Shown here: positions 1 through 64,000 of the stretch, one piece after another | Position numbering within the stretch: position 1 is the stretch's first letter | Layout of the letters: each line of letters starts with the position of its first letter | DNA from: Lentimicrobium sp. | GTDB lineage: Bacteria > Bacteroidota > Bacteroidia > Bacteroidales > Lentimicrobiaceae | DNA length: 64,000 nt | Assembly: GCA_019429275.1 (NCBI GenBank) | Contig: JAHYJC010000019.1 | Coordinates: 6,081 to 70,080, forward strand | Direction: 5' to 3' | Notes under the pieces: model-generated | What the model was told of the DNA's origin: nothing | The model's database searches: none | The model's input: only the letters and a program-made list of their open reading frames with translations | Program-made: the position numbers and the translations under genes

Positions 1-819
1 GAGTTGAAAAATGCCCATGGGGCGCATGAGAAAATCCTGGCTTACACGGTTGATGCAGTATATGGCTTCGTGAAGAGGCATTTCGTTTTTCAGCCGCAAC
101 GCTTCATTTATCCCGTAAAGAGCATCGCGCATAAAATGGCCATTGCCAATAAACCCGGCAATATCGTTTGACGGAACCACCACTTTACGCATGTTTTTTG
201 CCAGCAATAGAGCAAACTCATTCATGTCAGCAGAGTTTTCGGGGATGGCAATCAGCTCCACAAGTTTCTGAACGGCAGGTGGATTGTAAAAATGAAAACC
301 CAGAATGCGGCCATCCAGCCTGGCAGATTCATTCAGTCCACCAATAGGTACCGACGAGGTGTTCGTAAAAAACCACGGCTGGTTTGGGTTGTTCTGGTTA
401 ATCTGCCGGAAAAGGTTTGTTTTAAGTTCTGCGTTCTCGCTTACGGCTTCAAAAATCAAGGTGCTGTCATAGGCAGCTTCAATACGGGTACCAGGCCTGA
501 TCAATGACATTACATCAGCAACCCAGGCATCGATTACATCTCTGTTTTCGATCAGGTCCGTGCGATGAGCATAAAGTCTGCGCAATTGAACTGTTCTTTT
601 CTCGGCTACTTTCAGCACCTGTTCTTTAATGTAAACCATGAGATCTGATAAGGCAGCAGATGAAACATCAATCGCATTCAAAACAAAGTTTTGCCCTTTG
701 TTTTCAGGTTTCATCATCTGATCGGCAACCTCGAGGGCTGAGAGTAAAAGTATTCCACTCCCCATTTTGCCTGCAGCGCCAAGCACAGAAATTCTGTTTA
801 GTTTTTCTGAATAATTCAT
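1..819 (-). CDS. 3-hydroxyacyl-CoA dehydrogenase family protein (3' end runs off the window)
   Basis: Not in the ORF track; translated by hand from ATG at 819: MNYSEKLNRISVLGAAGKMGSGI (Rossmann), IFEAVSENAELK, FTNTSS, GFHFYNPPAVQKLVEL, GFIGNG, RPMGIFQL. The frame is open to base 1 and follows a crotonase gene. Confidence 0.88.
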   Translation of the reverse strand, partial: MNYSEKLNRISVLGAAGKMGSGILLLSALEVADQMMKPENKGQNFVLNAIDVSSAALSDLMVYIKEQVLKVAEKRTVQLRRLYAHRTDLIENRDVIDAWVADVMSLIRPGTRIEAAYDSTLIFEAVSENAELKTNLFRQINQNNPNQPWFFTNTSSVPIGGLNESARLDGRILGFHFYNPPAVQKLVELIAIPENSADMNEFALLLAKNMRKVVVPSNDIAGFIGNGHFMRDALYGINEALRLKNEMPLHEAIYCINRVSQDFLMRPMGIFQL

Positions 820-903
820 TTTATCTATTCGTTTAACTTAATTCGTTGATTATTTCGTAGTATTCCTGAAAATCCTGAAAGGGTTCACAACCGGAAGTTT
901 TCG

Positions 904-1677
904 TTAATCCCAGACGGCTTTCCTTTTCTCCAGAAAAGCTTTCATTCCTTCTGCTCCTTCGTTTCCGAAAGGGTCACCAAAATGCTGCTGCTCAAGTTTC
1001 TCTCCTTCAGAAAATCTCATTTCCAGCCCTTTTCGGGTAACTTCCTTCACCAGTTTTACGGCCAGCGGACCTCTGGAGGCAATCAGGTTTGCAATCCGGC
1101 GGGCTTCGTTGAGCAGTGCCTCAGGTTCTGTGATTTTTTGAACCAGCCTCATCTGAAGTGCAGTTGTTGCATCAATCACTTCACCGGTTGTTAAGAGCCA
1201 GAGCGCATCGGCCAGATTGGTAAGCCTTGGCAGCCTTTGTGTGCCGGCATATCCGGGAATGAGTCCGAGGTTTACTTCCGGTTGCCCGAATTTTGCCAGC
1301 GAAGAGGCGATTCTGAAATCGCAAGCCATGGCCAGCTCCATACCCCCGCCCAAAGCAAAGCCATTGACCGCAGCGATTACCGGAAAAGGAAGTAGGGAAA
1401 GACGATTAAAAACCGCTTGTCCGACTGCTGAGAACTTGCGGCCTTCATCGGGGGACATATTTACCATTTCAGCAATATCGGCGCCTGCAGCAAATGCCTT
1501 ACCCTCTCCGGTAATGATTAAAGCCCGGATATCCCGATTGTCGGCAATTGTGGATATAAAATGATCCATTTCACTGAAGAAAACCGAATTCAGGGCATTC
1601 AAAGCAGCAGGTCTGCTAATGGTAAGCAGTAAAATTTTGCCTTCGGCCAAAGGTTTCAGAATTGTATAATCCATCAT
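904..1677 (-). CDS. enoyl-CoA hydratase/crotonase
   Basis: TISRPAALNALN, AFAAGADI, AVNGFALGGGMELAMACD, FGQPEVNLGLIPGYAGTQRL: both catalytic Glu motifs present. Confidence 0.95.
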   Translation of the reverse strand: MMDYTILKPLAEGKILLLTISRPAALNALNSVFFSEMDHFISTIADNRDIRALIITGEGKAFAAGADIAEMVNMSPDEGRKFSAVGQAVFNRLSLLPFPVIAAVNGFALGGGMELAMACDFRIASSLAKFGQPEVNLGLIPGYAGTQRLPRLTNLADALWLLTTGEVIDATTALQMRLVQKITEPEALLNEARRIANLIASRGPLAVKLVKEVTRKGLEMRFSEGEKLEQQHFGDPFGNEGAEGMKAFLEKRKAVWD

Positions 1678-1848
1678 TAAAATTTAGGAATTTTGTTTAG
1701 TCAATAAACATCAAGATTACTTAAAAAGTTCAACAAAAGAAACCGGCAATTTCTGATAGACAAGACTTAAAAAAGCAAATGAGGACTTGTTCTAAGTATA
1801 GCACTCTGATCAGGCAATCTTATAAAAAACAGCTCAAGACTGAAAAAA

Positions 1849-2454
1849 TCAGTTTTTGTAATTTTTTAGTAAAAGAAAAATTCTGCTTTCGGTTGTCTCG
1901 GTTTTAAAAGCGAACCAGTCAATCAGTTCCAGTGCAAAACTGTGGTCAAGCATTTCGACCGGTACCGAAACAACCACATGCTCAAGCCTTATATGTCCTT
2001 TTCCATTTTCGTTGCCAATAGTATCCTCTTTGCGTGAAACCCGTTGAATCATAGATTCCTTTATCTCAATATCGACCATACCGGAATGAGAGGAGACATT
2101 TATATAGGCAACCCTGATATTTTTGAAACTTTTCCTTTTGAAAAAAGAAAAAAAACCCAGTGGAGCCGGCTTCTTAACCCTCCGGCTGGATGAGAATATA
2201 TTCAGGTAATTATTCAACCGTGAATTTTTGCTGCGGCCTTCTATTTTCCCAAAACCGATGCGGCTCTCAACGGGAAGGCTGTTTACTCTTTTGATAAGCT
2301 GATAAAGGTCGTTGAGAAAAGTACTGTACTTTTCTGAAATCAGGGAAAAATTATTTAAAACTTCCTGGCGTTTACGGTTTAAAAATTGCTCTTTAGCCTC
2401 AGCCTTTATATCAGGATTGTGTCTTTGCTCTTCTAAGTCAAGCCAATGGGCCAT
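1849..2454 (-). CDS. hypothetical basic protein, 201 aa
   Basis: Fills the gap between co-oriented genes and has a TAAATTTG box upstream; no family recognised. Confidence 0.7.
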   Translation of the reverse strand: MAHWLDLEEQRHNPDIKAEAKEQFLNRKRQEVLNNFSLISEKYSTFLNDLYQLIKRVNSLPVESRIGFGKIEGRSKNSRLNNYLNIFSSSRRVKKPAPLGFFSFFKRKSFKNIRVAYINVSSHSGMVDIEIKESMIQRVSRKEDTIGNENGKGHIRLEHVVVSVPVEMLDHSFALELIDWFAFKTETTESRIFLLLKNYKN

Positions 2455-2476
2455 AAATACAATTTTTAAAGAGTAA

Positions 2477-2484
2477 CAAATTTA
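2477..2484 (-). promoter_or_regulatory. Bacteroidota -7 promoter element (TAAATTTG)
   Basis: Exact TAnnTTTG match 22 bp upstream of the ATG at 2454. Confidence 0.5.
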
Positions 2485-2684
2485 AGAAAATATTCAGGGT
2501 AATAATTTCACGGGTAAAATAATTGACCATTTGCAGTTGTAAAAAAACCGGTCATAAATCCCGATAAATACAAACTGTAATATTCGGCTTAATATACCCA
2601 TAGATTTTCTTTTAAACCATTGATTACATGATCTCAAGAAAACAAAGCAAAAAAAATCCCGGATTTCTGAAGTTGCTGATGCTA

Positions 2685-4586
2685 TTAATAAGCGCGTTCA
2701 TTTCGCCCTTCGATGTAATTGATGAACGACCGGTTTACAACTTTATTCCCACCCGGAGTTGGATAGTTTCCGGTAAAGTACCAATCGCCTGTATGGTTGG
2801 GTATTGCAGTATGTAGGTCTTCAATGGTCTGAAAAATAACCTGAACTTCTGCTTTACAATCTGAGGGTTTAACCAGTTGAGAAATTTTTGCTGAAATCTG
2901 TTGAGCAGTAAAAGGCCGGTAAATATCTTTTACTTGATTGACTATCTGCTCTTTTGGAAGGTTCTCCTGTAGTTTGCAATTGCGATAAACCTCATTGATT
3001 ACATGCGTCATCCTGTTTTCTTTAAGCAGTTCGATGGCTGCAATGAAGGCAATAAAATCTCCCAATTTTGCCATGTCAATTCCATAACAATCGGGATAAC
3101 GGATCTGAGGAGCCGATGAGGCAATTACAATTTTTCTGGGCTCAAGTCTGTCAAGAATTCTGATAATACTTTTTTTCAGGGTTGTGCCTCTAACGATTGA
3201 ATCGTCGAGCACCACCAGGTTATCAACACCAGGATTCACAACGCCATAAGTTACATCGTACACATGGGCTACCAGGTCGTCGCGGGCATTGTCCTGGGTA
3301 ATGAAAGTGCGCAGCTTAATATCTTTAACTGCAAGTTTTTCAATTCTGGCTTTAAGATTAAAAATCTGATCTATTTTTCCGGTAGTTATTCCGGCACCTT
3401 CCTTCAGAATCAGATCCTTTTTTATACTGTCGCAAAAAGTTCCCAATTCTTCGACGACCCCATAAAAAGCATCAGCAGCAGTGTTGGGGATGTATGAGAA
3501 AACAGTGTTTTTCAGGTCGTGATTTACCGATTTTAAAATGGCCGGAGTGAGCACCCTGCCCAGCCTTTTGCGTTCCTGGTAAATATCTACATCTGTCCCC
3601 CGGCTGAAATAAATACGTTCAAAAGAGCAGGCCGCTTTCTTGCGGGGTTCAAGAATAGGGCTGAGCGTTACTTTTCCGTTATATTCAACAATCAGGGCAT
3701 GTCCGGGCAAAAGTTCCTTTATCTGACTGTGATGCACATTCAGTGCCGTTTGTATGGCAGGCCTTTCAGAAGCAGCAACCACAACCTCTTCATCCTGATA
3801 ATAAAAAGCCGGGCGAATGCCCGATGGGTCTCTGAAAACAAACGAATCGCCATGGCCGAAAAGTCCTGCAATGGCATATCCACCATCCCAATTCAAAGCC
3901 GATTGTTTTAAAATATCAGCAACATCAAGAGCCTCGGCAATTTTGGCGGTAATTTCTTTCTTGGTAAATCCTTCAGCTTTGAAACGCGCATAAAGTTTCT
4001 CATTTTCTTCATCCAGAAAATGGCCGATTTTTTCGAGAATGGTAATCGTATCAGAAGTTTCAACCGGATACTGACCAATTTCAAGGAGCCTTTCGAAAAG
4101 CTCATCCACATTGGTCATGTTGAAATTTCCTGCCAGAACAAGATTGCGGGTCATCCAGTTGTTGGCTCTGATAACCGGATGCAGATTTTTGATGTTGTTT
4201 TTGCCAAATGTTCCGTACCGCAAATGGCCAAGAAAAAGTTCTCCGGCAAATCCGGTATTGTATTTCAGCCATTGCGGATCATGCAATCGATCAGTATGGT
4301 TATTGACAGATTCCTGAATTTCCTCATAGGCCCATTTAAAGACATCAGAAATCGGTGAATTTGAATTTGAGCGATGTCGGTTAATGTATTTTGTTCCTGG
4401 TTTGGGATCAAACCTTATGCAGGCAATTCCAGCACCATCCTGACCTCTGTTATGCTGCTTTTCCATAAGCAGATGAAGTTTATTCAATCCCCAGGTAGAG
4501 GTTCCGTATTGTTTCAGATAATATTCCAGAGGCTTGAGCAGCCGCACCATTGCAATTCCACATTCGTGTTTGATTTGCTCGCTCAT
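2685..4586 (-). CDS. purF: amidophosphoribosyltransferase (long Bacteroidota type)
   Basis: Start moved to MSEQIKHE|CG (propeptide then catalytic Cys); GHLRYGT, CSFERIYF, PRT motif VVLDDSIVRGTT. Confidence 0.9.
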   Translation of the reverse strand: MSEQIKHECGIAMVRLLKPLEYYLKQYGTSTWGLNKLHLLMEKQHNRGQDGAGIACIRFDPKPGTKYINRHRSNSNSPISDVFKWAYEEIQESVNNHTDRLHDPQWLKYNTGFAGELFLGHLRYGTFGKNNIKNLHPVIRANNWMTRNLVLAGNFNMTNVDELFERLLEIGQYPVETSDTITILEKIGHFLDEENEKLYARFKAEGFTKKEITAKIAEALDVADILKQSALNWDGGYAIAGLFGHGDSFVFRDPSGIRPAFYYQDEEVVVAASERPAIQTALNVHHSQIKELLPGHALIVEYNGKVTLSPILEPRKKAACSFERIYFSRGTDVDIYQERKRLGRVLTPAILKSVNHDLKNTVFSYIPNTAADAFYGVVEELGTFCDSIKKDLILKEGAGITTGKIDQIFNLKARIEKLAVKDIKLRTFITQDNARDDLVAHVYDVTYGVVNPGVDNLVVLDDSIVRGTTLKKSIIRILDRLEPRKIVIASSAPQIRYPDCYGIDMAKLGDFIAFIAAIELLKENRMTHVINEVYRNCKLQENLPKEQIVNQVKDIYRPFTAQQISAKISQLVKPSDCKAEVQVIFQTIEDLHTAIPNHTGDWYFTGNYPTPGGNKVVNRSFINYIEGRNERAY

Positions 4587-4658
4587 AAGTTTCCTGGTTT
4601 GCGATAATCTTCTATATTTGCTTGTCGGATGGTTGCATTTCGACTTGAAAAGAAAGTG

Positions 4659-4666
4659 CAAAAATA
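4659..4666 (-). promoter_or_regulatory. -7 promoter element (TATTTTTG) of purF
   Basis: TAnnTTTG match 72 bp upstream of the revised start; it also argues against the longer ORF-track start at 4661. Confidence 0.55.
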
Positions 4667-4774
4667 CGTAAATAAGCTACCTAAACTAAATAAATTCCTA
4701 CAGAGTCCCTGATTCGTTAACCTTATTTTATTCAGGGACTTACAACGAAATTACAAAATATATAAAACCTAATC

Positions 4775-5239
4775 ATGATTTTACAAACATCAGTAAACAT
4801 AAGGCCGGCTCGTATTGAAGACTCAGGTTTTATAGTTGAAAGTCAGCTGCAGATGGCCATGGAAACTGAACAAATGTCTTTAGATAAGGGCAGCATTTCT
4901 GAAGGAGTTAAGGCAGTTTTTAACGATAATTCAAAAGGCTTTTATATTATTGCTGAAGCAAACAATTTACAGGTTGGTTGTCTTTTAATTACACCCGAGT
5001 GGAGCGATTGGCGAAATGCCTGGGTTTGGTGGATACAATCGGTTTATGTTAAACAGGATTTTCGGAAGTTGGGGGTTTTTGGTACGATGTATGACTACAT
5101 CAAAACCATGGTAATAATGCGGAATGATGTTTCAGGCATCAGGCTTTATGTTGATAAAACCAATCAGAGTGCTATGAATGTATATTGCAGGGTTGGAATG
5201 AACGGAGAACATTACAGCACCTTTGAATGGATGAAATGA
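4775..5239 (+). CDS. GNAT family N-acetyltransferase
   Basis: WIQSVYVKQDFRKLGVFGTMY acetyl-CoA motif A; LYVDKTNQSAMNVY motif B. Confidence 0.9.
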   Translation: MILQTSVNIRPARIEDSGFIVESQLQMAMETEQMSLDKGSISEGVKAVFNDNSKGFYIIAEANNLQVGCLLITPEWSDWRNAWVWWIQSVYVKQDFRKLGVFGTMYDYIKTMVIMRNDVSGIRLYVDKTNQSAMNVYCRVGMNGEHYSTFEWMK

Positions 5240-5245
5240 ATTGAC

Positions 5246-5253
5246 TACATTTG
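5246..5253 (+). promoter_or_regulatory. -7 promoter element (TACATTTG)
   Basis: TAnnTTTG match upstream of 5336. Confidence 0.5.
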
Positions 5254-5335
5254 TAAATCTCATTGTTGGAAGTCGAAAAATTATAAAATTAAACACTTAA
5301 AGAAAAAAGTTAATCAGTTAAAATAAGACAATCTG

Positions 5336-6418
5336 ATGAAATCAAAGATTATTACTTTCATGCTGCTGTTCCCGTTTGTATTTGCATTCGGCCAAAGGCC
5401 ACAACGTTGCGATGTTGCTGTGCCTGAACAGATATTTAAGCAAAAACAACGATCGGTAAGCTTGCAGCCAACCGAAGAACTGAAACTCAGGGTGGCTATG
5501 ACGGTCGCTTCAAACAATTGCCTTTCTTCTGAGCAAGTGAGGCTTCTTGCTGATTTGTTTGTGGATGATTTCAGCCGTCTGGATTTTGTCAAAGCAGCCT
5601 GGCACAATACAGTTGACAAAGAAAATTATTACTTTGTTTACGATGCGTTTGCTTATTTTTCAACTGTCTTTATGTTACACGATTATGTTCAGGCAGTTAG
5701 CAGTCGCCCGCACGACTATATCCCACCTTATGAGCCGCCTTTGAGTCTTAACTTTCCAGCTTTTAATTATCCATCTCCCGAAGGTTACCCCGGGCCAACA
5801 AATTGCAATTCTCCAATCAGAGAGGATGTTTTTCTGGAAATGGCCAGACAGGCACTTGCCAACAATTCTGAAGTTCACCGCTTGATGCTGCTTAAACAAA
5901 TGGCGCAAAATAATTGCATGAGTGTTGCGCAGGCAATGAAATTCTCCTCACTTCTTCAATCAGAAGAAAACCGGCTGAGTTTTTTCAGAGTCGCAATTTT
6001 CTCAATTTATGATCAGAGTAATCTTCCGCTTGGCGCACAAATGTTTGCACACATACCAAACAAGTCTGAGTACAACAGAATGATAAGTAATCCCACGCCT
6101 CAGCCTCAACCCATTGAACCACCTCCATGTGTGGTTTCCGATCCTGAACTTTCGCAGATTTTAACGTCCATTAAAAATGAAAGTTTCAACAGCACCAGAC
6201 TAACGCTTGCAAAACAAATTCTGCGAAGTAAGCAGTGTTTCACCACAGCCCAGGTAAAGGAGATGGTCAGACTTTTTAGTTTTGATGATTCAAGACTCGA
6301 ACTTGCAAAATACGCATGGGATTACACCATCGACCGTGAAAATTATTACCAGGTTGCCGATGCATTTTCATTCAGCAGTAACAAGGAAAAACTGATGAAA
6401 TTCCTTAACACCAAATAG
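5336..6418 (+). CDS. secreted protein with three DUF4476-like repeats
   Basis: Signal peptide MKSKIITFMLLFPFVFAFG; three units resembling C(L/M/F)sxxQv..l..lF..dd.RL.f.k.a...tvDkeNY, linked by Pro-rich segments. Confidence 0.8.
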   Translation: MKSKIITFMLLFPFVFAFGQRPQRCDVAVPEQIFKQKQRSVSLQPTEELKLRVAMTVASNNCLSSEQVRLLADLFVDDFSRLDFVKAAWHNTVDKENYYFVYDAFAYFSTVFMLHDYVQAVSSRPHDYIPPYEPPLSLNFPAFNYPSPEGYPGPTNCNSPIREDVFLEMARQALANNSEVHRLMLLKQMAQNNCMSVAQAMKFSSLLQSEENRLSFFRVAIFSIYDQSNLPLGAQMFAHIPNKSEYNRMISNPTPQPQPIEPPPCVVSDPELSQILTSIKNESFNSTRLTLAKQILRSKQCFTTAQVKEMVRLFSFDDSRLELAKYAWDYTIDRENYYQVADAFSFSSNKEKLMKFLNTK

Positions 6419-6444
6419 GAAAACTCCATATTTTAAATTCCCTT

Positions 6445-6478
6445 AGCGGGACAAGTTAAAAATCTTGTCCCGCTTTTT
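6445..6478 (+). terminator. rho-independent terminator
   Basis: AGCGGGACAAG (6445-6455) / CTTGTCCCGCT (6464-6474), an 11-bp stem followed by a T run. Confidence 0.85.
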
Positions 6479-6539
6479 ATTTTGATAAATTTTTTGATTA
6501 CCAGGTGCATTTTAAAAAGAAAACTTAAGCTTATTTTAC

Positions 6540-6547
6540 TACCTTTG
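6540..6547 (+). promoter_or_regulatory. -7 promoter element (TACCTTTG) of the oxidoreductase gene
   Basis: TAnnTTTG match 28 bp upstream of the ATG at 6576, just after the upstream terminator. Confidence 0.55.
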
Positions 6548-6575
6548 ATATTACCACAATATAATTCCACGAAAG

Positions 6576-8444
6576 ATGGACACTTACCTCAAAGTACTTT
6601 TCGTTAATGCGTCAGACGGTTTTTACAGGACAAAAAAATACAAGGTTGGCGATTTCTTCGGACCTGTTGATCTTGGGTTACATTTGGCCGGAAAATACAA
6701 AAGCCTGAACATTGGAACAGGATTGCTTTCGGGTTCCATTTTTCCGGGATCCAACCGCCTTATCTTCACTGGATTTTCGCCTTGCTGGGGAGGTTTTTAT
6801 ATCTCATCGATGGGAGGAGCCGGGCTGATATTTAATGATCTGGGAATAAACCTGCTTTCACTGGTCGGCAAAGCCAGGGTCCCGTCAATTTTATATTTGA
6901 ACCGCAATCACGGAGAAGAAATACAGCTTGAACTTGAGCCGATAGACCTGAACCAGGTTTGGAATGAGGGACGAAAAGGAATTTATTCACTCATGGATTA
7001 TGTTTTCGCGCATTACCGCGATCGGTACCCGAATAATCCAAGAATACTGGCTACAGGCCCTGCATCACTTTCAACCGATTTTGGTGCGATAGGTTCTGTT
7101 CCCGTTAAACAGGGCGGTTTGTCAAATGTTGATACCTGGGCCGGAAGGGGCGGATTTGGTTCAGCGATGCTGCAAAATCATGGAATTGCGGCTGTTATTT
7201 ACGGAGGCACTCATATTGACGAAGATTTCCGCGACCGCAAAGTTGCTGATGAATGGTTTGTAAACAAATACGCAAAAAAACTGGCCGCCAAGGATCTAGA
7301 AATAACCACAAAATACCGGTTTGATCCGAATTTTGACACCGGAGGAACTTTTGGAGTGAATTATGCAACCATGAGCGATAAACTCATGGCTTTCAATTAC
7401 CAGTCACTTGACTGGGACAAAGAGAAGAGACTTAAGGTTCATCAAAAATTTATTATTAATCATTATCTCAAACAATTCAATGAAGAAACCATCAAACCCA
7501 AACAGCAGTTTACATGCGGAGAACCTTGTGCTGCAGTGTGCAAGAAAATGAACAACAAGTACAAAAAAGATTACGAACCATATCAGACATTGGGGCCTCT
7601 GAGCGGAATTTTTGATCAGCGAGCAGCTGAAAAACTCAATCATCATGCCGACTCCTATGGTTTTGATGCAATTTCAGTTGGTGGAGTTATCTCATGGCTC
7701 ATGGATTGTCTTGATAAAGGTTTATTAAGCCCTGAGGACATAGGAGTGAAAACACAACCAGTCTTTACTCCTGATAATTTTAATCTGGTAAAAGACTCAA
7801 TGCAAAATGCAGAACTTGGATGTGAAATTCTGGATTCAATAATTGAAAAAAAGATTGATCTGAGCGAAGGTGCCCGAAAATATGCCCGACGCCTTTCTAG
7901 AGTAAAAGGAAAAAATCTCCTCGATTATTTTGTTTACAATGCTTTTGCCAGGAATGGCTGGATGGTTCCAAACCAATACTGGACTCCGGGCGCACTCTCT
8001 CCTATGTCAATTATGGGAAAATACTACATGTATTATGGAGATAATTTTATTGCACCCCGCGAGTTGGGAAGGATAAATGCCGCACGCATGGAAGCTGAAC
8101 TCATCATTGACAATATGGGTATATGTCGCTTTCACAGGCTGTGGGCCGAAGAGATGATTCCTGAAATTGTTGAATCGCTCTACGGACTTGGCGAGAACTA
8201 TCTCAAATCCATTAAATTTACAGCCAGCCGGATCAATGGAAGAAATAGCTCTGCTTTCTGGGAGTCGGCTATAAACTGCAACTATATTCTGAGTTTTCTG
8301 CGCCGCAAAAAAGAAGAAGGCCTTGATAGTCCGGAATTTAACAAATGGTTGAATGCTTTTGAAACAGATTTTAAAGAAGCCTCGCTTAATTTCTGGTACG
8401 AAATCCACAAAGGTGTTCAGGAATCATTAAGGGAATTTAACTGA
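6576..8444 (+). CDS. aldehyde:ferredoxin oxidoreductase family (W/Mo-bis-pterin, 4Fe-4S), GAPOR-like
   Basis: SSMGGAG, GPA, WAGRGGFG, TKYRFDPNFDTGGTFGVNY, TCGEPCAAVCKK, YEPY..GPLSG, GFDAISVGG, DNMGICRFHRLW; 622 aa. Confidence 0.85.
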   Translation: MDTYLKVLFVNASDGFYRTKKYKVGDFFGPVDLGLHLAGKYKSLNIGTGLLSGSIFPGSNRLIFTGFSPCWGGFYISSMGGAGLIFNDLGINLLSLVGKARVPSILYLNRNHGEEIQLELEPIDLNQVWNEGRKGIYSLMDYVFAHYRDRYPNNPRILATGPASLSTDFGAIGSVPVKQGGLSNVDTWAGRGGFGSAMLQNHGIAAVIYGGTHIDEDFRDRKVADEWFVNKYAKKLAAKDLEITTKYRFDPNFDTGGTFGVNYATMSDKLMAFNYQSLDWDKEKRLKVHQKFIINHYLKQFNEETIKPKQQFTCGEPCAAVCKKMNNKYKKDYEPYQTLGPLSGIFDQRAAEKLNHHADSYGFDAISVGGVISWLMDCLDKGLLSPEDIGVKTQPVFTPDNFNLVKDSMQNAELGCEILDSIIEKKIDLSEGARKYARRLSRVKGKNLLDYFVYNAFARNGWMVPNQYWTPGALSPMSIMGKYYMYYGDNFIAPRELGRINAARMEAELIIDNMGICRFHRLWAEEMIPEIVESLYGLGENYLKSIKFTASRINGRNSSAFWESAINCNYILSFLRRKKEEGLDSPEFNKWLNAFETDFKEASLNFWYEIHKGVQESLREFN

Positions 8445-8587
8445 TGAAACTCATTTACACGAATTCTGACTCTTCCCGGGAAAGGTTAATATTGATACTT
8501 CAAAAAATTGAATTGAAATTAACCTTATGGGTTGAAACTTTATCACAAAAAGTATGTTTATAAGTCTCCTACACGACTTGTAAAACT

Positions 8588-9739
8588 ATGAAATCGTATC
8601 AGTTTCTCATCTTCTTCAGCATTGTAACACTCGTTTATTCGGCGGTTAATTATTACATTTATCAAAGGGCAATGCAGGCGGTTCCTGTTGAAGCCAACTA
8701 CAGACTTTGGTTCCGGTGGGGTTTTATTCTGCTGGCCCTCACCTACTTTGCAGGCAGAATTCTCGAAAGGTATTATTTATCAATTTTCACCGATGTCCTT
8801 ACGTGGGTCGGATCATTCTGGCTGGCTGTAATGCTTTACGGATTTCTAATCGTACTGCTCGTTGATATTGTAAGGGTGGCTCATCATTTTACAGGTTTCC
8901 TGCCTGAATTTTTACAAACCGCACAAGCTAAAGCCAACATGCTCTATATCTCGATGATTGGCATAGCCGTGATTCTGATAGCCGGATACATAAATGCAAT
9001 CAGCCCCAAAACAAACAATCTCACAATCGATATCGACAAAAAGGCGGCAGGCTTAAAAGAGTTGAATATAGCCATGGCTTCCGACATTCACATGGGAACC
9101 CTCGTCGGCCCAAGGCGGGTTGGAAAACTGGTTGAAGCCTTAAATAAAATACAGCCTGACATCATACTGCTTGCGGGTGATATTGTTGATGAAGACCTTG
9201 CTCCGGTTATCAGACAAAACCTTGGAGAATCGCTGAAAAAGCTGAATGCTCCTTTGGGCATTTACGGAATTACCGGCAACCACGAATTTATTGGCGGAGC
9301 TGAACAGGCAGTTAAATATCTTGAAGATCACGGCATTACCATGCTTCGCGACAGTGTAATTAAAATTTCTGATGCTTTTTATGTTGCCGGCAGAGAGGAC
9401 CGGGCCAAAGGTGGCTTCAGTGGTAAAAATCGCAAAGAGATCAGGGAAATCCTTCAGGGTATCGACCTGAGTAAACCAGTGATATTATTAGACCATCAGC
9501 CTTACGACCTCCATCTGGCTGCTGAGGCTGGTGTTGATCTGCAACTTTCAGGGCACACACACCACGGCCAACTTTGGCCACTTAACTTCATAACCAGGGC
9601 TATTTACGAGTTGAGCACCGGATACCTGAAAAAAGGCAATGCTCATTTTTATGTTTCAACCGGATTTGGGGGTTGGGGACCGCCGGTTAGAACAGGTCAC
9701 CGGCCCGAAGTTGTAAATATCAGACTCAGGTTCAGATAA
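8588..9739 (+). CDS. membrane-anchored metallophosphoesterase (YkuE-like)
   Basis: N-terminal TM helices; SDIH, GDIVD, GNHE, LDH, SGHTHHGQ motifs. Confidence 0.92.
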   Translation: MKSYQFLIFFSIVTLVYSAVNYYIYQRAMQAVPVEANYRLWFRWGFILLALTYFAGRILERYYLSIFTDVLTWVGSFWLAVMLYGFLIVLLVDIVRVAHHFTGFLPEFLQTAQAKANMLYISMIGIAVILIAGYINAISPKTNNLTIDIDKKAAGLKELNIAMASDIHMGTLVGPRRVGKLVEALNKIQPDIILLAGDIVDEDLAPVIRQNLGESLKKLNAPLGIYGITGNHEFIGGAEQAVKYLEDHGITMLRDSVIKISDAFYVAGREDRAKGGFSGKNRKEIREILQGIDLSKPVILLDHQPYDLHLAAEAGVDLQLSGHTHHGQLWPLNFITRAIYELSTGYLKKGNAHFYVSTGFGGWGPPVRTGHRPEVVNIRLRFR

Positions 9740-9765
9740 TATCCTTTAACTTTTCAGGGTTTTCA

Positions 9766-9773
9766 TATTTTTG
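9766..9773 (+). promoter_or_regulatory. -7 promoter element (TATTTTTG)
   Basis: TAnnTTTG match 19 bp upstream of 9793. Confidence 0.5.
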
Positions 9774-9792
9774 CATACAACTGCAAAAAACT

Positions 9793-11394
9793 ATGGCCAA
9801 AACAAGAAAGTTCCCTCATACTTATGTGATCATTTTTTATTTGATTCTGATTGCGGCTTTCCTCACCTGGATCATTCCCGGAGGTAATTTTGATCGCACC
9901 ATAGTGGAAGTTGGGGGGATTGAGCGCGAAGTGATTGCTGACGACTCATTCTACTATGCAGAAAGCAATCCTCAGACCTGGCAGATTTTTTCGGCATTTT
10001 TTGATGGATTTGTCGATAAAGCCGATATCATTGTTTTTATACTCATGATAGGTGGAGCATTCTGGATTATGAACCAGAGCAAAGCCATTGATGTGGGAAT
10101 CCTGTCATTTTTAAAAAGGGCCAGGCGGCTAGAGGGCAACAAACCAATCAAAAGATTGGGAGTTGACAACATCATCATCACATTTATCGTCCTGCTTTTT
10201 AGTGTTTTCGGGGCTACTTTTGGCATGAGTGAAGAAACAATTGCCTTTGTAATTATTTTCGTTCCACTGGCCATCAGCATGGGATATGACTCAATAACAG
10301 GACTTTATGTTTGTTATGTTGCTGCATCGCTTGGCTTTGCGGGCGCCCTGCTCAATCCTTTTACCATTGGTATTGCGCAGGGCTTATCAAATCTACCGCT
10401 ATTTTCAGGTATAGAATATCGTTTCTTCTGCTGGGTGGTTATTAACATTGTCGGTATTATTTACATCCTCAGGTATATGAGGAAAATAAAAAATCATCCT
10501 GAAAAGTCACCTGTTTACGAAGAAGATGCACACTGGCGTGAACGTCATGAACAATCTCTCAAAAAAACCATATACCACACACCCAAATCTGCCTGGATAA
10601 GCTGGCTGATACTTTCCGCTATTTTTGCCTGGTGTGCTTTCGCATTTTCAACAACCCAACTTACCATTGGCAATTCATCTGTGACCTGGCCTATATTCCC
10701 GGTTATTGCCTTCGCATTTCTGATAAGCGGATTTCTATCATTGTTAAAATCGGTTCATTTCTTTATTCTTAACCTGCTGTCTTTTACTATTTTAATGCTG
10801 ATTGTTGGAGTAATGGGCTATGGTTGGTATGTAATGGAAATAGCGACTCTTTTCATGGCATTGGGAATTTTTTCAGGCATTTCTATGAATTACTCTCCAA
10901 ATACAATCACAAAACTTTTTCTCGACGGAGTAAAAGACATCATGGGTGCTGCGCTGGTTGTTGGATTGGCCGGTGGCATCATCATCATACTCGAAAATGG
11001 CCAGATCATAGATACACTCCTTCACAGTATATCAGGAGCTATGAAAGATATGGGCGACATTGCCACCATTGGAACCATGTATTTAATGCAAACTGCCATC
11101 AACATTTTTATTCCATCAGGCTCTGCCAAAGCAGCACTCACTATGCCTATTATGTCACAGTTTTCTGATCTTATCGGGTTATCGCGACAAGCTACAGTAA
11201 TGGCATTCCAGTTTGGCGATGGTTTTACGAATATGATCACCCCAACTTCGGGTGTTTTGATCGGAGCATTGGGTGTGGCTAAAATTCCTTTTAATAAATG
11301 GGTAAAATGGGTGGCTCCGCTTATGGTTATTCTTGTAATACTGGGATTCCTGTTGCTAATACCCACTGTAACTATGAAACTAAATGGATTCTGA
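9793..11394 (+). CDS. YfcC/DcuC family (C4-dicarboxylate anaerobic carrier-like) transporter
   Basis: FPHTYVIIF..TWIIPGG, GMSEETIAF, NPFTIGIAQ, PSGSAKA, AFQFGDGFTNMITPTSG. Confidence 0.9.
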   Translation: MAKTRKFPHTYVIIFYLILIAAFLTWIIPGGNFDRTIVEVGGIEREVIADDSFYYAESNPQTWQIFSAFFDGFVDKADIIVFILMIGGAFWIMNQSKAIDVGILSFLKRARRLEGNKPIKRLGVDNIIITFIVLLFSVFGATFGMSEETIAFVIIFVPLAISMGYDSITGLYVCYVAASLGFAGALLNPFTIGIAQGLSNLPLFSGIEYRFFCWVVINIVGIIYILRYMRKIKNHPEKSPVYEEDAHWRERHEQSLKKTIYHTPKSAWISWLILSAIFAWCAFAFSTTQLTIGNSSVTWPIFPVIAFAFLISGFLSLLKSVHFFILNLLSFTILMLIVGVMGYGWYVMEIATLFMALGIFSGISMNYSPNTITKLFLDGVKDIMGAALVVGLAGGIIIILENGQIIDTLLHSISGAMKDMGDIATIGTMYLMQTAINIFIPSGSAKAALTMPIMSQFSDLIGLSRQATVMAFQFGDGFTNMITPTSGVLIGALGVAKIPFNKWVKWVAPLMVILVILGFLLLIPTVTMKLNGF

Positions 11395-11872
11395 ATTAAA
11401 AGCATTTTTTGAAACCCCGATTGGTTTCATTGAGCTGACAGAAGTAAATGGATTGATTACCGGTTTGTATTTTCGCGATGGCAACCTGAAATCAATGATT
11501 CCTCCATCACTAAAGGAAGCAGTAAATCAGATAAATGCTTGGTTTGCAGGTGCAATAACAAACTTTACCCTTTCGGTTAATCCGGCAGGAACTCCATTTC
11601 AGAAAACAGTTTGGAATTTGCTCACCGGAATTCCTTTTGGTGAAACTGTTACGTATGGAGATATTGCGCGGAAACTTGGTTTAAAAAATGGTTCCAGGGC
11701 AGTAGGGATGGCAAATGGAGCAAATCCGGTTTCAATCATTATTCCCTGCCACCGCGTTATAGGTGCCGATGGAAAACTTACAGGTTACGGAGGCGGATTA
11801 TGGCGAAAAGAGTGGTTGCTGAAATTTGAAAAATCCAATCAAATCGGGGGATTGTTTGGACAGCTTGATTAA
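11384..11872 (+). CDS. ogt: methylated-DNA--protein-cysteine methyltransferase
   Basis: GTPFQKTVW, IPFGETVTYG, RAVGMANGANP, active site IIPCHRVIG; overlaps the upstream gene by 11 nt. Confidence 0.95.
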   Translation: MDSELKAFFETPIGFIELTEVNGLITGLYFRDGNLKSMIPPSLKEAVNQINAWFAGAITNFTLSVNPAGTPFQKTVWNLLTGIPFGETVTYGDIARKLGLKNGSRAVGMANGANPVSIIIPCHRVIGADGKLTGYGGGLWRKEWLLKFEKSNQIGGLFGQLD

Positions 11873-11965
11873 CCTTGCAAAAAACCGGTAAGAAATTACA
11901 AAGATGAATAAAAATGATCTTTCTGCCTGATTTATAGGCATATCCGCAAATCAATTAATCCGGAT

Positions 11966-11973
11966 TATCTTTG
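11966..11973 (+). promoter_or_regulatory. -7 promoter element (TATCTTTG) of the men operon
   Basis: TAnnTTTG match 17 bp upstream of the ATG at 11991. Confidence 0.55.
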
Positions 11974-11990
11974 ATAAAAAATTGACAGTT

Positions 11991-12416
11991 ATGCTGACCA
12001 GAATGACACTTGCTGAAATGAATGCCCTGAATTCCGGAACCTTAATGGAGCAATTGGGCATAGTCTATACTGAAATTGGTCCGGATTATCTCTGTGCCAC
12101 CATGCCGGTTGACCACCGCACAAAACAGCCTGCCGGCCTGCTTCATGGTGGGGCTTCAGCGGCACTTGCCGAAACATTGGGAAGCATGGGTTCAATGTCG
12201 GTAGTGGAGCTTCAAAAACAGTACATTGTTGGCATTGAAATCAATGCAAACCACATCAGAAAAGTTACTGAGGGGATGGTACACGGAAAGGCAACACTTA
12301 TTATGCGGTCCAGAAAGTTACATATCTGGGAAATAAAAATTCATAACGATGCAGGAGCACTGGTTTGTCTGTCCCGTCATACAATCATGGTATTAGATAA
12401 ACAGACAAATGAGTAA
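11991..12416 (+). CDS. menI: hotdog-fold thioesterase, probable DHNA-CoA thioesterase
   Basis: MPVDHRTKQPAGLLHGGASAALAET; first gene of the men cluster; ATG at 11991 preferred over TTG at 11982. Confidence 0.82.
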   Translation: MLTRMTLAEMNALNSGTLMEQLGIVYTEIGPDYLCATMPVDHRTKQPAGLLHGGASAALAETLGSMGSMSVVELQKQYIVGIEINANHIRKVTEGMVHGKATLIMRSRKLHIWEIKIHNDAGALVCLSRHTIMVLDKQTNE

Positions 12417-13533
12417 AATCAGTCAGACTTTTGAAGATATGCAGAGCCTTCAGCGTTTCTTAATAAGCCATGGGGTGCCTTTTGCCTCTTACAGGCTTCC
12501 CGGAGAAGCGGTTCCTGTAACAATTATTTCTGATGGCAGTTTTTCAAAATATTCATCCATCAAAAATGCCCTTGATGAAGAAAATGGATTTGTAATGGCT
12601 CCATTTTATCCTGATGATGAAATATATTTTTTAAAGGCTCATTATTCGGTTTCGGGTGTCAGGTTTAGCCCGTTTTCAATTGTAATTCCTGATGGCAGGC
12701 TGAATTTGGCTGCATCAGAAAGCCAAGCGGCTGTTGCAATAACCTACAAAGCTGACATTCAGTCTGTTATCAACACCATTAAACAAGGAAAAGCTAAAAA
12801 GGTAGTAATTTCCAGAGTAATTGAAAATAAAGATCTTACAACCAACAAAGTACCCATCCTGTATGATCTGCTCCTGAATTCACAGTCTGAATCATTTGTT
12901 TATTTAGCATATTTTCCGGGGGCCGGTCTTTGGGCAGGCGCAAGCCCCGAGTTGCTTTTCAGATCTGACAAAAACAGGGTTTTTACAGTTGCACTTGCCG
13001 GAACTCAGAAAGCAAGCCATCAGGCAAACTGGAAACAAAAAGAGCGGGATGAACAGGAATGGGTTAAACAATATATTTACGACTGCCTGAAAGCATCCGG
13101 ATGCGGCCAGATTCAGATTTCAGAAACAAAAACAGTGAAGGCCGGAAATGCCATTCACCTGAAAACAGAATTTGAAGCAGAAGCCGATCCCCGATTATTT
13201 CCTTCTATCATCGAATCGCTGCACCCGACACCTGCCGTTTGCGGCTGGCCCGATGAGACAGCATTGCAAATCATCAGTAAAACAGAAAATTACGACAGGG
13301 AATTTTACACCGGATACCTTGGCCCGGTTTACTCCGGAAATAAAATATCATTGTATGTGAATCTGAGGTGCTTACAGGTTCTGAAAAATAAGACACTGAT
13401 TTATGCCGGTGGTGGAATTACAGCAGATTCTGACCCTGAAAAAGAATGGGAAGAAACTGAACTCAAAAGCAGGAATATGTTGTCTGCCATTGAAAAAATA
13501 CTGAATTTAGCATCTGATTCCGAAACACTCTAA
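12409..13533 (+). CDS. menF: isochorismate synthase
   Basis: KKVVISR, GASPELL, ALAGT, KERDEQ, LHPTPAVCG, YAGGGIT..S.PEKEWEETELK; men cluster context. Confidence 0.92.
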   Translation: MSKISQTFEDMQSLQRFLISHGVPFASYRLPGEAVPVTIISDGSFSKYSSIKNALDEENGFVMAPFYPDDEIYFLKAHYSVSGVRFSPFSIVIPDGRLNLAASESQAAVAITYKADIQSVINTIKQGKAKKVVISRVIENKDLTTNKVPILYDLLLNSQSESFVYLAYFPGAGLWAGASPELLFRSDKNRVFTVALAGTQKASHQANWKQKERDEQEWVKQYIYDCLKASGCGQIQISETKTVKAGNAIHLKTEFEAEADPRLFPSIIESLHPTPAVCGWPDETALQIISKTENYDREFYTGYLGPVYSGNKISLYVNLRCLQVLKNKTLIYAGGGITADSDPEKEWEETELKSRNMLSAIEKILNLASDSETL

Positions 13534-13534
13534 A

Positions 13535-15226
13535 ATGAAGAATAATCAATTGCACCTTTTGGCCGATATACTTCATCAAAAAGGTATTTCAAGAGTAGTG
13601 GCTTCTCCTGGTTCACGAAATGCACCAGCCATTGTAATTTTGAACAGGCATCCCGGATTGGTACTAAAAAGTGTTATTGACGAACGAAGTGCCGGATTTT
13701 TTGCTTTGGGAATGGCGCAGCAATTGAAAGAAACGGTTGCATTGCTTTGCACATCTGGTTCTGCTGCTTTAAATTATGCTCCTGCTGTTGCTGAAGCTTA
13801 TTATCAAAAAATACCGCTTCTGGTGATTACAGCAGACCGGCCTGAAGAATGGATAGATCAGGGAGACGGCCAAACCATCCGGCAGCAGAATTTATTTAAC
13901 GGATACGTTCGAAAATCCTTTCATCTGCCTCAGCAGGCAAGCGAAAAGAACATTCGCTGGCATTTTGAACGGTCACTTTGCGAAGCCATTGACCGCACCC
14001 AATTTCCTGCTCCGGGACCAGTGCATGTGAACTTGCCGCTTTCAGAGCCTCTATATGATATTGAATGGCCCGAAAAAACTGAAGAAACAAGGTATCCATC
14101 AATTGTAAAGAGTGTTTCACTTACATCTGCCAATGATTTGGATTATCTTGGCGGAATCTGGAATACGACAACTTCAAAAATGATCGTTGTTGGTCAGTTG
14201 CCACCTGACGAAAGATTAAAAGAGCTCCTCTCCCACTTTTCAGATGATCCATCGGTTATTATTTTAACAGAAACCACAGCCAATATTTTCATTCCTGATA
14301 CCATTTCTTGCATTGACAGAACCATTGAATTGCTTGAACCGGATGAATTAATAAAATTCAGACCTGATCTTTTGCTAAGTCTTGGCGGTGCCGTTGTTTC
14401 AAAAAAGGTAAAAACCTTGCTGCGACAGATGAAACCAACTCATCATTGGCACATTAATCCTGATACCGATGATTTTCATCTCGACACTTACCAATCACTC
14501 ACTTACACAATACCTTCTGACCCGATCACATTCATCGGGCAATTGATAAGTGTTGGAAAAAAAACAGAAAGTAATTACAAAAAAATATGGCTTGACAGAA
14601 GCAGAAGGCATGCTGAACGACATGAGCATTTCCTGCATAAAACACCTTACAGCGACCTTAGCGTTTATCACAGCCTTTTTAGTGCGATACCCCGTAACAG
14701 TCATCTGCACCTTGGTAACAGCACTCCCGTGAGGTATGCGCAGCTTTTTGAGGAGGCTTCAGAATTTGTGTGCTGGTCAAACAGAGGCACAAGCGGAATT
14801 GACGGATGTGTTTCAACAGCAGCAGGAGCTGCAGAAATCTGTAATTTTCCAATTGTAGTAATTACTGGTGACATCGGCTTTTTGTACGACAGCAACGCGC
14901 TATGGAACAGCAATTTGTCGCCCCGACTTCGGATTGTTCTGATCAACAATGGAGGAGGAAATATTTTCAGGGTAATACCCGGCCCCGATAAATATGATGA
15001 ACTTGAAACGCTGATTGAAACCGGACACGAACTTAATGTGAAAGGAATTGCCACTACTTTCGGTTTAAGCTACTTTGAGGCCCATTCGCAAGTGGAACTT
15101 GATCAGAGGCTTCCTGAATTTTTTAATATTGAAAAAAACAACAAACCTGCATTGATTGAAGTTTTTACCTCTAACAAAATTAGTGCTCAGGTGTTGAAAG
15201 ATTACTTTAAAAATATCGCGTTATGA
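13535..15226 (+). CDS. menD: SEPHCHC synthase
   Basis: [54 protein letters not shown]. Confidence 0.96.
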
Positions 15227-16047
15227 AAATTACACGGAACTGGACAGCCATAAAAGATTACGAAGAAATTAAATTTGACTTTTTTGAAGGCATAGCCCGC
15301 ATCACCATCAACAGGCCCCGTTACAGGAATGCATTTACGCCCGACACCATAAAAGAAATGATAGATGCCATGCAATATTGCCGCGAAGCCGATAATGTTG
15401 GAGTGGTTGTAATTACCGGTGAAGGCGATAAAGCCTTTTGCAGTGGAGGCGATCAGAACATTAAAGGGCACGGAGGTTATGTTGGAAAGGACGGAATACC
15501 GAGGCTGAATGTTCTGGATTTACAAAAGCTTATCCGTTCGCTTCCTAAACCAGTGGTGGCAATGGTAAACGGATATGCTATTGGTGGTGGCCATGTGTTG
15601 CATGTGGTATGTGATCTTTCCATTGCATCAGACAATGCCATTTTTGGCCAAACCGGCCCGAAAGTCGGTAGTTTTGACGGTGGATTTGGCTCGTCATACC
15701 TGGCCAGAATAGTGGGCCAGAAAAAGGCGCGTGAAATCTGGTTCCTCTGCAGGCAGTATTCGGCCCAGGAAGCACTTGATATGGGACTGGTCAATAAAGT
15801 TGTTCCTTTCGATCAACTCGAAGATGAGGTAGTTGATTGGTGCAAAACCATGATGAAACGGAGTCCACTTGCTCTGCGTATGCTAAAACTGGCCTTGAAT
15901 GCCGAACTCGATGGACAGGCCGGGCTGCAGGAACTTGCCGGTAATGCAACACTGCTTTACTATCTGACCGAAGAAGCCCTGGAAGGCAAACGTGCGTTTC
16001 TGGAAAAAAGGGAACCCGATTTTCAAAAATTTCCAAAATTTCCTTAA
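15223..16047 (+). CDS. menB: 1,4-dihydroxy-2-naphthoyl-CoA synthase
   Basis: [42 protein letters not shown]; ATGA overlap with menD. Confidence 0.97.
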
Positions 16048-16117
16048 GGCTAACCCCTTCTGATAAAACGAAGTAAATCATTTAACAAAAATTTTAATAC
16101 CTTGATACTGTACAATA

Positions 16118-17026
16118 TTGAAAACCAATAAATTAAAAGCCTGGCTGCATGCGGCACGACTCCGCACCCTCCCTCTGGCCTTCTCAAGTTCTCTCATGGG
16201 GAGTTTCCTTGCTTATCATACCGGCCGGTTTAAGTGGGATGTTTTCGGCCTGGCGCTTTTAACCACACTTTTTTTACAGGTACTTAGCAACCTGGCCAAC
16301 GATTACGGAGATTCAGTAAACGGAGCCGATAATGAAGAAAGAGTCGGCCCAAAGCGTTCCGTTCAAAGCGGAGACATTAGTCTTAAAGAAATGAAGTTTG
16401 CTGTAATTATGACTTCAGTATTTGCATTGATTTCCGGAATATTACTTATTGGCTCAGGCATTGGCTTTGGTTTTTCTCAAAACTGGATTTTCCTGCTTTT
16501 GCTGGGATTCGTGGCTCTGGCGGCAGCCATCATGTACACCGCCGGTTCAAAACCTTATGGTTATGTGGGACTAGGCGACCCCTTTGTTTTTATGTTTTTT
16601 GGGTTGGCAGGTGTTTTAGGAACATATTTCCTGCATACCTTAACGCTGAAACCTGATTTGCTTTTTCCGGCATCGGCCACCGGACTTTTAAGTACCGCTG
16701 TATTGAATCTCAATAATATGCGCGACATTAAAGGCGATGCGCTTTCCGGAAAACTTACCATTGTTGTTATGCTTGGTAGTAAATGGGCAAAGGTTTACCA
16801 TGCTGGATTAATAGTTATTGCCTTGTTTTCACTCGTAATATATACTTTTCTGAATTTTAAAACTCCTCTGCAATTTCTGTTTTTGCTAACCATTTTGATT
16901 TTCGCTAAACATCTTTCCGTGGTTTTCAGCAATCAAACACCCGCTGAACTGGATCCGGAACTCAAAAAACTTTCAATAGCTACTTTTTTTACAGTGATCA
17001 TTTTCGGCCTTACCCTGATTGTTTAA
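16118..17026 (+). CDS. menA: DHNA polyprenyltransferase
   Basis: AARLRTLPL, SNLANDYGD, NLNNMRDIKGD; TTG start. Confidence 0.95.
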   Translation: MKTNKLKAWLHAARLRTLPLAFSSSLMGSFLAYHTGRFKWDVFGLALLTTLFLQVLSNLANDYGDSVNGADNEERVGPKRSVQSGDISLKEMKFAVIMTSVFALISGILLIGSGIGFGFSQNWIFLLLLGFVALAAAIMYTAGSKPYGYVGLGDPFVFMFFGLAGVLGTYFLHTLTLKPDLLFPASATGLLSTAVLNLNNMRDIKGDALSGKLTIVVMLGSKWAKVYHAGLIVIALFSLVIYTFLNFKTPLQFLFLLTILIFAKHLSVVFSNQTPAELDPELKKLSIATFFTVIIFGLTLIV

Positions 17027-17028
17027 CC

Positions 17029-18096
17029 ATGCTTAAGGCAACCTATCATAGACATACGCTTTTTTTCCGAAAACCGGCCGGAACTTCGCGTGGTGTTTTG
17101 CTTCATCGGAATGCTTATTTCTTATTGATAGCTGACAATGGCATCGATCCGGTTTATGGTATTGGAGAATGTGGCACCATTCCTGGACTAAGTTTTGACG
17201 ATAAACCAGATTATGAAAGCGCCATTGAACTGCTGTGTCGTGAATTGAACCGCGGAAATACGATCAAAAAACAATGGCTGGAGAATTGGCCTTCGATTGC
17301 ATTTGCCTTTGAAACAGCATTGCTGGATTTAAAGCAAGGCGGTAATAAGTTATTGTTTAACACAACTTTTTCTACCGGCCAGAAGCCATTGCCAATAAAC
17401 GGATTGATATGGATGGGCAATCCTGACGAAATGCTTCAACAAATTGACGAAAAAATTGCTTCAGGATTTTCAGTAATTAAAATAAAAGTAGGTGCCATTG
17501 ATTTTAACGAAGAATTAAACCTGATCAGGCATATTCGCAGCCATTTTCCGGAAAAACAAATCACCATACGGCTGGATGCCAATGGGGCATTTGAAACTAC
17601 TGATGCAATAAAAAAAATAGAAAAGCTTTCTGCCTTTTCAATTCATAGCATTGAACAGCCCATAAAAGCCGGAAATATAAAAGCCATGGCAGACCTATGC
17701 AGAAATTCTGCCATCCCCATTGCTCTGGACGAGGAATTGATAGGAATAACCAATCCGGCTACTCGTGAAAAACTGATAGAAACCATTCTTCCACAGTATA
17801 TCATATTAAAACCTACATTATTAGGAGGTTTTGAAAACTCAGAAGCATGGATCAGGCATGCAGAAACCTACGGTGCAGGCTGGTGGATAACCTCAGCCCT
17901 TGAGTCAAACATTGGGTTGAATGCCATAGCCCAATGGACAGCAACACTAAACAATCCTCTTCCACAGGGCCTTGGAACCGGATCACTTTACACCAATAAC
18001 ATTCCATCACCGCTAAAAGTTGAAGACGGGTTTTTGCATTACAAACCTGAGCAGCCATGGGATTTATCACTTACAGGTATTAAAAAGATCAATTAA
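17029..18096 (+). CDS. menC: o-succinylbenzoate synthase
   Basis: Enolase-superfamily KIKVG, RLDANGAF, SIEQP, ALDEE, ILKP, SALES. Confidence 0.93.
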   Translation: MLKATYHRHTLFFRKPAGTSRGVLLHRNAYFLLIADNGIDPVYGIGECGTIPGLSFDDKPDYESAIELLCRELNRGNTIKKQWLENWPSIAFAFETALLDLKQGGNKLLFNTTFSTGQKPLPINGLIWMGNPDEMLQQIDEKIASGFSVIKIKVGAIDFNEELNLIRHIRSHFPEKQITIRLDANGAFETTDAIKKIEKLSAFSIHSIEQPIKAGNIKAMADLCRNSAIPIALDEELIGITNPATREKLIETILPQYIILKPTLLGGFENSEAWIRHAETYGAGWWITSALESNIGLNAIAQWTATLNNPLPQGLGTGSLYTNNIPSPLKVEDGFLHYKPEQPWDLSLTGIKKIN

Positions 18097-18103
18097 TGCA
18101 GAT

Positions 18104-19201
18104 ATGAATATTCCCAGTTCACTCATAATAGGCAACAAGTACCATCAGGCTGGTGGGTTGAGGGAATACGCAAATGCATTGGCAAATGGCAATGAAACAT
18201 GGCAAAAGGATGTTGGGAATTTCCTGCTTGCCTGGCTTTCGCCAACACCTGAAATTTCTGTTCAAACGTCAGGTTCAACAGGCACTCCCCGCTTTATAAG
18301 TCACACCAAAGCAGCAATGATTGAATCGGCGAAAGCCACCGGCCAAATGCTGAAACTTGAAGCCGGACAAACTGCCCTGCTTTGCCTTTCAGCCAATACA
18401 ATTGCCGGGATGATGATGATGGTTAGGGCAATGGTTTTTCAAATGAATCTTATGATTGTAAAACCTTCAGCCCATCCTCTTAGTGAGATTAGGGAAAGCA
18501 TAATTCCTGATTTTGCGGCTATGGTTCCCGTTCAGGTTTATAACAGCCTGAAAAGCAAAAATGAATTCACTATACTTTCTAAAATCGGAAATCTGATTAT
18601 AGGAGGCGGTGAAATCAGCAAATCGCTCGAGGATGAACTTATAGATTTCCCCAATGCGCTCTTTGCCACTTTCGGAATGACCGAAACCATTACTCATATT
18701 GCCCTCAGGCAGCTAAACGGTGAAAACAGGTCTGCATTTTTCAGGGTGTTGCCCGGAATTTCAATATCAACCGATGAACGGAACTGCCTGTTGATTGATG
18801 CACCCAGAATTAGGCCTGGCAGAATTATTACCAATGATTTGGTTGAAATGATAGCATCAGACAAATTTATATGGCTGGGGCGTTACGACAATGTGATCAA
18901 CCGTGGCGGGCTGAAAATAATTCCCGAGTTGATTGAAAATAAAATTGCTGGCGAAATCAAAAACCGTTTTTTTGTTACAGGTATTGCTGATGAAAAATAT
19001 GGTCAGATTCCTGTATTGGTAATTGAATCAGCGGCTTTTGAAAAACAGGAAGAAGAAATCCTGTTGAAAAAATTACAATCACTGGTTCAAAAATCTTTGT
19101 TGCCGATAAAAATATTTACTGTAAAATCATTTACTGAAACGCATAGTGGTAAAGTCAATAGAGGTAAAACACTTCAAAAATCAGGAATACAGGGCTTTTA
19201 G
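18104..19201 (+). CDS. menE: O-succinylbenzoate-CoA ligase (short Bacteroidota type)
   Basis: QTSGSTGTP, TFGMTET, TNDLV, LGRYDNVINRGG; start moved to the first ATG after the menC stop. Confidence 0.88.
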   Translation: MNIPSSLIIGNKYHQAGGLREYANALANGNETWQKDVGNFLLAWLSPTPEISVQTSGSTGTPRFISHTKAAMIESAKATGQMLKLEAGQTALLCLSANTIAGMMMMVRAMVFQMNLMIVKPSAHPLSEIRESIIPDFAAMVPVQVYNSLKSKNEFTILSKIGNLIIGGGEISKSLEDELIDFPNALFATFGMTETITHIALRQLNGENRSAFFRVLPGISISTDERNCLLIDAPRIRPGRIITNDLVEMIASDKFIWLGRYDNVINRGGLKIIPELIENKIAGEIKNRFFVTGIADEKYGQIPVLVIESAAFEKQEEEILLKKLQSLVQKSLLPIKIFTVKSFTETHSGKVNRGKTLQKSGIQGF

Positions 19202-19258
19202 AGTGAATAAAACTATAAAAACCACTTAATGATTCAAACAGGTAAAGGAAGGGAAGAT

Positions 19259-19960
19259 TTATTTCAGGCCTTTAACATTCGGAGCGCCGGCAACAAAATC
19301 CTTCAGATAATAAGGCTCAAAATAGGCTATGTCCTCAAAAATCCCGGCATTGAATTTCGACTGAGCCAGGCCAGGCATAAAAGATGAAGAGGCCTTGAAG
19401 TTTTCAATAAACCTGAAATTTGGATGAATCAGAACGTTTCTGCATTTTTCGGCTCCATCTCCAGCAAAATAAATAATGTGACTGCCAATGAATTCACTGA
19501 ATGTGCTTTCATCAATAACGGCAGCATAAACCGGTTTAACTTCCTGTTGATTTTCGTTGAAAAGGCCGGTGTAAACCTCCATTCTGCGGGCATCGATCAT
19601 GGGAGCAAAAAGCACAGGAAGGTTTTCTACATTTTTACATTTTTGGCGCATACCCTTGGCCATTGCTTCGGCAGTTCCTATTGAAATCAAAGGTATGTTA
19701 AGCCCCCAGCAAATGCCTTTGGCTGTCGAAACCCCAATCCGAAGTCCGGTATATGAGCCGGGTCCTTTGCTCACAGCCACCGCATCCAAATCGGCAGGTT
19801 TATGCCCGCAATCTTTCAACATCTCATCAATAAACACATTGAGCACCTGCGAATGTGAATTTTTGTCGCTGGTTTCTCTGATAGCCATTATTTGGCCTTC
19901 CCTAACCAAAGCTACACTGCAAACGGGTGTGGCTGTTTCGATCAGTAAAATCATTGACAT
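19259..19960 (-). CDS. tsaB: tRNA t6A biosynthesis protein TsaB
   Basis: LLIETATPVCSVAL, GPGSYTGLRIGVSTAKG, MIDARRMEVY, FEPYYLKDF. Confidence 0.96.
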   Translation of the reverse strand: MSMILLIETATPVCSVALVREGQIMAIRETSDKNSHSQVLNVFIDEMLKDCGHKPADLDAVAVSKGPGSYTGLRIGVSTAKGICWGLNIPLISIGTAEAMAKGMRQKCKNVENLPVLFAPMIDARRMEVYTGLFNENQQEVKPVYAAVIDESTFSEFIGSHIIYFAGDGAEKCRNVLIHPNFRFIENFKASSSFMPGLAQSKFNAGIFEDIAYFEPYYLKDFVAGAPNVKGLK

Positions 19961-20048
19961 AGGATTTCAGGCATAACCTGGTTTTAAAAAGTAAAGGGTG
20001 GCTTTTGAATTTTGAACTGACTTTTATCAGGAAGGAATAAATGAAAGT

Positions 20049-21398
20049 TTATTTCTTATTGAAAAGGGCTTCTTTATCAACTACCTTTACTTTGTCGCCG
20101 TTTTTAAGTGTTTTGGATACAGCACGATAAGGACCACTTATAACTTCGTCTCCTTCGGCAAGGCCTTCGGTAATCTGAATGTAAGTATTATCCTGAATGC
20201 CGGTTTTTACTTCGGCTAAGCTGCAAATACCACCATTAATAACAAAAACATACTCTTTAGCTGGTTCCGAAAACTTGAAAGTATTCTGTGCATCTTCACC
20301 TGATTTTTGAACTTGAGTATTACTTTTTTGGGTAGTATCCTGCCGGGTAGTAACTGACTGAATGGGCACTGTAATTACATCTAAAGCTGTTTCAGTTTGA
20401 ATGTCAACAGTTGCCGACATGCCAGGCCTGAAAGGTGAAACAGTCTGCTTGCCTTTCACTTTTAAATCGCTGTATGATTCGGGCAACATTCTGATTTTTA
20501 CATCAAAATTGGTAACTTGATCTGCACTTAAACCGGAAACATTTGCCGATGTAGCAATTTGAGTAATCACTCCCTTGAATTTTTTGTTCAGATAAGAATC
20601 TACCTCAACAAGCGCTGTGTCATTCAAAGCGATACGAACAATATCATTTTCATTCACACTTACAATAACCTCCATCGCTTCAAGATTGGCGATTCGCAGA
20701 ATTTCGGTACCCGAAGAAAACTGAGATGCTCCGGCTACACGTTCTCCTTTTTCAACATTCAGCTTACTGATGGTACCTGAAACAGGCGCGTAAATTGAGG
20801 TTTTGTAGAGATTCTCTCCAGCTTCCTTTACTGAAGCTTCTGCACTTTTGACTGAATATTCAGCAGCTTTTACACTTTGCTCGGCAGCGGTTACCTCTGC
20901 TTTTGCAACTTCATATTGTGAGCGGGCAGCATCAAATTCGGCGGCTGAAATGGCATTTTCTTTAAAAAGCCTGTCATTTCTGTCGAAACTGGCTTTTGCA
21001 TTGATGTACTGAGCCTGAACCTGAGCCACTCTGGCTCTTGAATTGGCAAGATTTGCCTTTTGCGAATTTAATCCGGCAAGCATACGGTCGTAATTAGAGG
21101 CATAAATTTTTGGGTCAATTTTGGCCATCAGGTCACCTGCCTTAACTTCATCTCCTTCCTTTACATACAATTCCACAACCTCTCCGCTTACGTCAGGCGA
21201 AATCTTGACTTCAATTTCGGGCTGGATTTTACCGTTGGCCGATACCGTTTCAATTATTGACCGTAGAGCCACTTTTTCAGTAGTGACTTTAATGGCATCA
21301 TCCTCCCCTATCAAACCCTTTTTACGGGCTACTGCCAAAGCGACAATGGCAATCACCAGTACCGCAATTCCAATCTGTATTAGTCTCTTTTTGCTCAT
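20049..21398 (-). CDS. RND/MacA-type periplasmic adaptor (membrane fusion protein)
   Basis: N-terminal TM; ISPDVSGEVVELYVKEGD, coiled-coil hairpin, IYAPVSGTISKLNVEKGE, FRPGMSATVDI. Confidence 0.93.
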   Translation of the reverse strand: MSKKRLIQIGIAVLVIAIVALAVARKKGLIGEDDAIKVTTEKVALRSIIETVSANGKIQPEIEVKISPDVSGEVVELYVKEGDEVKAGDLMAKIDPKIYASNYDRMLAGLNSQKANLANSRARVAQVQAQYINAKASFDRNDRLFKENAISAAEFDAARSQYEVAKAEVTAAEQSVKAAEYSVKSAEASVKEAGENLYKTSIYAPVSGTISKLNVEKGERVAGASQFSSGTEILRIANLEAMEVIVSVNENDIVRIALNDTALVEVDSYLNKKFKGVITQIATSANVSGLSADQVTNFDVKIRMLPESYSDLKVKGKQTVSPFRPGMSATVDIQTETALDVITVPIQSVTTRQDTTQKSNTQVQKSGEDAQNTFKFSEPAKEYVFVINGGICSLAEVKTGIQDNTYIQITEGLAEGDEVISGPYRAVSKTLKNGDKVKVVDKEALFNKK

Positions 21399-21590
21399 CT
21401 TGAGTTAATTCTAAAAACGTTTAAAAATAGGAAGAATCTGTTGATCCTGACCACAATTTCGTTGATTTATTTATCTGCTCCGGGATAAAACTTCCAAAAA
21501 GTTGCATTATGTTGCCTCAACCCAAACATTATTCCGTCTTATCAATTACATGTTAATCTAAAAATAAGTCCAACACGAACTCAATAAATC

Positions 21591-21623
21591 AAAAAAACCG
21601 GCGTTATTCAGGCCGGATTTTTT
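21591..21623 (-). terminator. rho-independent terminator downstream of the TolC gene
   Basis: Minus strand reads AAAAAATCCGGC-N9-GCCGGTTTTTTT. Confidence 0.65.
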
Positions 21624-21642
21624 CTGATTATTCCCAATCATA

Positions 21643-23076
21643 TTAATTATTCAATGAGAGGGGTTTGCCTATGTAAAAATCGAGCACTGTAGTCTTGAAT
21701 ATGTAATCAAACTTACTTTGCAGTACCTCCGATTCAGCATTGGTCATATCTTTCTTAGCATTGTTGTAGTCAACCGAGTTCATAACGCCAACATTGAATT
21801 TTTGTTCTGCATAACGGAATGCCTCACGGGTGGCATCCTGTTTCTTCGTGGATGCACCATAATTCTTATATGATGCTCTTGCATCAGACCATGCCTGCTG
21901 AATGGTTTTCCTGAGCATCATTTGCTGAAGTTCAAGATCGAGACGTGAGCTTTCAACCGAAAGTCTGGCCTTTTTTACCATTGTCCGTGTTTGCCAACCA
22001 TTCAGAATGGGAATGGTGAGGTAAAGTCCGATGGTTTGATTGTTATTATCCTTTATCTGATCGCTCCATGCCTTGGTTTTGTAAGTATAATTATAGGCAT
22101 AAGTATACACTTCGTAGTTTTCACCTGCCGGATTCAATGCATATCCGATTATAGGGTTTATGGGTGTTTGCTGATCAATGATCTGACTTGCGCCCGAATA
22201 ACCAGTGCCCCAGCTTCCACTCAGGGCCAATGAAGGATAATAAGTTCCTTTGGCTCTGGCCAATTGTCTTTCGCTGCTTTGCAAACGAAATTCAGCAGCT
22301 TTAATTTCAGGCATATGTTCTCTGGCGTAAGTATAAACCTGGTCGGGAGAGCCGGTAATTTCAGGTTCATTTTCAACCGAAAGGGCTGGTACAACAATAT
22401 CAAAGCCATCTGTTGAAGGAAGATCAAGCAACTGACTTAATGTGAGGAGTGAAATTTCGAGGTCATTTTCAGCACTTACAAGAGCCGACTCTTCACCAGC
22501 AAGTTGAGCTTCAATGGTAAAAAGATCGCCGGCAGCTATACTTCCGGCATCAACCATTTTTTGCATGCGTTGCTTCTGCTGCCGGGTAATATCAAGCTGG
22601 TTGCCCCTGATCTGCACCAGTTCTTTATAAAAAAGCACCTGTAAATAAAACGTGGCAATGTTTATCGACATATCGTTCATATACTTGTCGGCATCCTGCT
22701 CACTGGCCAAAAGGTTTAATTGATTTTGTTTAATCAGATTAAGTTTCTGAAACCCATTAAACAAGGTTACTCCGCTCTGAAGGTAAAAGTTGTTGCTTTG
22801 AACCTTGCTTGTTGCAAACTGATTGGTGTATCTGTCAATAGTTTGTCCATAATTGTAAGCATGTGAAGCGTTCCCCGTAATTCCGGGGAGCAGGTCAACT
22901 TTTGATTGCAGCAAATCGGCTTTGACGCTTTCAACCAGCAACAGCTGTTGTTTTAGCTGCAAATTATTGGTAAGGGCATGGTTGATGCATTGCTCAAGTG
23001 TCCAAACCTGCTGGGCCTGAGTAAATGACGCCAGAAATCCGGCAAAAATCAATACTATTAAAGTTTTTCTCTTCAT
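21643..23076 (-). CDS. TolC family outer-membrane efflux protein
   Basis: Signal peptide; WTLEQCINHALTNN, two OEP repeats, C-terminal YIFKTTVLDFYIG. Confidence 0.94.
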   Translation of the reverse strand: MKRKTLIVLIFAGFLASFTQAQQVWTLEQCINHALTNNLQLKQQLLLVESVKADLLQSKVDLLPGITGNASHAYNYGQTIDRYTNQFATSKVQSNNFYLQSGVTLFNGFQKLNLIKQNQLNLLASEQDADKYMNDMSINIATFYLQVLFYKELVQIRGNQLDITRQQKQRMQKMVDAGSIAAGDLFTIEAQLAGEESALVSAENDLEISLLTLSQLLDLPSTDGFDIVVPALSVENEPEITGSPDQVYTYAREHMPEIKAAEFRLQSSERQLARAKGTYYPSLALSGSWGTGYSGASQIIDQQTPINPIIGYALNPAGENYEVYTYAYNYTYKTKAWSDQIKDNNNQTIGLYLTIPILNGWQTRTMVKKARLSVESSRLDLELQQMMLRKTIQQAWSDARASYKNYGASTKKQDATREAFRYAEQKFNVGVMNSVDYNNAKKDMTNAESEVLQSKFDYIFKTTVLDFYIGKPLSLNN

Positions 23077-23353
23077 CTCAATAATAATTTCTCCGGGAAT
23101 AAGTACTTTTTCTTGTCAGAATTTATAAATAGTGACTTAATATAAAAGACCATGCCACAATTTTAAATCTCTGATTATTAATTAATAATGAACAATTTCT
23201 ATCAATTTGTTGTCCGATTTCGCTCAGTATCAGTTGCGTTTTTGAACACCTGTTATACCTGAGAATCAGAAAAGTATTTCAGAATTTACAAGCCAAATTA
23301 CAACAAAATGTCCTGAATAGTAACATTGTGCACTAATACAGGAAAACAAGGCT

Positions 23354-23369
23354 CAAATTTATAGCTTTG
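23354..23369. promoter_or_regulatory. back-to-back -7 elements (minus TAAATTTG 23361-23354; plus TAGCTTTG 23362-23369)
   Basis: Two exact TAnnTTTG matches abutting in the divergent tolC / M1 peptidase intergenic region. Confidence 0.45.
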
Positions 23370-23452
23370 ATTGCAGTATTTGGTTTAAATTTACGAAAAT
23401 TTATGCCGGAACTCATATCCGGTTTGTTTGGCTCCGAATATCAGCAACAATT

Positions 23453-25795
23453 ATGAAAAATATTATTTCAGTCATTTTCATTACTTTGACGTTCATACTT
23501 GCATCATGGTTACAGGCGGATGCCCAAAAACAAACAACCGGATTTCTCAGCGACACCATTGATGTGGTTCATTATAATCTACAGCTTGATCTAACAGGAA
23601 TTTCATCGCAATATATTAAAGGAACAGCGGAGATCCGTCTAACTACGCCATTGCAGAATATATCTCACATTCCATTGAATCTGATTCAGTTACAGGTTGA
23701 TTCCGTACTTTCAGAATCGAATAGCCATCTGATTTATTACCACGAAGGAGACTTGCTGAGAATAACTGCACCTTCAACTTTTTCAGAAGGCGATACAGTA
23801 ATCATAAAGGTTTATTATCAGGGAACACCGTTTCATGAGTCATGGGGAGGATTTCACTTCTACAACCCCTGGGCTTTTAATCTGGGTGTAGGTTTTCAAT
23901 CGATACCTCATAATTTGGGTAAATCATGGTTTCCGTGCATCGATGATTTTACCGACCGGGCCTTTTATGATTACCACATCAGGGTGAATACAGGAGATGT
24001 AGCTGTTTGCGGAGGATTGCTTCAATCTGTTTCAACAATGTGCGATGAAACCATTGAATTCTGGTGGAAATCTGACCGCAGCATTCCAACCTATCTTGCC
24101 TCAGTTGCTGCCGGTCCTTATGCCATGATTACCGACACCTACACGGGCCTCGAAGCGGAAATTCCTGTTACCTGGTTTGTAAGGCCCCAGGACACGCTCA
24201 AGGTTGCCGGAAGTTTTCTTAACCTGAATGCCATTACCTCGATTTTCGAAAATTCATTTGGCCCGTATCCTTTTCAGCGGATCGGATTTACCGGAACAAA
24301 TCTCGGAGCCATGGAGCATGCCGAAAATATTGCCTATCCGCATGGAAGCATCAACGGAAACCTTTCAAATGAGTGGCTTTATGCCCACGAACTTTCGCAC
24401 ATGTGGTTTGGCAACATGGTAACCTGCGCAAGCGATGCCGACATGTGGCTGAATGAAGGCTGGGCCCGCTGGTGTGAAACACTCTACAGGGAGCATCTTT
24501 ATGGAATAGTTGCAGCGCGCAATAACATGAGAACCCTAAAAAGAGAAGTCCTGAGATATGCCCATATCAGCGAAGGCGGTTATCTGCCATTATCACCCAT
24601 GCCTCAAAACCTCACCTATGGCACTCATGTTTATGATAAGGGAGGAATGGTAACTCACGGTTTGCGTGGTTACCTGGGCGATAGTCTGTTTTTTGACGGA
24701 ATTAAAGCCTATCTCGAGGCATTTGCATGGAAATCAGCGTCTTCTATTCAAATGCGTAACTTTCTTACTCAATACACCGGAACCGATCTGCAGGGGTTTT
24801 TCGATTTCCATGTATTTGGTCCGGGTTATAACCATGTAGCTATTGATTCATTCAGCACAATGCCTCAGAAAAATGGCTTTGAAGTTGAGGTTTTTGTTAA
24901 ACAGAAACTGAAAGGAGCCGAAATTCCGGCTGTGAATTGCCGTACCGAACTGGCTTTTATGAATTCTTCACGTGAAATTGAAACCCGAACAATAGATTTT
25001 TCAGGATTTACCGGCTCAGAAATTTTTAATTTAGCATCAGAACCTGAACTTATCATGGTCGATCCTTTCGGTAAATTTAACGGAGCAACAACCACCGACA
25101 CCAAAACTTTAAAATCGACCGGAATTTTTGACTTTACAGATACTTATTTCAAAATGGAAGTCACCGAAATTGCAGATTCAGCATTTTTGCATGTAGCCCA
25201 CAATTGGGTGCATCCCGATAGTCTTGCAGTCCCGTTGTATGGACTTACATTAAGCGACTATCGGTACTGGATTATCAATGGCATTTTGCCCTCAGGATTT
25301 AAAGCTACCGGAAGATTCACTTACAACCGGGCAAACTATCTGGATCATACCCTGATTTCAGGCTCAACCGACTCCCTGGTAATACTCTACAGGCCAAATG
25401 CTTCGCACGATTGGCAACCTGTCCCGTTCACAAAAACAGGAGTATGGGTAGCCGGAACAATTTATGTGCCTGATTTACAACCGGGTGAATACACCCTTGC
25501 TGTATGGGATGAAGAGGTTGTTAAGTCAAGGTATAATAAATTACCTTCAGGAGAAATGATGCAGGTCTTTCCAAACCCATGCAAAGATTGGGTAGATGTG
25601 AGTTTTTCGAACCATAGCGGAGGAACAATCTTCATCATGGATACATCCGGCAAAGTTTTAGAAAAAAACCTGGTTTCGCCGGGCCAGAAAAGCGTAGGGT
25701 TTAGCACCAATCATATGGCAGCAGGCAATTATCTGTTACAATTCTCGGCCGATAACGGAGAAAAGAAAATGGCTAAACTTATCATTGCAAAATAA
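23453..25795 (+). CDS. M1 family aminopeptidase with T9SS type A C-terminal sorting domain
   Basis: Signal peptide; GAMEH, HELSH-x18-E (WLNEG), YDKGG; C-terminal VFPNP...GNYLL...KLII. Confidence 0.93.
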   Translation: MKNIISVIFITLTFILASWLQADAQKQTTGFLSDTIDVVHYNLQLDLTGISSQYIKGTAEIRLTTPLQNISHIPLNLIQLQVDSVLSESNSHLIYYHEGDLLRITAPSTFSEGDTVIIKVYYQGTPFHESWGGFHFYNPWAFNLGVGFQSIPHNLGKSWFPCIDDFTDRAFYDYHIRVNTGDVAVCGGLLQSVSTMCDETIEFWWKSDRSIPTYLASVAAGPYAMITDTYTGLEAEIPVTWFVRPQDTLKVAGSFLNLNAITSIFENSFGPYPFQRIGFTGTNLGAMEHAENIAYPHGSINGNLSNEWLYAHELSHMWFGNMVTCASDADMWLNEGWARWCETLYREHLYGIVAARNNMRTLKREVLRYAHISEGGYLPLSPMPQNLTYGTHVYDKGGMVTHGLRGYLGDSLFFDGIKAYLEAFAWKSASSIQMRNFLTQYTGTDLQGFFDFHVFGPGYNHVAIDSFSTMPQKNGFEVEVFVKQKLKGAEIPAVNCRTELAFMNSSREIETRTIDFSGFTGSEIFNLASEPELIMVDPFGKFNGATTTDTKTLKSTGIFDFTDTYFKMEVTEIADSAFLHVAHNWVHPDSLAVPLYGLTLSDYRYWIINGILPSGFKATGRFTYNRANYLDHTLISGSTDSLVILYRPNASHDWQPVPFTKTGVWVAGTIYVPDLQPGEYTLAVWDEEVVKSRYNKLPSGEMMQVFPNPCKDWVDVSFSNHSGGTIFIMDTSGKVLEKNLVSPGQKSVGFSTNHMAAGNYLLQFSADNGEKKMAKLIIAK

Positions 25796-25820
25796 TTTCA
25801 GAAAACAGTTTTGTTTGTAA

Positions 25821-26516
25821 ATGAAAAACCCAGAATCCACATACGTTAAGAGCCTGAGGGATTATTTTGAGGCCCATGCCAATCCCGCCATGGCTCCGAT
25901 GATGGAAAAATATATGAAGAATCATTTCAGGTTTCTGGGTATAAAATCACCTGAACGCAAAGCAATACTCAGAAATTTTATTTCAGAAAAAGGTTATCCT
26001 GAAACAGAACAGACAGAAGCTGTAATTTGCAATTTATGGAAATTCCCTGAACGGGAATTTCAGTATTTGGGCATGGAACTGGCCTCAAAAAAGGCTTTTC
26101 TCAAAAATCCCGAAAGGAATGAACTGATTGAATGGATGATAATACATAAATCATGGTGGGACACGGTCGATTTCATTGCCGGCAATCTGGCCGGAGTTTG
26201 GTTTCAGCACCATCCTGAAAAAATACCGGCTATTACAGAAAAATGGATGTCATCCGGAAACCTGTGGCTGCAGCGCAGCTGCTTGCTGTTTCAACTGAAA
26301 TACCGCTCTGCTACTAATACTGACTTACTAACAGGATTTATATTGCAGTTGAAGGATGAGAAGGATTTTTTTATCCGAAAAGCCATAGGCTGGGCATTGC
26401 GCGAACTTTCCAAAACCAGTCCGAAAGAGGTAGAAATGATTTTAAAATCGATACCACTTTCGAATTTAAGCCGGACAGAAGCCTTGAAATATATTCAAAT
26501 TAATTCGGAAAAATGA
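25821..26516 (+). CDS. alkD: DNA alkylation repair protein (AlkD-like)
   Basis: FRFLGIKSPERK, REFQY, SWWDTVD, NLWLQR, FFIRKAIGWALRE. Confidence 0.9.
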   Translation: MKNPESTYVKSLRDYFEAHANPAMAPMMEKYMKNHFRFLGIKSPERKAILRNFISEKGYPETEQTEAVICNLWKFPEREFQYLGMELASKKAFLKNPERNELIEWMIIHKSWWDTVDFIAGNLAGVWFQHHPEKIPAITEKWMSSGNLWLQRSCLLFQLKYRSATNTDLLTGFILQLKDEKDFFIRKAIGWALRELSKTSPKEVEMILKSIPLSNLSRTEALKYIQINSEK

Positions 26517-27061
26517 GCGGAATCCAAACAACCACCTGGTGGTTAGAGATGAAAAATCAACCAGCTGTTAAAGCTGAACAGACATTTGCAGAGAATTGCA
26601 TGTTGATGCAGATGACCGAACCTGTAAAATCATTTTATCTTTTTCTTTATACTTCTGTTGGAAGGCCATATCAATGGTACAACCGTTTAATGATGAGCCC
26701 ACAGGAACTGCATGAATTACTGAACAGCAAAGGCACATCTATTTGGATTCTCTATATCAAAGGAGTTCCTGCCGGATTTGTTGAATTCAATATCAGCGAA
26801 AGCAATGAAACTGAAATTGTTTATTTTGGACTTACCTGTGATTTTACCGGACGAGGGCTTGGCTTGCCTTTTCTAAAGTGGTGCATATCAAAAGCCTGGG
26901 AAAGGCCGATTGATAGGCTTTGGCTCCACACCTGCGACCTCGATCATAAAGCTGCACTGGGAATATATAAAAAAGCCGGGTTCACTGTTTATGATAAAGA
27001 CACAGTTTACCAGGAGAAACCCGACCCCGAAGATGACCCATATCTTTTATTGCCGTGGTAG
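26513..27061 (+). CDS. GNAT family N-acetyltransferase
   Basis: YFGLTCDFTGRGLG, RLWLHTCDLDHKAALGIYKKAGF; ATGA overlap with the upstream gene. Confidence 0.88.
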   Translation: MSGIQTTTWWLEMKNQPAVKAEQTFAENCMLMQMTEPVKSFYLFLYTSVGRPYQWYNRLMMSPQELHELLNSKGTSIWILYIKGVPAGFVEFNISESNETEIVYFGLTCDFTGRGLGLPFLKWCISKAWERPIDRLWLHTCDLDHKAALGIYKKAGFTVYDKDTVYQEKPDPEDDPYLLLPW

Positions 27062-27120
27062 AATTGTTGATTAATTTTTAAACCTTCAAACAAACACCGG
27101 AAGATAAGCCTATAAATTTT

Positions 27121-27732
27121 ATGGAAGAAAAACTCGCCAAAATTATATCTTACATTTTTCATCCTTTGCTGATGCCAACCTATGCGTTTCTGATACTATT
27201 CAATCAGAGTGCTTATTTTGTGATGATTCTTCCCGAAAAGCTGCGTTGGGCTATACTTGCTATGATTATAGGCAACACATTCATTCTGCCGGTTATAATC
27301 ATATGGTTTATGCTTAAAAGAGGTTTGATAAGCAGCCTGCAGATTCCGGAGAGAAGTGAAAGAACATTCCCCTTTATAATTGCGGCCATTTCATACTTTG
27401 CCACCTATTTTATGATAAGCAACCTGGGAATACCTGCCATTTATCAGATATTTGTGCTGGGCGGGGCTATACTTATTGCTGCAGCATCACTGATTAACCT
27501 TTTTTGGAAAATAAGTGCTCACATGCTTGGAATCGGTGGCATTTTGGGTGGATTTCTTGGGCTGATGCTGATGCGAACCATTTATTCGCCCATGCTGATT
27601 GTCGCATTGGTGATTATTGCATCACTCATTGCATTTGCACGGCTTAAACTAAACACCCACAACGAAGCCCAGGTTTACACAGGCTTTATTGCGGGTGTGT
27701 TTATTATGCTGGGGATCATTTTCCTGCTTTAA
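27121..27732 (+). CDS. PAP2-like integral membrane protein
   Basis: About 6 TM helices; ISYIFHPL, ERTFP, WKISAH, ARLKLNTH motifs of a conserved Bacteroidota family. Confidence 0.75.
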   Translation: MEEKLAKIISYIFHPLLMPTYAFLILFNQSAYFVMILPEKLRWAILAMIIGNTFILPVIIIWFMLKRGLISSLQIPERSERTFPFIIAAISYFATYFMISNLGIPAIYQIFVLGGAILIAAASLINLFWKISAHMLGIGGILGGFLGLMLMRTIYSPMLIVALVIIASLIAFARLKLNTHNEAQVYTGFIAGVFIMLGIIFLL

Positions 27733-27740
27733 CTGCAGAA

Positions 27741-28427
27741 TCAAAAAGGACGAAGAGAAAGTCCCAGCGAGATTGGATAGATGCCAGGGCCAAAATTTTC
27801 TTCAAATACTTTTGACACCGAATAGAACCCTGTGAGGTTAACCCATTTATATCCTATTTGCATAGTTGGCCCGAATCTCCAGGTCTGAAAATTGGGCAAC
27901 TGACTTACTTTGATTTTGGTTTTTGAACCATCTTCAAGATCATCGCCTTTATATTTGGTATGTGCGTTGATGAGATAACCAACCTTAAATCCAAGGGCAA
28001 CCCGGAAGCCCGATTCTGTTTTAAATCTGAGTTCGGCCGGTACATCAACATAAGTCAGGCTGATTTTACTTTTTTTATAATCCAGATCCTCTCCTCCGGT
28101 TGTTTTGGTTGGAATTTTACTCAGAAAAGAAACTCCTGAAGTATCCTTCAATATACTGTTGCTGAACATATTATGCATACCAAGGCCAAGTCCTGCCGCA
28201 AATGCGAAGCTACTTTCGCCTATTGGGAAATTGTGCATCGCGTAAATATTGACTCCGGGATTGAAACCCCTGAATTTAATTCCATCGGGAGCATCCATCA
28301 CCAGATCGTTGAAAATATCGATGCCTGTGGCAATTTTATCTTTGAAGAGAGTACCCGAACTACGCTGGGCTGAAACCATCACGCTCAGTACCATCATGCA
28401 AATAACACTCAGAAGGATCTTTTTCAT
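27741..28427 (-). CDS. outer-membrane beta-barrel (porin family) protein
   Basis: Signal peptide, alternating beta-strands, YVDVPAELRF, terminal Phe. Confidence 0.82.
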   Translation of the reverse strand: MKKILLSVICMMVLSVMVSAQRSSGTLFKDKIATGIDIFNDLVMDAPDGIKFRGFNPGVNIYAMHNFPIGESSFAFAAGLGLGMHNMFSNSILKDTSGVSFLSKIPTKTTGGEDLDYKKSKISLTYVDVPAELRFKTESGFRVALGFKVGYLINAHTKYKGDDLEDGSKTKIKVSQLPNFQTWRFGPTMQIGYKWVNLTGFYSVSKVFEENFGPGIYPISLGLSLRPF

Positions 28428-28571
28428 TGGCTTAAATAATTGTTAAATGAATATCGAAAGTGATTACTCAGGCGCATTGAAAACAGCCTGTAATACTGAT
28501 ATTTATGAAATTCATCAATCGTAATGCAGTCGATTCAGGACAATCATCATGAATATTTGAAAACAATACGA

Positions 28572-28579
28572 CAAAGATA
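28572..28579 (-). promoter_or_regulatory. -7 promoter element (TATCTTTG) of the beta-barrel gene
   Basis: TAnnTTTG match between the pgi stop and the barrel start. Confidence 0.45.
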
Positions 28580-28646
28580 ATAAAAATCGCGAATGGCAAT
28601 CCATTGACCGGAGACCATCGCGGAATGACTTACAAATCAGGCAGAA

Positions 28647-29999
28647 TTATTCAAGAAGCTTAAGGAGCTTTTCGGTCTGTTGCTCGAAACCGGGCTTACC
28701 AAGCAGGGCAAACATATTTTTCTTATAGGCTTCAACACCAGGTTGATCGAATGGATTTACTTCGAGCAGATAACCCGAAAGGGCGCAGGCAAATTCGTAG
28801 AAATAGAGCAATTCTCCCAGATTATTTTCATTCACCTCAGGAATGCTGATTATTATATTGGGCACTTGTCCGTCGACATGAGCGAGGAGAGTTCCCAGTT
28901 CGGCCTTTTGATTTACTTCAAAAATGCGTTTTCCGGCAACAAAGTTCAACCCATCAGAATCATCGGTTTCAGAAGGAACCGAGAGTTCGCGTCGTGGCTT
29001 TTCAACCCTTAAAACCGTTTCAAAAATCACCCTCAGGCCTTCCTGAATATATTGTCCCATGGAATGTAAATCGGTGGTAAAGCTGACACCGGCAGGAAAA
29101 ATTCCCCGGTTAAGCTTTCCTTCACTCTCTCCGTACAATTGTTTCCACCATTCAGTAATATAAACAAGCGAAGGCTGATAATTAACCATAATTTCAATGG
29201 GTTTCCCTGATGTATAAAGAGCATTGCGGGCTGCAGCATACATAAAGGCAGGATTTTCGTCAATTGTTTTTGCAGTTGTAACCAATTGCTTCATGGCTTT
29301 TGCACCTTCAATAAATTTCCTGATATCAAATCCGGCAACAGCCACGGGCAGCAATCCAACAGGGGTGAGCACTGAGTAACGGCCTCCTACATCGTCGGGA
29401 ACTACATAGGTTTTATACCCCTCATTGTGAGCAAGACCTTTTAGGGCTCCTTTGGATTTGTCGGTAATGGCAATAATTCTTTTGCGGGCTTCATCTTTTC
29501 CGTATTTCTTTTCCAGATGGCGTCGCAGAATTCTGAATGCTATGGCGGGTTCGGTCGTGGTTCCCGATTTTGAAACTACAGTAAGGACATAGTCATATTT
29601 ATCGAGAATATCCAGTAAATCGGACAGATAATCTTCCGAAATATTGTTGCCTGCATACACCACAAAGGGCGACTTTCGCTCATTTTTATTCAGAAGTCCT
29701 GAAAAATTATGTTGCAAAGCTTCAATAACTGCGCGCGCTCCCAGGTATGAGCCACCAATGCCAATCACCACAAAAATATCGGCCTTATTACGAATATTGA
29801 TTGCATCTTGTTCAATTGAGGAAAGCATACTTTCGTCGATTTCGTCGGGCAGGGCAATCCAGCCCAGAAAATCGTTACCTAAACCTGTTTTGTTCAGCAG
29901 AGTCCCCTGATGCAGAATCAACTGTGCTTCAAATTCATTGATTGTTTCTTTTGAAACGAATCCTTCGAGCTTGTCGATATTGATTTTAAGATTTGTCAT
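28647..29999 (-). CDS. pgi: glucose-6-phosphate isomerase
   Basis: GIGGSYLG, SKSGTTTEP, VGGRYSVLT, QLYGESEGK, NPFDQPGVEAYK. Confidence 0.97.
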   Translation of the reverse strand: MTNLKINIDKLEGFVSKETINEFEAQLILHQGTLLNKTGLGNDFLGWIALPDEIDESMLSSIEQDAINIRNKADIFVVIGIGGSYLGARAVIEALQHNFSGLLNKNERKSPFVVYAGNNISEDYLSDLLDILDKYDYVLTVVSKSGTTTEPAIAFRILRRHLEKKYGKDEARKRIIAITDKSKGALKGLAHNEGYKTYVVPDDVGGRYSVLTPVGLLPVAVAGFDIRKFIEGAKAMKQLVTTAKTIDENPAFMYAAARNALYTSGKPIEIMVNYQPSLVYITEWWKQLYGESEGKLNRGIFPAGVSFTTDLHSMGQYIQEGLRVIFETVLRVEKPRRELSVPSETDDSDGLNFVAGKRIFEVNQKAELGTLLAHVDGQVPNIIISIPEVNENNLGELLYFYEFACALSGYLLEVNPFDQPGVEAYKKNMFALLGKPGFEQQTEKLLKLLE

Positions 30000-30032
30000 A
30001 ACAGGCTTAACTTTGTTTTAGGCTTAACGCTG

Positions 30033-30040
30033 CAAAGATA
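30033..30040 (-). promoter_or_regulatory. -7 promoter element (TATCTTTG) of pgi
   Basis: TAnnTTTG match 33 bp upstream of the pgi ATG. Confidence 0.55.
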
Positions 30041-30086
30041 AATTACGTATCTCAAATGAATGGCACTTAAAGCAATTTATAAAATT

Positions 30087-30121
30087 AAAAAATGCAGCCT
30101 TGTGGGAAGACTGCATTTTTT
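30087..30121 (-). terminator. rho-independent terminator ending an ORF-less transcript upstream of pgi
   Basis: Minus RNA: UGCAGUCUU-CCCAC-AAGGCUGCA-UUUUUU, a 9-bp stem whose G-U pair forms only on this strand. Confidence 0.75.
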
Positions 30122-30213
30122 GCTGCAACACATTAATTAATCAATTATTACATACAACACACACCAAACAAAAACACAAAATATATTAAGTTCTTATCGC
30201 TGTTTTATTTGCT
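30087..30213 (-). ncRNA. candidate small RNA of about 125 nt (5' end estimated)
   Basis: TAATTTTG -7 box at 30225-30218, terminator at 30121-30087, no ATG-started ORF between them; G/U-rich core. Confidence 0.4.
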
Positions 30214-30311
30214 GAGACAAAATTACATCATACTTCAGGCTTCACCTGTTAACGAAACCAAATAAACGTTAAAAGATGTTAAGCTTCATCGTTTTATGAT
30301 CATAGCCAACT

Positions 30312-30319
30312 TACCTTTG
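30312..30319 (+). promoter_or_regulatory. -7 promoter element (TACCTTTG) of rprX
   Basis: TAnnTTTG match 5 bp before the ATG, so the mRNA would be nearly leaderless. Confidence 0.45.
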
Positions 30320-30324
30320 CAGTT

Positions 30325-31896
30325 ATGAACCGCAGACATATACTTCTGATCACCATAATGGTAAGCCTGGCCTTGATTTTACTCACCGGCATTCAGGCTT
30401 ATTGGGTAAGAAGCGCTGTAAAAGTGCGTGAAGCTGTTTTTCAACGCAGTGTTGCCGAAGCTATTGGTGATGTAATGCGAAATCTTGAAAAGACGGAAAT
30501 AACCAGGCAAATAAATAAAAACAGGGAGTATAATAATCTTCTAAAAGCCATAGACTCGCTTGACTATCTGATTTATCTTGAAACAGGAAAATTGCCAAAA
30601 AACGACGGTTCTTCAGGATTTCACTATCAACGACAGCAGCATTGGGATGAAATTTTTGAGGATAATCAATGGAAAATGGTTAAACGCAAAGATTCTGCCC
30701 TGATAGAATACCCCGGCGAAAATGAAAATTTAATTGAAAATACTGAACTCAGCGAGAGAGCACGTCAACTCAACAGAAAAAAAGCTTTTCTTCTGAATCA
30801 GGTTTTTGATGAAATGTTCAATTCTCCGTTTGCCCCAAATATAGAGAACAGAGTGACCTATGGGCTACTCGACACCCTGATATACAAAGCATTAAATTCA
30901 AAAGGCATAAAAACGGAGTTTGAGTTTGGCGTGCTGAGTGAAGCCAGAAAAATAATGGTAGTTGAAAAAAATCCTGAAATACGTGCTCAACTTCTCGAAG
31001 AAGGAATGTTTTTCCCGATGTTTGCCGGAAATGGTTATGGGCATTCATCTGATTATCTGGTTTTGATTTTTCCCAATCAAACCCGGTATTTATTTCTGCA
31101 AATCAGTGGAATGTTGTTTATATCGGCAGGGCTTATGCTATTGATCATCATATCATTTGCTGTTGTAATTATGGCAATGATCAGGCAAAAAAAGTTGTCG
31201 GAAATGAAAAATGATTTTATCAACAACATGACTCATGAATTTAAAACCCCCATTTCAACAGTATCGCTGGCCTGCGAAGTTTTGAATGACCCTGAAGTGC
31301 CTAAAACGGAAGATTTGGTTCATTCGTATATTGACATCATCAGTCAGGAAAATAAACGTTTGGGAGTGTTGGCCGAAAAAATCCTTCAAACAGCAATTCT
31401 TGAAAAAGGGCAGCTCAACCTCAGAAAAGATCACATCAACGTTCATGAGGTAATTGCGGATGTGATCCACAAAATCTCAATACAAGTCGAAATTCGCGAT
31501 GGGAGTATTTCATTTATTCCTGAAGCATCTGATCCAATAATTATTGCCGACAAGATACACATTACCAATGTGATAAACAATCTGCTGGATAATGCCAACA
31601 AATACACGCCAAAGAAACCCCAGATAAAAGTTAATACTGAAAATATAAACAATGGAATACTGATAAGTGTTTCTGATAACGGTACAGGCATCAGCAAAGC
31701 AAGTCAGAAAAAAATCTTCGACAAACTATATCGCGTTCCCACCGGAGATGTTCACAACGTTAAAGGTTTTGGATTGGGGCTGAGTTATGTTAAATTTATA
31801 GTCGAAAAACATCATGGTGAAGTAAGTGTTGAAAGTGAAATAGAGAAAGGTTCAATTTTCAGGGTCTGGCTTCCGGCTGGTTTTGATCATGATTAA
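30325..31896 (+). CDS. rprX: sensor histidine kinase RprX-like
   Basis: Two TMs; DFINNMTHEFKTP H-box, NLLDNANKY N-box, DNGTG, GFGLGL; upstream of an RprY-like regulator. Confidence 0.88.
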   Translation: MNRRHILLITIMVSLALILLTGIQAYWVRSAVKVREAVFQRSVAEAIGDVMRNLEKTEITRQINKNREYNNLLKAIDSLDYLIYLETGKLPKNDGSSGFHYQRQQHWDEIFEDNQWKMVKRKDSALIEYPGENENLIENTELSERARQLNRKKAFLLNQVFDEMFNSPFAPNIENRVTYGLLDTLIYKALNSKGIKTEFEFGVLSEARKIMVVEKNPEIRAQLLEEGMFFPMFAGNGYGHSSDYLVLIFPNQTRYLFLQISGMLFISAGLMLLIIISFAVVIMAMIRQKKLSEMKNDFINNMTHEFKTPISTVSLACEVLNDPEVPKTEDLVHSYIDIISQENKRLGVLAEKILQTAILEKGQLNLRKDHINVHEVIADVIHKISIQVEIRDGSISFIPEASDPIIIADKIHITNVINNLLDNANKYTPKKPQIKVNTENINNGILISVSDNGTGISKASQKKIFDKLYRVPTGDVHNVKGFGLGLSYVKFIVEKHHGEVSVESEIEKGSIFRVWLPAGFDHD

Positions 31897-31943
31897 ACAG
31901 TTTCTCCACTATATTATTAAACCTGAAATTAATTGAAAATCAA

Positions 31944-32636
31944 ATGGAAACAGAAAAAATCCGAGTACTGCTTGCTGAAGACGACCGTAATCTGGGCAAT
32001 ATATTGAAATCTTACCTGGAAGCAAAAGGATATGCGACCCGTTTATGTGTTAACGGACAGGAAGCTTATGACCTTTTTGTAAAAGAGCAGTTTGATTTTT
32101 GCATAGTGGATGTTATGATGCCCGTAAAAGATGGGTTTACACTTGCACGTGAAATAAGACAGGTTGACAGGAGCATTCCAATTTTGTTTCTTACTGCAAA
32201 ATCACTCGAAGAGGATAAACTGAAAGGCTTTCAGGCCGGAGCCGATGACTATCTCACTAAGCCATTCAGCATGGAAGAATTGCTGTTGCGAATAAGCGCC
32301 ATACTCAGAAGAGCAGGACACACAGCTAAAGGAAAAAAGGAGTTTAAAATAGGAAGTTTCCTTCTTGATTACAATAGTCAAGTCCTTACAAGCAATGGAA
32401 TTGATCAACGATTGACTTCAAAGGAAAACGAATTACTGAGGCTACTTTGCGAAAATCTGAATGAAGTACTCGACCGCAGTTATGCCCTGAATAAAATATG
32501 GCAGGACGACAGCTATTTCAATGCAAGAAGCATGGATGTTTACATAGCAAAACTAAGAAAATACCTCAAGGGAGATGAAAATGTGGAGCTGATCAATGTT
32601 CACGGAATCGGCTTCAAACTGATTGTGAAGGAGTAA
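31944..32636 (+). CDS. rprY: OmpR-family response regulator RprY-like
   Basis: LLAEDD, DVMMPVKDGFTLA, GADDYLTKPFSMEEL, LTSKENELL, YFNARSMDVYIAKLRK match recalled Bacteroides RprY motifs. Confidence 0.92.
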   Translation: METEKIRVLLAEDDRNLGNILKSYLEAKGYATRLCVNGQEAYDLFVKEQFDFCIVDVMMPVKDGFTLAREIRQVDRSIPILFLTAKSLEEDKLKGFQAGADDYLTKPFSMEELLLRISAILRRAGHTAKGKKEFKIGSFLLDYNSQVLTSNGIDQRLTSKENELLRLLCENLNEVLDRSYALNKIWQDDSYFNARSMDVYIAKLRKYLKGDENVELINVHGIGFKLIVKE

Positions 32637-32680
32637 GTTCTGAATTACTTAATGAGAAGTTTCCGTTTAATATAAACAGA

Positions 32681-33679
32681 CTACTCAGCATATTCTCTCA
32701 TAAATTTCTCGGCCATCTCGACCATATGTGAAGTGCCAACAAAAAATGGCACTCTTTGATGCAATTCAGTGGGCTGAATATCTAGAATACGCTCATATCC
32801 GTTTGATGCTTTGCCTCCTGCCTGCTCAGCCAGAAAAGCAATTGGGTTGCATTCATACAGCAGCCTTAATTTTCCATTTGGATTTTTCACAGTTCCCGGA
32901 TAAATGTATATGCCACCCCTTATCAGATTGCGGTGAAAATCGGCAACCAATGAACCTATGTAGCGGGTAGTGTAAGGCCTGTTTGTGGACTTATCATCCT
33001 GCTGGCAATATTTCAGATAATTTTTTACACCCTGTTGAAAATAGATGTAGTTTGCTTCATTGATGGAATATATATTCCCGCCTTCCGGGATTCTCATATC
33101 AGGGTGCGAAAGAAGGAAAAGCCCGACTGATGGATCGAGCGTAAAACCATTCACACCGTTACCTGTTGAATACACCAGCATTGTTGAAGAGCCATAAATG
33201 ACGTAACCCGATGCAACCTGTTGATTTCCTGGCTGTAAAAGGTCTTCAACTGTTCCGGGTCCTGAAACTCCTTTTCGTCGGTATATTGAAAAAATTGTCC
33301 CTATAGGTACATTTACTTCAATATTCGAAGATCCGTCAAGCGGATCCATGGCAACAACATATTTTCCTTTTTGTGAGAATGCATTCTCATAGGTGTAAAG
33401 TTCATCGTTTTCTTCAGAGGCCACTGCACAAACCATTCCGCCATACCTCATGGCAGAAAGGAAACAATCGTTGGCAAAAACATCGAGTTTCTTTTGCTCT
33501 TCGCCCTGAATGTTGGTTGAACCAAAATATCCATTAATATCGGCCAGCCCTGCTTTATTTATTTCCCGGTTAACAAGTTTTGCAGCAATTCCAATATCAT
33601 TGAGCAATCGGGTAAATTCACCTGTGGCGTATTGAAAATCGGCCTGTGTTTCATTTATAAATTGTATCAGAGTTTTCAT
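32681..33679 (-). CDS. fbp: fructose-1,6-bisphosphatase class 1
   Basis: [40 protein letters not shown]. Confidence 0.97.
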
Positions 33680-33765
33680 GAGTTAATGATTTTAGTTTCA
33701 TTAATTTGATGGCATTCATACATCTGGCTTTTCATCTCCATAATCCTTTCATATCCATACACGAA

Positions 33766-33782
33766 CAAATGTATTAAATTTG
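33766..33782. promoter_or_regulatory. back-to-back -7 elements (minus TACATTTG 33773-33766 for fbp; plus TAAATTTG 33775-33782 for lysC)
   Basis: Two exact TAnnTTTG matches separated by 1 bp between divergent genes. Confidence 0.55.
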
Positions 33783-33802
33783 CATCACCAATTCATGAAG
33801 GT

Positions 33803-35065
33803 ATGAAAGTTTTCAAATTTGGAGGAGCTTCAGTAACTGATGCCCCGTCCGTTCAAAATGTGGGGAGAATTTTAACAATGTTTCCTCACGAGAAGATTTG
33901 TGTTGTGATTTCAGCCATGGGAAAAACAACCAACCGGCTTGAAAAAGTAACCGAGGCATGGATCAATCAGGATGTGGCAGTGCTTCAACTGGTGAGTGAA
34001 TTAGAACAATACCATACTTCAATTTCTAAAGCACTCAATGATGCAGGTAAATCAGGAATTAAACTGATAATGAATGACATAAGACGTTTTTTGGAGACTG
34101 CACCACCTTCAAATCCCGATGCTGCCTACGATCTGCTCGTTTCACAGGGAGAGCTGCTCTCCACAGCCATCATCAGCGATTACCTTAACCTGAACGGAAT
34201 TACCAATCAGTTGCTCGACGCCCGAAAGGTAATTATTACCAGCGAATCGCATCGCAATGCCCGCATTCTGTGGGATGAAACCAATTCGAGAATTGTTGCT
34301 GCATTCGACGAGGCTAATCCCGATCAGAACGCACCGATTACCCTTACCCAGGGCTTTATAGGTAACAGCATTACAGGCCACCCCGTAACCCTTGGCAGAG
34401 AAGGCTCGGATTTCAGTGCTGCTGTGTTTGCACATGCCCTCGATGCCACCGAAATGATTATATGGAAAGATGTTGCAGGTGTTTACAATGCAGATCCCAG
34501 GTATTTCAGTGATGTGGTTAAACTTAATCAGATTTCATACCGCGACGCTATTGAATTGGCCTATTTCGGCGCTTCAGTTATCCATCCTAAAACCATACAA
34601 CCTCTTCAGAATAAAAATATTCCCCTGTATGTGAAATCATTTTGCGATCCTTTAAACGAAGGCACACTTATCCATCAGTTTACAGACAACGAATCGATGA
34701 TACCTTCATTTATAGTAAAACCCGGACAGGTATTGGTTTCAATAACCCCAAAAGATTTTTCTTTTGTTGCCGAAGATGGATTACACAACATTTTTGGACT
34801 TCTTTCACACATGGGAATCAGGATTAATTTGATGCAAAATTCAGCTATTAGTTTTTCTATTTGTATTGATGATAACCCCGAAAAATTAAAACGCCTTTTT
34901 ACCGCCCTTGGTGGTGAATTTACCGTTAAATACAATCAGGCACTGGAACTGATTACCATTAGGTACTACACAAAAAAAGTTATAGATAAGATTATTGGCA
35001 AACGCAAAATTTTTCTGGAACAACGGAGTCGTTTGACGGTTCAGCTGGTGGTAGAGGAAAAATAG
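33803..35065 (+). CDS. lysC: aspartate kinase (monofunctional)
   Basis: MKVFKFGGAS, VISAMGKTT, TLGREGSDFSA, IWKDVAGV, YFGASVIHP; C-terminal ACT domain. Confidence 0.95.
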   Translation: MKVFKFGGASVTDAPSVQNVGRILTMFPHEKICVVISAMGKTTNRLEKVTEAWINQDVAVLQLVSELEQYHTSISKALNDAGKSGIKLIMNDIRRFLETAPPSNPDAAYDLLVSQGELLSTAIISDYLNLNGITNQLLDARKVIITSESHRNARILWDETNSRIVAAFDEANPDQNAPITLTQGFIGNSITGHPVTLGREGSDFSAAVFAHALDATEMIIWKDVAGVYNADPRYFSDVVKLNQISYRDAIELAYFGASVIHPKTIQPLQNKNIPLYVKSFCDPLNEGTLIHQFTDNESMIPSFIVKPGQVLVSITPKDFSFVAEDGLHNIFGLLSHMGIRINLMQNSAISFSICIDDNPEKLKRLFTALGGEFTVKYNQALELITIRYYTKKVIDKIIGKRKIFLEQRSRLTVQLVVEEK

Positions 35066-35092
35066 CCTGGTCATGACTCCCATATAAAAGTT

Positions 35093-35122
35093 GCAGCAGG
35101 ACCTGAAAACAAGTCCTGCTGC
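35093..35122. terminator. stem-loop between convergent lysC and the OmpA gene
   Basis: GCAGCAGGAC / GTCCTGCTGC 10-bp stem; weak U tails. Confidence 0.55.
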
Positions 35123-35192
35123 GGGAAAACAAATATAAAGGAAACTAAGGGGGCATTGAATTTATATTCAAACTATCACCTGCCTCATTTTA

Positions 35193-37295
35193 CTAAGGTT
35201 TTAAAGGTGATTTCGAATATATCGGTAAATAATTACTGGATTCTGAATCTGAGCAATTCTTAAAGAAATCTTCATTCAAATCTTTAAGCTCCAACTTCTG
35301 ACTTGCTTTAAAGTCATCAAGAGGTTCCTCAGTTCCTTGTTTTTCAGATTCTGCCAGACCAGAAATCTTAATTTCGGTTCGCCTGTTCTTCTGATGCTCA
35401 ACTTCTGAGCACTGTACATTGTCAGAACACTGATTAACAAGCTTATATTCGCCGTAACCTTTCGAGGTTATACGGTCTTTATTAATACCGCGCGATTTGA
35501 TATACTCAACCGCTGATGCAGCTCTCCTTTCAGAAAGTCGGTCGTTATAACTAAAACTGCCTCTTGAGTCGGTATGTGAACCGAGTTCAACAGTAATTTG
35601 AGGATTTTCATTGAGGAAGATAGCCACTTTATCGAGTTCGACTGCCGCATCGGGGCGGATATTCGATTTATCGAAATCGTAGTAAATATTTTCGAGCGCG
35701 AATATTTGATCCAATTTATATTTTCCGAGAAGAAGATCGCGGTTTTTAACTTCAGTTGATCTCGATTTCATATCAAGAGACAATGCCAGACAATCGGGAT
35801 AGAAACCGTTCTTAATAGCCTTGACTAGCAATTGAGAACCCCGTTTTACCTGAATGGCATACTGGCCCGAATCATCAGTTTTAAGTACAGTTATTTCGTT
35901 GGTATTCTGATCTAAAACAAAAACAGTTACGTTTTTCATCAGTTCGAGGGTTGTCTTGTCTTTAACAAAGCCGGAAATCAGTACAGAATCGGGCAGTCGT
36001 TCGCTGATCGTAATCAGGTAAATATCATCTTCGCCAACGCCACCTGGCCTGTTTGAACTGATCATTCCCTCCGCTTCATTTGAGTGAATTACAATACCAA
36101 AATCATCGGCAGGCGAATTAAGCGGCGCTTTTAAATTATGAGGTGTTGTCCAGCCATCTTCTGTTTTTAAAGATTTGAAAACATCAAGACTTCCAAGTCC
36201 CGGGTGTCCAGTGGAGGAGAAATACAATATACTGTCTTTGTGGAAATAAGGAAACATTTCGTCGCCAAAGGTGTTGATTATCTCTCCAAGATTTTCAGCC
36301 GGTCCCCAACCAGTATCCAGAAGTTTAACCCTATAAATATCGGTACCCCCTTGTCCTCCCGGCATATCTGATACAAAATACAAGGTCTTTCCATCGCTTG
36401 ACAGAGCCGGATGGCCGACAGAATACAATTCGCTGTTCAGATAGAAAGGTTCTGGGTCACCCCATTTCCCATCCTCAAACTTGCTAGAATACATTTTCAG
36501 GCGGTTTGTGTAATAACGGGTAGAGTCGAGTTCGCCGGTTTTCCGCGTTACACGGGTAAAATAAACGGTAAGGAAATCTTTAGAGAAAGTTGCTGGTCCA
36601 TCATGATAAGGTTGACTCAGGCTGGCAGAATAGAGCGACGGTGAACCTGGAACCGGAAAATTTTTATCCTCTTCCTTTTTTAGTGTCGCATAAAACAGGT
36701 CTAAAAAATAGGCCCCTGTCCATCCATAACGTTTTGCGCCGGCCCTTGCCATACGGTCGCTGGTAAAAATAACCCCATCTTTTCCATAAACCGGAGAGAA
36801 ATCGGAAAAGGGAGTATTTATGGCTTCAGCATTAATGAGTTCATAATCATACTCTGGCTCCGTCCACTTATTGACTTCACGGCTGTATTTTTCAAATAAC
36901 TTTCCTTTTGGATCATCAGGCTTTAGCGAAGAATATTTGCTGAATTGTTCAGCAGCCTCTTCGTATTTTCCAAGACTACGCAAACTTTGGCCGTAATGAT
37001 AATAAAGGTCTGGATTTGTCTTATTTACCTCCAAAGCCTTATTGTACCAGCGGGCAGCATCTTCAAAATTGCCTGTCAGACGGTTACAGTCGCCTAGCCG
37101 CTCCGTTGCATGAGCAAAATGTTTATTGTTTTTTGCGGCAAGTTTTTCGTAATAAGGGATAGCCCTGCTATAATTGAAGGCAGTAAATAATCTGTCAGCT
37201 TTTGCTCTTTGAGCAAACCCCTGATATCCAGTGGCAAAAACAGCGACAAATAATAAAACCAGATATTTTGTTTTCATAACTTTAAACTTTATCAT
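35193..37295 (-). CDS. PorE-like OmpA family protein (TPR + PD40 propeller + prealbumin-like + OmpA_C)
   Basis: Signal peptide, TPR segment, PD40 repeats (GHPALSSDGKTLYFVSD), ENIYYDFDKSNIR, GSHTDSRG, NRRTEI. Confidence 0.92.
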   Translation of the reverse strand: MIKFKVMKTKYLVLLFVAVFATGYQGFAQRAKADRLFTAFNYSRAIPYYEKLAAKNNKHFAHATERLGDCNRLTGNFEDAARWYNKALEVNKTNPDLYYHYGQSLRSLGKYEEAAEQFSKYSSLKPDDPKGKLFEKYSREVNKWTEPEYDYELINAEAINTPFSDFSPVYGKDGVIFTSDRMARAGAKRYGWTGAYFLDLFYATLKKEEDKNFPVPGSPSLYSASLSQPYHDGPATFSKDFLTVYFTRVTRKTGELDSTRYYTNRLKMYSSKFEDGKWGDPEPFYLNSELYSVGHPALSSDGKTLYFVSDMPGGQGGTDIYRVKLLDTGWGPAENLGEIINTFGDEMFPYFHKDSILYFSSTGHPGLGSLDVFKSLKTEDGWTTPHNLKAPLNSPADDFGIVIHSNEAEGMISSNRPGGVGEDDIYLITISERLPDSVLISGFVKDKTTLELMKNVTVFVLDQNTNEITVLKTDDSGQYAIQVKRGSQLLVKAIKNGFYPDCLALSLDMKSRSTEVKNRDLLLGKYKLDQIFALENIYYDFDKSNIRPDAAVELDKVAIFLNENPQITVELGSHTDSRGSFSYNDRLSERRAASAVEYIKSRGINKDRITSKGYGEYKLVNQCSDNVQCSEVEHQKNRRTEIKISGLAESEKQGTEEPLDDFKASQKLELKDLNEDFFKNCSDSESSNYLPIYSKSPLKP

Positions 37296-37325
37296 CGAGT
37301 AGAAACAAATTCATTCATTGAAATT

Positions 37326-38273
37326 TTAGAAATACCTTGGTGTAATCAACCTGGGCGCAAACAGGTTAAGATCATGCGAAATCATAATTTCGTGGGATCC
37401 CTGTTGATAGGTCTTCATCTCAGTAAGGTATGTATCATACGAGTAACCGAGCCTCCAGTTTTCACCCAGATTCAGTTCAACCATAAAGACCAGTGCATTC
37501 TTGTTGGTGATTGCATTGCGGTTGGTTCTGTAGGAAGCTCCAAGCCAAATGAGATTATTGAATAGGAAACTGGCATTAAGGTCCATATTAAGCGGAGCAT
37601 TCTGAGTATATTTTAACATAAACCCGGGACGAAAAACTATATTTTCGCTTAAAGGCACGGCTGCGCCTGCAATGCCATAAAAATGACGGGCAAGAGTGGA
37701 ATAAGTGCTTAATCCATTTTCAAAATCAACCTTTCCGTACTGACTTTCGAAGAGTTGCTTTGAGGAAACTCCCATGTAGTATGATTTTGTGTAGTAATAA
37801 ATTCCAAAGTTGGCATCGGGCTGAATTTTGTTTTTCGGACGGTTCAGAATGGTAGGATCATCACCGTCTCTCATTTGAACAGCATCCCAGTCCACATTAA
37901 CCTGGTTAAAGCCAGCCTGAAGGCCGAATGACAGGATCCCACTTAATAACCTGACTCTGTAGGCATAGTTACCCATAAATCCAATGTCGGTAAAAGGACC
38001 TGTCTGATCTGCATACACATACATACCAATGGCTACTTTTTCGTTGCGTAGTGGTGTGTGTGCGCTAAAAGTCAGGGTGCGTGGTGCCCCGTCTCCAAAA
38101 CCTACCCATTGATACCGGTTGAGTAGCGTCATGGTAAGCACATCCCGGCTACCGGAATAAGCAGGATTTATTACCAGCTTGTTAAACATAAACTGACTGT
38201 ACAATGCATCGCGTTGTGCAGAAGCAGCTAGAGTTATCAGGAACAGTCCGATGATGATGATTGACTTTTTCAT
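37326..38273 (-). CDS. PorP/SprF family T9SS outer-membrane protein
   Basis: QRDALYSQFMFNKLVINPAYSG, RYQWVG, LGYSYD, GSHEIMI; directly follows a type B CTD gene. Confidence 0.93.
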   Translation of the reverse strand: MKKSIIIIGLFLITLAASAQRDALYSQFMFNKLVINPAYSGSRDVLTMTLLNRYQWVGFGDGAPRTLTFSAHTPLRNEKVAIGMYVYADQTGPFTDIGFMGNYAYRVRLLSGILSFGLQAGFNQVNVDWDAVQMRDGDDPTILNRPKNKIQPDANFGIYYYTKSYYMGVSSKQLFESQYGKVDFENGLSTYSTLARHFYGIAGAAVPLSENIVFRPGFMLKYTQNAPLNMDLNASFLFNNLIWLGASYRTNRNAITNKNALVFMVELNLGENWRLGYSYDTYLTEMKTYQQGSHEIMISHDLNLFAPRLITPRYF

Positions 38274-38382
38274 TGTAATGGCTGTTATATTGTTCTTTTT
38301 TCTTTTTGGTTATTTGTGCAGGACTTACCCGGCTGTCGTTGAATTACTGTAAGCTTTCTCTTACAGCCGGGCAAAACCCTTG

Positions 38383-41300
38383 CTAGTTATTACTGCCATG
38401 GATGATTACCCAGCCAGTATAGATCTGATTTATAGATCTCAGTTTTACAATGTAGTAGTAGGTACCATCGGGCAGTTTTTTGCCGAATTGATTGGTTCCA
38501 TCCCAAACTACGCTGCTGTTGTTGTACCCGGTGAACTCCCTGATCTGATCACTCCAGCGATTGAAGAGCAATATTTCATTATCAGGATATTCCTCAATTC
38601 CATCAATAATCCAGGTATCATTCCTTCCATCGCCGTTTGGTGTAATACCATTGTAGATAACAACATCAGGACGGCCTTCGTCAGGAACAATTACGATTAC
38701 CGATATGGCTGTGTCGGAAACTGCTATTCCGTTAACGTCGTAGAGAATATAGGTAAACTGATCTTCTCCTATGAAGTCTGCTGCCGGAGTATAGGTTACT
38801 GTCATATCTGAATTGAGCGTTACACTTCCATTTACTGTTGGTGTAAGAATTTCTATAGCTGCAGTAACTCCAGCAGGAATAATGTCGTTCGCCATATTTA
38901 TAATCAACCTCGGTGTATTGACAAGGGTTGTATCCATGTCGTTTATTGCAACAAGGTAAATTGGATTGTCGTTAACAATTGTAATGGTAACAACAGCCTC
39001 ATCGCACAATCCACTGAAATCGCATACCCTGTAGATAAAGGTATCGGTACCAAAATAGCCTGAGTTAGGAGTATAAAGTACTTCACCGGTCTGTGAATCA
39101 ACCATTGTGAATCCGTTGGCAGGATTACTGGTTACAGTTACAGTTGATGGATCGATATTGTTGTCACAATCAGAATCGTTGAGCAATACTGCAATATTTA
39201 CCGGTACATTGATCGGTGTGGTTGCATAATCATCAACGGCTACAGGGCCGGCAACAACTGTCAGTTGCATTTCGCAGGTTGCTGTGTTTCCATGAATATC
39301 GGTTACTGTCCATGTTATGGTATGAATTCCAACAGGATAAGAGCCACTTGCATTTCCGGTATTGTTATAACTGTTGACCAGATTTTCAATTCCGCAATTG
39401 TCAGAAACAACCGGTACAGGAATTTCAACTACTGCATTGCAATCGGTTCCTGCTGTCATGGTCATATCTTCGGGACATTCAATTACCGGCATCTCATTAT
39501 CCGCAACGGTAACGGTCATTTCACAGGTAGCTATCAACCCGTGAATATCGGTAACTGTCCATGTAATGGTTGTTGTTCCGGTAGGGTAAATACCGCTTGC
39601 ATCAACGCTGCCATTGAAGCTGTTTACAATGCTTTCAATACCGCAGTTGTCAGAAACTACCGGTTGTGGAATTTCAACATAAGCTTCGCATACACCCTGA
39701 TCAGTGTTTACTGAAATATTCTCAGGACACTCAATTACCGGTGCTTCGTTATCAGTAACTGTGATAACCATGCTGCATTCTGCGGTCAGGCCATGAATAT
39801 CGGTCACAATCCAGCTAACTGTTGTTGTACCAACCGGGTAGATACCACTTGCATCACTTGTACCGTTGTAATCGTTAACAATGCTTTCAATGCCGCAATT
39901 GTCAGAAACTTCAGGTTGTGATACTGTAACATTGGCTTCACAAACACCAGGATCGGTATTTACAGCTACATCTTCAGGACAAATGATTACCGGAGCTTCG
40001 TTATCGGCCACAACAACGTTCATGCTGCATTCTGCAGTATTGCCATGAATGTCGGTTACTATCCAGGTAACTATTGTTGTACCTGCGGGGTAGAATCCAC
40101 TTGCGTTGTCAGTTCCATTGAAACTATTTACCAGACTTTCAATTCCGCAATTATCTGAAACTACAGGCTGTGGAACTGTTACATCGGCACCGCAAACACC
40201 AGTATCGGTATTAACTGCGATATCTTCAGGACAAATGATTGTTGGAGCTTCGTTATCAACTACCGTTACATTCATTGTGCAGGTAGCAGAATTTCCATAC
40301 TCATCAACCACAGTCCAGACTACAACTGTTGTGCCAACCGGATAGATTGCTGAAGCGTTTACGGTTTGTGTGTAGGAGTTGGTAACTGAACTGATTTCAC
40401 AGTTGTCACTTACTTCAGGCTCAGGAACTGTAACATAAGCTTCGCAAACACCCTGATCGTTGTTGACAGTAATGTCTTCGGGACAGGTGATCTGCGGATC
40501 TTCGTTATCAACCACTGTTACAGTCATTTCGCAAGTGGATGAATTGCCACAGGCATCGGTTGAAGTCCAGATGACAATAGTTGTACCTATTGGATAGTAT
40601 CCACTGGCTATCGGAGTGCCTGTATAGCTATTGACAATTGAAACCCCGCTGCAGTCATCGTCAGTATTTGGAATCGGAACCTGTACATACGATCCGCACA
40701 ATCCCGGTTGTGTGTCTACTGTGATATTAGGCGGGCAAGTCAGGGATGGAGCCTGGGTGTCAACAATTGTGAACACTGCTGAAGCTGTTGCGGTATTCCC
40801 GCACTCATCGGTTGCAGTAAATGTTACAGTTGCTGCACCGGTTGCGCCACAGAGGTTGCTCAAACCGCTAAAGTTATTGGTAACTGTAACCTCACCGCAA
40901 TTATCAGTTGCAGCAACATTAGTCAACCAGTTTTCAAGATCCTGAACGTTGCCATTTCCGTCACATTCAACTGTAATGTTCGAAGGAGCAATGGTGAAAA
41001 CAGGAGCTGTTTCATCAATAATAGTGAAAGTTGCACTGGTGGTTGCAATATTTCCGCAATCATCGGTTGCAGTCCAGGTAACTGTTGCTGCACCGGTTTC
41101 ACCACAAAGATCGCTCAGGCTGACAAAGTCATTGGTAATAACAACCTCGCCACATAAATCAGAAGCTGCGACGTTGGCAAGCCAGTTTTCAAGTGCTTCG
41201 CCACTGTTTTCGTCGCAATTGACTGTTAAATCTTCGGGAACAAGGGTGAAGTAAGGAGCAATTTCATCAATTATGGTGAAAGTTGCACTGGTGGTAACGC

Positions 41301-44300
41301 TGTTGTTGCAATCATCAGTTGCTGTCCAGGTTACTGTTGCTATCCCGGTTGTTCCACAAAGGTCACTCAGGCCGGTGAAGTTATTGGTAATGGTTACCTC
41401 GCTGCAGGCATCAATTGCTGAAACATTTTCAAGCCATGTGTTCAGGTCTGCTGCATTGCCATTTCCGTCACAGGAAACAATAATGTCCTGAGGTATAATA
41501 TTGAATACAGGTGCTGTATAATCAAAGATAGCAAAAGTTGCTGTAACCATCTCAAAATTACCGCACTCATCAACTGCGGTCCAGGTAACTGTTGCAAGTC
41601 CCGTTGATCCACAGAGGTCGTTCAACCCCTGGAAATTATTGGTCACGCTAACTACTCCGCAGTTATCTTCTGCAACAGCAGAATTTAACCAGGCTGTAAG
41701 TTCTTCACCATTTCCATTTCCGTCGCACTCAACAACTGTAAATTCAGGGACAACAGTGAAAACAGGGGGAGTCAAATCGTGAATTGTGATGATCTGGCTT
41801 ACGGAGGCTGTGTTACCACAAGCATCGGTGTAGGTCCAGGTGCGGGTAATGGTCTCAGGACAGGTGTTGCCGTCCGATACATCGGTTCCTAATACTTCAC
41901 CAGCTCCGTCACAATTGTCGGTCCAGCCTAAGTAAACATTTACCGGCATATCATCGATACATTGATAGGTTGCATCAGCTATTGCTTCAAAGACTGGTTC
42001 AGTTATGTCTACAGTCCAGGTATAGGTGATCTCTACCGGTGTGGCGATGTTGCCGCACTCGTCGGTATAGGTGGCTATCCAGGTCTGGGTGTAAGCACAT
42101 CCATCATTGGTCGGGCCTTCGGTAGCAACATTGGGTGCGAATGCACCTTCGCAATTGTCAAGTCCGGTGAATTCAGGAGCAGTGATTGCTGTTGGGTTGC
42201 AGCCAAGGTCGCCGCTTTCAGCTACCGTGCTGATGACAGGAAGTTCTGTATCTATGGTCCAGGTGTAGGTAATCTCTACCGGAAGGGCTATGTTGCCGCA
42301 ATCATCGGTATAGGTGGCTGTCCAGGTCTGTGTGTAGGCACATCCGTCATTGGTCGGGCCAGCGGTAGCAACATCAGGGGTGAATGCGCCTTCGCAATTG
42401 TCAAGGCCTGTGAATTCAGGAGCAGTGATTGCTGTTGGGTTGCAGCCAAGGTCGCCGCTTTCAGCTACCGTGCTGATGACAGGAAGTTCTGTATCTATGG
42501 TCCAGGTATAGGTAATCTCTACCGGAAGGGCTATGTTGCCGCAATCATCGGTATAGGTGGCTGTCCAGGTCAGTGTGTAGGTACATCCGTCATTGGTCGG
42601 GCCTTCGGTAGCAACATCAGGGGTGAATGCGCCTTCGCAATTGTCAAGGCCTGTGAATTCAGGAGCAGTGATTGCTGTTGGGTTGCAACCAAGGTCGCCG
42701 CTTTCAGCTACCGTGCTGATGACAGGAAGTTCTGTGTCTATCGTCCAGGTGTAAGTAATGCTCACTGGTTCTGCAACATTTCCCTGCGCATCAGTAAATG
42801 ATGCCGTCCAGGTTTGTGTATAAATACAACCCGTGTTAGAAGGTCCATCAGTAGATACAACAGGAGTAAAAGGCCCTGAGCATCCATCAAAACCGGTAAA
42901 CTCAGGAGCTGTTATCGAAGTCGGGTTACAACCAAAATCAGTATCTTCAGCCAGGGTTGATATCACAGGAAGTTCATCATCATCTATCCATGTATAGGTA
43001 ATCGATACCTCATCGGCTATATTGCCACAGGCATCGGTATAACTGGCTGTCCAGGTTTGTGTAAAGTCACAATTCTCGGATGTTGGCCCGTCTGTAGATA
43101 CCAAAGGTTCAAATGTTCCATCGCAATTATCTGATCCGGTAAATACGGGTGCTTCAACAATGGGATTGTAACCAAGATCTCCACTTTGAGCTGTTGTTGA
43201 AATTAATGGTTTTTCAGTGTCAATGGTCCAGGTCCAGGTAATGTTCATCTGTTCAGCTGCAAAACCACAGGCATCAGTATAATTTGCATACCAGGTTTGT
43301 ATGTAGTTGCAACCTGTGCTTGAAGCTCCGCTGGTCGTTACTACAGGAATAATAATGCCTTCGTAATCATCGGTACCTGTGAAAACAGGAGGTATAATTT
43401 CACCCGGATTGCATCCAAGGTCTCTGTTGATTTCTTCAGTTGTAATGACAGGGGCTTCATTATCAAGCCAGTTTATAGTTAACGTTGCTTCGGCTTGGCA
43501 TGAAATTGCATCATAAACCCTTACCAAAATGTTACCGGCTCCGGCGCCTGAAAAAGAATAAACATTGCCTGTCTGAGTAAAAACAGCATTTGTATTGTTT
43601 GAAATTATTTCAAAACTATAAGGAGGCTGTCCTCCTGTTGCTGCAAAGTAACCTTCAGCAGTGTTTCCATTTTCACATTGCAAATCAAAAGTTTGCTCTG
43701 CGCTCAGTTGAATCAGGTTAGGTACTGTAACATTTTGTGAGTAAGTTAAAGTTGCACCGGTTCCATCAATAACGGTAAGTGATACTACGTAAACTCCGGG
43801 GTTAGCATAACTATGAATCGGATTGGCTGCGGTTGATGTTGCTCCATCACCAAAAGCCCAAAAGTAGGTGTAATTGCCATCTCCACCATCAACTACTGAA
43901 TTGAAACTGACTGGTGTACCTGAACCCAGGTTGCAGCCCAGGTTATACTGAAATCCAACCGAAAGGGGAATATTGACTATTACAACCTGTTCAACACAAA
44001 GACACTTAGGGGTATTCCATCCACAGGCTCCTGATATGTTTTGCTTCCATGACATGGAAAAATTAAGGATTTCAACCTCCTGTCCGCAAACCCAGTTTAT
44101 GTCTCCCAGATTAATGAATGTTCTTGGTATGGGTGCATTTTCATAAAGGCAACTTGTTACATGTGTTGTCGTGGATACATTGGTAAATGGTTCCGTAATC
44201 TTAAGATTATACTCCACATACAACGAATAACGGGTTGCATTTGAAACAACCTGAACCCATAAATAGGAAGTAACAGGCTCTCCTGAAACGCATGGCTGTA

Positions 44301-44454
44301 ATAGATTGCTATTTATATCACCTATAAAGAATTGCGATATAATAAAATCATTCGAGGTACATTTACTACAGTCCGTTTGAGCAGAACTTTCACCGGCTGT
44401 GCCTAAGATAAAAGTTGCCATTAATCCGAAAAGAATCCTGGAAAAGGTTTTCAT
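38383..44454 (-). CDS. 2023-aa surface adhesin with PKD, Ig/HYR-like repeat blocks and a T9SS type B (gliding-associated) CTD
   Basis: Signal peptide; PKD (YFWAFGDG..HSYANPGVY); 6x~81-aa, 4x~85-aa and 6x~84-aa HYR repeats; two PVAVDD/LVAIND Ig-like units; C-terminal NGITPNGDGRNDTW...GTYYY. Confidence 0.93.
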   Translation of the reverse strand: MKTFSRILFGLMATFILGTAGESSAQTDCSKCTSNDFIISQFFIGDINSNLLQPCVSGEPVTSYLWVQVVSNATRYSLYVEYNLKITEPFTNVSTTTHVTSCLYENAPIPRTFINLGDINWVCGQEVEILNFSMSWKQNISGACGWNTPKCLCVEQVVIVNIPLSVGFQYNLGCNLGSGTPVSFNSVVDGGDGNYTYFWAFGDGATSTAANPIHSYANPGVYVVSLTVIDGTGATLTYSQNVTVPNLIQLSAEQTFDLQCENGNTAEGYFAATGGQPPYSFEIISNNTNAVFTQTGNVYSFSGAGAGNILVRVYDAISCQAEATLTINWLDNEAPVITTEEINRDLGCNPGEIIPPVFTGTDDYEGIIIPVVTTSGASSTGCNYIQTWYANYTDACGFAAEQMNITWTWTIDTEKPLISTTAQSGDLGYNPIVEAPVFTGSDNCDGTFEPLVSTDGPTSENCDFTQTWTASYTDACGNIADEVSITYTWIDDDELPVISTLAEDTDFGCNPTSITAPEFTGFDGCSGPFTPVVSTDGPSNTGCIYTQTWTASFTDAQGNVAEPVSITYTWTIDTELPVISTVAESGDLGCNPTAITAPEFTGLDNCEGAFTPDVATEGPTNDGCTYTLTWTATYTDDCGNIALPVEITYTWTIDTELPVISTVAESGDLGCNPTAITAPEFTGLDNCEGAFTPDVATAGPTNDGCAYTQTWTATYTDDCGNIALPVEITYTWTIDTELPVISTVAESGDLGCNPTAITAPEFTGLDNCEGAFAPNVATEGPTNDGCAYTQTWIATYTDECGNIATPVEITYTWTVDITEPVFEAIADATYQCIDDMPVNVYLGWTDNCDGAGEVLGTDVSDGNTCPETITRTWTYTDACGNTASVSQIITIHDLTPPVFTVVPEFTVVECDGNGNGEELTAWLNSAVAEDNCGVVSVTNNFQGLNDLCGSTGLATVTWTAVDECGNFEMVTATFAIFDYTAPVFNIIPQDIIVSCDGNGNAADLNTWLENVSAIDACSEVTITNNFTGLSDLCGTTGIATVTWTATDDCNNSVTTSATFTIIDEIAPYFTLVPEDLTVNCDENSGEALENWLANVAASDLCGEVVITNDFVSLSDLCGETGAATVTWTATDDCGNIATTSATFTIIDETAPVFTIAPSNITVECDGNGNVQDLENWLTNVAATDNCGEVTVTNNFSGLSNLCGATGAATVTFTATDECGNTATASAVFTIVDTQAPSLTCPPNITVDTQPGLCGSYVQVPIPNTDDDCSGVSIVNSYTGTPIASGYYPIGTTIVIWTSTDACGNSSTCEMTVTVVDNEDPQITCPEDITVNNDQGVCEAYVTVPEPEVSDNCEISSVTNSYTQTVNASAIYPVGTTVVVWTVVDEYGNSATCTMNVTVVDNEAPTIICPEDIAVNTDTGVCGADVTVPQPVVSDNCGIESLVNSFNGTDNASGFYPAGTTIVTWIVTDIHGNTAECSMNVVVADNEAPVIICPEDVAVNTDPGVCEANVTVSQPEVSDNCGIESIVNDYNGTSDASGIYPVGTTTVSWIVTDIHGLTAECSMVITVTDNEAPVIECPENISVNTDQGVCEAYVEIPQPVVSDNCGIESIVNSFNGSVDASGIYPTGTTTITWTVTDIHGLIATCEMTVTVADNEMPVIECPEDMTMTAGTDCNAVVEIPVPVVSDNCGIENLVNSYNNTGNASGSYPVGIHTITWTVTDIHGNTATCEMQLTVVAGPVAVDDYATTPINVPVNIAVLLNDSDCDNNIDPSTVTVTSNPANGFTMVDSQTGEVLYTPNSGYFGTDTFIYRVCDFSGLCDEAVVTITIVNDNPIYLVAINDMDTTLVNTPRLIINMANDIIPAGVTAAIEILTPTVNGSVTLNSDMTVTYTPAADFIGEDQFTYILYDVNGIAVSDTAISVIVIVPDEGRPDVVIYNGITPNGDGRNDTWIIDGIEEYPDNEILLFNRWSDQIREFTGYNNSSVVWDGTNQFGKKLPDGTYYYIVKLRSINQIYTGWVIIHGSNN
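39247..40755 (-). repeat. six HYR-type repeats of about 84 aa
   Basis: Recurring EAPxIxCPE..SDNCGI..YPVGTT..VTDIHGN..C. Confidence 0.85.
40756..41772 (-). repeat. four repeats of about 85 aa
   Basis: Recurring APVF..P.d.tV.CDGNGN..L..WL.nV.A.D.C..V.vTNNF.GL.dLCG.TG.ATVTWTA.D.CGN. Confidence 0.85.
42007..42735 (-). repeat. three near-identical 243-bp tandem repeats, part of a six-copy block spanning 42004-43458
   Basis: AAGTTCTGT recurs at 42241, 42484 and 42727 (period 243); only a handful of substitutions between copies. Confidence 0.95.
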
Positions 44455-44668
44455 AATATAATGATTTTTGTATTTTTATTTGTTTTCCCATTTTTACTGC
44501 CCGGGAGGCAGGTTTTCAGCTTTTTGGTAACCTCGTCTACACTTTTCCGCCCCCCCCGAGGTGTTTTGGTGCAATCGAATTATTCTGTATTTCAATAACT
44601 TACATCAATATTTCTGATTCTATTCCTGAAATATTGTTTTGCAGCTTGTTACTTTAAAACTGATGATA

Positions 44669-44699
44669 CAAAAGTATTTCAGGAATTGTCGGTGCGCAA
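44669..44699 (-). promoter_or_regulatory. promoter of the adhesin operon (TTG-N20-TACTTTTG)
   Basis: TTG at 44699-44697 and -7 box at 44676-44669, giving a leader of about 210 nt. Confidence 0.55.
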
Positions 44700-44838
44700 T
44701 ACGTTTTTAGACTACTTTTTAAGCTATAAGGCATCAGGGATTTATAAGTATAAATACGTATTGCATGGATTATAAAGATTCTTTTTCAGCAACTTATATG
44801 GGCCATTTTTTAGTTATGGCGCATAGTTTGCCTGTTGT

Positions 44839-44877
44839 AAAATAAGAAAAGCCGCTCATCGCAGCTTTTCTTATTTT
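44839..44877 (-). terminator. rho-independent terminator of the pseudouridine synthase gene
   Basis: AAAATAAGAAAAGC / GCTTTTCTTATTTT, a 14-bp inverted repeat 35 bp past the stop. Confidence 0.7.
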
Positions 44878-44912
44878 ACTATGATCATTTCTTTATTGAT
44901 TCCATGAAATTT

Positions 44913-46433
44913 TTATATCATCAATAACATATTTATTTCTGATTGTTCAAGCATTCGCCAACGTCCTCTGGGAAGATCCTTTTTGGTCAAATTGGCAAAT
45001 GCTACCCTATCAAGTTTGACCACTTCATATTCAAGCACCTCAAATAAACGACGGACTATTCTGTTTCTTCCGGAATGAATCACCAGTCCTATGTTTTTCT
45101 TGTCATCTCCACTTCCGGTATAGGCAATTTCATCAACGGCCATTATACCGTCTTCCAGCTCTATACCTTCAGTTAAACGGATCATATCTGACTTTGCAAG
45201 TCCCTTATTCAACTCAACATGATATACTTTTCGCACTTTATGCCCCGGATGAGTCAGTTTCTTTGCGGTTTCCCCGTCATTTGTAAAAAGCAGCAAACCC
45301 GAAGTATTTCTGTCGAGACGGCCAACCGGATAAATTCTTTCTTTACATGCATCCTTAACCAGCATCATTACCGTGTTGCGATCCTGAGGATCATCCACGG
45401 TTGTTATGTAGCCTTTGGGTTTATTCAGCAACAGATATACCTTCTTTTCAATACTGAGTGTTTCGCCTCCGAACTGAACTTTATCATCTCTGGTTATTTT
45501 TGTTCCAAGCTCAGTTACTATTTTACCATTCACCGAAACAGCCCCTGATTCAATAAGCACATCGGCTTCTCTTCGGGAGCAAACGCCTGAATTGGCTATA
45601 AACTTATTCAGCCTGATTGAGCCGTCTTTGTCGTAACCATAGTTTCCTTTAATTTTCCCTGGCTTATAAGATTTATCATCACGGTATTTTCCGGGTTCTC
45701 CTTTTTCCTGAAACTTTCGTTTTGGCCTGAATTCACCATCATCTCTGTGCCTTGAGGGTTCTCTTTCAACGGCATCTGATTTTCTGACCCTTCTTTCGCG
45801 TGGGGCATCCGATACGTCTTCGGGTTTGCGTGGTCGTGTCGGTTTGGTTTCATCAGGCCTGCTGTGGACTCTGGGCTTATAAGTCTCATCCTGTGATTCA
45901 CGGGGTTTCCTGCTTTTGAATGGACGATCTCCTGCCGACTTATCAGCGTATCGTTTTTCGTGAGGCGTACCCGATTTGTCATCACGTTTCCATGGGCGGG
46001 AAGTTTTTTCGTCGCGGGCTCCTTTATATCTGTCGGCTTTATCAGCATCATGACCTTTTTCCCCAAAGGGTTTACGGGTTTTGAAAGGGCGGTCTCCAGA
46101 TGGTTTGTCAGAATAGCGCCTTTCGCGTGGTACGTCCGACTCTTCACCTTTTTTCCATGGTTGTGTAGGTTTGCCGTCACGGCTTCCTTTATATGTATGG
46201 TGTTTATCCGATCCTTCACTTTTGCCCTCATAAGGCTTCCGGCTTTTGTAAGGCCGATCGCCTGATGTTGAAGATCCATCAGAATTATCCCTGGATTTAT
46301 ACCCATGGGATGGCCCGGAAGGCGTTTTTCCAAATGTTTTGCCTTTACCGGCACGCCCATTCGTGGGGGTACCATCCGGCCTGCTGCTTTTGCCCCTTTT
46401 ATCATCACCGGGGGCGCGTTTCATCGCACTCAT
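44913..46433 (-). CDS. rluB: RluB/RsuA-family pseudouridine synthase with a long charged N-terminal extension
   Basis: IRLNKFIANSGVCSRREAD (S4), LLNKPKG, PVGRLDRNTSGLLLFTNDG, GRNRIVRR; about 270 aa of K/R/D/E/P-rich N-terminus. Confidence 0.88.
   Translation of the reverse strand: MSAMKRAPGDDKRGKSSRPDGTPTNGRAGKGKTFGKTPSGPSHGYKSRDNSDGSSTSGDRPYKSRKPYEGKSEGSDKHHTYKGSRDGKPTQPWKKGEESDVPRERRYSDKPSGDRPFKTRKPFGEKGHDADKADRYKGARDEKTSRPWKRDDKSGTPHEKRYADKSAGDRPFKSRKPRESQDETYKPRVHSRPDETKPTRPRKPEDVSDAPRERRVRKSDAVEREPSRHRDDGEFRPKRKFQEKGEPGKYRDDKSYKPGKIKGNYGYDKDGSIRLNKFIANSGVCSRREADVLIESGAVSVNGKIVTELGTKITRDDKVQFGGETLSIEKKVYLLLNKPKGYITTVDDPQDRNTVMMLVKDACKERIYPVGRLDRNTSGLLLFTNDGETAKKLTHPGHKVRKVYHVELNKGLAKSDMIRLTEGIELEDGIMAVDEIAYTGSGDDKKNIGLVIHSGRNRIVRRLFEVLEYEVVKLDRVAFANLTKKDLPRGRWRMLEQSEINMLLMI
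45771..46265 (-). repeat. three degenerate 55-aa (165-bp) repeats in the RluB N-terminal extension
   Basis: SGDRPYKSRKP / SGDRPFKTRKP / AGDRPFKSRKP at 55-residue spacing. Confidence 0.8.
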
Positions 46434-46452
46434 TGAATTTATTTTTAGCCTG

Positions 46453-46460
46453 CAAAGTTA
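46453..46460 (-). promoter_or_regulatory. -7 promoter element (TAACTTTG) of rluB
   Basis: TAnnTTTG match 19 bp upstream of the ATG at 46433. Confidence 0.55.
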
Positions 46461-46673
46461 GTCAAGAATAGAATACCCTGAAAATTAATTTATATTTTTG
46501 ATTTTCAGGGGTTTTAATTGACAAAATCTCATCATTTTTTTACATCTTTCAAACCCTGCTTATCATTTTTTCTGACCGGAAACTTCCGGATATTAAAAAA
46601 TTTTTTGTATATTCGTAACATTCCCTCCAAAACGGGAAAAAATTCAGTTTGGTGCAATCAAAATTACAGGATC

Positions 46674-47804
46674 ATGGAAAATCAGGATGAAAAAATTATC
46701 GTTATTGCACGATATTCAAATTCAAGGGCATTGCTTCTGCAATCAAGGCTAAGAGCAGAAGGTATAGAATGTTTTCTTAATCACGAAAACCTGCTTCAGG
46801 GAGCCGTTTCATCAGGTGTTGAACTTAAGGTGAAAAGGTCTGATGTAGAAAAAGCCCTCAGATTGATCGAATATTTTAAATCGGAACATGGTTCACAAAA
46901 AGAAACTGCAATCAAAGCTCTGAAGAGCGTAAGAAAAATACTTGTCCCGGTTGATTTTTCAGATGCTTCGCTCAAATCGTGCAGTTACGCCCTTGGACTT
47001 GCTGCCAAACTTAAGGCAGAGATAAAATTACTGCATGTGTATTACAATCCGCTAATTGATATGGCGCCTTTCGATACCAGCCATACCTATCAGATAAATC
47101 TTGTAAATTATCTGCACGAAGCTGAACAACATGCAAAGCATCAACTAATAAACCTTGCAAAAGATCTCAAAAATCAGGTTAAGAAAAGCAAAGCAACCAC
47201 AAAAATTACTTACTCTTTATCGAACGGACTTGCTGCCGAAGAGATTATAGCAGCCAGCAAAAAATTTAAACCCGGCCTTATCATTATGGGAAGCCAGGGA
47301 ATTGGCCACAAAACCGGCAGCCTGTTGGGTAGCGTAACCACTAAAATTATAGGAAAAATCAGTGCACCACTGCTTGCCATCCCCGAAACCAGCAAATTCA
47401 AGGGTTTTGACAGTCTGAAAAATATATTATATGCCACCGATTTTGACCATAACGACCACTTGTCAATAAGCAAACTGATTAATATTTTACATCCTTTTAA
47501 CGTAAAATTGTTTTGCACACATATCAGCATAGGCACAAAGAAACCATGGCAAAAAGTAAAAATGGACAGTTTGAAAGAGCTGATTTCCGGTGAATTTAAG
47601 GATGTACCAATACATTATGATATTGTTGTCAGCGACGATGTCATCAATGGTCTGGAGATGTTTATTCGCAATCATTCTATTGATGTGATTGCCCTAACCA
47701 ATCACAACCGGAGCATTCTGTCACGCTTTTTTACTCCGAGCATAACAAAAATTCTTCTCAACAGGGTAAACAAACCTCTACTGGTTTTTAGATCAACTGA
47801 CTGA
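46674..47804 (+). CDS. universal stress protein (two USP domains) with an N-terminal DUF2007-like domain
   Basis: Start moved to MENQDEK; LLQSRLRAEGIECFL..GVELKV...DVEKA (DUF2007-like); ILVPVDFS, IIMGSQG, ILYATDF. Confidence 0.85.
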   Translation: MENQDEKIIVIARYSNSRALLLQSRLRAEGIECFLNHENLLQGAVSSGVELKVKRSDVEKALRLIEYFKSEHGSQKETAIKALKSVRKILVPVDFSDASLKSCSYALGLAAKLKAEIKLLHVYYNPLIDMAPFDTSHTYQINLVNYLHEAEQHAKHQLINLAKDLKNQVKKSKATTKITYSLSNGLAAEEIIAASKKFKPGLIIMGSQGIGHKTGSLLGSVTTKIIGKISAPLLAIPETSKFKGFDSLKNILYATDFDHNDHLSISKLINILHPFNVKLFCTHISIGTKKPWQKVKMDSLKELISGEFKDVPIHYDIVVSDDVINGLEMFIRNHSIDVIALTNHNRSILSRFFTPSITKILLNRVNKPLLVFRSTD

Positions 47805-47834
47805 TAAACACAAAAAAAATCTGCAAAGATCAAA

Positions 47835-48197
47835 TCATAAAACCGGATAAAAAGCATCTTCTATGTGATTGATTTTTTTTGTGGTGTTGTTTAGAATAAC
47901 AGAAATAATGTCGAAACGGGTCTCCTTTTCGACATTGTTTTTTTCGAGATATGCCTGTGCAGCCCTTACCAGAAAACGCTGTTTTGCCTGATTGACAAAT
48001 ACCTCCGGCTCGCCATACCCCGATGAAGCCCTTGTTTTCACTTCAACAATAACAAGGAAGTCGCCTTTTTCTGCAATAATGTCAATTTCATCTTTCCCAA
48101 ACCGCCAGTTGGTGGACAGTATTATATATCCGTTGTCGTGAAGGTGTTTAACGGCAATATCTTCACCGATGGTGCCCAGATCGTTGTGCTCTGCCAT
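47835..48197 (-). CDS. yraN: YraN family (UPF0102) nuclease-like protein
   Basis: LGTIGED, NWRFGKDEIDIIA, VEVKTR, RFDII, HIEDAF. Confidence 0.95.
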   Translation of the reverse strand: MAEHNDLGTIGEDIAVKHLHDNGYIILSTNWRFGKDEIDIIAEKGDFLVIVEVKTRASSGYGEPEVFVNQAKQRFLVRAAQAYLEKNNVEKETRFDIISVILNNTTKKINHIEDAFYPVL

Positions 48198-48234
48198 AGT
48201 AGAATTATGCTTAATAGGTTTATAAAATAAGCTT

Positions 48235-48242
48235 CAAAGTTA
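48235..48242 (-). promoter_or_regulatory. -7 promoter element (TAACTTTG) of yraN
   Basis: TAnnTTTG match 37 bp upstream of the ATG, 27 bp outside the IS end. Confidence 0.5.
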
Positions 48243-48269
48243 AACTTTGCGGTTTCAATAGCCCGTTTT

Positions 48270-48320
48270 TGATTATTTCGGCCAAACGGCGCCACCATTT
48301 CAGTGCAAACGGCGCCACCT
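48270..48320. repeat. IS21 terminal inverted repeat (istB side) with two internal binding repeats
   Basis: CAAACGGCGCCACC at 48283 and 48306 (period 23). Confidence 0.9.
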
Positions 48321-48354
48321 TTAAGAGAGTGAATTTGTAACGCAATGATAAGCA

Positions 48355-49113
48355 TTATTTTTCAGTTTTTTTTCTTCTTAATGAGTCTCCTTTTAGGTCA
48401 AACCGGTGTGCATTACCTGCCAATCTGTCCATTATTGCATCGGCAATTGTCGATTCTCCGATATACTGATGCCAGTTACTAACCGGTAATTGTGATGAAA
48501 TCAATGTTGACTTCTTACCATAGCGATCTTCCAAGATTTGAAGCAAGGCGAGCCTTGTAATTTTATCCATTGGATGTAATCCGAAGTCGTCAAGAATAAG
48601 GAGGTGGGTTTTTTCTAATTGATTGAGCATCTTTATGTAAGTGCCATCAAGTTTTGAAAGTGATATTTTCTCCAGAAAGCGATTCATCCCCAGATAGAGT
48701 GTCTTATACCCCATTGAGCAAGCTTGTCGACCAATAGCACAGGCGAGATAGCTTTTACCGCAGCCGGTAGCACCTGTTATCAGTACGTTTTCACTTCTAT
48801 CAATAAATCCGCAATCGGCAATAGAAAGTAAACTTTCCGGAGTCAGATTCCGGGCGGTATTACAATAAACCTGTTCCAACACTGCATTGTAGCGAAGTTT
48901 GCTGTGTTTGAGGTATAGCTGTGTTTTAAGGTTCACCCGATGTTGTGCCTCTGCTTCCGAAAGCCTGGCAATAAAAGGATGGATAGAAGGTTGCTCCTGC
49001 ACCGGGAGTGAGATTACGGCCTGATAAGCATCGGCCATTCCGTGTAGTCTTAATTGACTGAGTTGATCCAATGTGATTTGATGGTTCATGTTGTTTGGTT
49101 TTAGAGTGATCAT
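48355..49113 (-). CDS. istB: IS21 helper ATPase IstB
   Basis: Walker A GATGCGKS, Walker B LLILDDFG, LEDRY, ADAIMDRL, LKGDSLR. Confidence 0.97.
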   Translation of the reverse strand: MITLKPNNMNHQITLDQLSQLRLHGMADAYQAVISLPVQEQPSIHPFIARLSEAEAQHRVNLKTQLYLKHSKLRYNAVLEQVYCNTARNLTPESLLSIADCGFIDRSENVLITGATGCGKSYLACAIGRQACSMGYKTLYLGMNRFLEKISLSKLDGTYIKMLNQLEKTHLLILDDFGLHPMDKITRLALLQILEDRYGKKSTLISSQLPVSNWHQYIGESTIADAIMDRLAGNAHRFDLKGDSLRRKKTEK

Positions 49114-50672
49114 TTATAAGCTTGAGGTCCACGTATGTTTTCATGAGTAAAAAGATCCACAGACGGCGACTGTGAGTCATCAGGTTGTTTGTCTAATCCT
49201 TTTATCAGGATGTTGTTTATCATTCTGTAATTGACACGTGAAGCCGGAATGGCTCGTTTGCAGGCGTTTTCAAAGCGTTCCGCGCCATACTGTTCTGCTA
49301 AACGGATCAAACCAAGGCAAGCCCTGTAGGCTTGCTCGATAAAAGATCTTGATTCCAGTATCCGCCTGGTAATTTCAACTGCATTTTCACCTATTGCTTT
49401 CGCCTTGTTTAAAAAATAGTCTGCATCCCAGCCTTTGGCTTCAAGATAGTTCTGGTGCTGCTCCGGCATGTGTTCTTTCAGCGTTGTATAATCATGCTTT
49501 CTATAATTACGAGTATGACTAGCAATCCTTTGTAATCCCATAAAAACTTCAACAACATCACTATTGTAGACCAGTTTTACTTTTTTGCCAATGTGCTGGT
49601 AGGGGACGCTATATTGATGATAATCCTCACCAAGTATGACATGATAGTTCTTCTGTACCTTAGCCATGGCGGTATGTTTGATAACGAACGGATCAGCAGG
49701 AAGAGCATTTAATAATGGAAGTTCGTCCTGTACAAAACGGTCAGTGCGACTATATGGCCGTTTCTGAAAAGGTGTACGATTGTGCTTGTTCAGGAAGATT
49801 AAGATCCTTTGATTTAATTCCGCCAGACTGTAAAAAGTATCATTACGTATAGACGCATAGATACGCAGATAAGAAATGTGAACCATGTTCTCAACGGTGG
49901 GCTTATCTTTTGGTTTGCCTACCCTGGTTGCAGATAAGCTTGTATTGTAGTGCAGAGACCATTGCAGGCAAAGCTCGCTGAATACCGGTTCATACCGGCT
50001 GCTCTTTTGAACATACTGCTTCATGTTGTCACTCAGGGCGTTTTCAGGCACTCCGCCAAAGTAACTCATACATCGACCCAGAGCGGCAAACAGATGCTCC
50101 TGCGAAGCACTGCGGAGGGCCTCAACGTATGTGTAACCACTATAGGGAAGCACGCACACAAGGACCGGACAGGAAATCACCTCTCCAGAGGTTGTATCAG
50201 CATAATACAGAGGTTTGCCGGCAAAATCAATCTGTACCCTTTCTCCGGCCTTATGCTCAAAGTGCATCGTGGCTATGTTTGTACGGAGGTGGTCTTTGGT
50301 ATGTTCGCAAAATTGCACATACCCATATCCCAAAGGAACTTCTTCTCTGTATTCTTGCCAGAGCTTTTGTCGGGTGACACCGGGTCGCGTTAACTCACGC
50401 TGATAATAATCCAGCCTGGTGCTCAAATACTCGTAACGAGAATCGGGCAGGGAAAGCGCTGTGCCAGGGTAAAACAACTTCGCCAGTTCTGCATCCGGCT
50501 TGCCAGATAGCTCATTTAGAGGCAGCGAAACTTGTAGTATCTTGGCAACATAAGCATCAATTGTATGACGTCCACAGTGCAGTTCACGGGATATCTCCCG
50601 CTTGGAACTACCCTTGGACATAAGTTGAATTATGCGTCGAATTTGTAACATCGTAATTGATTTATTGGACAT
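49110..50672 (-). CDS. istA: IS21 transposase IstA
   Basis: N-terminal HTH, QIDFAG, SDNMK, KDKPTVEN (DDE), YSVPYQ. Confidence 0.97.
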   Translation of the reverse strand: MSNKSITMLQIRRIIQLMSKGSSKREISRELHCGRHTIDAYVAKILQVSLPLNELSGKPDAELAKLFYPGTALSLPDSRYEYLSTRLDYYQRELTRPGVTRQKLWQEYREEVPLGYGYVQFCEHTKDHLRTNIATMHFEHKAGERVQIDFAGKPLYYADTTSGEVISCPVLVCVLPYSGYTYVEALRSASQEHLFAALGRCMSYFGGVPENALSDNMKQYVQKSSRYEPVFSELCLQWSLHYNTSLSATRVGKPKDKPTVENMVHISYLRIYASIRNDTFYSLAELNQRILIFLNKHNRTPFQKRPYSRTDRFVQDELPLLNALPADPFVIKHTAMAKVQKNYHVILGEDYHQYSVPYQHIGKKVKLVYNSDVVEVFMGLQRIASHTRNYRKHDYTTLKEHMPEQHQNYLEAKGWDADYFLNKAKAIGENAVEITRRILESRSFIEQAYRACLGLIRLAEQYGAERFENACKRAIPASRVNYRMINNILIKGLDKQPDDSQSPSVDLFTHENIRGPQAYK

Positions 50673-50724
50673 TGTACCGGGTTTTTGGCAAGGTACTATT
50701 TGTTACAAATCCGCTCTCTTTTTT

Positions 50725-50800
50725 AGTGGCGCCGTTTGGTGTGAAATCACTGGCGCTATTTGCTCCGAATTTACTGGCGCTGTTTGCTCCGTAATAGTCA
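50725..50800. repeat. IS21 terminal inverted repeat (istA side) with three internal binding repeats
   Basis: TGGCGC-centred units at 50727, 50751 and 50775 (period 24). Confidence 0.9.
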
Positions 50801-51242
50801 GGCAACGGTATTTGTCGGAAAACCACCATTGTGGGGGCCTGCCGGATACAATAATGTTCAATATTATTACCTGCCCGATTTAGAGTCATATTATGATGTT
50901 AACAACTCCAGGTTTATCTATTATGAAGGAGGCACCTGGGTTCACCGGAAATATCTGCCCAGGCAATACCGGAGCTATGATCTTTACAGTGGCTACAAGG
51001 TTGTTATGCACGATTACAGGGGAAACTCGCCCTATGCTCATTTTAAAGAACATAAAAGCAAGTATGCAAGAGGCTATAAAGGCCAGGAGCAAAAAACCAT
51101 TGGCAACCGGCCTGATCAACGGAAACAGGGTTTAAAAAATGCAAAGCAGAATCATCCCGGCCAAAAGGTTTCAAAAATGAACCAGGGTAAAATTAAGGGG
51201 CACAACGGCAAAGGTGGCGGAGGCAAAGGCAGAAAAAAATAG
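50801..51242 (+). pseudogene. 5'-truncated secreted hypothetical protein; start and signal peptide replaced by the IS end
   Basis: The frame continues from the IS boundary as ATVFVGKPPLWGPAGYNNVQYYYLPDLESYYDV, resembling the mature N-terminus of a Bacteroidota family; no native start or signal peptide outside the IS; K/G-rich tail. Confidence 0.65.
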
Positions 51243-51362
51243 CCCGGACGTTGCTTTGCTTTATCAGGAATTATTGCTGTATTATCCCTCTTAATCAGGT
51301 GGCCGATACTCAACACCGGCTTTACTTTGAAATGCATTACAAAAAAATCAGGGTGCATTCAA

Positions 51363-51430
51363 ATGTGTGAAATATATAAATTTCTCAACGAATTATATAA
51401 CATCAAAAGGCTTGATTGTGCCGAAATTTG
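51363..51430 (+). promoter_or_regulatory. regulon site A: tandem box promoter
   Basis: ATGTGT-GAAATATATAA(51369)-N10-GAATTATATAA(51390)-N22-GAAATTTG(51423). Confidence 0.8.
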
Positions 51431-51463
51431 TATAAAATTATTTCACAACCTAAAACAAGAAAC

Positions 51464-51796
51464 ATGAAAAAAATGGCATTTGGATTGGTTACAATTATGC
51501 TGATGGTATTGTTTGCTCCGCTTCAATCTGAAGCAAAAATAAAAGACAAACTACCCTCATTGAAGAAAGAAAAAACTGAGATTTCGGTCGAGGCCCAGAC
51601 CATGGTAAACCGACTGGAAGAAATCAAAGCAATGGATCTTTCAAAAATGAACTCATCAGAAAAGAAAGAATTGCGTGCTGAAGTAAAGATGATAAAAAGC
51701 GATCTTCAGGCACAACAGGTAAACAGCAGCGGTGGAGTTTATATTTCTGTCGGAGCAGCTATTTTGATTGTATTGTTGCTGATCCTCCTTTTGTAA
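51464..51796 (+). CDS. conserved Bacteroidota hypothetical protein (signal peptide, coiled coil, C-terminal TM)
   Basis: MKKMAFG.. signal; RLEEIKAMDLSKMNSSEKKELRAEVK; GGVYISVGAAILIVLLLILLL. Confidence 0.8.
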   Translation: MKKMAFGLVTIMLMVLFAPLQSEAKIKDKLPSLKKEKTEISVEAQTMVNRLEEIKAMDLSKMNSSEKKELRAEVKMIKSDLQAQQVNSSGGVYISVGAAILIVLLLILLL

Positions 51797-51872
51797 TCAG
51801 GGGCATTCATAAAACCTGAAAATTCCTGGGGCATCAAAGCCTGAAGCTTTCAAACTTAAAAAAAATATAGAA

Positions 51873-52025
51873 ATGGGAAACTTACTTTACATCATAGCTG
51901 TCGTCCTGATCATTGCCTGGCTTATCGGATTGATTGGATTTCATGCAGGAGGAATTATTCACGTATTGCTGGTAATAGCAATCATTGCTGTTATTCTCAG
52001 ACTTATACAGGGAAAAAGGATTTGA
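51873..52025 (+). CDS. lmo0937 family small membrane protein (50 aa)
   Basis: Missing from the ORF track; hand translation MGNLLYIIAVVLIIAWLIGLIGFHAGGIIHVLLVIAIIAVILRLIQGKRI. Confidence 0.88.
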   Translation: MGNLLYIIAVVLIIAWLIGLIGFHAGGIIHVLLVIAIIAVILRLIQGKRI

Positions 52026-52224
52026 GAATATTAGATTTTACCTCAGATTTGCTTCTGTCGTAAAACAAGTACTTCCCTTTTAGAACCTTGTACCAATACT
52101 GTGAAGAAATACTAAAGCAAGACTTTTATCGACTATCAGCAAAACATAAATTACCAGATTTGAATTGAGTTTAATTGGATTGGCAGTTCCATTTTTCTTC
52201 TTGTTCTTATAGCTTTAGTATCTT

Positions 52225-52257
52225 AAAACCTCCGCTTGCTGACGGGGGTTTTTTTAT
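52225..52257 (+). terminator. rho-independent terminator
   Basis: AAAACCTCCG-cttgctga-CGGGGGTTTT followed by a T run. Confidence 0.75.
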
Positions 52258-52284
52258 TTCCTGAAAATAAATACTACAGTAAAT

Positions 52285-52352
52285 ATGTGTGAATGATGTA
52301 ACTTATGGTAATATTTATGTAACACTCTCCGGATGCATATATTTTATCTTTG
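52285..52352 (+). promoter_or_regulatory. regulon site B: tandem box promoter
   Basis: ATGTGT-GAATGATGTAA(52291)-N10-TATTTATGTAA(52312)-N22-TATCTTTG(52345). Confidence 0.85.
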
Positions 52353-52375
52353 AACAGAACCTAAAAATCAAAATT

Positions 52376-52561
52376 ATGCCACTTCTTACCATTTTAATTG
52401 TGCTGATTGTCGCCGGTGTTTTACTTTGGCTGGTAAATTCATTTATCCCCATGGACCGGAAAATAAAATCGATCCTGAATATCGTGGTGGTAATCATTCT
52501 CATCATCTGGCTGCTGAAGGCATTCGGAATTTTATCCTCTTTAGGCAACATAACTTTTTAA
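52376..52561 (+). CDS. Thivi_2564 family small membrane protein (61 aa)
   Basis: MPLLTILIVLIVAGVLLWLVNSFIPMDRKIKSILNIVVV; start moved to the ATG downstream of the -7 box. Confidence 0.82.
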   Translation: MPLLTILIVLIVAGVLLWLVNSFIPMDRKIKSILNIVVVIILIIWLLKAFGILSSLGNITF

Positions 52562-52676
52562 ACAGGTCAGCAAAAATATTCTGCTGACACATCCGTGGTT
52601 TTCCCGGGTTGCCAGGAAATTATTGGAAATTACTTTTTCGAAATTTACATTTACCTATACCTAACACCCTGAAATA

Positions 52677-52871
52677 ATGAATATTAAAAGAATTTTCGGG
52701 TCTATACTTACCATTCTTGGTATTGTTGGCCTTATTTATGCAGCCGTTTTATTTGCAGGCAATTCAGGGGGCACATCAGGGGTTAAATCCCTGATAATTT
52801 ATGCCGTACTTGGCCTGATATTCTTTATTTCCGGAATCGGACTTATCCGCTCTACCAAAGATGAATCATAG
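52677..52871 (+). CDS. small two-TM membrane protein (64 aa)
   Basis: KRIFGSILTILGIVGLIY...LGLIFFISGIGLIRSTKDE; A-rich translation initiation region. Confidence 0.78.
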   Translation: MNIKRIFGSILTILGIVGLIYAAVLFAGNSGGTSGVKSLIIYAVLGLIFFISGIGLIRSTKDES

Positions 52872-52898
52872 CTAAACCCGGTCAACAAACCTTTTAAG

Positions 52899-52938
52899 AA
52901 GTTGCATCAAGCCACATTTACCCGGTTCGATGCAACTT
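52899..52938. terminator. stem-loop between convergent genes
   Basis: AAGTTGCATC / GATGCAACTT 10-bp stem with a 20-nt loop, T run on the plus side. Confidence 0.5.
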
Positions 52939-52993
52939 TTGCTTTTGGTACAAAGTGCTTTTGAGAGCCGCAAAAATGAACCTGTAAATCATA

Positions 52994-53995
52994 TCATAAG
53001 GTAATGGAATCATTCAGATTCCCCGGTTTTGGTATTTCCGGAATTTTCTGCGGTTCAATTTCAATCTTCGCTTTTACAATTTGCACTGCCCAGGCATTGG
53101 GCACTATTTTCTTGCCGTGGGTGATGGCATATACCTTGGTAAATTCAGCCCCGAAATAAAGAATAATGGCTGAATAGTAAACCCATACAAGAATCAGGAT
53201 TATTGAGCCGGTGGCACCGTACCACGAAGCAATAACGGAACGGCTGAGATAAGCGCCTATGCCAAACTTACCTATCATAAAAAGAAAGGTTGTGAAGGAT
53301 GCACCTATCAGGCAATCTTTCAATACAACCTTACCATCGGGCAGGGTTTTGAAAATGACCGTAAACAGCAGGGTTATGATGATAAACACAATCAGAATAT
53401 TCAGGAAATAAAATAAATATAACGTGTCTTTCGGAAAAAATTCTGCAAGCTGTTTGCTCAGCACATCCATCAGTGAGTTCACAATTAAACCTACCAACAA
53501 CAAAAATCCCACAGAACCGATCATTGAGAAAGACATCAGGCGGTTTTTCAGAAATTTAACGATTCCACGCTTTGGCTTTGCCTTGAGACCCCATATGTAA
53601 TTGATTGAATCCTGGATTTCGGCAAAAACTCCTGAAGCTCCGACCAGTAAAAATCCCACACCCAGCACAGTTGCAAAAGTGCTGCTGTGCGACAATTTTA
53701 CATTCTTTATAATGTCCTGTATCTGAATTGCGGCATTGCTGCCAACCAGCCCGTTTATCTGGCCAAAAATTTCGCCGCGCACAGCCTCTTCTCCAAAAAA
53801 GAATCCACTCAGGCTAATGATGATGATGAGCAGCGGCGGCAGCGAAAAAATGGTGTAATAGGAAAGGGCTGCACCCAGTTTCATTCCATTGTCGTAAATA
53901 AATTCATTAAATGTCTCCTTGAGCAGATACCAGATTTTACCAAGTGATTTTTTGAATTTTTCAATTGACGGTATGGAAATTTGCATAAGTTTCAT
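52994..53995 (-). CDS. YihY/virulence factor BrkB family membrane protein
   Basis: GAALSYYTIFSLPPLL, GASGVFAEIQDSINYIW, FKTLPD, YGATGSIILILVWVYYSAIILYFGAE. Confidence 0.93.
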   Translation of the reverse strand: MKLMQISIPSIEKFKKSLGKIWYLLKETFNEFIYDNGMKLGAALSYYTIFSLPPLLIIIISLSGFFFGEEAVRGEIFGQINGLVGSNAAIQIQDIIKNVKLSHSSTFATVLGVGFLLVGASGVFAEIQDSINYIWGLKAKPKRGIVKFLKNRLMSFSMIGSVGFLLLVGLIVNSLMDVLSKQLAEFFPKDTLYLFYFLNILIVFIIITLLFTVIFKTLPDGKVVLKDCLIGASFTTFLFMIGKFGIGAYLSRSVIASWYGATGSIILILVWVYYSAIILYFGAEFTKVYAITHGKKIVPNAWAVQIVKAKIEIEPQKIPEIPKPGNLNDSITL

Positions 53996-53997
53996 GG

Positions 53998-55830
53998 TTA
54001 CTGAAATAAGGTGGTTGTGGGTTTGCCGATTTCAAAATCCCTGATATTAAAATCTTCTGTTTCATAGGAGTTGAATTTAATGATATTGTTCCCTTTGCCC
54101 GGGATAACAGGATAATAAGAAATGGATACCTGAAAAGTGTTGATTATCAAGTTTATATTTTTTATGAGCACACCCAGCCCGAATTGAGAATAAATACGGC
54201 TGCCTGAAAAACCTGTTTCAGTATCGCCCAGCACACCCAAAGAGCAGATAAAGTAGGGACCAAAGTAGAAGCCAATGAAATTCCAGGGGCTGTATGCCTG
54301 CGTTTGCAATGTCAGCAACAACCTGCTGTTGCCCGACAACACCTGACTGCTGAAGCCGGGCAGGCCCACATTATTATTCAGCGTAAGACTGTCGGTAGCA
54401 TAACGGTTCAGCCCAACGGTAAGTTGAGGCTTCACAAATTGCCGGAATTTCCATTTTCCAACCTCCTTCAGGCCGGTGAAGTAAATAAAGCCTGCCGAAA
54501 AGATTCCCTGTTCAATTTTTGAATTGTGAATAAAAGTGCCGAAATCAAAGTTTGCACTCAGGTAACCAAATGAGAAATAATTGCCAAAAGAAGCCTGTGC
54601 AGCAGTGTAGAACCGGCCCGTACTGTTCCGTTTCTGGTAACCACCTGTCAGGCTGTAAACATTCCCAACAGGTACATCTTCGGTAAGCCCAAATTTAAAC
54701 ACATATTTATCCTGAAAATATTTTCTTCTTGAAACGCCAATACTGGCCAGGTAAAAATCTTCATCGTGGTATAAATACTCCGGATCCGCCGATTCTTCAG
54801 GCTTTTCGGGATAGCGAATACGCGTGTAGCGGATGGCAGTAATGAAATTTGAGGTACGGCTGTTCTCCGAATTTCCTTTGAATAACTGTATGGCGCTGCC
54901 TGCCCAGTAATCCTGGGCATTAAATTTATACCGCTCAACACGAACCAGTGTATCATTAAATCGCTGAAAGATTTTCTGAGCCTGCTGTGAAATATTTACA
55001 CCTGCTGCCCACTTTGCATAGGGTGAGAAAAACGGACGGTCAATGTCAAAACTCTTTCTGAAATTACCGAACTCATCAGTGCCATAGTACAATTTTGAAC
55101 TTATAAAACTATTCATGATGTTGGGCACAGAATAGCTTGTTTTAAAATCATGTCCACCGGTTGAGAGATGCCGCGTCAATCCATTCCTAAACTCATGTCC
55201 CAGGCCTGCGAAATTTTTTTCAGTAATTTTAATTCCAACACGGGTATTTGTTACATCAAATTCAGGAATGATACTCCATGTATCCAGTTCCCTGATAAAA
55301 ATATCTACAGAATCGGAATTTTCAGATGTGGCTTTGATAAAAAAAGCTACATCGGTTACATAACCCCTGCTGCGCACCAGCCGTTCCGATTCTTTAACCA
55401 GCAATGAATCAAATGCCTGGTTTTTACGAAAAAGCAAAAGATTGCGGATGGTGGCCGGTTGCGTTTTAATGTGCAGTTTGTTGCCGGCCCTTGAAGTAAA
55501 GCTGGGATAAGATTTAATGGTGTCGGCAATTGAATTTCCGAAAGGATCGAGTGTTTCGATGTGAATTTGCCTGATGATTTTACCCTCAAACGTATCGTAA
55601 GGTTTTTGTACCGGGACTATATGTGGTTTCTTATTTACATCATCTGCCACGGGTTTAAAGAACAGCCGGTACATGAACCTTGTAAACCTGCTGCGCTCTG
55701 CATAATCTTCAATATTCCCGTAAAGAAGCGTAGAATCTTTTTTTGCAGGTGTTTGCTGGGCATAGGTATAATCACTCGTTAGAATTTGAGCAAAACACAG
55801 CATAAAAGTTATTTTGAACCACATCTGCAT
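53998..55830 (-). CDS. Omp85/TamA-like outer-membrane protein (POTRA + beta-barrel)
   Basis: Signal peptide; POTRA-like TIRNLLLF..FDSLLVKESERLVR..DVAF..VDIFIRELDTWS; amphipathic strands; ends LFQ. Confidence 0.7.
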   Translation of the reverse strand: MQMWFKITFMLCFAQILTSDYTYAQQTPAKKDSTLLYGNIEDYAERSRFTRFMYRLFFKPVADDVNKKPHIVPVQKPYDTFEGKIIRQIHIETLDPFGNSIADTIKSYPSFTSRAGNKLHIKTQPATIRNLLLFRKNQAFDSLLVKESERLVRSRGYVTDVAFFIKATSENSDSVDIFIRELDTWSIIPEFDVTNTRVGIKITEKNFAGLGHEFRNGLTRHLSTGGHDFKTSYSVPNIMNSFISSKLYYGTDEFGNFRKSFDIDRPFFSPYAKWAAGVNISQQAQKIFQRFNDTLVRVERYKFNAQDYWAGSAIQLFKGNSENSRTSNFITAIRYTRIRYPEKPEESADPEYLYHDEDFYLASIGVSRRKYFQDKYVFKFGLTEDVPVGNVYSLTGGYQKRNSTGRFYTAAQASFGNYFSFGYLSANFDFGTFIHNSKIEQGIFSAGFIYFTGLKEVGKWKFRQFVKPQLTVGLNRYATDSLTLNNNVGLPGFSSQVLSGNSRLLLTLQTQAYSPWNFIGFYFGPYFICSLGVLGDTETGFSGSRIYSQFGLGVLIKNINLIINTFQVSISYYPVIPGKGNNIIKFNSYETEDFNIRDFEIGKPTTTLFQ

Positions 55831-55873
55831 TTGTCAAAATTAAAAATTTTAAACCTGACATTTTCAGGAATGG

Positions 55874-56836
55874 CTATTTCGGTTGATCCTGTTCTTTTTG
55901 TTCGGCGGCTTCCTGTTCTGCTGCCTCAATCATTTTTAATTCATCGGCTGCAGCTTTCTTTTTGAACATTCCCTTCAACAATAAACTATGCTGGAAAGCT
56001 TCAATGGTTGAATTTAATCCTTCGGTAGTTTTATTGAGATTATAAATAGTGCTGTTTATGTTTCCGGCTATGATGGTATCATAAATCAATCTGCCAAGGG
56101 TGCCTTTGCCTTCATTAATTTCGATCACACTTCTCTCAACTTGCTTTGTAATGCCTTCTGAATTATCTGCAGTAACTCTCAGACTTGCTAAAATATCGGT
56201 TAAATTTTGCCTCGATGCCTCCATGGTTTCATTCAATCGGGATGAACTTTCTTTAAAGTTCTGAATGGTCTGGTTAATATCTTCAGCAATGGTTGAATCC
56301 TGAATTAACCTTCCAAGTGTTCCTTTGCCTGAGTTTACATTTGTCATCACTTCGGCAAGTTCCTTTGTTATTACTTCAACACTACCTGCGGTTACCTGAA
56401 GACTGGCAATAATGGCATCCGTTTCAACAGGTTCGGTCGAATCAAGGTGTTGGCCATCCTTTGCCAAAGGAGCATCTGTAGTTCCCTGTGTAATTATCAA
56501 GAGCCGGTCGCCTATCAGCCCTTCTGAACCTATGGCCACTTTACTGTCTGATTTAATAAATTGCTGAACCTCTTTTCGAACCAGCATATCAACCCTTACC
56601 GTTGAGTCGTTGATGATTGAAATTACATCAACTGTCCCTACATTAATGCCTGAGAAACGGATATTGTTCCCCACCTGCAATCCGCTTACATTGTAAAAAT
56701 TTGTAGTAAGTTTAAAAACAGGGTTGAACAGATTTTTTTGCTTGCCGATGATAAATATGGCCATCATAAAAAGCGCCAGCCCTCCGACAACAAAAAGACC
56801 TAAGCGGACTTTAAATTTTTGTGTGTGCGTATCCAT
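55874..56836 (-). CDS. mlaD: MlaD/MCE family protein with an extended helical region
   Basis: KVRLGLFV TM, NVSGLQVGNNIRFSGINVGTV, IGSEGLIGD; duplicated GKGTLGRLI. Confidence 0.92.
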   Translation of the reverse strand: MDTHTQKFKVRLGLFVVGGLALFMMAIFIIGKQKNLFNPVFKLTTNFYNVSGLQVGNNIRFSGINVGTVDVISIINDSTVRVDMLVRKEVQQFIKSDSKVAIGSEGLIGDRLLIITQGTTDAPLAKDGQHLDSTEPVETDAIIASLQVTAGSVEVITKELAEVMTNVNSGKGTLGRLIQDSTIAEDINQTIQNFKESSSRLNETMEASRQNLTDILASLRVTADNSEGITKQVERSVIEINEGKGTLGRLIYDTIIAGNINSTIYNLNKTTEGLNSTIEAFQHSLLLKGMFKKKAAADELKMIEAAEQEAAEQKEQDQPK

Positions 56837-56894
56837 TTTGTTATTGTTTTACACTAATTCGTATTTCAGTTTCATTGCCGGGATGTTCCGGAAT

Positions 56895-57677
56895 TTATAA
56901 AAAGAAGGCCTGAATGGCAGGATCATCCGATTTTTCAAAATCCTCAACAGTTCCTTCTTTATATACGGACCCTGAATCGAGCATAATGATTCGGTTTGCT
57001 GTTTTCAGTGCGCATTTAATATCATGTGTAATGATGATGGATGAGGTTTTATACTTCTCCTGAACATCATTGATGAGTTCGCTTATTTCGTTGGAAGTAA
57101 CCGGGTCGAGTCCGGTTGTTGGCTCATCGTAAAGCATAACCAGAGGGTCCACAACAATAGTACGGGCCAGACTAATACGCTTGCGCATGCCACCCGATAG
57201 TTCGGAGGGCATTTTGTTCTGCGCATCGGGCAAACCCACATTTTCAAGCACCTCATTTATTTTGTTATCCCTCTCGTTTTTCGAGAGATTCTTTTTCAGT
57301 CTGACTAACGGAAATTCCAGATTCTGTTTCACGGTCATTGAGTCGTACAAAGCACCGCTCTGAAAAAGGAAACCGACCTTCTGTCTGAGTTCGCTCATTT
57401 CTTTTCTGCTCAGCGTTTTCACATTTTTCCCAAATACGTCAATGGTGCCGCCTTCAAAATTCAATAAGCCAACAATGCACTTTATCAGCACCGATTTACC
57501 GGTACCTGATTTGCCCAGCACAACCAGGTTTTCGCCATTGTAAAGGTTTAATGAAGCATCTTCTAAAACCTTTATTTTACCGAATGACTTTTGCAGATTG
57601 TTTATCCTGATAACCGGTTCTGCTACCTTTTCAGCAGATTGAATCTCATTTGGAGCGAATTTAAGTTCAGTGTTCAT
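56895..57677 (-). CDS. mlaF: MlaF-type ABC ATPase
   Basis: GKSGTGKS, FLFQSGALYDSMTV, LSGGMRKR, LYDEPTTGLDP, ITHD. Confidence 0.93.
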   Translation of the reverse strand: MNTELKFAPNEIQSAEKVAEPVIRINNLQKSFGKIKVLEDASLNLYNGENLVVLGKSGTGKSVLIKCIVGLLNFEGGTIDVFGKNVKTLSRKEMSELRQKVGFLFQSGALYDSMTVKQNLEFPLVRLKKNLSKNERDNKINEVLENVGLPDAQNKMPSELSGGMRKRISLARTIVVDPLVMLYDEPTTGLDPVTSNEISELINDVQEKYKTSSIIITHDIKCALKTANRIIMLDSGSVYKEGTVEDFEKSDDPAIQAFFL

Positions 57678-58540
57678 AATACCAGCATATCAGTAATTTG
57701 TACGGCAATCATATCCACCACCAGCACCAGAAGCGATGCCAGCACAACCGCAGAATTTGCAGCCACCCCAACACTTTCGGTTCCACGTCCGGCATGATAA
57801 CCTTTGTAGGTTCCCACAAAGCCAATAACTGCTCCAAAGAAAAAGGTTTTAATTAGTGCCGGAAAAAAATCCATAAAATCTACTACTTTGAATGCCTGTG
57901 CAAAAAAGAGCGTAAGTGGTACATCCCCTTTGATATTTGCCCCTGCCCAACTTGCCAGAATACCAAAAGCATCGGCATACAAAACAAGCAACGGTATCAT
58001 AAGTGTTGCCGCCAGCACCCTGGTTACTACCAGAAATCTTATTGGATTTGTTGAAGACACTTCCATGGCTTCAATCTGCTCGGTCACTTTCATGGAGCCC
58101 AGTTCGGCACCCATGCCCGATCCGATTTTTCCGGCGCAGATAAGGGCGGTAATTACCGGCCCCATTTCCCTGATAAGCGATACAGCAACCATTCCTGGCA
58201 GCATGGATACTGCTCCGAAATCAACCAGCACCGGGCGCGATTGTATGGTGAGCACCAGCCCCATAATGGCTCCGGTAACTGTTATGAGCGGTAAAGTTTT
58301 GTATCCGATTTGAAAACACTGGCGAAAGAATTCCTTAAATTCAAAATCGCGCGAGAATAATTCTCTGGTAACCTGCGATATAAACATAAATACATCCGCA
58401 ACATCGGTCAGAAAGTTGCCGGCTGCCTCGGTTTTTGAAAGGGTGTTTTCGCTAAGTTTGCTTATAGAACGCACTGTTACGTCCCGGAGTTTCGGAATAA
58501 CCTTGACAACCGGGATAAACTTTTTCGTATTTATTTTCAT
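57674..58540 (-). CDS. mlaE: MlaE family ABC permease
   Basis: IREMGPVITAL, GKIGSGMGAELGSMKVTEQIEAME, VGVAANSAVV; ATGA overlap with mlaF. Confidence 0.94.
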   Translation of the reverse strand: MKINTKKFIPVVKVIPKLRDVTVRSISKLSENTLSKTEAAGNFLTDVADVFMFISQVTRELFSRDFEFKEFFRQCFQIGYKTLPLITVTGAIMGLVLTIQSRPVLVDFGAVSMLPGMVAVSLIREMGPVITALICAGKIGSGMGAELGSMKVTEQIEAMEVSSTNPIRFLVVTRVLAATLMIPLLVLYADAFGILASWAGANIKGDVPLTLFFAQAFKVVDFMDFFPALIKTFFFGAVIGFVGTYKGYHAGRGTESVGVAANSAVVLASLLVLVVDMIAVQITDMLVL

Positions 58541-58730
58541 TATGCCCGGGTTTTATTATGTTGACAATTCACTTTCAGTAAGATTGCTGTTTGGTTAATC
58601 AACGGTAGTCAGTCCGTTTTTCATGGTTCTAAATATTCCTTTGCCGAAACAGCCATTCAATGAAAGGCAAAAGAACATGACGCACCAGGCAGAAACTGCC
58701 TGTGAATTTGTATGCCAGGATTATATGCCG

Positions 58731-58798
58731 CAAATTTACCGGCCATTTGCGGCGAATGCATTACATAACTATTTCTATTAGTTACATGATTCACACAT
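58731..58798 (-). promoter_or_regulatory. regulon site C: tandem box promoter of the mla operon
   Basis: Minus strand ATGTGT-GAATCATGTAA(58792)-N10-TAGTTATGTAA(58771)-N22-TAAATTTG(58738). Confidence 0.85.
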
Positions 58799-58859
58799 CT
58801 CAATTGCTGGTTTATAAAATGGACAGCCTTTTTTACATTAAACCCTGCCCCGATTTACA

Positions 58860-58927
58860 ATGTGGGAATCATGTAACTCTGTTGCAGAATTGTGTAACGC
58901 TATTCGGTAGCCTTTAACAGACCTTTG
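58860..58927 (+). promoter_or_regulatory. regulon site D: tandem box promoter of the ytxH operon
   Basis: ATGTGG-GAATCATGTAA(58866)-N10-GAATTGTGTAA(58887)-N22-GACCTTTG(58920). Confidence 0.85.
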
Positions 58928-58963
58928 TCTTTCTATATATTGTTCACTTTTAAATTCAAAACA

Positions 58964-59242
58964 ATGAGCACAGGAAAAGTAGTTTTAGGTGTAGTGGCAG
59001 GTGTTGCACTTGGCGCAGTAGCAGGCATCTTATTTGCCCCCGACAAAGGGAAATCTACCAGAAAGAAAATCTCGAAAAAAGGAGAAGATCTTACCAATGA
59101 TTTGGAAAAGAAGTTCAACAAATTCGTTGATAAATATTCTAAAAAGTTTGACAAGCTAAAGGATGAGGCCAATGCCATGGCTGATGAAATCAACTTCGAA
59201 GCAAAAGAAACCGAAGAGCAGGTAAAATCTGAAAAGCGCTAA
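58964..59242 (+). CDS. YtxH domain-containing protein
   Basis: MSTGKVVLGVVAGVALGAVAGILFAPDKGKSTRKKI followed by a coiled coil; ATG start preferred. Confidence 0.92.
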   Translation: MSTGKVVLGVVAGVALGAVAGILFAPDKGKSTRKKISKKGEDLTNDLEKKFNKFVDKYSKKFDKLKDEANAMADEINFEAKETEEQVKSEKR

Positions 59243-59357
59243 CTCAGGCAAATTTTAAATCTACCATCAGCAAAGCAAGTACAATTCCTTATGGCTGGTG
59301 GCCCGGTTGGATAGTACCTTCTGAGTTAATGAAAGTTATTAAAACAAAAATCAGTAT

Positions 59358-59699
59358 ATGGAAACTCCGGTAAGGCAGTTAGAGTTATTGTTTGAAAAAG
59401 CAAAGGCTTATGGAACAACCACCTATGAGCTTTCGAAACTTAAAGCGGTGGAAACAACTGCAACCATTACAACATCTCTGGTGTCGCGCATGGTCGTGGT
59501 CGCTTTTGCCGCTATATTTTTAATTATCCTGAGCACAGGAGTGTCGTTTTGGCTTGGAGAACTACTTGGAAAGATATACTATGGCTTTTTTGCGGTAGCC
59601 GCATTTTACCTGGTAATCAGCCTTATTTTACACTTTTACCTCCATAAGTGGATTAAAAAACCATTAAGTGATTCCATTGTTTCTCAGGCACTTCAATAA
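59358..59699 (+). CDS. phage-holin-family-like (YqjE/DUF1469-like) membrane protein
   Basis: YELSKLKAVE N-terminus, two TMs, WLGELLGKIYYGFFAVAAFYL. Confidence 0.75.
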   Translation: METPVRQLELLFEKAKAYGTTTYELSKLKAVETTATITTSLVSRMVVVAFAAIFLIILSTGVSFWLGELLGKIYYGFFAVAAFYLVISLILHFYLHKWIKKPLSDSIVSQALQ

Positions 59700-59707
59700 G
59701 ACTTATC

Positions 59708-60112
59708 ATGGAAAATATATCGACTGCAGCCGGACTCAGAGATGCGATTGTTTATCTTGAAGCCGAACAGGCCAGAGAGGGTGCTGAATTGAATGAACAG
59801 TTCAGGATTGTTTATGATAGCCTGAAACCCATTAACCTTATTAAAGGCGCTTTTGAGGAAATAACCGGCTCAAAGGATATTCAGGAAAACCTGTTGACGA
59901 GTTCGGTGGGACTTGCCACAGGATATCTGTCAAAATTATTGGTTCAGGGTATAATGAAAAGACCGTTGAATAAATTTTTCGGCACAGCCGTAATGTTTGG
60001 TACCAAAAACATAGTCTCACAAAACCCGGAAGCCATAAAGTTTTTAGGTAAGATATTTTTTAACCTTTTCAGAGGCAAAGCAGATTCTGCCAAAAATAAA
60101 CCAGATGAATAA
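59708..60112 (+). CDS. hypothetical protein, third gene of the YtxH trio
   Basis: LRDAIVYLEAEQ coiled coil, LKPINLIK, amphipathic or hydrophobic C-terminal half. Confidence 0.75.
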   Translation: MENISTAAGLRDAIVYLEAEQAREGAELNEQFRIVYDSLKPINLIKGAFEEITGSKDIQENLLTSSVGLATGYLSKLLVQGIMKRPLNKFFGTAVMFGTKNIVSQNPEAIKFLGKIFFNLFRGKADSAKNKPDE

Positions 60113-60128
60113 ATAATCCGGAATTCAG

Positions 60129-61238
60129 ATGGATACAATTCTGAAGTTGCCGTTCTATGCAAAAGCATCCATCCTTTTGATAGGATTGTATGTTCTCATT
60201 GCCATGCTCAGTATTGCCCAGGGAATTATTGTTCCATTGGTTTTTTCCGTTATTCTGGCCATTTTGCTTCATCCGGTGGTCAGTTTTTTTGTCAGATCAG
60301 GAATAAATAAAGTTATCGCCATTATTCTTACCCTCATGCTAACCATACTTGTGATGGCAGCCTTTGGCTTATTGATTTTTTCACAGGCAAGCAAGTTCAG
60401 CGAAAGCTGGCCACTGATGGTTGATAAATTCACTCTAATGCTTAACGATAGCATTGGTGGAATTTCAGGTTATTTCGACATAAGCCCTCAAAGCATTCAT
60501 GAATGGATAGAAAAAACCAGGGTTGAAATACTCAACAACAGCGGTGCAGCCATAGGGCAAACCCTTATAAGTGTTGGCAGCAGCCTGGTTGCTTTATTTC
60601 TGATTCCGGTTTATATTTTTTTAATCCTCTTCTACCAACCTCTGCTCATTGATTTTATTCACAAGCTATTTGGTGTCGGCAACAAAAGCAAGGTTACAGA
60701 AATTATTACCCAAACAAAAAATGTTGTTCAGCAATACCTCGTTGGGCTGGTTATAGAAACAATCATCATAGCAGTGCTTGAAATTACTGCTTTGCTGATC
60801 CTCGGTATTGAATATGCCATACTCCTTGGCATTATTGGCGCTTTACTCAATCTTATTCCATACATAGGCGGCGTGGTGGCTGTTGCCATGCCAATGATGG
60901 TTGCTTTGGCTACCAAGGATTCAGGCTGGTATGCCTTGTACGTGCTTGCCATCTATTATTTCATTCAAATTATCGACAACAATTATATAGTTCCGATGAT
61001 TGTTGCCTCAAAAGTGAAAATCAATGCACTTTTTTCAATCATAGCTGTAATAGCTGGCAATGCCCTCTGGGGCGTTTCCGGAATGTTCCTTTCCATACCT
61101 CTGCTGGCTGTTGTAAAGTTAATTTTCGACAACATTGAACCCATGAAACCCTGGGGCTTTCTGTTGGGCGACACCATGCCATCCATTCTGAAAATTGATC
61201 CGATTCTGAAAACCATAAAAAAACTGTCAAAAAAATAA
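60129..61238 (+). CDS. AI-2E (PerM) family transporter
   Basis: IIVPLVFSVILAILLHPVV, LNLIPYIG, QIIDNNYIVPMIV, LWGVSGMFLSIPL. Confidence 0.93.
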   Translation: MDTILKLPFYAKASILLIGLYVLIAMLSIAQGIIVPLVFSVILAILLHPVVSFFVRSGINKVIAIILTLMLTILVMAAFGLLIFSQASKFSESWPLMVDKFTLMLNDSIGGISGYFDISPQSIHEWIEKTRVEILNNSGAAIGQTLISVGSSLVALFLIPVYIFLILFYQPLLIDFIHKLFGVGNKSKVTEIITQTKNVVQQYLVGLVIETIIIAVLEITALLILGIEYAILLGIIGALLNLIPYIGGVVAVAMPMMVALATKDSGWYALYVLAIYYFIQIIDNNYIVPMIVASKVKINALFSIIAVIAGNALWGVSGMFLSIPLLAVVKLIFDNIEPMKPWGFLLGDTMPSILKIDPILKTIKKLSKK

Positions 61239-61312
61239 ACACGGGTTTAATGGCAACTACTCCTGCGACGGGGAATACTCGAACCGGATTGAGTTTTAAG
61301 AACCGCTGTTTA

Positions 61313-61380
61313 ATGTATGAATTATATAAATCTAATTGAGAAAAGTATAATGCATCCATCTGCCTGCTGAAGTAATTTTA
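61313..61380 (+). promoter_or_regulatory. regulon site E: tandem box promoter (degenerate second box)
   Basis: ATGTAT-GAATTATATAA(61319)-N10-GAAAAGTATAA(61340)-N22-TAATTTTA(61373). Confidence 0.65.
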
Positions 61381-61471
61381 TTGCGCAAATACCGGAGTTT
61401 CATCACCTGAATTTTTCTGCAGAGTCCATTTACGGAATTGAAATATTATCCGGATCAAACACAAACAGGCT

Positions 61472-62953
61472 ATGAAAGTTCTCTTGGTCTATCCTCAATA
61501 CCCTGATTCATTCTGGAGCTTCAAACATGCATTGCGTTTTATATCGAAGAAGGCAGCAGTTCCACCGCTTGGCTTAATAACAGTATCTGCCATGCTGCCA
61601 GCAACCTGGCAGAAAAAACTGGTGGATATGAACGTTTCAAAACTCAAAACTTCTGACATCGAATGGGCTGATCTGGTTTTTATCAGTGCCATGTATATTC
61701 AGAAAGAGTCGGTTGACTATGTCATACGCGAATGTAAAAAATCGGGAGCCCGGATGGTAGCCGGTGGCCCACTGTTTACCCAGGAATACCAGAATTATCC
61801 GCAGATTGACTATTTTGTGCTGAACGAGGCTGAAATTACATTGCCCCTTTTCCTGAAAGACATAGAGAATGGTAAAACTCCTGAAAATGTATATAAAACC
61901 GATGAGTTTGCTGACATTACACAAAGTCCGGTACCGGATTTTCATTTATTGTCGATGAAGGATTATGTATTTATGGATGTTCAGGTCTCGCGCGGGTGCC
62001 CTTATTCATGCGAGTTTTGCGAAATTACTACATTACTGGGCCACAAGGTAAGGATGAAAAGCACCCGGCAGGTATTGAATGAACTTGAAGCCCTTTACAA
62101 GCTTAACTGGCGCGGATCGGTTTCTATTGTTGATGATAATTTCATCGGCAACAAACAGCAGATCAAGCTCGATTTGCTTCCCGGCCTCATACAATGGATG
62201 AATTTACACAAACACCCTTTTGTGTTTAGCTCCCAGACATCAATAAATCTGGCCGATGATGATGAACTGTTGTCGATGATGACCGATGCGGGTTTCGGTT
62301 CAACTTTTATCGGCATAGAAACACCTTCCGCAGCATCACTGAATGAATGCAATAAGGTGCAGAATAAAAACCGTGATATGCTTCACAGCGTGTTAAAGAT
62401 TCAACGTGCCGGAATGTTGGTTTCGGGAGGCTTTATCGTCGGCTTCGACAGCGATTCGCCGGCTGTGTTTCAGCAGCAGATCGATTTCATTCAGCAAAGC
62501 GGAATTGTATCGGCCATGGTGGGGCTGCTGAATGCCCCGAAAAATACCAGGCTTTACGACAGGCTTGGCAAAGAAAACAGGCTGGTTCTGGAGTCGTCGG
62601 GCAACAATACAGATTTTACCATGAATTTTGTGCCAAGGATGAATGTCCAGGAATTGATTACAGGCTATAAAAAAATCATACACGACATTTATACAACCCG
62701 GCCCTACTACAAAAGAGTGCGAAAGTTACTGGTCAACTATAAACGCAGAGATAAAAAAACGGCAAGTATCAGTTATGCCAATATGAAGGCACTCATCAGA
62801 TCATTTCTTGTTATCGGTATTTTAAAACGTGGCCGAAGCGATTTCTGGAAATTTATGATCTGGACACTCTTTATCAAACCTGGCTCAATGGCCGATGCAA
62901 TCGAATACTCAATCTATGGATATCACTACAGGACCGTTTACGGCCTGCGATAG
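61472..62953 (+). CDS. B12-binding radical SAM protein (class B methyltransferase-like, DUF4070 C-terminus)
   Basis: YPDSFWSF..PPLGL, VAGGP (cobalamin domain), RGCPYSCEFC (CX3CX2C), VDDNFIGN, FIGIETP, GFIVGFDSD. Confidence 0.92.
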   Translation: MKVLLVYPQYPDSFWSFKHALRFISKKAAVPPLGLITVSAMLPATWQKKLVDMNVSKLKTSDIEWADLVFISAMYIQKESVDYVIRECKKSGARMVAGGPLFTQEYQNYPQIDYFVLNEAEITLPLFLKDIENGKTPENVYKTDEFADITQSPVPDFHLLSMKDYVFMDVQVSRGCPYSCEFCEITTLLGHKVRMKSTRQVLNELEALYKLNWRGSVSIVDDNFIGNKQQIKLDLLPGLIQWMNLHKHPFVFSSQTSINLADDDELLSMMTDAGFGSTFIGIETPSAASLNECNKVQNKNRDMLHSVLKIQRAGMLVSGGFIVGFDSDSPAVFQQQIDFIQQSGIVSAMVGLLNAPKNTRLYDRLGKENRLVLESSGNNTDFTMNFVPRMNVQELITGYKKIIHDIYTTRPYYKRVRKLLVNYKRRDKKTASISYANMKALIRSFLVIGILKRGRSDFWKFMIWTLFIKPGSMADAIEYSIYGYHYRTVYGLR

Positions 62954-62996
62954 TATGGGGAAATCGTCAGAAATCACATATATTTTACCCTCAAAA

Positions 62997-63064
62997 AAGT
63001 GGGAATTATGTAAAATTTCTGAAAAGTTGTGTAACAGAACCTTTCGTAAAGCTTATCTACTTTG
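62997..63064 (+). promoter_or_regulatory. regulon site F: tandem box promoter of the regulator operon
   Basis: AAGTGG-GAATTATGTAA(63003)-N10-AAGTTGTGTAA(63024)-N22-CTACTTTG(63057). Confidence 0.82.
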
Positions 63065-63094
63065 TACCATCACAAATTAACTTAAAATCACAAA

Positions 63095-63307
63095 ATGAAA
63101 ACACTTGCTCTAATCTTACTGGTTATTGGTCTGGGATTGACCATCTTCACCACCTTTACCTACTTTACAAAGGAAAAAATTGTTGACATCGGTGAACTTG
63201 AAATCACTGCAAAAAAACAGAATAATCTTAACTGGTCTCCTTTGATCGGTATCGGAGTTATTGCCGTTGGTGGAATTCTTTACTGGCAGTCAACCAAAAA
63301 ACAATAA
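63095..63307 (+). CDS. small two-TM membrane protein (70 aa)
   Basis: TM - TKEKIVDIGELEIT - WSPLIGIGVIAVGGIL TM. Confidence 0.82.
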   Translation: MKTLALILLVIGLGLTIFTTFTYFTKEKIVDIGELEITAKKQNNLNWSPLIGIGVIAVGGILYWQSTKKQ

Positions 63308-63310
63308 CTC

Positions 63311-63877
63311 TTGAGACTTAGCATTAAATACATGGTAAGTGCCCGCTGTAAAATGCTGGTTAAGGAAGAGTTAAAGAACCTCGGGCTTCATTACGTCTTC
63401 GTCGACCTTGGGGCAGTTGAAGTGATGGAGAATCTCACTTTAGCCCAGCGCGAGCAATTTGGCAAGGCCTTGCAAAGGTCAGGATTGGAGCTAATGGACG
63501 ACAGAAAAGCCATACTGATTGAGAAAATTAAAAACGTAATTGTTGAGCTGGTTCATCACTCAGATGAAATACCCAAAGAAAACTTTTCAGATTACCTGAG
63601 TAAAAAACTGGACTACGATTATACCTATCTTGCAAATCTTTTTTCTGAAGTTCTGGGCACAACCATTGAAAAGTTTTACATAAACCACAAAATTGAGCGG
63701 GTAAAGGAACTCATCTTTTATGATGAACTAAACATTTCCGAAATCGCCTGGAAATTAAATTACAGCAGTGTGGCGCATTTATCCAATCAGTTTAAAAAAG
63801 TGACCGGCCTCTCACCCTCGCATTTTAAAAAGTTAAAAATCAAAAGCCGTGTTCCCATTGAAGAGATTGGGAATTAG
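63311..63877 (+). CDS. AraC family regulator with a short HMA-like N-terminal domain
   Basis: TTG start; YMVSARCKMLVKEEL N-domain; YDYTYLANLFS and KIERVKEL..LNISEIAWKLNYSSVAHLSNQFKKVTGLSPSHF double HTH. Confidence 0.93.
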   Translation: MRLSIKYMVSARCKMLVKEELKNLGLHYVFVDLGAVEVMENLTLAQREQFGKALQRSGLELMDDRKAILIEKIKNVIVELVHHSDEIPKENFSDYLSKKLDYDYTYLANLFSEVLGTTIEKFYINHKIERVKELIFYDELNISEIAWKLNYSSVAHLSNQFKKVTGLSPSHFKKLKIKSRVPIEEIGN

Positions 63878-63917
63878 CCCGGGATTCTCCTCCATATCTG
63901 CATCTGCAGTAAAAAAT

Positions 63918-64000
63918 ATGAAATCAAAAAAAAAACCAGAATCAAAATATGACAGAAGCCTCAGTGAAAGTCCTGACCCTCTGATTACAAACACTGGCAA
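63918..64000 (+). CDS. possible start of a downstream gene (partial)
   Basis: ATG preceded by an A-rich stretch; MKSKKKPESKYDRSLSESPDPLITNTG open to the window end. Confidence 0.3.
   Translation, partial: MKSKKKPESKYDRSLSESPDPLITNTG

Follow-up and report, generated by a model that had tools for sequence, protein, structure and literature searches.

The closest described relatives of the protein analysed here, a 622-aa product encoded within 64,000 nucleotides of Lentimicrobium sp. DNA (the window), are the archaeal glyceraldehyde-3-phosphate (GAP) oxidoreductases (GAPORs) of the AOR/WOR family. Like the query, the characterised archaeal enzymes belong to one monophyletic lineage (support 100/100), contain a Cx3Cx3C...C cluster motif and two pterin motifs, keep the Thr and Glu of the second shell with the Tyr/His region replaced by a lineage-specific segment, carry the CRFHR tail and other lineage-specific basic residues, and are encoded by a single gene with no small subunit (613–654 aa). 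[quoted passage not shown] The query differs from the characterised enzymes in its identity of only 34–36%, in its position outside their clade and in 20 of 104 conserved archaeal-type positions, and its host, unlike the archaeal hosts of GAPOR, is a mesophilic bacterium that also holds GAPDH and PGK. Its nearest named non-bacterial relatives are GAPOR-like proteins of DPANN archaea (Woesearchaeota P0122, Nanoarchaeota P0140 and P0153), whose motifs and length are as in the query and whose hosts are archaeal; P0122 is 45% identical to it.

In bacteria, the tungsten-dependent GOR of C. bescii (WOR clade 20, Class II) carries out with ferredoxin the reaction that we propose for the query, and does so in a fermentative bacterium that keeps GAPDH, as the query host does, and can therefore be seen as a physiological parallel to the role proposed here. 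According to PMC12096430, GOR belongs to a WOR clade of its own that is unrelated to GAPOR, and its second shell has the complete set of Thr, Glu, Tyr and His, whereas the query has the GAPOR-type pattern; GOR also needs a polyferredoxin small subunit (WorS), which is not encoded next to the query gene.

A stand-alone gene in the window

The initial annotation described an AOR-family protein of 622 aa with its own -7 promoter. The protein was confirmed as an open reading frame with an ATG start, an intact frame and all ligands encoded, in which both AFOR domains exceed their Pfam gathering cutoffs (AFOR_N, 59.9 bits against 29.8; AFOR_C, 67.8 bits against 27). The features of the locus are:

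6445..6474, + strand: intrinsic terminator hairpin for the upstream DUF4476 gene, with 11 pairs (7 of them G-C) and then TTTTTATTTT (from sequence)
6540..6547, + strand: TACCTTTG, a match to the Bacteroidota -7 consensus TAnnTTTG, 28 nt 5' of the start codon (from position)
6576..8444, + strand: coding sequence of the stand-alone GAPOR-lineage pterin oxidoreductase of the AOR/WOR family, 622 aa (from the reading frame, Pfam, NCBIfam, trees, AF2 and Foldseek)

TAnnTTTG, the -7 promoter consensus of Bacteroidota, occurs in the window 70 times against 71 expected and is thus not enriched, so that the TACCTTTG box alone is weak evidence of a promoter. Since the box lies 3' of a strong terminator hairpin, an own transcription unit is plausible: by position only, the box is a plausible -7 promoter of the oxidoreductase gene, and the hairpin plausibly sets this gene apart from what precedes it.

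The gene is alone, placed between the terminator and unrelated genes, an arrangement that recurs at loci from three other phyla (Vecturithrix, Desulfobacterales and a metagenome contig). Comparison of these three neighbourhoods with the present one revealed no conserved partner, no glycolytic neighbours and no adjoining Fer4 gene for a WorS-type polyferredoxin small subunit. That the window contains no genes for ferredoxin, pterin synthesis or tungstate uptake, as had been annotated, holds as far as checked, because a CxxCxxCxxxC scan of the window returned one weak match only and the pterin-synthesis and WtpA genes were found on other contigs (C51 and C44). The GC content of the gene (0.41, compared with 0.40–0.42 in the surrounding DNA) is unremarkable, and a recent horizontal-transfer island was rejected on that basis.

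Domains, active-site motifs and fold

The four peptides named in the initial annotation, TTKYRFDPNFDTGGTFGVNY, TCGEPCAAVCKK, YEPYQTLGPLSG and DNMGICRFHRLW, are all present in the translation, and the Pyrococcus GAPOR motifs given there match a real Thermococcales GAPOR, P. yayanosii P0321, which contains TVKYRFNPKLNTGGTFGGNY, TCGEPCPVVCKK, YEPYEANG and DNVGWCRFHRGW. Along the query, the following elements were assigned:

6675..7208, + strand: AFOR_N domain, aa 34–211, cap over the pterin cofactor (Pfam)
7311..7361, + strand: K246-Y247 ... G256-G257-T258-F-G260-x-N262 block (alignments; PMC12096430)
7515..7541, + strand: C314-GEP-C318-AAV-C322, three proximal [4Fe-4S] ligands in Cx3Cx3C spacing, followed by K323-K324 (alignments)
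7569..7580, + strand: D332-Y333-E334-P335, with E334 the conserved second-shell Glu (alignments; PMC12096430)
7650..7667, + strand: D359-SYGF-D364, the first pterin-binding DxxGxD motif (alignments)
7968..8060, + strand: aa 465–495 (PNQYWTPGALSPMSIMGKYYMYYG...), lineage-specific segment at the second-shell Tyr/His region of other WORs (alignment; PMC12096430)
8109..8138, + strand: D512-NMGI-C517-R518-F-H520-R521, the second pterin motif with the distal [4Fe-4S] Cys (alignments)

The four cluster ligands C314, C318, C322 and C517 are invariant or nearly so. The Cx3Cx3C spacing is typical of the whole GAPOR lineage (TCGEPCAAVCKK in the query, TCGEPCPVVCKK in Pyrococcus), as opposed to the Cx2Cx3C of canonical AOR-type relatives (CFSCHLAC), in line with the spacing argument made previously; C314 and C318 align with the second and third Cys of the AOR motif, and C517 with the distal Cys of the canonical AOR-type sequences. 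T258 is the conserved second-shell Thr (equivalent to PfAOR Thr243), and E334 aligns with the conserved Glu of the AOR YE motif (PfAOR Glu313 in the numbering of PMC12096430). With these two residues kept and the Tyr/His region replaced by a segment that the outgroups do not have, the query matches the published GAPOR-clade signature. The basic CRFHR tail after the second pterin motif is GAPOR-specific, and Y247 is likewise specific to the lineage.

The archaeal-type group has 104 columns with conservation of 90% or more; in 84 of them the bacterial clade carries the same residue, and 20 are altered, e.g. W311Q, D187T, E495R and T485M. None of the 70 columns that are conserved in 136 lineage members is changed in the query, and 37 of these are lineage-specific, including R156, H202, Y247, R285, E316, R434, Y468, W469, R518, H520 and R521. 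Judged from the alignment, the basic cluster among these residues could be a phosphate-binding site.

The AF2 model of the query is confident at full length (mean pLDDT 93.9, pTM 0.94), and Foldseek retrieved WOR structures only (1aor, 6x1o, 1b25, 9g7j, 9mqx, 8c0z and 4z3w), aligned over the full length with E values of 1e-20 to 1e-16, TM scores of 0.60–0.65 and identities of 14–19%. By sequence, the solved AOR, FOR and WOR5 chains reach E values of only 1e-6 to 1e-4 (phmmer). Together, the alignments and the predicted model assign the protein to the AOR/WOR family, with the three-domain AOR fold over its full length.

Phylogenetic placement

The sole NCBIfam match of the query is GAPOR_Arch (NF040818), with 345 bits (E 6e-103), and misses the equivalog cutoff of 1300 bits. 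That cutoff looks tuned to Thermococcales, because the M. jannaschii control genome also matches the model below it, and the best representative reached 841 bits. By BLASTP, the query is 34% identical to the GAPOR of P. yayanosii (E 2e-101) and 36% to that of M. maripaludis C6 (E 5e-107). In maximum-likelihood trees with two canonical AOR-type and two WOR clade-7 sequences as outgroups, the GAPOR lineage including the query is monophyletic (100/100). GOR, FOR and WOR5, which lie outside the trees, were compared by phmmer and Foldseek only; GOR is set apart from the query by its small subunit and second-shell pattern. This sequence evidence places the protein, within the AOR/WOR family, in the GAPOR lineage, and the earlier view that it is much closer to GAPOR than to generic AOR is borne out by the identities (34–36% versus 14–19%), the single NCBIfam match and the monophyly.

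Within the lineage, the query falls outside the clade holding the Pyrococcus- and Methanococcus-type enzymes, in a sister clade of 33 rows; placement among GAPORs, as initially annotated, holds at the level of the lineage. No assayed enzyme is known from the bacterial clade or from the 29-row group around it. The node joining the query's clade with the characterised clade has a support of 83/91, and the AU test of a separate sister position against nesting among classical archaeal GAPORs gave p = 0.114, not a rejection, which makes a bracketing argument for function weak. A long stem (0.45) leads to the tight bacterial clade of the query, and the immediate outgroup of the two bacterial clades is Woesearchaeota P0122 (100/96 and 100/99). 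The third characterised enzyme, Pyrobaculum aerophilum GAPOR, was absent from the results of two archaeal-side homologue searches.

Distribution and naming

A profile built from eight lineage members identified relatives in at least 565 species genomes, many of them Bacteroidales. The 80 matches closest to the query come from 12 or more bacterial phyla, mostly mesophilic anaerobes, keep 63–68% identity across phyla, which points to selection, and, being the nearest matches only, include no archaeal names. Within the genus, 5 of 19 genomes carry the gene, a patchy distribution, and the orthologues in other Lentimicrobium genomes are 81–90% identical. Close homologues carry the NCBI product name 'aldehyde ferredoxin oxidoreductase', and IMG calls many members 'glyceraldehyde-3-phosphate dehydrogenase (ferredoxin)'; a reconstruction of a Margulisbacteria MAG already places GAPOR in bacterial glycolysis (PMC6349859). 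The bacterial branch is thus large and labelled as GAPOR in databases already, and the Lentimicrobium gene is an ordinary, already-annotated member of its family that offers no phylum-level surprise, contrary to the statement that such an enzyme is unexpected in this phylum.

Proposed reaction and alternative readings

From its sequence, the protein may well be a monomeric, ferredoxin-linked, non-phosphorylating GAP oxidoreductase that serves as an accessory bypass. The enzyme would consist of a single subunit that binds one bis-pyranopterin cofactor with tungsten (possibly molybdenum) and a single [4Fe-4S] cluster, the monomeric state being suggested by a gene without an adjacent small-subunit gene. 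The metal site would oxidise an aldehyde to the acid, and two electrons would pass through the [4Fe-4S] cluster to soluble ferredoxin. The likeliest substrate would be D-glyceraldehyde-3-phosphate, converted directly to 3-phosphoglycerate without 1,3-bisphosphoglycerate in a non-phosphorylating, irreversible bypass of GAPDH and PGK. Such a step would cost one ATP per triose and yield low-potential electrons that [FeFe]-hydrogenases could release as H2. We infer which metal is bound, that ferredoxin accepts the electrons and that GAP is the substrate, and likewise the physiological role, which in Lentimicrobium would be that of an accessory gene beside the conventional GAPDH and PGK, and no replacement for them.

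An appreciable but clearly smaller probability attaches to a GAPOR-lineage W/Mo enzyme whose substrate has shifted off GAP, with the same chemistry and electron path in another role; candidates are non-phosphorylated glyceraldehyde, glycolaldehyde, another phosphorylated or acidic aldehyde, or aldehyde detoxification. Such a shift would fit the position of the query outside the characterised clade, where a separate sister lineage is not rejected by the AU test, the long stem with its 20 altered positions, and the wide differences in specificity among WOR clades (PMC13328260). It would also suit an accessory gene that is patchy in the genus and has neither glycolytic nor conserved neighbours, in a genome in which GAPDH and PGK leave no need for a GAPOR. 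Retention of all 37 lineage-specific residues, with a possible phosphate-binding basic cluster among them, argues against a shift, as does the cross-phylum identity of 63–68%, which is easier to explain with a universal central metabolite than with a niche aldehyde; moreover, according to PMC12096430 and PMC13328260, the enzymes purified from the GAPOR lineage are GAP oxidoreductases.

The two other readings were already disfavoured. A generic aldehyde:ferredoxin oxidoreductase with a broad spectrum (AOR sensu stricto), which the NCBI names and the detection by Pfam of general AFOR domains only would suggest, is very improbable in view of the 100/100 branch between the query and canonical AOR-type sequences, the Cx3Cx3C rather than Cx2Cx3C spacing, the lack of the second-shell Tyr/His region and the low similarity to solved AORs (14–19% identity, TM about 0.63); the NCBI names are default domain-based labels applied when the equivalog cutoff is missed. 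Even less credible is a gene newly acquired from archaea, or one that is decaying and no longer functional: the patchiness within the genus and the DPANN archaea as nearest non-bacterial relatives could be read in this way, but the GC content matches the surroundings, the frame and all ligands are intact, the AF2 model is confident at full length and orthologues exist in other Lentimicrobium genomes. Because the clade spans 12 or more bacterial phyla, any interdomain transfer would be ancient.

Extended to the whole clade, the GAP-oxidising reading becomes more tentative, with a likelihood just short of even: the bacterial proteins would be true GAP-specific GAPORs with their origin in a DPANN-like archaeal lineage, mesophilic bacteria would commonly have a glycolytic step that is ferredoxin-linked and non-phosphorylating, and the cofactor in Lentimicrobium and its relatives would be made without canonical MoaE. 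This would contradict the view held at review level, in which GAPOR is the archaeal and GOR the bacterial solution. If the bacterial clade oxidises GAP with ferredoxin, many mesophilic anaerobes among Bacteroidales, Desulfobacterota, Spirochaetota, Cloacimonadota and other groups from digesters and sediments could send glycolytic electrons to ferredoxin and H2, not NADH, at the expense of ATP. Metabolic models, which now copy the KO label without evidence, would then predict other fermentation balances, H2 thresholds and tungsten dependence. As the gene is present in two cultured species, Lentimicrobium saccharophilum (strain TBC1, with an orthologue 81% identical to the query) and Perlabentimonas gracilis, the question of GAP is directly testable.

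Cofactor genes, hydrogenases and a second WOR gene

A genome without any pterin pathway had been named as an observation that would speak against the annotation, and this is not what was seen: the genome encodes MoaA, MoaC, MoeA, a MOSC-MoaB fusion and the tungstate-binding protein WtpA, the MoaA and WtpA matches lying above their cutoffs. Canonical MoaE was not found in this genome or in any of the 30 relatives searched, which leaves a gap in the account of cofactor synthesis. WOR genes and MoaC occur together in 19 of the 21 relatives that have either. Six matches to [FeFe]-hydrogenases were detected, in addition to the conventional GAPDH and PGK.

The same genome holds a paralogue of WOR clade 7 (C44:40731-43325, ~717 aa; counterpart A0A0S7C571 in L. 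saccharophilum), which shares the superfamily and the cofactor requirement with the query and probably depends on the same genes for the pterin and WtpA. It is very distant from the query (39 bits to GAPOR_Arch) and longer, and its gene neighbours are a ThiS-like/ThiF-like pair and a ModE-like/WtpA pair. Among the entries listed in the 92-clade WOR scheme, the one from Lentimicrobium is this paralogue and not the query gene; the paralogue is present in 17 of the 19 genomes of the genus, compared with 5 of 19 for the gene of the GAPOR lineage.

The gene and its surroundings

The oxidoreductase gene begins with ATG and encodes 622 amino acids, with AFOR_N and AFOR_C domains each over the Pfam gathering score, which bears out the initial annotation of an AOR-family protein of this length. 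The gene and the features upstream of it in the window are:

6445-6474, strong terminator hairpin, ending the upstream DUF4476 gene
6540-6547, TACCTTTG box, a sequence match
6576..8444, + strand, oxidoreductase ORF, ATG start, 622 aa

The gene had been credited with its own -7 promoter. The box at 6540-6547 does fit the Bacteroidota -7 promoter consensus, but the pattern is not enriched across the window (70 found against 71 expected). The neighbours are GNAT, DUF4476, metallophosphoesterase, DcuC-type carrier, MGMT and menaquinone genes, none of which has a function obviously tied to that of the oxidoreductase. At every locus examined the gene is solitary, without a polyferredoxin partner, which places the query in Class I of the WOR classification, together with the monomeric PfGAPOR and apart from CbGOR, which has two subunits (PMC13328260). 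Elsewhere in the window, a 657-aa ORF with a TTG start (2685-4661, - strand) gives only weak matches to glutamine-amidotransferase domains (24-26 bits), and no assignment covers the greater part of its length.

Assignment to the GAPOR lineage

[quoted passage not shown] The best of 20 representatives reached 841 bits and the others 266-623, and the control genome of M. jannaschii likewise gives a match that stays under the cutoff, which appears to be tuned to Thermococcales. By BLASTP, the query shares 34% identity with P. yayanosii GAPOR (E 2e-101) and 36% with the M. maripaludis C6 orthologue (E 5e-107), whereas the sequence matches to solved AOR, FOR and WOR5 chains are no better than E 1e-6 to 1e-4, upholding the view that the protein is closer to GAPOR than to generic AOR. 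All four peptides originally cited are present in the query translation, and the Pyrococcus motifs set beside them were essentially right: the P. yayanosii protein (P0321, Thermococcales), named glyceraldehyde-3-phosphate:ferredoxin oxidoreductase by NCBI, carries TVKYRFNPKLNTGGTFGGNY, TCGEPCPVVCKK, YEPYEANG and DNVGWCRFHRGW. Searched exhaustively with phmmer, 1.8 billion cluster representatives gave only 708 relatives at E <=0.001 (171 at E <=1e-30), indicating a compact lineage well apart from other WOR types. The AlphaFold2 model, built from an 80-sequence alignment, is confident over its full length (pLDDT 93.9, pTM 0.94), and with it Foldseek retrieved only AOR/WOR structures, which align along the entire chain (TM 0.60-0.65, 14-19% identity). 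We know of no solved structure from the GAPOR lineage.

Trees were built with IQ-TREE (LG+C20), using as outgroups two canonical AOR-type and two WOR clade-7 proteins drawn from the query's own genome and its relatives; P. aerophilum GAPOR was not among the tree sequences. The GAPOR lineage is monophyletic (support 100/100), and that the query belongs to it is essentially certain. From the root, a few representatives diverge first, followed by a branch (99/98) of cultured Desulfurococcus and Thermogladius with Odinarchaeota and Pyrodictiaceae MAGs, and then by a node (83/91) uniting two clades. The first of these (100/99) comprises Methanococcales, Thermococcales and bacterial Aquificota; the Pyrococcus enzyme that has been purified and the M. 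maripaludis enzyme that was made recombinantly both come from lineages in it. The second holds 33 sequences (89/96), within which a pair of Thermoprotei MAGs branches earliest, followed by a trio whose branching order is not separated: a second Thermoprotei MAG, Hadesarchaea and a group of 29 sequences (100/99). This last group includes DPANN archaea (Nanoarchaeota P0140 and P0153, Woesearchaeota P0122) and two terminal sister clades, one of them tight (100/100) and composed of the query, L. saccharophilum, Perlabentimonas, Zixibacteria, Desulfobacterales and Vecturithrix. By these positions the query is a GAPOR-lineage member that falls outside the clade with the characterised enzymes. In an AU test, a tree that unites all classical archaeal-type sequences in one clade without the query's group was not rejected (delta lnL 23.2, p = 0.114).

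The DPANN sequences are the nearest named non-bacterial relatives of the bacterial clades, which points to gene transfer long ago between DPANN-like archaea and bacteria, in either direction. The GAPOR genes of the Aquificota Thermovibrio ammonificans, Balnearium lithotrophicum and T. guaymasensis (P0360, P0361 and P0366) form the sister group of those of Thermococcales (100/99-100), which looks like an archaea-to-bacteria transfer of its own, unconnected with the large clade of mesophilic bacteria.

Active-site residues and proposed reaction

The query has the conserved residue at each of the 70 columns that are at least 90% conserved over the full set of 136 lineage members. Residues at 33 of these columns recur in the AOR-type and clade-7 outgroups and belong to the cofactor and cluster sites, C318, C322, C517, D359, T258 and E334 among them. 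Among the 37 lineage-specific columns are C314 and E316 of the Cx3Cx3C motif, so that this spacing was rightly taken as a GAPOR-like trait, as well as R156, H202, Y247, R285, R434, Y468, W469, R518, H520, R521, W523 and the 465-495 segment; the basic residues among them are reasonable candidates for a phosphate pocket.

On the best-supported reading, the query would be a monomeric W (or Mo) bis-pyranopterin/[4Fe-4S] enzyme at which an aldehyde is oxidised and ferredoxin takes the electrons. The metal may be either of the two; recombinant M. maripaludis GAPOR contained Mo (PMC12096430). The reaction would most likely be that of glyceraldehyde-3-phosphate (GAP) to 3-phosphoglycerate, an irreversible bypass of GAPDH and PGK in which ATP is forgone, and the low-potential electrons would pass to the hydrogenases of a fermentative anaerobe. 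Twenty conserved archaeal-type positions are changed in the bacterial clade (e.g. W311Q, D187T, E495R, T485M and P559S), and the main rival is a substrate that has shifted within this same lineage, which we consider rather unlikely. The archaeal-type group has 104 columns with conservation of 90% or more, and at 84 of them 90% or more of the bacterial clade shows the identical residue. Strong conservation across phyla, together with the retained lineage-specific active-site residues, makes specificity of the query for GAP reasonably probable.

In P0143, a homologue that with its relatives P0176, P0178 and P0221 belongs to the sister clade of the query's clade, the third proximal Cys and the next Lys are replaced (CGEPCPLASRK versus CGEPCxxxCKK), pointing to an altered or 3Fe cluster, or else to a change of function, in this sub-branch.

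Cofactor supply and redox context

Two regions on other contigs (C51 and C44) of the same genome (4.19 Mb, 108 contigs, 96% complete) lie outside the window:

C51:40819-44922, pterin cluster with MoeA, MoaA, MoaC and a MOSC-MoaB fusion
C44:40124-47000, second WOR region, encoding a very distant paralogue of about 717 aa

On C51, MoaA scores 294 bits (cutoff 284) and MoaC 187 bits. The C44 WOR shares its synteny with L. saccharophilum A0A0S7C571, a protein assigned to WOR clade 7; it is adjoined by a ThiS/MoaD-like 67-aa ORF ending in GG and a ThiF-like gene, and lies upstream of a ModE-like regulator and the tungstate-binding protein WtpA (TIGR03730, 314 bits against a cutoff of 243). WtpA is followed by an aldehyde dehydrogenase rather than permease or ATPase genes, so the remaining parts of the tungstate transporter were not located. 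Given the pterin cluster and WtpA, the objection that the genome has neither a pterin pathway nor tungstate uptake does not hold, with the caveat that canonical MoaE (PF02391, the MPT synthase large subunit) gave no six-frame match in this genome or 30 relatives, in a search to which control genomes responded as expected. Either MoaE is very divergent or the dithiolene sulfurs are inserted by another protein, for which the candidates are the MoaB-fused MOSC domain and the ThiS/ThiF pair beside the clade-7 WOR. Over the 31 genomes, MoaC and WOR genes each occur in 20 and go together almost without exception, with both present in 19, neither in 10 and two discordant.

The genome also encodes two good copies of GAPDH with a weaker third match, PGK, and two DMSO-reductase-family matches. 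Six [FeFe]-hydrogenase large-subunit-type matches fall in two clusters outside the window, on contigs C101 and C6, a set consistent with ferredoxin- and H2-centred fermentation. Six such matches are unusually rich for one Bacteroidota genome.

Distribution

At least 565 genomes encode a relative in a pattern scan that took a single genome for each GTDB species. The 80 best hits are all full-length, at 63-81% identity, and come from many Bacteroidales and Lentimicrobium MAGs, Perlabentimonas gracilis, Desulfobacterota, Zixibacteria, Ignavibacteria, Spirochaetota including Leptospirales, Acidobacteriota, Planctomycetota, Campylobacterota, NC10, Cloacimonadota, Atribacterota and Anaeromyxobacter. 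IMG labels many such homologues 'glyceraldehyde-3-phosphate dehydrogenase (ferredoxin)', and NCBI labels them generic AOR. A reconstruction of a Margulisbacteria MAG already places GAPOR in bacterial glycolysis (PMC6349859), and reviews still present GAPOR as the archaeal and GOR as the bacterial enzyme (PMC12096430). Judged by its sequence, the query belongs to a large bacterial branch, annotated before now, of a known kind of enzyme. The identification as GAPOR was largely right, but the enzyme is not the surprise in this phylum that it was claimed to be, given the many Bacteroidales among the best 80 and the existing IMG label. In the host genus the gene is accessory, being carried by 5 of 19 genomes, and it is carried by one of 12 other families of the same order.

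Follow-up and report, generated by a model that had tools for sequence, protein, structure and literature searches.

What kind of unit is the 13-kb run of envelope genes at positions 50801-63877 of the window, the whole 64,000-nucleotide stretch of Lentimicrobium DNA analysed here, and what controls it? A sequence-only reading had described it as a self-contained, portable general-stress or envelope-remodelling module under one AraC regulator. The envelope genes that it listed are all present (Pfam, NCBIfam and transmembrane (TM) prediction), and we found no paper in the literature that describes the regulon as a system. We consider the block to be probably one island of a genome-wide, activator-dependent regulon, in which small HMA-fold/AraC activators would switch on envelope protection in stress or growth arrest.

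The argument starts from a cis-element whose geometry, conservation and cargo are directly observed. The module consists of a direct repeat of the 12-bp box GAATnATGTAAC, the two copies standing 21 bp apart, followed at a fixed distance by a Bacteroidota -7 box; in the consensus, GTGTG stands just 5' of box 1, and 22 nt lie between the end of the promoter-proximal box 2 and the A of the sigma-A -7 box TAnnTTTG. Of 224 sites from 59 genomes or loci, 130 have the first letter of TTTG at module position 66, and a further 10 have it at position 65. The shared tandem-box promoters seen earlier in the block are borne out by six module matches in the window, all inside the block, against 0.01 expected by chance. 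Genome-wide there are 17 sites of at least 35.5 bits, the next-best match scoring 21.4 bits, and all 17 are intergenic and oriented toward a gene 38-242 nt downstream. The regulated promoters have no normal -33 element, its place being occupied by the two boxes, so they should be weak without an activator.

At its left border the block adjoins an IS21-type element outside the regulon (48355-50672, minus strand; from its ORFs, istB 48355-49113 and istA 49110-50672), which has 24-bp terminal repeats at 50727-50795 and is the single full copy in the genome. Its end has cut the 5' end of what had been taken for the first gene (50760-51242, plus strand), which is a fragment: alignment to homologues shows that homology begins at about QATVFVGKPPLWGP, where the IS21 end replaces the signal peptide and promoter of a secreted-protein family with a basic tail and no Pfam match. 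Intact homologues carry the signal peptide and are located behind the motif. The first promoter, S1 (51362-51430, plus strand, 38.8 bits), comprises box 1, box 2 and a -7 box with its TTTG at 51427-51430. Beyond it lie a gene for a 111-aa protein with a predicted signal peptide or anchor, a coiled coil and a C-terminal TM segment (51461-51796, plus strand), whose family stands behind the motif in 11 genomes, and one for a 50-aa DUF5670 (lmo0937-like) membrane protein (51873-52025, plus strand; Pfam E 1.2e-11), found behind it in 17. A strong terminator (52225-52252) directly precedes S2 (52284-52352, plus strand, 44.5 bits). After S2 comes a 61-aa, two-TM membrane protein of the Thivi_2564 family (52376-52561, plus strand; NCBIfam NF041949 at 79 bits, the cut-off being 33), whose gene is probably co-transcribed with that of a 64-aa membrane protein with a predicted TM segment (52677-52871, plus strand); in genome G013 the two genes keep the same order behind one motif. 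With a 70-aa protein of the AraC operon, also with a predicted TM segment, these make up the five small membrane proteins of the original description.

Two promoters stand back to back in the middle of the block, S3 (58731-58799, minus strand, 49.4 bits) and S4 (58859-58927, plus strand, 51.5 bits), the latter being the top-scoring site in the genome. S3 drives a five-gene operon on the minus strand, which opens with an MlaE-type permease (57674-58540; Pfam MlaE E 8.3e-68) and continues with an MlaF-type ABC ATPase (56895-57677; Pfam ABC_tran) and an MlaD-type MCE protein (55874-56836; Pfam MlaD E 9.6e-14) whose N-terminus carries a predicted TM segment and whose C-terminus is extended by about 200 aa. 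The next product is a 610-aa protein (53998-55830) that no Pfam or NCBIfam model matched and that has at least 2877 homologues, the named ones all called hypothetical protein. Its AlphaFold model (AF2, pLDDT 71) comprises one POTRA-like domain and a beta-barrel, and since its Foldseek matches in the PDB are Omp85 proteins only (BamA, TamA, Toc75; E about 1e-11, probability 1.0), the earlier name "Omp85-like barrel" is valid at the level of the fold for this divergent outer-membrane protein. The last gene encodes a YihY/BrkB-family membrane protein (52994-53995; Pfam E 1.5e-48), which occupies this place in G013 and G017 too. Contig C31 carries a second mlaEF pair, which is divergent. Like the Mla (MlaFEDB-MlaC-MlaA) and MCE transporters, the block has MlaE, MlaF and MlaD homologues in one operon, but this operon lacks MlaC, MlaB and MlaA, its MCE protein bears the long extension, the Omp85-like barrel and YihY close it, and it is a second copy beside a housekeeping-like pair. 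The barrel also recalls TamA-TamB, which likewise has an Omp85-fold outer-membrane partner, and a TamB homologue belongs to the same regulon. TamL of the Bacteroidota (PMC12045153) is a further system for comparison beside TamA-TamB.

In the other direction, S4 drives ytxH and the genes that follow it. The YtxH-like membrane-anchored protein (58964-59242, plus strand; Pfam E 2.8e-19) is found behind the motif in 13 genomes, and a two-TM protein with a weak Holin-X/YqjE-like match (59358-59699, plus strand; PF07332 at 20.6 bits, under the cut-off of 28.4) belongs to a family that accompanies ytxH in nine. The trio is completed by a 134-aa protein (59708-60112, plus strand) with no family match in Pfam or NCBIfam, whose gene is kept after ytxH and the YqjE-like gene in nine genomes, and is followed by an AI-2E family (PerM-like) transporter (60129-61238, plus strand; Pfam E 3.3e-53) that stands behind the motif in 12. 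S5 (61312-61380, plus strand, 37.3 bits), with weaker boxes and the -7 box TAATTTTA, precedes a B12-binding radical SAM enzyme with a DUF4070 domain (61472-62953, plus strand; Pfam) and a CPYSCEFC motif. Lipid modification had been ascribed to this enzyme, an assignment that finds no support: the enzyme scores below the cut-off of every NCBIfam model, equivalogs included, and only about three genomes have it behind the motif.

The last promoter, S6 (62996-63064, plus strand, 44.4 bits), belongs to the AraC operon, whose first gene encodes the 70-aa membrane protein (63095-63307, plus strand), a family present in six genomes. The regulator itself is a 188-aa AraC-family protein (63311-63877, plus strand; Pfam HTH_18 and HTH_AraC), modelled (AF2 pLDDT 87.6) as an HMA-fold N-domain in which SxRC replaces CxxC, a linker helix and an AraC/XylS double-HTH domain that is MarA-like; its Foldseek matches are YesN, AraT, MarA and Atx1. 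To judge from the site upstream of its operon, this gene would be autoregulated. It had been read as both the only regulator and the end of the block. A tree, however, separates two conserved AraC paralogue clades, A (to which it belongs) and B, with a clade-B paralogue located in the second island, and the operon runs on past 63877 into linked kinase and receiver genes. The kinase, of which 63918-64000 (plus strand) is the 5' end within the window, is an 806-aa hybrid histidine kinase with coiled-coil repeats and PAS, HisKA, HATPase and REC domains (Pfam), followed by a 144-aa receiver-only gene (contig C24, 69998-72849). The AraC-kinase-receiver order is kept in 17-18 genomes. The window turned up in no sequencing run; in peat metatranscriptomes AraC-family genes are transcribed, which is all that those data show.

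Nor is the block self-contained, since 11 of the 17 sites lie outside it, before genes for CsbD, TamB, KaiC-KaiB, an OmpA/glycine-zipper protein, an M48 peptidase, an L,D-transpeptidase, CheB/CheR sensors and the second AraC paralogue; the genome has at least two gene islands that share the module at their promoters. The wider cargo (CsbD, UspA, YtxH, DUF5670, OmpA/glycine-zipper proteins and KaiBC) resembles that of sigma-B and RpoS. Across Bacteroidota the genes behind the 224 sites belong to the same families, found there in up to 26 of the 59 genomes or loci, so that genes and motif do co-occur elsewhere; AraC, the kinase, the receiver, DUF5670, YtxH, AI-2E, CsbD, MlaEFD, the Omp85-like barrel and YihY recur. 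Around AraC homologues of many Bacteroidota lineages, 1.34 Mb of sequence contains 136 sites of at least 28 bits, against none in reversed sequence. The notion of a portable module finds no support: the distribution is patchy among close relatives, yet within the genus the divergence of the module proteins roughly matches that of Pgi, and nothing stands out in the base composition.

Which protein reads the boxes? Direct repeats with a 21-bp period beside the core promoter are the classic AraC/XylS layout, as in AraC at araI1-I2 and XylS at Pm, and in 26 genomes the AraC operon has the motif upstream. Among 41 relatives, all seven genomes with at least six sites encode an AraC homologue with an identity of 58% or more, as do three of the 34 others (Fisher p 5e-6); in a class-level sample, AraC is found in 7/7 genomes with sites and 15/30 without (p 0.017). 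AraC proteins are the only DNA-binding proteins recognised among the annotated island families. On the other side, carrying two or more AraC paralogues correlates only loosely with site number (p 0.016). A different reader, be it a DNA-binding protein that escaped recognition or a sigma factor (alternative or ECF) with TGTAAC as a -35-like element, is an unlikely explanation, under which the AraC genes would be cargo of the regulon and not its master. It draws on the fact that AraC is far commoner than the strict motif: G014, G019, G449-G451 and G453 have a clade-A AraC and no strict-pattern sites, the kinase gene standing beside it in all of these except G019, where it was not found. That pattern was built from the sites of the present genome, so diverged motifs elsewhere may be missed. 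In G453 both boxes upstream of AraC have gone from ATGTAA to TCACAA with no change in the AraC recognition helices, G054 and G059 have two to three good sites with no AraC homologue at E <= 1e-45, and two sigma-70-like genes of about 290 aa exist in the present genome. Yet two identical boxes one double helical turn apart typify a tandem-binding activator and not a sigma factor, the element downstream, at its fixed distance, is the -7 box standard for sigma-A, none of the recurrent island families annotated was recognised as a sigma or anti-sigma gene, and AraC is the family most often directly behind the motif and accompanies it in every in-class regulon genome tested.

We return to the HMA-fold/AraC proteins. 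Those of clade A, clade B or both would act as class II activators that bring in RNA polymerase from the two boxes to which they bind, so that control at the module promoters would be by activation, not repression; the autoregulated clade-A gene would be co-transcribed with the PAS-containing hybrid kinase and the receiver-only protein, which probably set the activity of the activator. In our reading, the regulon may be a variant of AraC/XylS class II activation (araI1-I2 of araBAD, XylS Pm, RhaS/RhaR), with which it has in common the 21-bp-period direct repeats, a proximal repeat that replaces the -35/-33 element and an AraC-type double-HTH domain. It differs in that the 188-aa regulator has an HMA-fold N-domain instead of a sugar- or effector-binding cupin, that it exists as two conserved paralogues, that a hybrid kinase and a lone receiver are linked with it, and that 17 dispersed promoters take the place of one catabolic operon. 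MarA, SoxS and Rob are likewise small AraC-family activators of a dispersed stress or envelope regulon, and the clade-A DNA-binding domain superposes on MarA and SoxS. Those two, however, act as monomers on one degenerate 20-bp marbox and are controlled by their own synthesis, whereas the present system has a pair of tandem sites held in rigid phase, an additional N-domain and a phosphorelay linked to it. Structurally the DNA-binding domain comes closest to YesN and AraT, representatives of a type of response regulator in which REC is fused to the AraC domain; here one operon encodes both a kinase and a receiver domain, but the receiver is a separate protein, the AraC protein bears the HMA-fold domain, and any receiver-AraC contact is hypothetical.

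As to what the regulon is for, its cargo overlaps with those of sigma-B (Bacillus, Listeria), RpoS (gamma-proteobacteria) and EcfG-NepR-PhyR (alpha-proteobacteria), sharing CsbD, YtxH, lmo0937/DUF5670, UspA, YqjE-like proteins, L,D-transpeptidase and M48 peptidase. As in those systems, the regulator would be autoregulated and the signal would pass through a kinase. Unlike them, it has no dedicated sigma factor: the promoters retain the housekeeping -7 box, and control would lie with a transcription activator. The supposed lack of SigB and RpoS stands for this genome, where neither was found above curated cut-offs. Of the general-stress regulon first proposed, what stands is that one cis-element defines it and that its cargo resembles sigma-B and RpoS regulons; the stress function would follow from gene content by that likeness. 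Within the block this cargo comprises a dedicated second MlaEFD with the divergent barrel and YihY, the YtxH trio with AI-2E, the radical SAM enzyme and several tiny membrane proteins, and together with the genes outside it most likely serves to protect and remodel the envelope when the cell is stressed or its growth arrested.

An AraC-driven but narrower programme, such as a response to cold or freezing, an envelope change gated by light or by a clock (KaiBC), or a dormancy or cyst-like differentiation, seems improbable to us. Ice-binding-like proteins, KaiC-KaiB-KaiB, PAS sensors and CheB/CheR-PAS proteins in the regulon would suit it, as would the large share of envelope machinery (Mla, Omp85-like, TamB, L,D-transpeptidase) and GT4/GH130 pairs that recur in nine genomes, for which compatible solute or glycan synthesis is a guess. 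However, in other phyla general-stress cargo is typified by CsbD, UspA, YtxH, DUF5670 and OmpA/glycine-zipper proteins, the lineages that carry the regulon come from very different habitats, and the data single out no one stimulus. That the module is a repressor operator or the remnant of a dispersed mobile repeat is very improbable despite the adjoining IS21 element and the patchiness among close relatives, because all sites are intergenic, gene-facing and at a fixed distance from the -7 box, their flanks are unrelated while the module alone is conserved phylum-wide, promoters with a missing -33 element should be weak without an activator, and the module has neither terminal inverted repeats nor target duplications.

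Across the phylum the site recurs with the regulator and with genes of protective or envelope function, which makes the envelope-protection regulon under HMA-fold/AraC activators a testable candidate; if the account is true, it may be a general stress switch of Bacteroidota.

The envelope-centred block at 50801-63877 carries the genes that the sequence-only reading had assigned to it, as we confirmed with an ORF listing and with Pfam and NCBIfam searches. On the forward strand, an ORF of a family without a name (50760-51242) is followed by a 111-aa membrane protein (51461-51796), a DUF5670/lmo0937-like protein (51873-52025), a Thivi_2564-family protein (52376-52561) and a 64-aa membrane protein (52677-52871), the second and third of these four recognized by family searches and the other two from the ORF listing. 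The reverse strand then holds an operon of mlaE (57674-58540; Pfam MlaE, E 8.3e-68), mlaF (56895-57677; Pfam ABC_tran, E 1.2e-32), mlaD (55874-56836; Pfam MlaD, E 9.6e-14), a 610-aa Omp85-like protein (53998-55830; labelled by fold comparison of its AlphaFold model) and yihY (52994-53995; family searches). The forward strand resumes with ytxH (58964-59242; family searches), a two-TM protein with a sub-threshold Holin-X/YqjE-like match (59358-59699), a 134-aa protein with no family match (59708-60112), an AI-2E transporter (60129-61238; family searches), a B12-binding radical SAM enzyme with DUF4070 (61472-62953; Pfam), a 70-aa membrane protein (63095-63307) and a 188-aa AraC-family protein (63311-63877; Pfam). 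A hydropathy scan placed transmembrane segments in all five of the block's small proteins. The gene list thus stood, but the end drawn at 63877 did not: the AraC operon runs on into an 806-aa hybrid histidine kinase starting at 63918, with coiled-coil repeats, PAS, HisKA, HATPase and REC domains by Pfam, and into a 144-aa receiver-only protein 3′ of the kinase, on the contig beyond the window.

The left edge of the island is damaged by an IS21 element (istB and istA, 48355-50672, reverse strand, from the ORF listing and family searches), the only mobile element at the block. The ORF at 50760-51242 is a remnant, its alignment to intact homologues, which have a signal peptide, beginning only past the IS21 terminal repeats. 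At the right end of the element (50727-50830), three 24-bp terminal repeats occupy the place where the first island gene should have its signal peptide and promoter. The counterpart of this gene in relatives has, upstream of it, a small outer-membrane barrel gene and an AraC paralogue. Since family clustering found no copy of this barrel family in the present genome, the insertion was probably accompanied by a deletion.

The shared tandem-box promoters that had been noticed in the sequence proved, by repeat finding and alignment of upstream regions, to be one module placed before six transcription units. Its degenerate pattern has six matches in the 64 kb, all of them within the block, against 0.01 expected. 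The module reads aAtGTGTGAATnATGTAAC-N9-AATTnTGTAAC, two direct 12-bp boxes with a 21-bp period, followed about 22 nt farther on by A-n-n-TTTG, the −7 box that Bacteroidota sigma-A promoters use. In 224 sites pooled from this and other genomes, the boxes occupy module positions 8-19 and 29-40 and the −7 box 62-69, with the TTTG starting at position 66 in 130 sites and at 65 in 10 more. No −33 TTTG occurs in the module; box 2 stands there, and the promoters therefore have the appearance of activator-dependent (class II) ones. Class II activators of the AraC/XylS family use a pair of half-sites in direct repeat, spaced about 21 bp, of which the proximal abuts or replaces the −35 element. The module has this tandem-repeat architecture, which is also that of AraC at araI1-I2 and of XylS at Pm; by analogy, the mechanism would belong to known class II activation. 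The six units are the 111-aa protein with DUF5670; Thivi_2564 with the 64-aa protein; mlaE-mlaF-mlaD-omp85-yihY, whose site is back to back with that of the fourth unit, ytxH through AI-2E; the radical SAM gene; and the 70-aa protein with AraC, kinase and receiver. A scan for sigma-70-type promoters and for terminators gave counts so near those in shuffled controls that they say little; the exception is a strong terminator at 52225-52252.

When the whole 4.19-Mb assembly was scanned with a weight matrix, 17 sites scored at least 35.5 bits and the next best 21.4 bits. All 17 are intergenic, each pointing at a gene 38-242 nt downstream. Because 11 of them lie outside the block, it is not the self-contained module that had been proposed; it accounts for no more than roughly one third of the regulon in this genome. 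The genes behind these 11 sites, annotated by Pfam, encode an M48 peptidase with an L,D-transpeptidase; an OmpA/glycine-zipper lipoprotein with an outer-membrane barrel; a CheB-CheR-PAS protein, then a PAS protein and a second AraC paralogue (60% identical); a CheB-like protein and baeRF-family proteins; a 1661-aa TamB homologue; a DUF4382 protein with CsbD and a coiled-coil lipoprotein; KaiC-KaiB-KaiB-PAS with an ice-binding-like protein; and another outer-membrane barrel. Two contigs of the assembly, C43 and C81, overlap head to head by 159 nt, and joined they give a second island, which bears eight motif sites and contains the second AraC, the CheB-CheR-PAS protein, TamB and CsbD. On contig C26 (3306-11416), a 46.5-bit site is followed by the KaiC-KaiB-KaiB-PAS operon, the ice-binding-like protein and a pyridoxal-dependent-decarboxylase-like protein, the last named by eye; a clock-type ATPase thus seems, from its position, to be regulon cargo. 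At least 14 contigs have at an end (for example C24:1-126, the 3′ end of C81 and C97:1-126) a repeat of about 125 nt that is nearly identical from copy to copy and is probably a multicopy element that breaks the assembly.

With a strict pattern derived from the present genome, at least six sites were found, among 41 related genomes, only in this one (13) and in six others (6-17), and the reversed pattern gave 0-1 match per genome. In the relatives that bear the regulon, the genes behind the sites are the same ones, and frequently their order is too; one of these relatives, G013, has motif-mlaE-mlaF-mlaD-omp85-yihY, motif-ytxH trio, motif-radical SAM and motif-70aa-AraC. A scan with an AraC alignment reached more than 578 loci in Bacteroidales, Chitinophagaceae, Flavobacterium, Cytophagales, Saprospiraceae, Balneolales and others, of which 80 were kept; their 1.34 Mb contain 136 sites of at least 28 bits, and the reversed sequences none. 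Two cultured carriers are Lacihabitans sp. LS3-19, with 12 strict sites, and Flavobacterium fluvii DSM 19978, with five. We counted cargo families behind the 224 pooled sites, which come from 59 genomes or loci and form a sample biased towards AraC neighbourhoods: AraC in 26 genomes, the receiver in 18, the hybrid kinase and DUF5670 in 17 each, YtxH in 13, AI-2E, outer-membrane barrel, CsbD and coiled-coil lipoprotein in 12 each, the 111-aa protein in 11, MlaE in 10, the two ytxH partners, GH130 and GT4 in nine each, MlaF in eight, MlaD and OmpA/glycine-zipper in seven each, the Omp85-like protein in six, YihY and the ice-binding-like protein in five each, and radical SAM in three. The sequence-only reading had staked the module on its genes keeping company in other genomes, and so they do, together with the motif, since the same families recur behind it elsewhere.

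The regulon is nevertheless sparse, with three or more strict matches in only 5 of 401 high-quality Bacteroidota genomes sampled evenly, and patchy within the genus, where G001 and G003, which are among the five relatives closest by Pgi identity, are without it. That the block is portable, as had been suggested, finds no support: its module proteins are 75-90% identical to those of two relatives (G013 and G017) whose Pgi is 82-86% identical, so they have diverged about as much as this reference protein, and the GC content is ordinary. There is accordingly no sign of recent horizontal transfer, and the patchy distribution is as compatible with gain as with loss.

The 63311-63877 protein belongs to the AraC/XylS family, having its C-terminal domain, which is about 100 aa long and contains two helix-turn-helix motifs (HTH_18 60.2 bits, cut-off 33.6; HTH_AraC 33.5 bits, cut-off 26.6). 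In its AlphaFold2 model (pLDDT 87.6), this is a MarA-like double-HTH domain, with YesN, AraT, MarA and SoxS as best matches (TMt 0.71-0.82). N-terminal to it the model has a 65-aa HMA-fold domain, then a linker helix. The domain shows the beta-alpha-beta-beta-alpha-beta ferredoxin-like fold (E2-6, H11-23, E28-32, E35-38, H44-56, E60-62) and matches Atx1 and GolB in Foldseek (TMt 0.70-0.73; Atx1 0.73). Instead of the metal-binding motif MxCxxC, it reads MVSARC; the serine is kept in both clades described below, and more distant homologues have MVCxRC. The protein differs from MarA, SoxS and Rob, which act as monomers on a single asymmetric marbox, MarA and SoxS being a DNA-binding domain alone, in its extra HMA-fold domain and linker helix and in its tandem-pair sites. 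It differs also from REC-AraC proteins such as YesN and AraT, in which a receiver is fused to the AraC domain; here AraC has no REC, and the REC domains are instead in the kinase and in the separate 144-aa protein. A tree of 111 homologues has two clades: A, which includes the window's protein and normally has the kinase next downstream, and B, often encoded just upstream of A, which includes the paralogue on C43. Rather than the one AraC regulator that had been supposed, the genome thus has two paralogue clades, and the window's AraC shares its operon with kinase and receiver. In three species of the genus that have no regulon (G014, G019 and G005; loci L006-L008), a clade-A AraC lies directly downstream of a sucB-like gene (2-oxoglutarate dehydrogenase E2, by eye on the translation), and in G014 and G005 a kinase gene comes next; the clade-A gene may have had this fixed chromosomal place ancestrally. 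In G019, about ten imperfect tandem copies of a ~24-nt unit, ctatttatagtgcc..., lie between the two genes (L007, about 1100-1400) and fill the region upstream of the motif-less AraC.

Which protein binds the boxes can be approached through co-occurrence. Among the 41 relatives, an AraC homologue of at least 58% identity is present in 7/7 regulon genomes against 3/34 others (p 5e-6), and in a class-level sample AraC is present in all seven genomes with sites and in 15 of 30 without (p 0.017). In 26 genomes the AraC operon has the motif in front of it, suggesting that the operon is autoregulated. From this co-occurrence and autoregulatory position, we propose that an AraC protein, of clade A, clade B or both, would bind the tandem boxes and activate transcription, and we conclude that the regulon very probably needs the AraC family. 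Presence of the regulator does not imply strict-pattern sites: G014, G449-G451 and G453, among others, have a clade-A AraC with adjacent kinase and no such sites, and G019 has a clade-A AraC, with no kinase found beside it, and none either, as read with a pattern derived from the present genome that may miss diverged motifs. In most AraC-bearing genomes without strict sites, a weak version of the module is still present, 49-57 nt before the AraC start. Having two or more paralogues correlates only loosely with site number (p 0.016); regulons also occur in genomes where a single AraC homologue was found (Lacihabitans has 12 sites and one homologue found, a clade-B protein), and genomes with both paralogues can be without strict sites. 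In G453, a MAG, both boxes upstream of AraC (L081:9890-9950) read TCACAA where others read ATGTAA, at the same 21-bp spacing. A search of G453 and five other genomes for a variant regulon with TCACAA boxes found this single site. An argument from covariation of box bases and recognition helices could not be built on one variant site, the G453 helices being identical to those of relatives with normal boxes.

The operon behind the third site holds the Mla core, with the MlaE permease, MlaF ATPase and MlaD MCE protein together by Pfam. It differs from the full Mla system in that MlaB, the periplasmic carrier MlaC and the outer-membrane lipoprotein MlaA are not in this operon, whose remaining genes are the Omp85-like barrel and yihY. 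Its mlaEF is a second copy, as a divergent mlaEF pair lies on contig C31. The 610-aa protein gave nothing meaningful in sequence searches of Pfam, NCBIfam and the PDB, the Omp85 models of Pfam and NCBIfam included, and of its at least 2877 homologues every named one is a “hypothetical protein”. An AlphaFold model built on 36 homologues (pLDDT 71) has one alpha/beta domain, then a large barrel; proteins of the Omp85 superfamily (BamA/TamA) have one or more POTRA domains and a 16-stranded barrel. The label “Omp85-like” probably holds at the fold level, as the PDB fold matches of the model, the sole informative comparison, are exclusively BamA, TamA and Toc75 (E ~1e-11, probability 1.0, TM 0.3-0.42). 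On this model the protein appears to be a divergent family, Omp85-like in fold. It is only 56% identical to its G013 counterpart (L016:14265-16106), although its neighbours MlaD and YihY share 85% and 88% identity with theirs, and about 56-60% identical to the copies in G017, G006 and G034; such low identity suggests that the allele was replaced or that the protein, being surface-exposed, is under diversifying selection. The envelope part of the regulon is strong, with the second MCE transporter and its Omp85-like partner, TamB, the OmpA-like protein and the outer-membrane barrels.

The radical SAM enzyme is of Class B, the cobalamin-dependent type with an N-terminal B12-binding domain and a radical SAM core with CxxxCxxC: it has the Pfam domains B12-binding, Radical_SAM and DUF4070, and the motif as CPYSCEFC. 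The role in lipid modification that had been envisaged for it is, in our view, speculation. No lipid-modifying family could be assigned when membership in the hopanoid and related types (HpnP, HpnR, HpnJ, ladderane) was taken as a score above the curated equivalog cut-off: the NCBIfam models gave 54 bits for HpnJ (cut-off 578), 33 for HpnR (650) and 66 for rSAM_ladder_B12 (360). The enzyme is also a rare member of the regulon (3 genomes among the 59 pooled genomes or loci).

A stress function for the regulon is suggested by its cargo and by the finding that no RpoS or SigB in the genome exceeds the curated cut-offs. CsbD, YtxH, lmo0937-type peptides, UspA, YqjE-like proteins, M48 peptidases and L,D-transpeptidases are typical of sigma-B and RpoS regulons. 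The lack of both factors that had been expected holds at these cut-offs, the best model matches being 264 bits for RpoS (cut-off 379) and 75 bits for SigB (cut-off 315). In contrast to a general stress response driven by RpoS or SigB, there is here no dedicated alternative sigma factor of these types, and the promoters of the regulon retain the housekeeping −7 box. The genome has a pair of sigma-70-like genes, each of about 290 aa (C70:12944-13756 and C51:129331-130149), which both stay under the RpoS cut-off at about 260 bits; one of them is presumably sigma-A. Searches for sequencing runs that contain the window returned none. The AraC family is transcribed in situ in peat, because metatranscriptome contigs cover its genes: from a Stordalen-type peat MAG locus (L109) we recovered one exact 151-nt contig inside the AraC gene and conserved AraC fragments of relatives, and at L109:5390-5732 contigs of several related organisms reach a depth of up to about 75 over the two most conserved AraC-family stretches. 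These matches are confined to AraC genes and are uninformative on co-regulation.

We tentatively propose, giving it somewhat less than an even chance, that in environmental Bacteroidota the HMA-AraC pair, together with hybrid kinase and lone receiver, acts as master switch for a general stress response and also commands a dedicated stress-time machine for rebuilding the outer membrane. A transcription activator would then fill the role held elsewhere by RpoS, sigma-B or EcfG, and the trans-envelope machine would consist of an MCE transporter docked to an Omp85-type barrel of a new kind, of YihY and, from elsewhere in the regulon, of TamB.

Bacteroidota dominate soils, waters and guts, and we found no master regulator of their general stress or stationary-phase response described in the literature; in full-text searches, nothing came up on the motif, on its regulator or on the regulon. 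What would be new is the regulator's predicted architecture, the paralogue pair, the wiring to kinase and receiver, and the proposed role at the head of a phylum-wide protective regulon; this window adds the MCE/Omp85-like/YihY operon as cargo, the radical SAM member and the IS21-truncated edge. The cis-element can be scored in any genome, and the activator pair and the sensor relay are candidate parts. Many families in the cargo list are uncharacterized, namely DUF5670, Thivi_2564, the YtxH trio and the 610-aa Omp85-like protein, and if the proposal is confirmed, these would gain a physiological context, the promoters would provide a toolbox for inducible expression in Bacteroidota, and the MCE transporter with its Omp85-like barrel would reveal a stress-specific route of lipid or envelope transport.

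Follow-up and report, generated by a model that had tools for sequence, protein, structure and literature searches.

The last part of the analysed stretch of Lentimicrobium sp. DNA (64,000 nucleotides; the window) holds a gene module in which six sites share a tandem-box sequence, and this locus raises the question of whether the sites are promoters of one regulon and which protein would act on them. The module is accessory; it adjoins an IS21 element and is patchily distributed among congeners. The preliminary description had proposed a regulon covering most of the module's transcription units; the sites are oriented, promoter-proximal and ahead of all six units (Table 1). We consider it likely, with a probability of about 0.72, that the six sites form a single regulon of sigma-A promoters that need a small AraC-family protein as activator.

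Table 1. Promoter modules, with their box sequences and matrix scores, and associated genes.
Feature	Position	Strand	Description
Promoter module A	51361-51430	+	ATGTGT; box 1 GAAATATATAA; proximal box 2 GAATTATATAA; -7 box GAAATTTG; 42.2 bits; predicted start near 51435
Unit A genes	51464-51796; 51873-52025	+	110-aa secreted/membrane protein; DUF5670 protein (Pfam)
Terminator-like hairpin	52225-52252		Strong; ends unit A, just 5' of module B
Promoter module B	52283-52352	+	ATGTGT; box 1 GAATGATGTAA; box 2 TATTTATGTAA; -7 box TATCTTTG; 56.8 bits
Unit B genes	52376-52561; 52677-52871	+	Two small membrane proteins
Promoter module C	58800-58731	-	ATGTGT; box 1 GAATCATGTAA; box 2 TAGTTATGTAA; -7 box TAAATTTG at 58738-58731; 55.3 bits
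Unit C genes, Mla part	58540-57674; 57677-56895; 56836-55874	-	MlaE; MlaF; MlaD
Unit C genes, remainder	55830-53998; 53995-52994	-	610-aa protein without Pfam match; BrkB/YihY
Promoter module D	58858-58927	+	ATGTGG; box 1 GAATCATGTAA; box 2 GAATTGTGTAA; -7 box GACCTTTG; 52.6 bits; back to back with C, 57 bp between
Unit D genes, first two	58964-59242; 59358-59699	+	YtxH; holin-X-like protein
Unit D genes, last two	59708-60112; 60129-61238	+	134-aa protein; AI-2E family transporter
Promoter module E	61311-61380	+	ATGTAT; box 1 GAATTATATAA; box 2 GAAAAGTATAA; -7 box TAATTTTA; 33.9 bits, weakest copy
Unit E gene	61472-62953	+	B12-binding radical SAM/DUF4070 enzyme
Promoter module F	62995-63064	+	AAGTGG; box 1 GAATTATGTAA; box 2 AAGTTGTGTAA; -7 box CTACTTTG; 46.8 bits; heads regulator operon
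Unit F, first gene	63095-63307	+	70-aa membrane protein; followed by AraC, hybrid kinase and receiver genes
Candidate regulator	63311-63877	+	188 aa, TTG start; ferredoxin/HMA-like N-domain and AraC/XylS DNA-binding domain
Hybrid histidine kinase	63918-64000	+	806 aa, begins here and runs past window end; PAS, HisKA, HATPase, REC, HPt-like tail
Receiver-only protein			144 aa; 3' of kinase on contig C24

The sequence at all six coordinates matched the earlier reading of a shared tandem-box architecture to the base, and each element of that reading open to computational testing was borne out. The sites align without gaps as (A)TGTGn-GAATnATGTAA, N10, nAnTTrTGTAA, N22 and nAnnTTTG, a design of 70 bp comprising a hexamer, an 11-bp box 1, a second box, a 22-bp spacer and an 8-bp -7-like box. 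The start of box 2 lies exactly 21 bp from that of box 1 in all six sites and in a logo of 303 sites, and the spacer from box 2 to the -7-like box is exactly 22 bp in 6/6 window sites. The ATGTGT hexamer was present as first read, but rather than standing alone it forms the upstream half of a distal site of a full 17 bp (TGTGnGAATnATGTAA). The conserved halves of this site are ~10 bp from each other, the spacing to be expected of the paired helix-turn-helix motifs in a single AraC-type domain. In the proximal site, the GAATnATGTAA-like half alone is retained. Conservation is limited to the boxes; the 10-bp and 22-bp spacers, like both flanks, share no similarity from copy to copy.

The -7 region, which had been left out of the search matrix behind the 303-site conservation count, was found at a fixed distance in the 303 sites (A in 85%, TT in 98%, T in 77% and G in 59%). 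The first T of TAnnTTTG was kept in 22%, which fits weak activator-dependent promoters but would also fit a variant sigma factor. In the window, the departure from TAnnTTTG noted earlier for four -7 boxes was confirmed for sites A, D, E and F. In Flavobacterium, the -7 box has been mapped to positions -12 to -5 (PMC9723704); if the same holds here, box 2, 22 bp before it, would end at approximately -35. No conserved -33 TTTG element was present between box 2 and the -7 box in the 303-site logo, and the second box would thus occupy the place of the -33 element, in agreement with the preliminary description.

A 70-column matrix was built from 281 sites, all from other genomes. This foreign-only matrix gave exactly six matches in the window, with scores of 34-57 bits. 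The next best position scored -8.5 bits and 100 first-order Markov windows reached at most 11.7 bits, which excludes chance as the source of the six sites. Nothing scored in the first 48 kb, where the motif had previously gone unnoticed without an exhaustive scan. Applied to the 4.19-Mb genome, the matrix returned exactly 22 sites and no scores between 10 and 28.9 bits. The matches are not random: all 22 are intergenic and face an ORF on the same strand, which begins 10-233 bp past the -7 box. The regulon therefore covers the module, as first suggested, but is not confined to it, with 16/22 sites outside the window on contigs C1, C6, C24 (just beyond the window end), C26, C43, C54, C81 and C97. 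A seventh copy lies at C24:72931, after the receiver-only gene. A reversed-pattern control gave no matches in 41 + 251 genomes.

The genes at the 22 sites include those for CsbD, YtxH, DUF5670, MlaEFD, OmpA, outer-membrane barrel and TamB-like proteins, as well as S30AE/HPF-like, baeRF, KaiBC and ice-binding-like proteins and the regulator's own operon. KaiBC and CheB/CheR-PAS proteins belong to the regulon. Small general-stress and envelope proteins of this kind are the cargo expected of a sigma-driven general stress regulon. This mix of small stress proteins with functions in envelope maintenance suggests that the regulon serves as a general response to stress or one that protects the envelope.

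The candidate regulator carries a C-terminal domain of ~100 aa with two helix-turn-helix motifs, which places it in the AraC/XylS family (Pfam HTH_18, 2.4e-16; HTH_AraC, 4.3e-08). In an AlphaFold2 model (pLDDT 86), seven helices were predicted in residues 57-172, and Foldseek gave target-normalised TM scores of 0.70-0.82 against the DNA-binding domains of AraT, YesN, MarA and AdpA; as modelled, the fold of this domain is canonical for AraC/XylS proteins. Homologues extend 7 residues N-terminally beyond the ATG start of the protein. The N-domain had no Pfam match, including to the cupin and periplasmic-binding-protein-like ligand/dimerisation domains known from AraC-type proteins, and was modelled as a ferredoxin/HMA-like (beta)-alpha-beta-beta-alpha fold of ~55-60 aa. 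An N-domain of known type is not a defining feature of the AraC/XylS family as a whole. The N-domain bears the motif LRLSIKY-MVSARCK..., in which MVSxRC retains one Cys only. No Response_reg match was found by Pfam, so the protein is not a receiver-AraC fusion. A second AraC paralogue is encoded on contig C43.

Regulator orthologues are 66-82% identical across Bacteroidales, Chitinophagaceae, Flavobacterium, Sphingobacteriia and Cytophagales. Among 80 loci retrieved through the AraC protein, whose span also includes Cyclobacteriaceae, Saprospiraceae and Catalinimonas, 77 contained the motif (254 sites in 1.17 Mb, 233 of them co-oriented with the AraC gene); this enrichment is partly by construction, since the loci were chosen through that gene. 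Sites peaked 113-125 bp 5' of the AraC start codon (27/80 loci) and at its stop codon (10 loci). The first of these peaks suggests that the autoregulation earlier proposed from site F would be a conserved feature. CsbD, DUF5670 and YtxH recur downstream of the motif in 18-33 loci.

The tests that started from the pattern are the only ones unaffected by the AraC-based choice of loci. Of 41 relatives, at least two matches were found in 9/10 genomes whose orthologue was at least 58% identical vs 1/31 lacking such an orthologue (Fisher p = 3e-7). In a pattern-first search of a phylum sample, matches lay 100 bp to 4 kb from an AraC homologue in five genomes (G074, G082, G126, G189 and G193). No motif was found within 10 kb of the orthologue of 54-65% identity in several genomes (L093, L096-L098, L100 and L106). 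The families common to 100 related loci after ORF clustering were AraC (100), the kinase (58), the receiver (58) and a cupin (35).

Where enough sequence was available, the kinase gene lay directly 3' of the AraC gene in 48/59 loci. The kinase carries its own receiver in addition to the separate 144-aa protein, and neither protein has a DNA-binding domain. The motif was found beside the AraC gene in 9/11 loci lacking the kinase, and a Runella rosea plasmid holds the AraC gene without kinase or receiver, together with two motif copies and an ice-binding gene. The link between motif and AraC gene is thus independent of the kinase.

The boxes could be bound by another transcription factor, of LytTR type or encoded elsewhere, with the AraC gene a mere member of the regulon. 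Direct repeats ~21 bp apart are typical of LytTR regulators, and the period found here would suit one. Moreover, relative G022 keeps at least seven motif copies with no close AraC orthologue in its assembly; its best AraC homologue is ~38% identical (tblastn, fetched contig), or 45% over residues 43-180. The G022 island contains an N-gap and a duplicated edge. As the island is accessory and its genes are co-inherited, co-occurrence alone cannot separate AraC from its neighbours. However, AraC is the sole DNA-binding family common to the 100 loci, and a LytTR regulator, expected at LytTR promoters, occurred in just 6/100. The motif lies at the AraC gene (5' of the start or at the stop) in 75/131 AraC copies, and does so too in kinase-less loci and on the Runella plasmid, and the bipartite 17-bp distal site fits a two-helix-turn-helix domain. 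We regard a different binding factor as unlikely.

It is similarly improbable that the AraC protein acts as a repressor or dual regulator, with the tandem sites as an operator that keeps polymerase from the upstream promoter region until a signal lifts the block. Repression has precedents in the AraC family, among them AraC itself, which represses through looping, and a proximal box over the -35 region could exclude polymerase. Against this, the boxes stay clear of both the -7 box and the predicted start in every case, and the promoters, lacking a -33 element and degenerate at the first -7 base, look too weak to work unaided. The rigid -7 spacing in the 303 sites is a requirement of polymerase contact and not of steric repression.

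A very unlikely alternative takes TGTAAC-N22-nAcCTTTG as the -35/-10-type signature of an alternative sigma factor, with the upstream repeat as an accessory. TGTAAC is similar to the -35 element of certain ECF sigma factors, the first base of the -7 box differs from that of TAnnTTTG, and a general-stress cargo is usually sigma-controlled in other phyla. The 22-bp gap, however, exceeds the 16-17 bp of ECF promoters, and the downstream element still has the A and the TTTG known from the -7 box of sigma-A promoters. In the 303-site logo, conservation is strongest in the distal repeat (-72 to -56), beyond sigma contact, and no sigma or anti-sigma factor, as a dedicated sigma system would have, was among the families common to the 100 loci. 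Finally, non-regulatory remnants of a dispersed repeat or mobile element might be suspected in an accessory module beside an IS21 element, patchy among congeners, but this reading is effectively refuted by the column-wise conservation pattern, as only the boxes are conserved between unrelated spacers and flanks, terminal repeats are absent, all copies lie between genes and face one, and distant orders carry identical boxes before the same gene families.

Under the activator reading, the AraC protein and its C43 paralogue would bind the two direct-repeat sites, 21 bp or two helical turns apart. The distal site would be strong and the proximal site, ending at ~-35, weak, as at araI1-I2. The geometry (21-bp direct repeats, proximal site at -35) matches established AraC/XylS class II promoters, and filling of the weak proximal site may recruit RNA polymerase by class II activation, as at araI1-I2. 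With the regulator inside its own regulon, autoregulation would be positive. Control of the regulator probably lies with the hybrid kinase and the receiver-only protein, whose genes follow directly downstream.

This recurrent design beside a conserved small AraC-type regulator is probably an undescribed stress/envelope-protection switch in Bacteroidota; a literature search found no paper describing this promoter-regulator system. Beyond what was first noted, the regulon extends genome-wide and phylum-wide, a paralogue is present on C43, and a kinase and receiver are conserved after AraC. More tentatively, and less likely than not, the module may be a general stress/envelope master switch of Bacteroidota, in which the hybrid kinase would pass phosphate via its HPt-like tail to the receiver and the receiver would signal in trans to the AraC N-domain. 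The receiver would then act on the ferredoxin-like N-domain as a 'split response regulator', leading to filling of the weak proximal site, and KaiBC and the CheB/CheR-PAS proteins could give feedback or timing. If true, a stress response would depend on a transcription factor acting at housekeeping-sigma promoters instead of on an alternative sigma factor. To our knowledge, no general stress/envelope master regulator of this type has been described for Bacteroidota.

The system resembles AraC at araI1-araI2 (E. coli pBAD) and XylS at Pm in its two direct repeats with a 21-bp period, its strong distal site with a weaker proximal site predicted to reach the -35 region, its two-helix-turn-helix AraC/XylS domain and a regulator within its own circuit. 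It differs in the ~60-aa ferredoxin/HMA-like N-domain, in place of a cupin/arabinose-binding dimerisation domain, in its Bacteroidota -7 type promoters and in its number of targets, 22 against a handful of sugar operons. The regulator here, a putative binder of the sites, is probably controlled by a phosphorelay and not by a small-molecule ligand. MarA/SoxS/Rob of Enterobacteria are likewise AraC/XylS-family proteins, which activate scattered stress and envelope genes, as proposed here, from a bipartite, degenerate box of ~20 bp in a class I or class II position. Those proteins act as monomers on a single box of variable position and orientation, whereas two tandem boxes at a fixed distance are found here, and the regulator has an extra N-domain. 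The DNA-binding domains closest to the regulator by sequence and fold are those of REC-AraC regulators (YesN, AraT). A genetically linked histidine kinase is shared with these and with the Bacteroides hybrid two-component systems; in contrast to REC-AraC regulators, the 144-aa receiver here stands on its own, encoded 3' of the kinase, and the N-domain of the AraC protein is different, which would be a 'split' arrangement. The cargo (CsbD, YtxH, small membrane proteins, HPF-like, OmpA-like and envelope proteins) is similar to that of the sigma-B, RpoS and EcfG-PhyR responses, and histidine kinases also feed into the alphaproteobacterial EcfG/PhyR system. Unlike these responses, the system has no associated alternative sigma or anti-sigma factor, and its proposed master is a transcription factor acting on sigma-A promoters.

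The six promoter modules of the window (A-F) can be aligned without gaps and have one layout in common, and both this layout and the coordinates claimed in the preliminary description are borne out by the sequence. The hexamer at the start of each module is ATGTGT in three of them (A, B and C) and ATGTGG, ATGTAT and AAGTGG in D, E and F, respectively. It is followed by an 11-bp box 1, which reads GAAnnATrTAA in all six. A second 11-bp box starts exactly 21 bp past the start of box 1, and an unconserved stretch of exactly 22 bp then separates box 2 from an 8-bp -7 box, again in six of six. The -7 box ends in TTTG, or in TTTA in E; the boxes are those first listed, four of which (A, D, E and F) differ from TAnnTTTG. 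Modules C and D lie back to back with 57 bp between them.

Tandem-box promoter modules and the genes predicted to be driven by them, followed by the genes found behind the motif outside the window
Feature	Position	Strand	Length	Genes
Module A	51361-51430	+	70 bp	110-aa protein and DUF5670
Module B	52283-52352	+	70 bp	two small membrane proteins; strong terminator upstream (52225-52252)
Module C	58800-58731	-	70 bp	MlaE-MlaF-MlaD, 610-aa protein, BrkB/YihY
Module D	58858-58927	+	70 bp	YtxH, holin-X-like protein, 134-aa protein, AI-2E transporter
Module E	61311-61380	+	70 bp	B12-binding radical SAM enzyme
Module F	62995-63064	+	70 bp	70-aa membrane protein, AraC, hybrid kinase, receiver
Motif outside window				CsbD-like proteins
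Motif outside window				KaiC, two KaiB and PAS protein
Motif outside window				CheB-CheR-PAS protein, then PAS protein and second AraC paralogue
Motif outside window				CheB-like protein
Motif outside window				two baeRF family-3 proteins, one followed by S30AE/HPF-like protein
Motif outside window				ice-binding-like protein
Motif outside window				M48 peptidase
Motif outside window				OmpA-family and OMP-barrel proteins
Motif outside window				TamB-like protein
Motif outside window				DUF4382

With 12 sites of this genome as seeds, a 42-column matrix was built; in the 4.19-Mb assembly it gave 22 matches scoring above 17 bits, compared with a maximum of 12.8 bits in a shuffled genome. To avoid circularity, a second matrix of 70 columns was built from 281 sites in other genomes only. 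With this matrix the six window sites scored 34-57 bits; elsewhere in the 64-kb window the highest score was -8.5 bits, and 100 first-order Markov windows reached at most 11.7 bits. Across the whole genome its matches were exactly the 22 sites already found. None of them scored below 28.9 bits, and the range between 10 and 28.9 bits was empty; chance is excluded. No site was present in the first 48 kb of the window, where the motif had not been noticed on first reading either. A seventh copy lies just past the window end (C24:72931, on the same contig), and the remaining 15 are on contigs C1, C6, C26, C43, C54, C81 and C97. The motif is almost certainly a real conserved promoter element. It is no known RNA motif, since an Rfam search returned no fitting match. 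The sole, sub-threshold match was GcvB at 52123-52256 (+), with 22 bits against a gathering score of 42 and E = 0.25; it overlaps the unit A terminator and is most likely due to chance. A sigma-70-type promoter scan was uninformative for Bacteroidota, its one useful output being the terminator at 52225-52252.

When 303 non-identical sites (this genome plus 100 related loci) are combined into a logo, it reads aAtgTGTGAATnATGTAAc, N10, AaTTrTGTAAca, N20, nAcCTTTG. The distal site comprises 17 bp, with conserved TGTG and ATGTAA blocks centred approximately 10 bp apart. The ATGTGT-like hexamer of the preliminary description is therefore present, but as the upstream half of this distal site and not as a separate element. 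The proximal repeat keeps the GAATnATGTAA-like half and lacks TGTG, and is therefore the weaker copy. The -7 region is conserved at a fixed distance (A in 85%, TT in 98%, T in 77% and G in 59% of the 303 sites) although it was left out of the search matrix, so the spacing shows virtually no variation within the phylum. Conservation does not extend to the first T of the canonical TAnnTTTG (22%), and the logo contains no -33 TTTG. Because the -7 box of Flavobacterium psychrophilum was mapped to -12 to -5 (PMC9723704), box 2 would lie at approximately -45 to -35 and the distal site at approximately -72 to -56. When box variants were compared with AraC residues for covariation, the GATA variant went with a single location, the stop-codon site of one paralogue clade, and not with a clean change in the recognition helices.

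The AraC protein (63311-63877, +) was used to fetch 80 loci at 66-82% identity, which span Bacteroidales, Chitinophagaceae, Flavobacterium, Sphingobacteriia, Cyclobacteriaceae, Saprospiraceae and Catalinimonas. The motif was found in 77 of these loci, with 254 copies in 1.17 Mb, 233 of them co-oriented with the AraC gene. The copies form a sharp peak 113-125 bp before the AraC start codon (27 loci), with further peaks at the AraC stop codon (10 loci) and downstream of the kinase and receiver genes. As these loci had been chosen through AraC, the test was also run pattern-first. The strict pattern matched in 17 of 41 relatives, and a reversed-pattern control matched in none of the 41. Two or more matches were present in nine of the ten genomes that encode an orthologue at 58% identity or above, versus one of the 31 that do not (Fisher p = 3e-7), a co-occurrence that is inflated by co-inheritance, given the accessory island and an AraC tree that does not follow taxonomy. 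In a 251-genome sample of the phylum, the pattern lay 100 bp-4 kb from an AraC homologue in five genomes. The strict IUPAC pattern under-detects, many genomes with a 60-73% orthologue having no exact match; for this reason the presence/absence table for the phylum was set aside as a test. Matrix scans of AraC neighbourhoods found drifted copies beside such orthologues, for example TGTGATATATGTAAC; some genomes with a 54-65% orthologue had no motif nearby.

The module adjoins an IS21 element and is patchy among congeners. The element (48355-50672) lies directly upstream, with an IstA-like transposase at 49110-50672 (-) and an IstB-like ATPase at 48355-49113 (-). A 160-aa ORF between IS21 and module A (50760-51242) has no Pfam match. 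The congener G022 carries at least seven motif copies, yet its assembly lacks a close AraC orthologue; the island (on C130; positions 5408-5700 of the locus) has an N-gap between duplicated motif-bearing segments, in which the AraC gene may be lost. In a search for expression data, no run was listed for the window and no RNA run for a complete-genome relative; the 22 runs listed for a peat-mire relative are all presumed to be DNA, and in four of them the locus was matched by short, scattered contigs of low depth. At L041:6053-6094 of the peat-mire relative, several short peat-metagenome contigs match the approximately 40-bp box core only and diverge on both sides, one of them running on through another spacer that ends in CACCTTTGT. 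Promoters with the same boxes are thus suggested to occur in many co-resident organisms. On a plasmid of the cultured strain Runella rosea (NZ_CP030852.1; positions 10025-12561 of the locus), a 61% identical AraC orthologue and a gene of the ice-binding family are transcribed divergently. Two motif copies separate the two genes, and neither a kinase nor a receiver is encoded nearby. This cassette could be a compact test system.

Clustering of ORFs from the 100 loci gave as common families AraC (100), kinase (58), receiver (58) and cupin (35). An alternative sigma factor as the reader of the motif was rejected, since no sigma factor was among the common families. A LytTR regulator was likewise rejected as the binder, being present in only six of the 100 loci, and the motif as a mobile repeat was considered and rejected. 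The AraC protein is the favoured binder, at a probability of roughly 0.8. The kinase lies directly 3' of AraC in 48 of 59 loci with enough sequence, and the motif was beside AraC in 9 of 11 kinase-less loci. The AraC tree, over which the motif label is scattered, shows two common arrangements, an AraC-a[motif]AraC-b tandem and AraC-kinase-receiver; it did not separate binders from non-binders.

The ORF matches Pfam HTH_18 and HTH_AraC. Homologues in a library of 1.84 billion proteins are mostly seven N-terminal residues longer than the ATG-started version, which supports a TTG start at 63311 and a 188-aa product. An AlphaFold2 model (pLDDT 86, from a 40-sequence alignment) has a short alpha-beta-beta-alpha N-domain followed by a canonical seven-helix AraC DNA-binding domain, the closest structural matches being the DNA-binding domains of AraT, YesN, MarA and AdpA. 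An added N-terminal strand would make the modelled N-domain ferredoxin/HMA-like; its MVSxRC motif contains a single Cys. Downstream lie an 806-aa hybrid kinase (PAS-HisKA-HATPase-REC, HPt-like tail) and a 144-aa receiver-only protein, which is not fused to the AraC domain. The kinase N-terminus (63918-64000 and onward on C24) has 5-6 tandem 18-residue units (…ANKELVFQNKEKEKRAAEL…) before the PAS domain; these and the STNEELQ repeats of the CheB-CheR-PAS protein look like coiled-coil repeat arrays. On the reverse strand of C43 (2112-7494 along that strand), the motif is followed by a 968-aa CheB-CheR-PAS protein, a PAS protein and a 186-aa AraC paralogue, 61% identical and with the same recognition-helix segments. 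A motif copy begins 47 bp past its stop codon and is predicted to drive the M48 peptidase; tandem paralogues with the motif between them occur in many other genomes.

We propose that the AraC-type protein would sit on two direct repeats two helical turns apart, strongly at the distal and weakly at the proximal one near -35, and would activate weak sigma-A promoters in a class II-like manner. Activation is probable and is favoured over repression by the rigid -7 spacing, the missing -33 element and the degeneracy of the -7 box at its first base. Conservation of the motif before the AraC gene or operon implies positive autoregulation; autoregulation was first suggested from module F alone. Conservation of the kinase and receiver suggests that their phosphorelay may control the AraC regulator, to which we give an even chance.

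A same-strand ORF begins 10-233 bp past the -7 box at all 22 sites. The sites had been said to cover most transcription units of the module; every unit in the window is preceded by one. Families recurring behind the motif in other genomes are AraC, CsbD, DUF5670, YtxH, cupin, ice-binding-like, OMP barrels and OmpA. At C26:3304-6817, outside the window, KaiC, two KaiB and a PAS-domain gene form an operon behind a high-scoring copy, so a clock-type ATPase system is apparently in the regulon. The 610-aa protein inside the MlaEFD-BrkB operon (53998-55830, -) has no Pfam match, and relatives were found in only two of the 80 related loci.

Full-text literature searches and a flavobacterial transcriptome paper yielded no description of the motif, regulator or regulon, and no description of a master regulator of the Bacteroidota general stress response was found. 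Bacteroidota are major in soil, water, sediment and host microbiomes, and one 188-aa protein, one 70-bp design and 22 predicted promoters here make a concrete, cheaply testable candidate. The promoter signature could serve to annotate stress-regulated genes, many small or of unknown function, in hundreds of genomes, and the design would give genetic tools, few of which exist in the phylum, an activator-dependent promoter that is portable and tight by nature. Control of AraC in trans by a receiver-only protein, if true, would be an unusual signalling architecture.

AraC at araI1-I2 and XylS at Pm use strong distal and weak proximal direct repeats, and the arrangement proposed here is the same; the proposed mode of action is of a known kind, AraC/XylS class II activation. 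The AraC subfamily with a ferredoxin-like N-domain, the separate receiver, the phylum-wide stress-type regulon and the rigid 70-bp promoter design appear to be undescribed. In other phyla, cargo of this kind is controlled by a general stress sigma factor.
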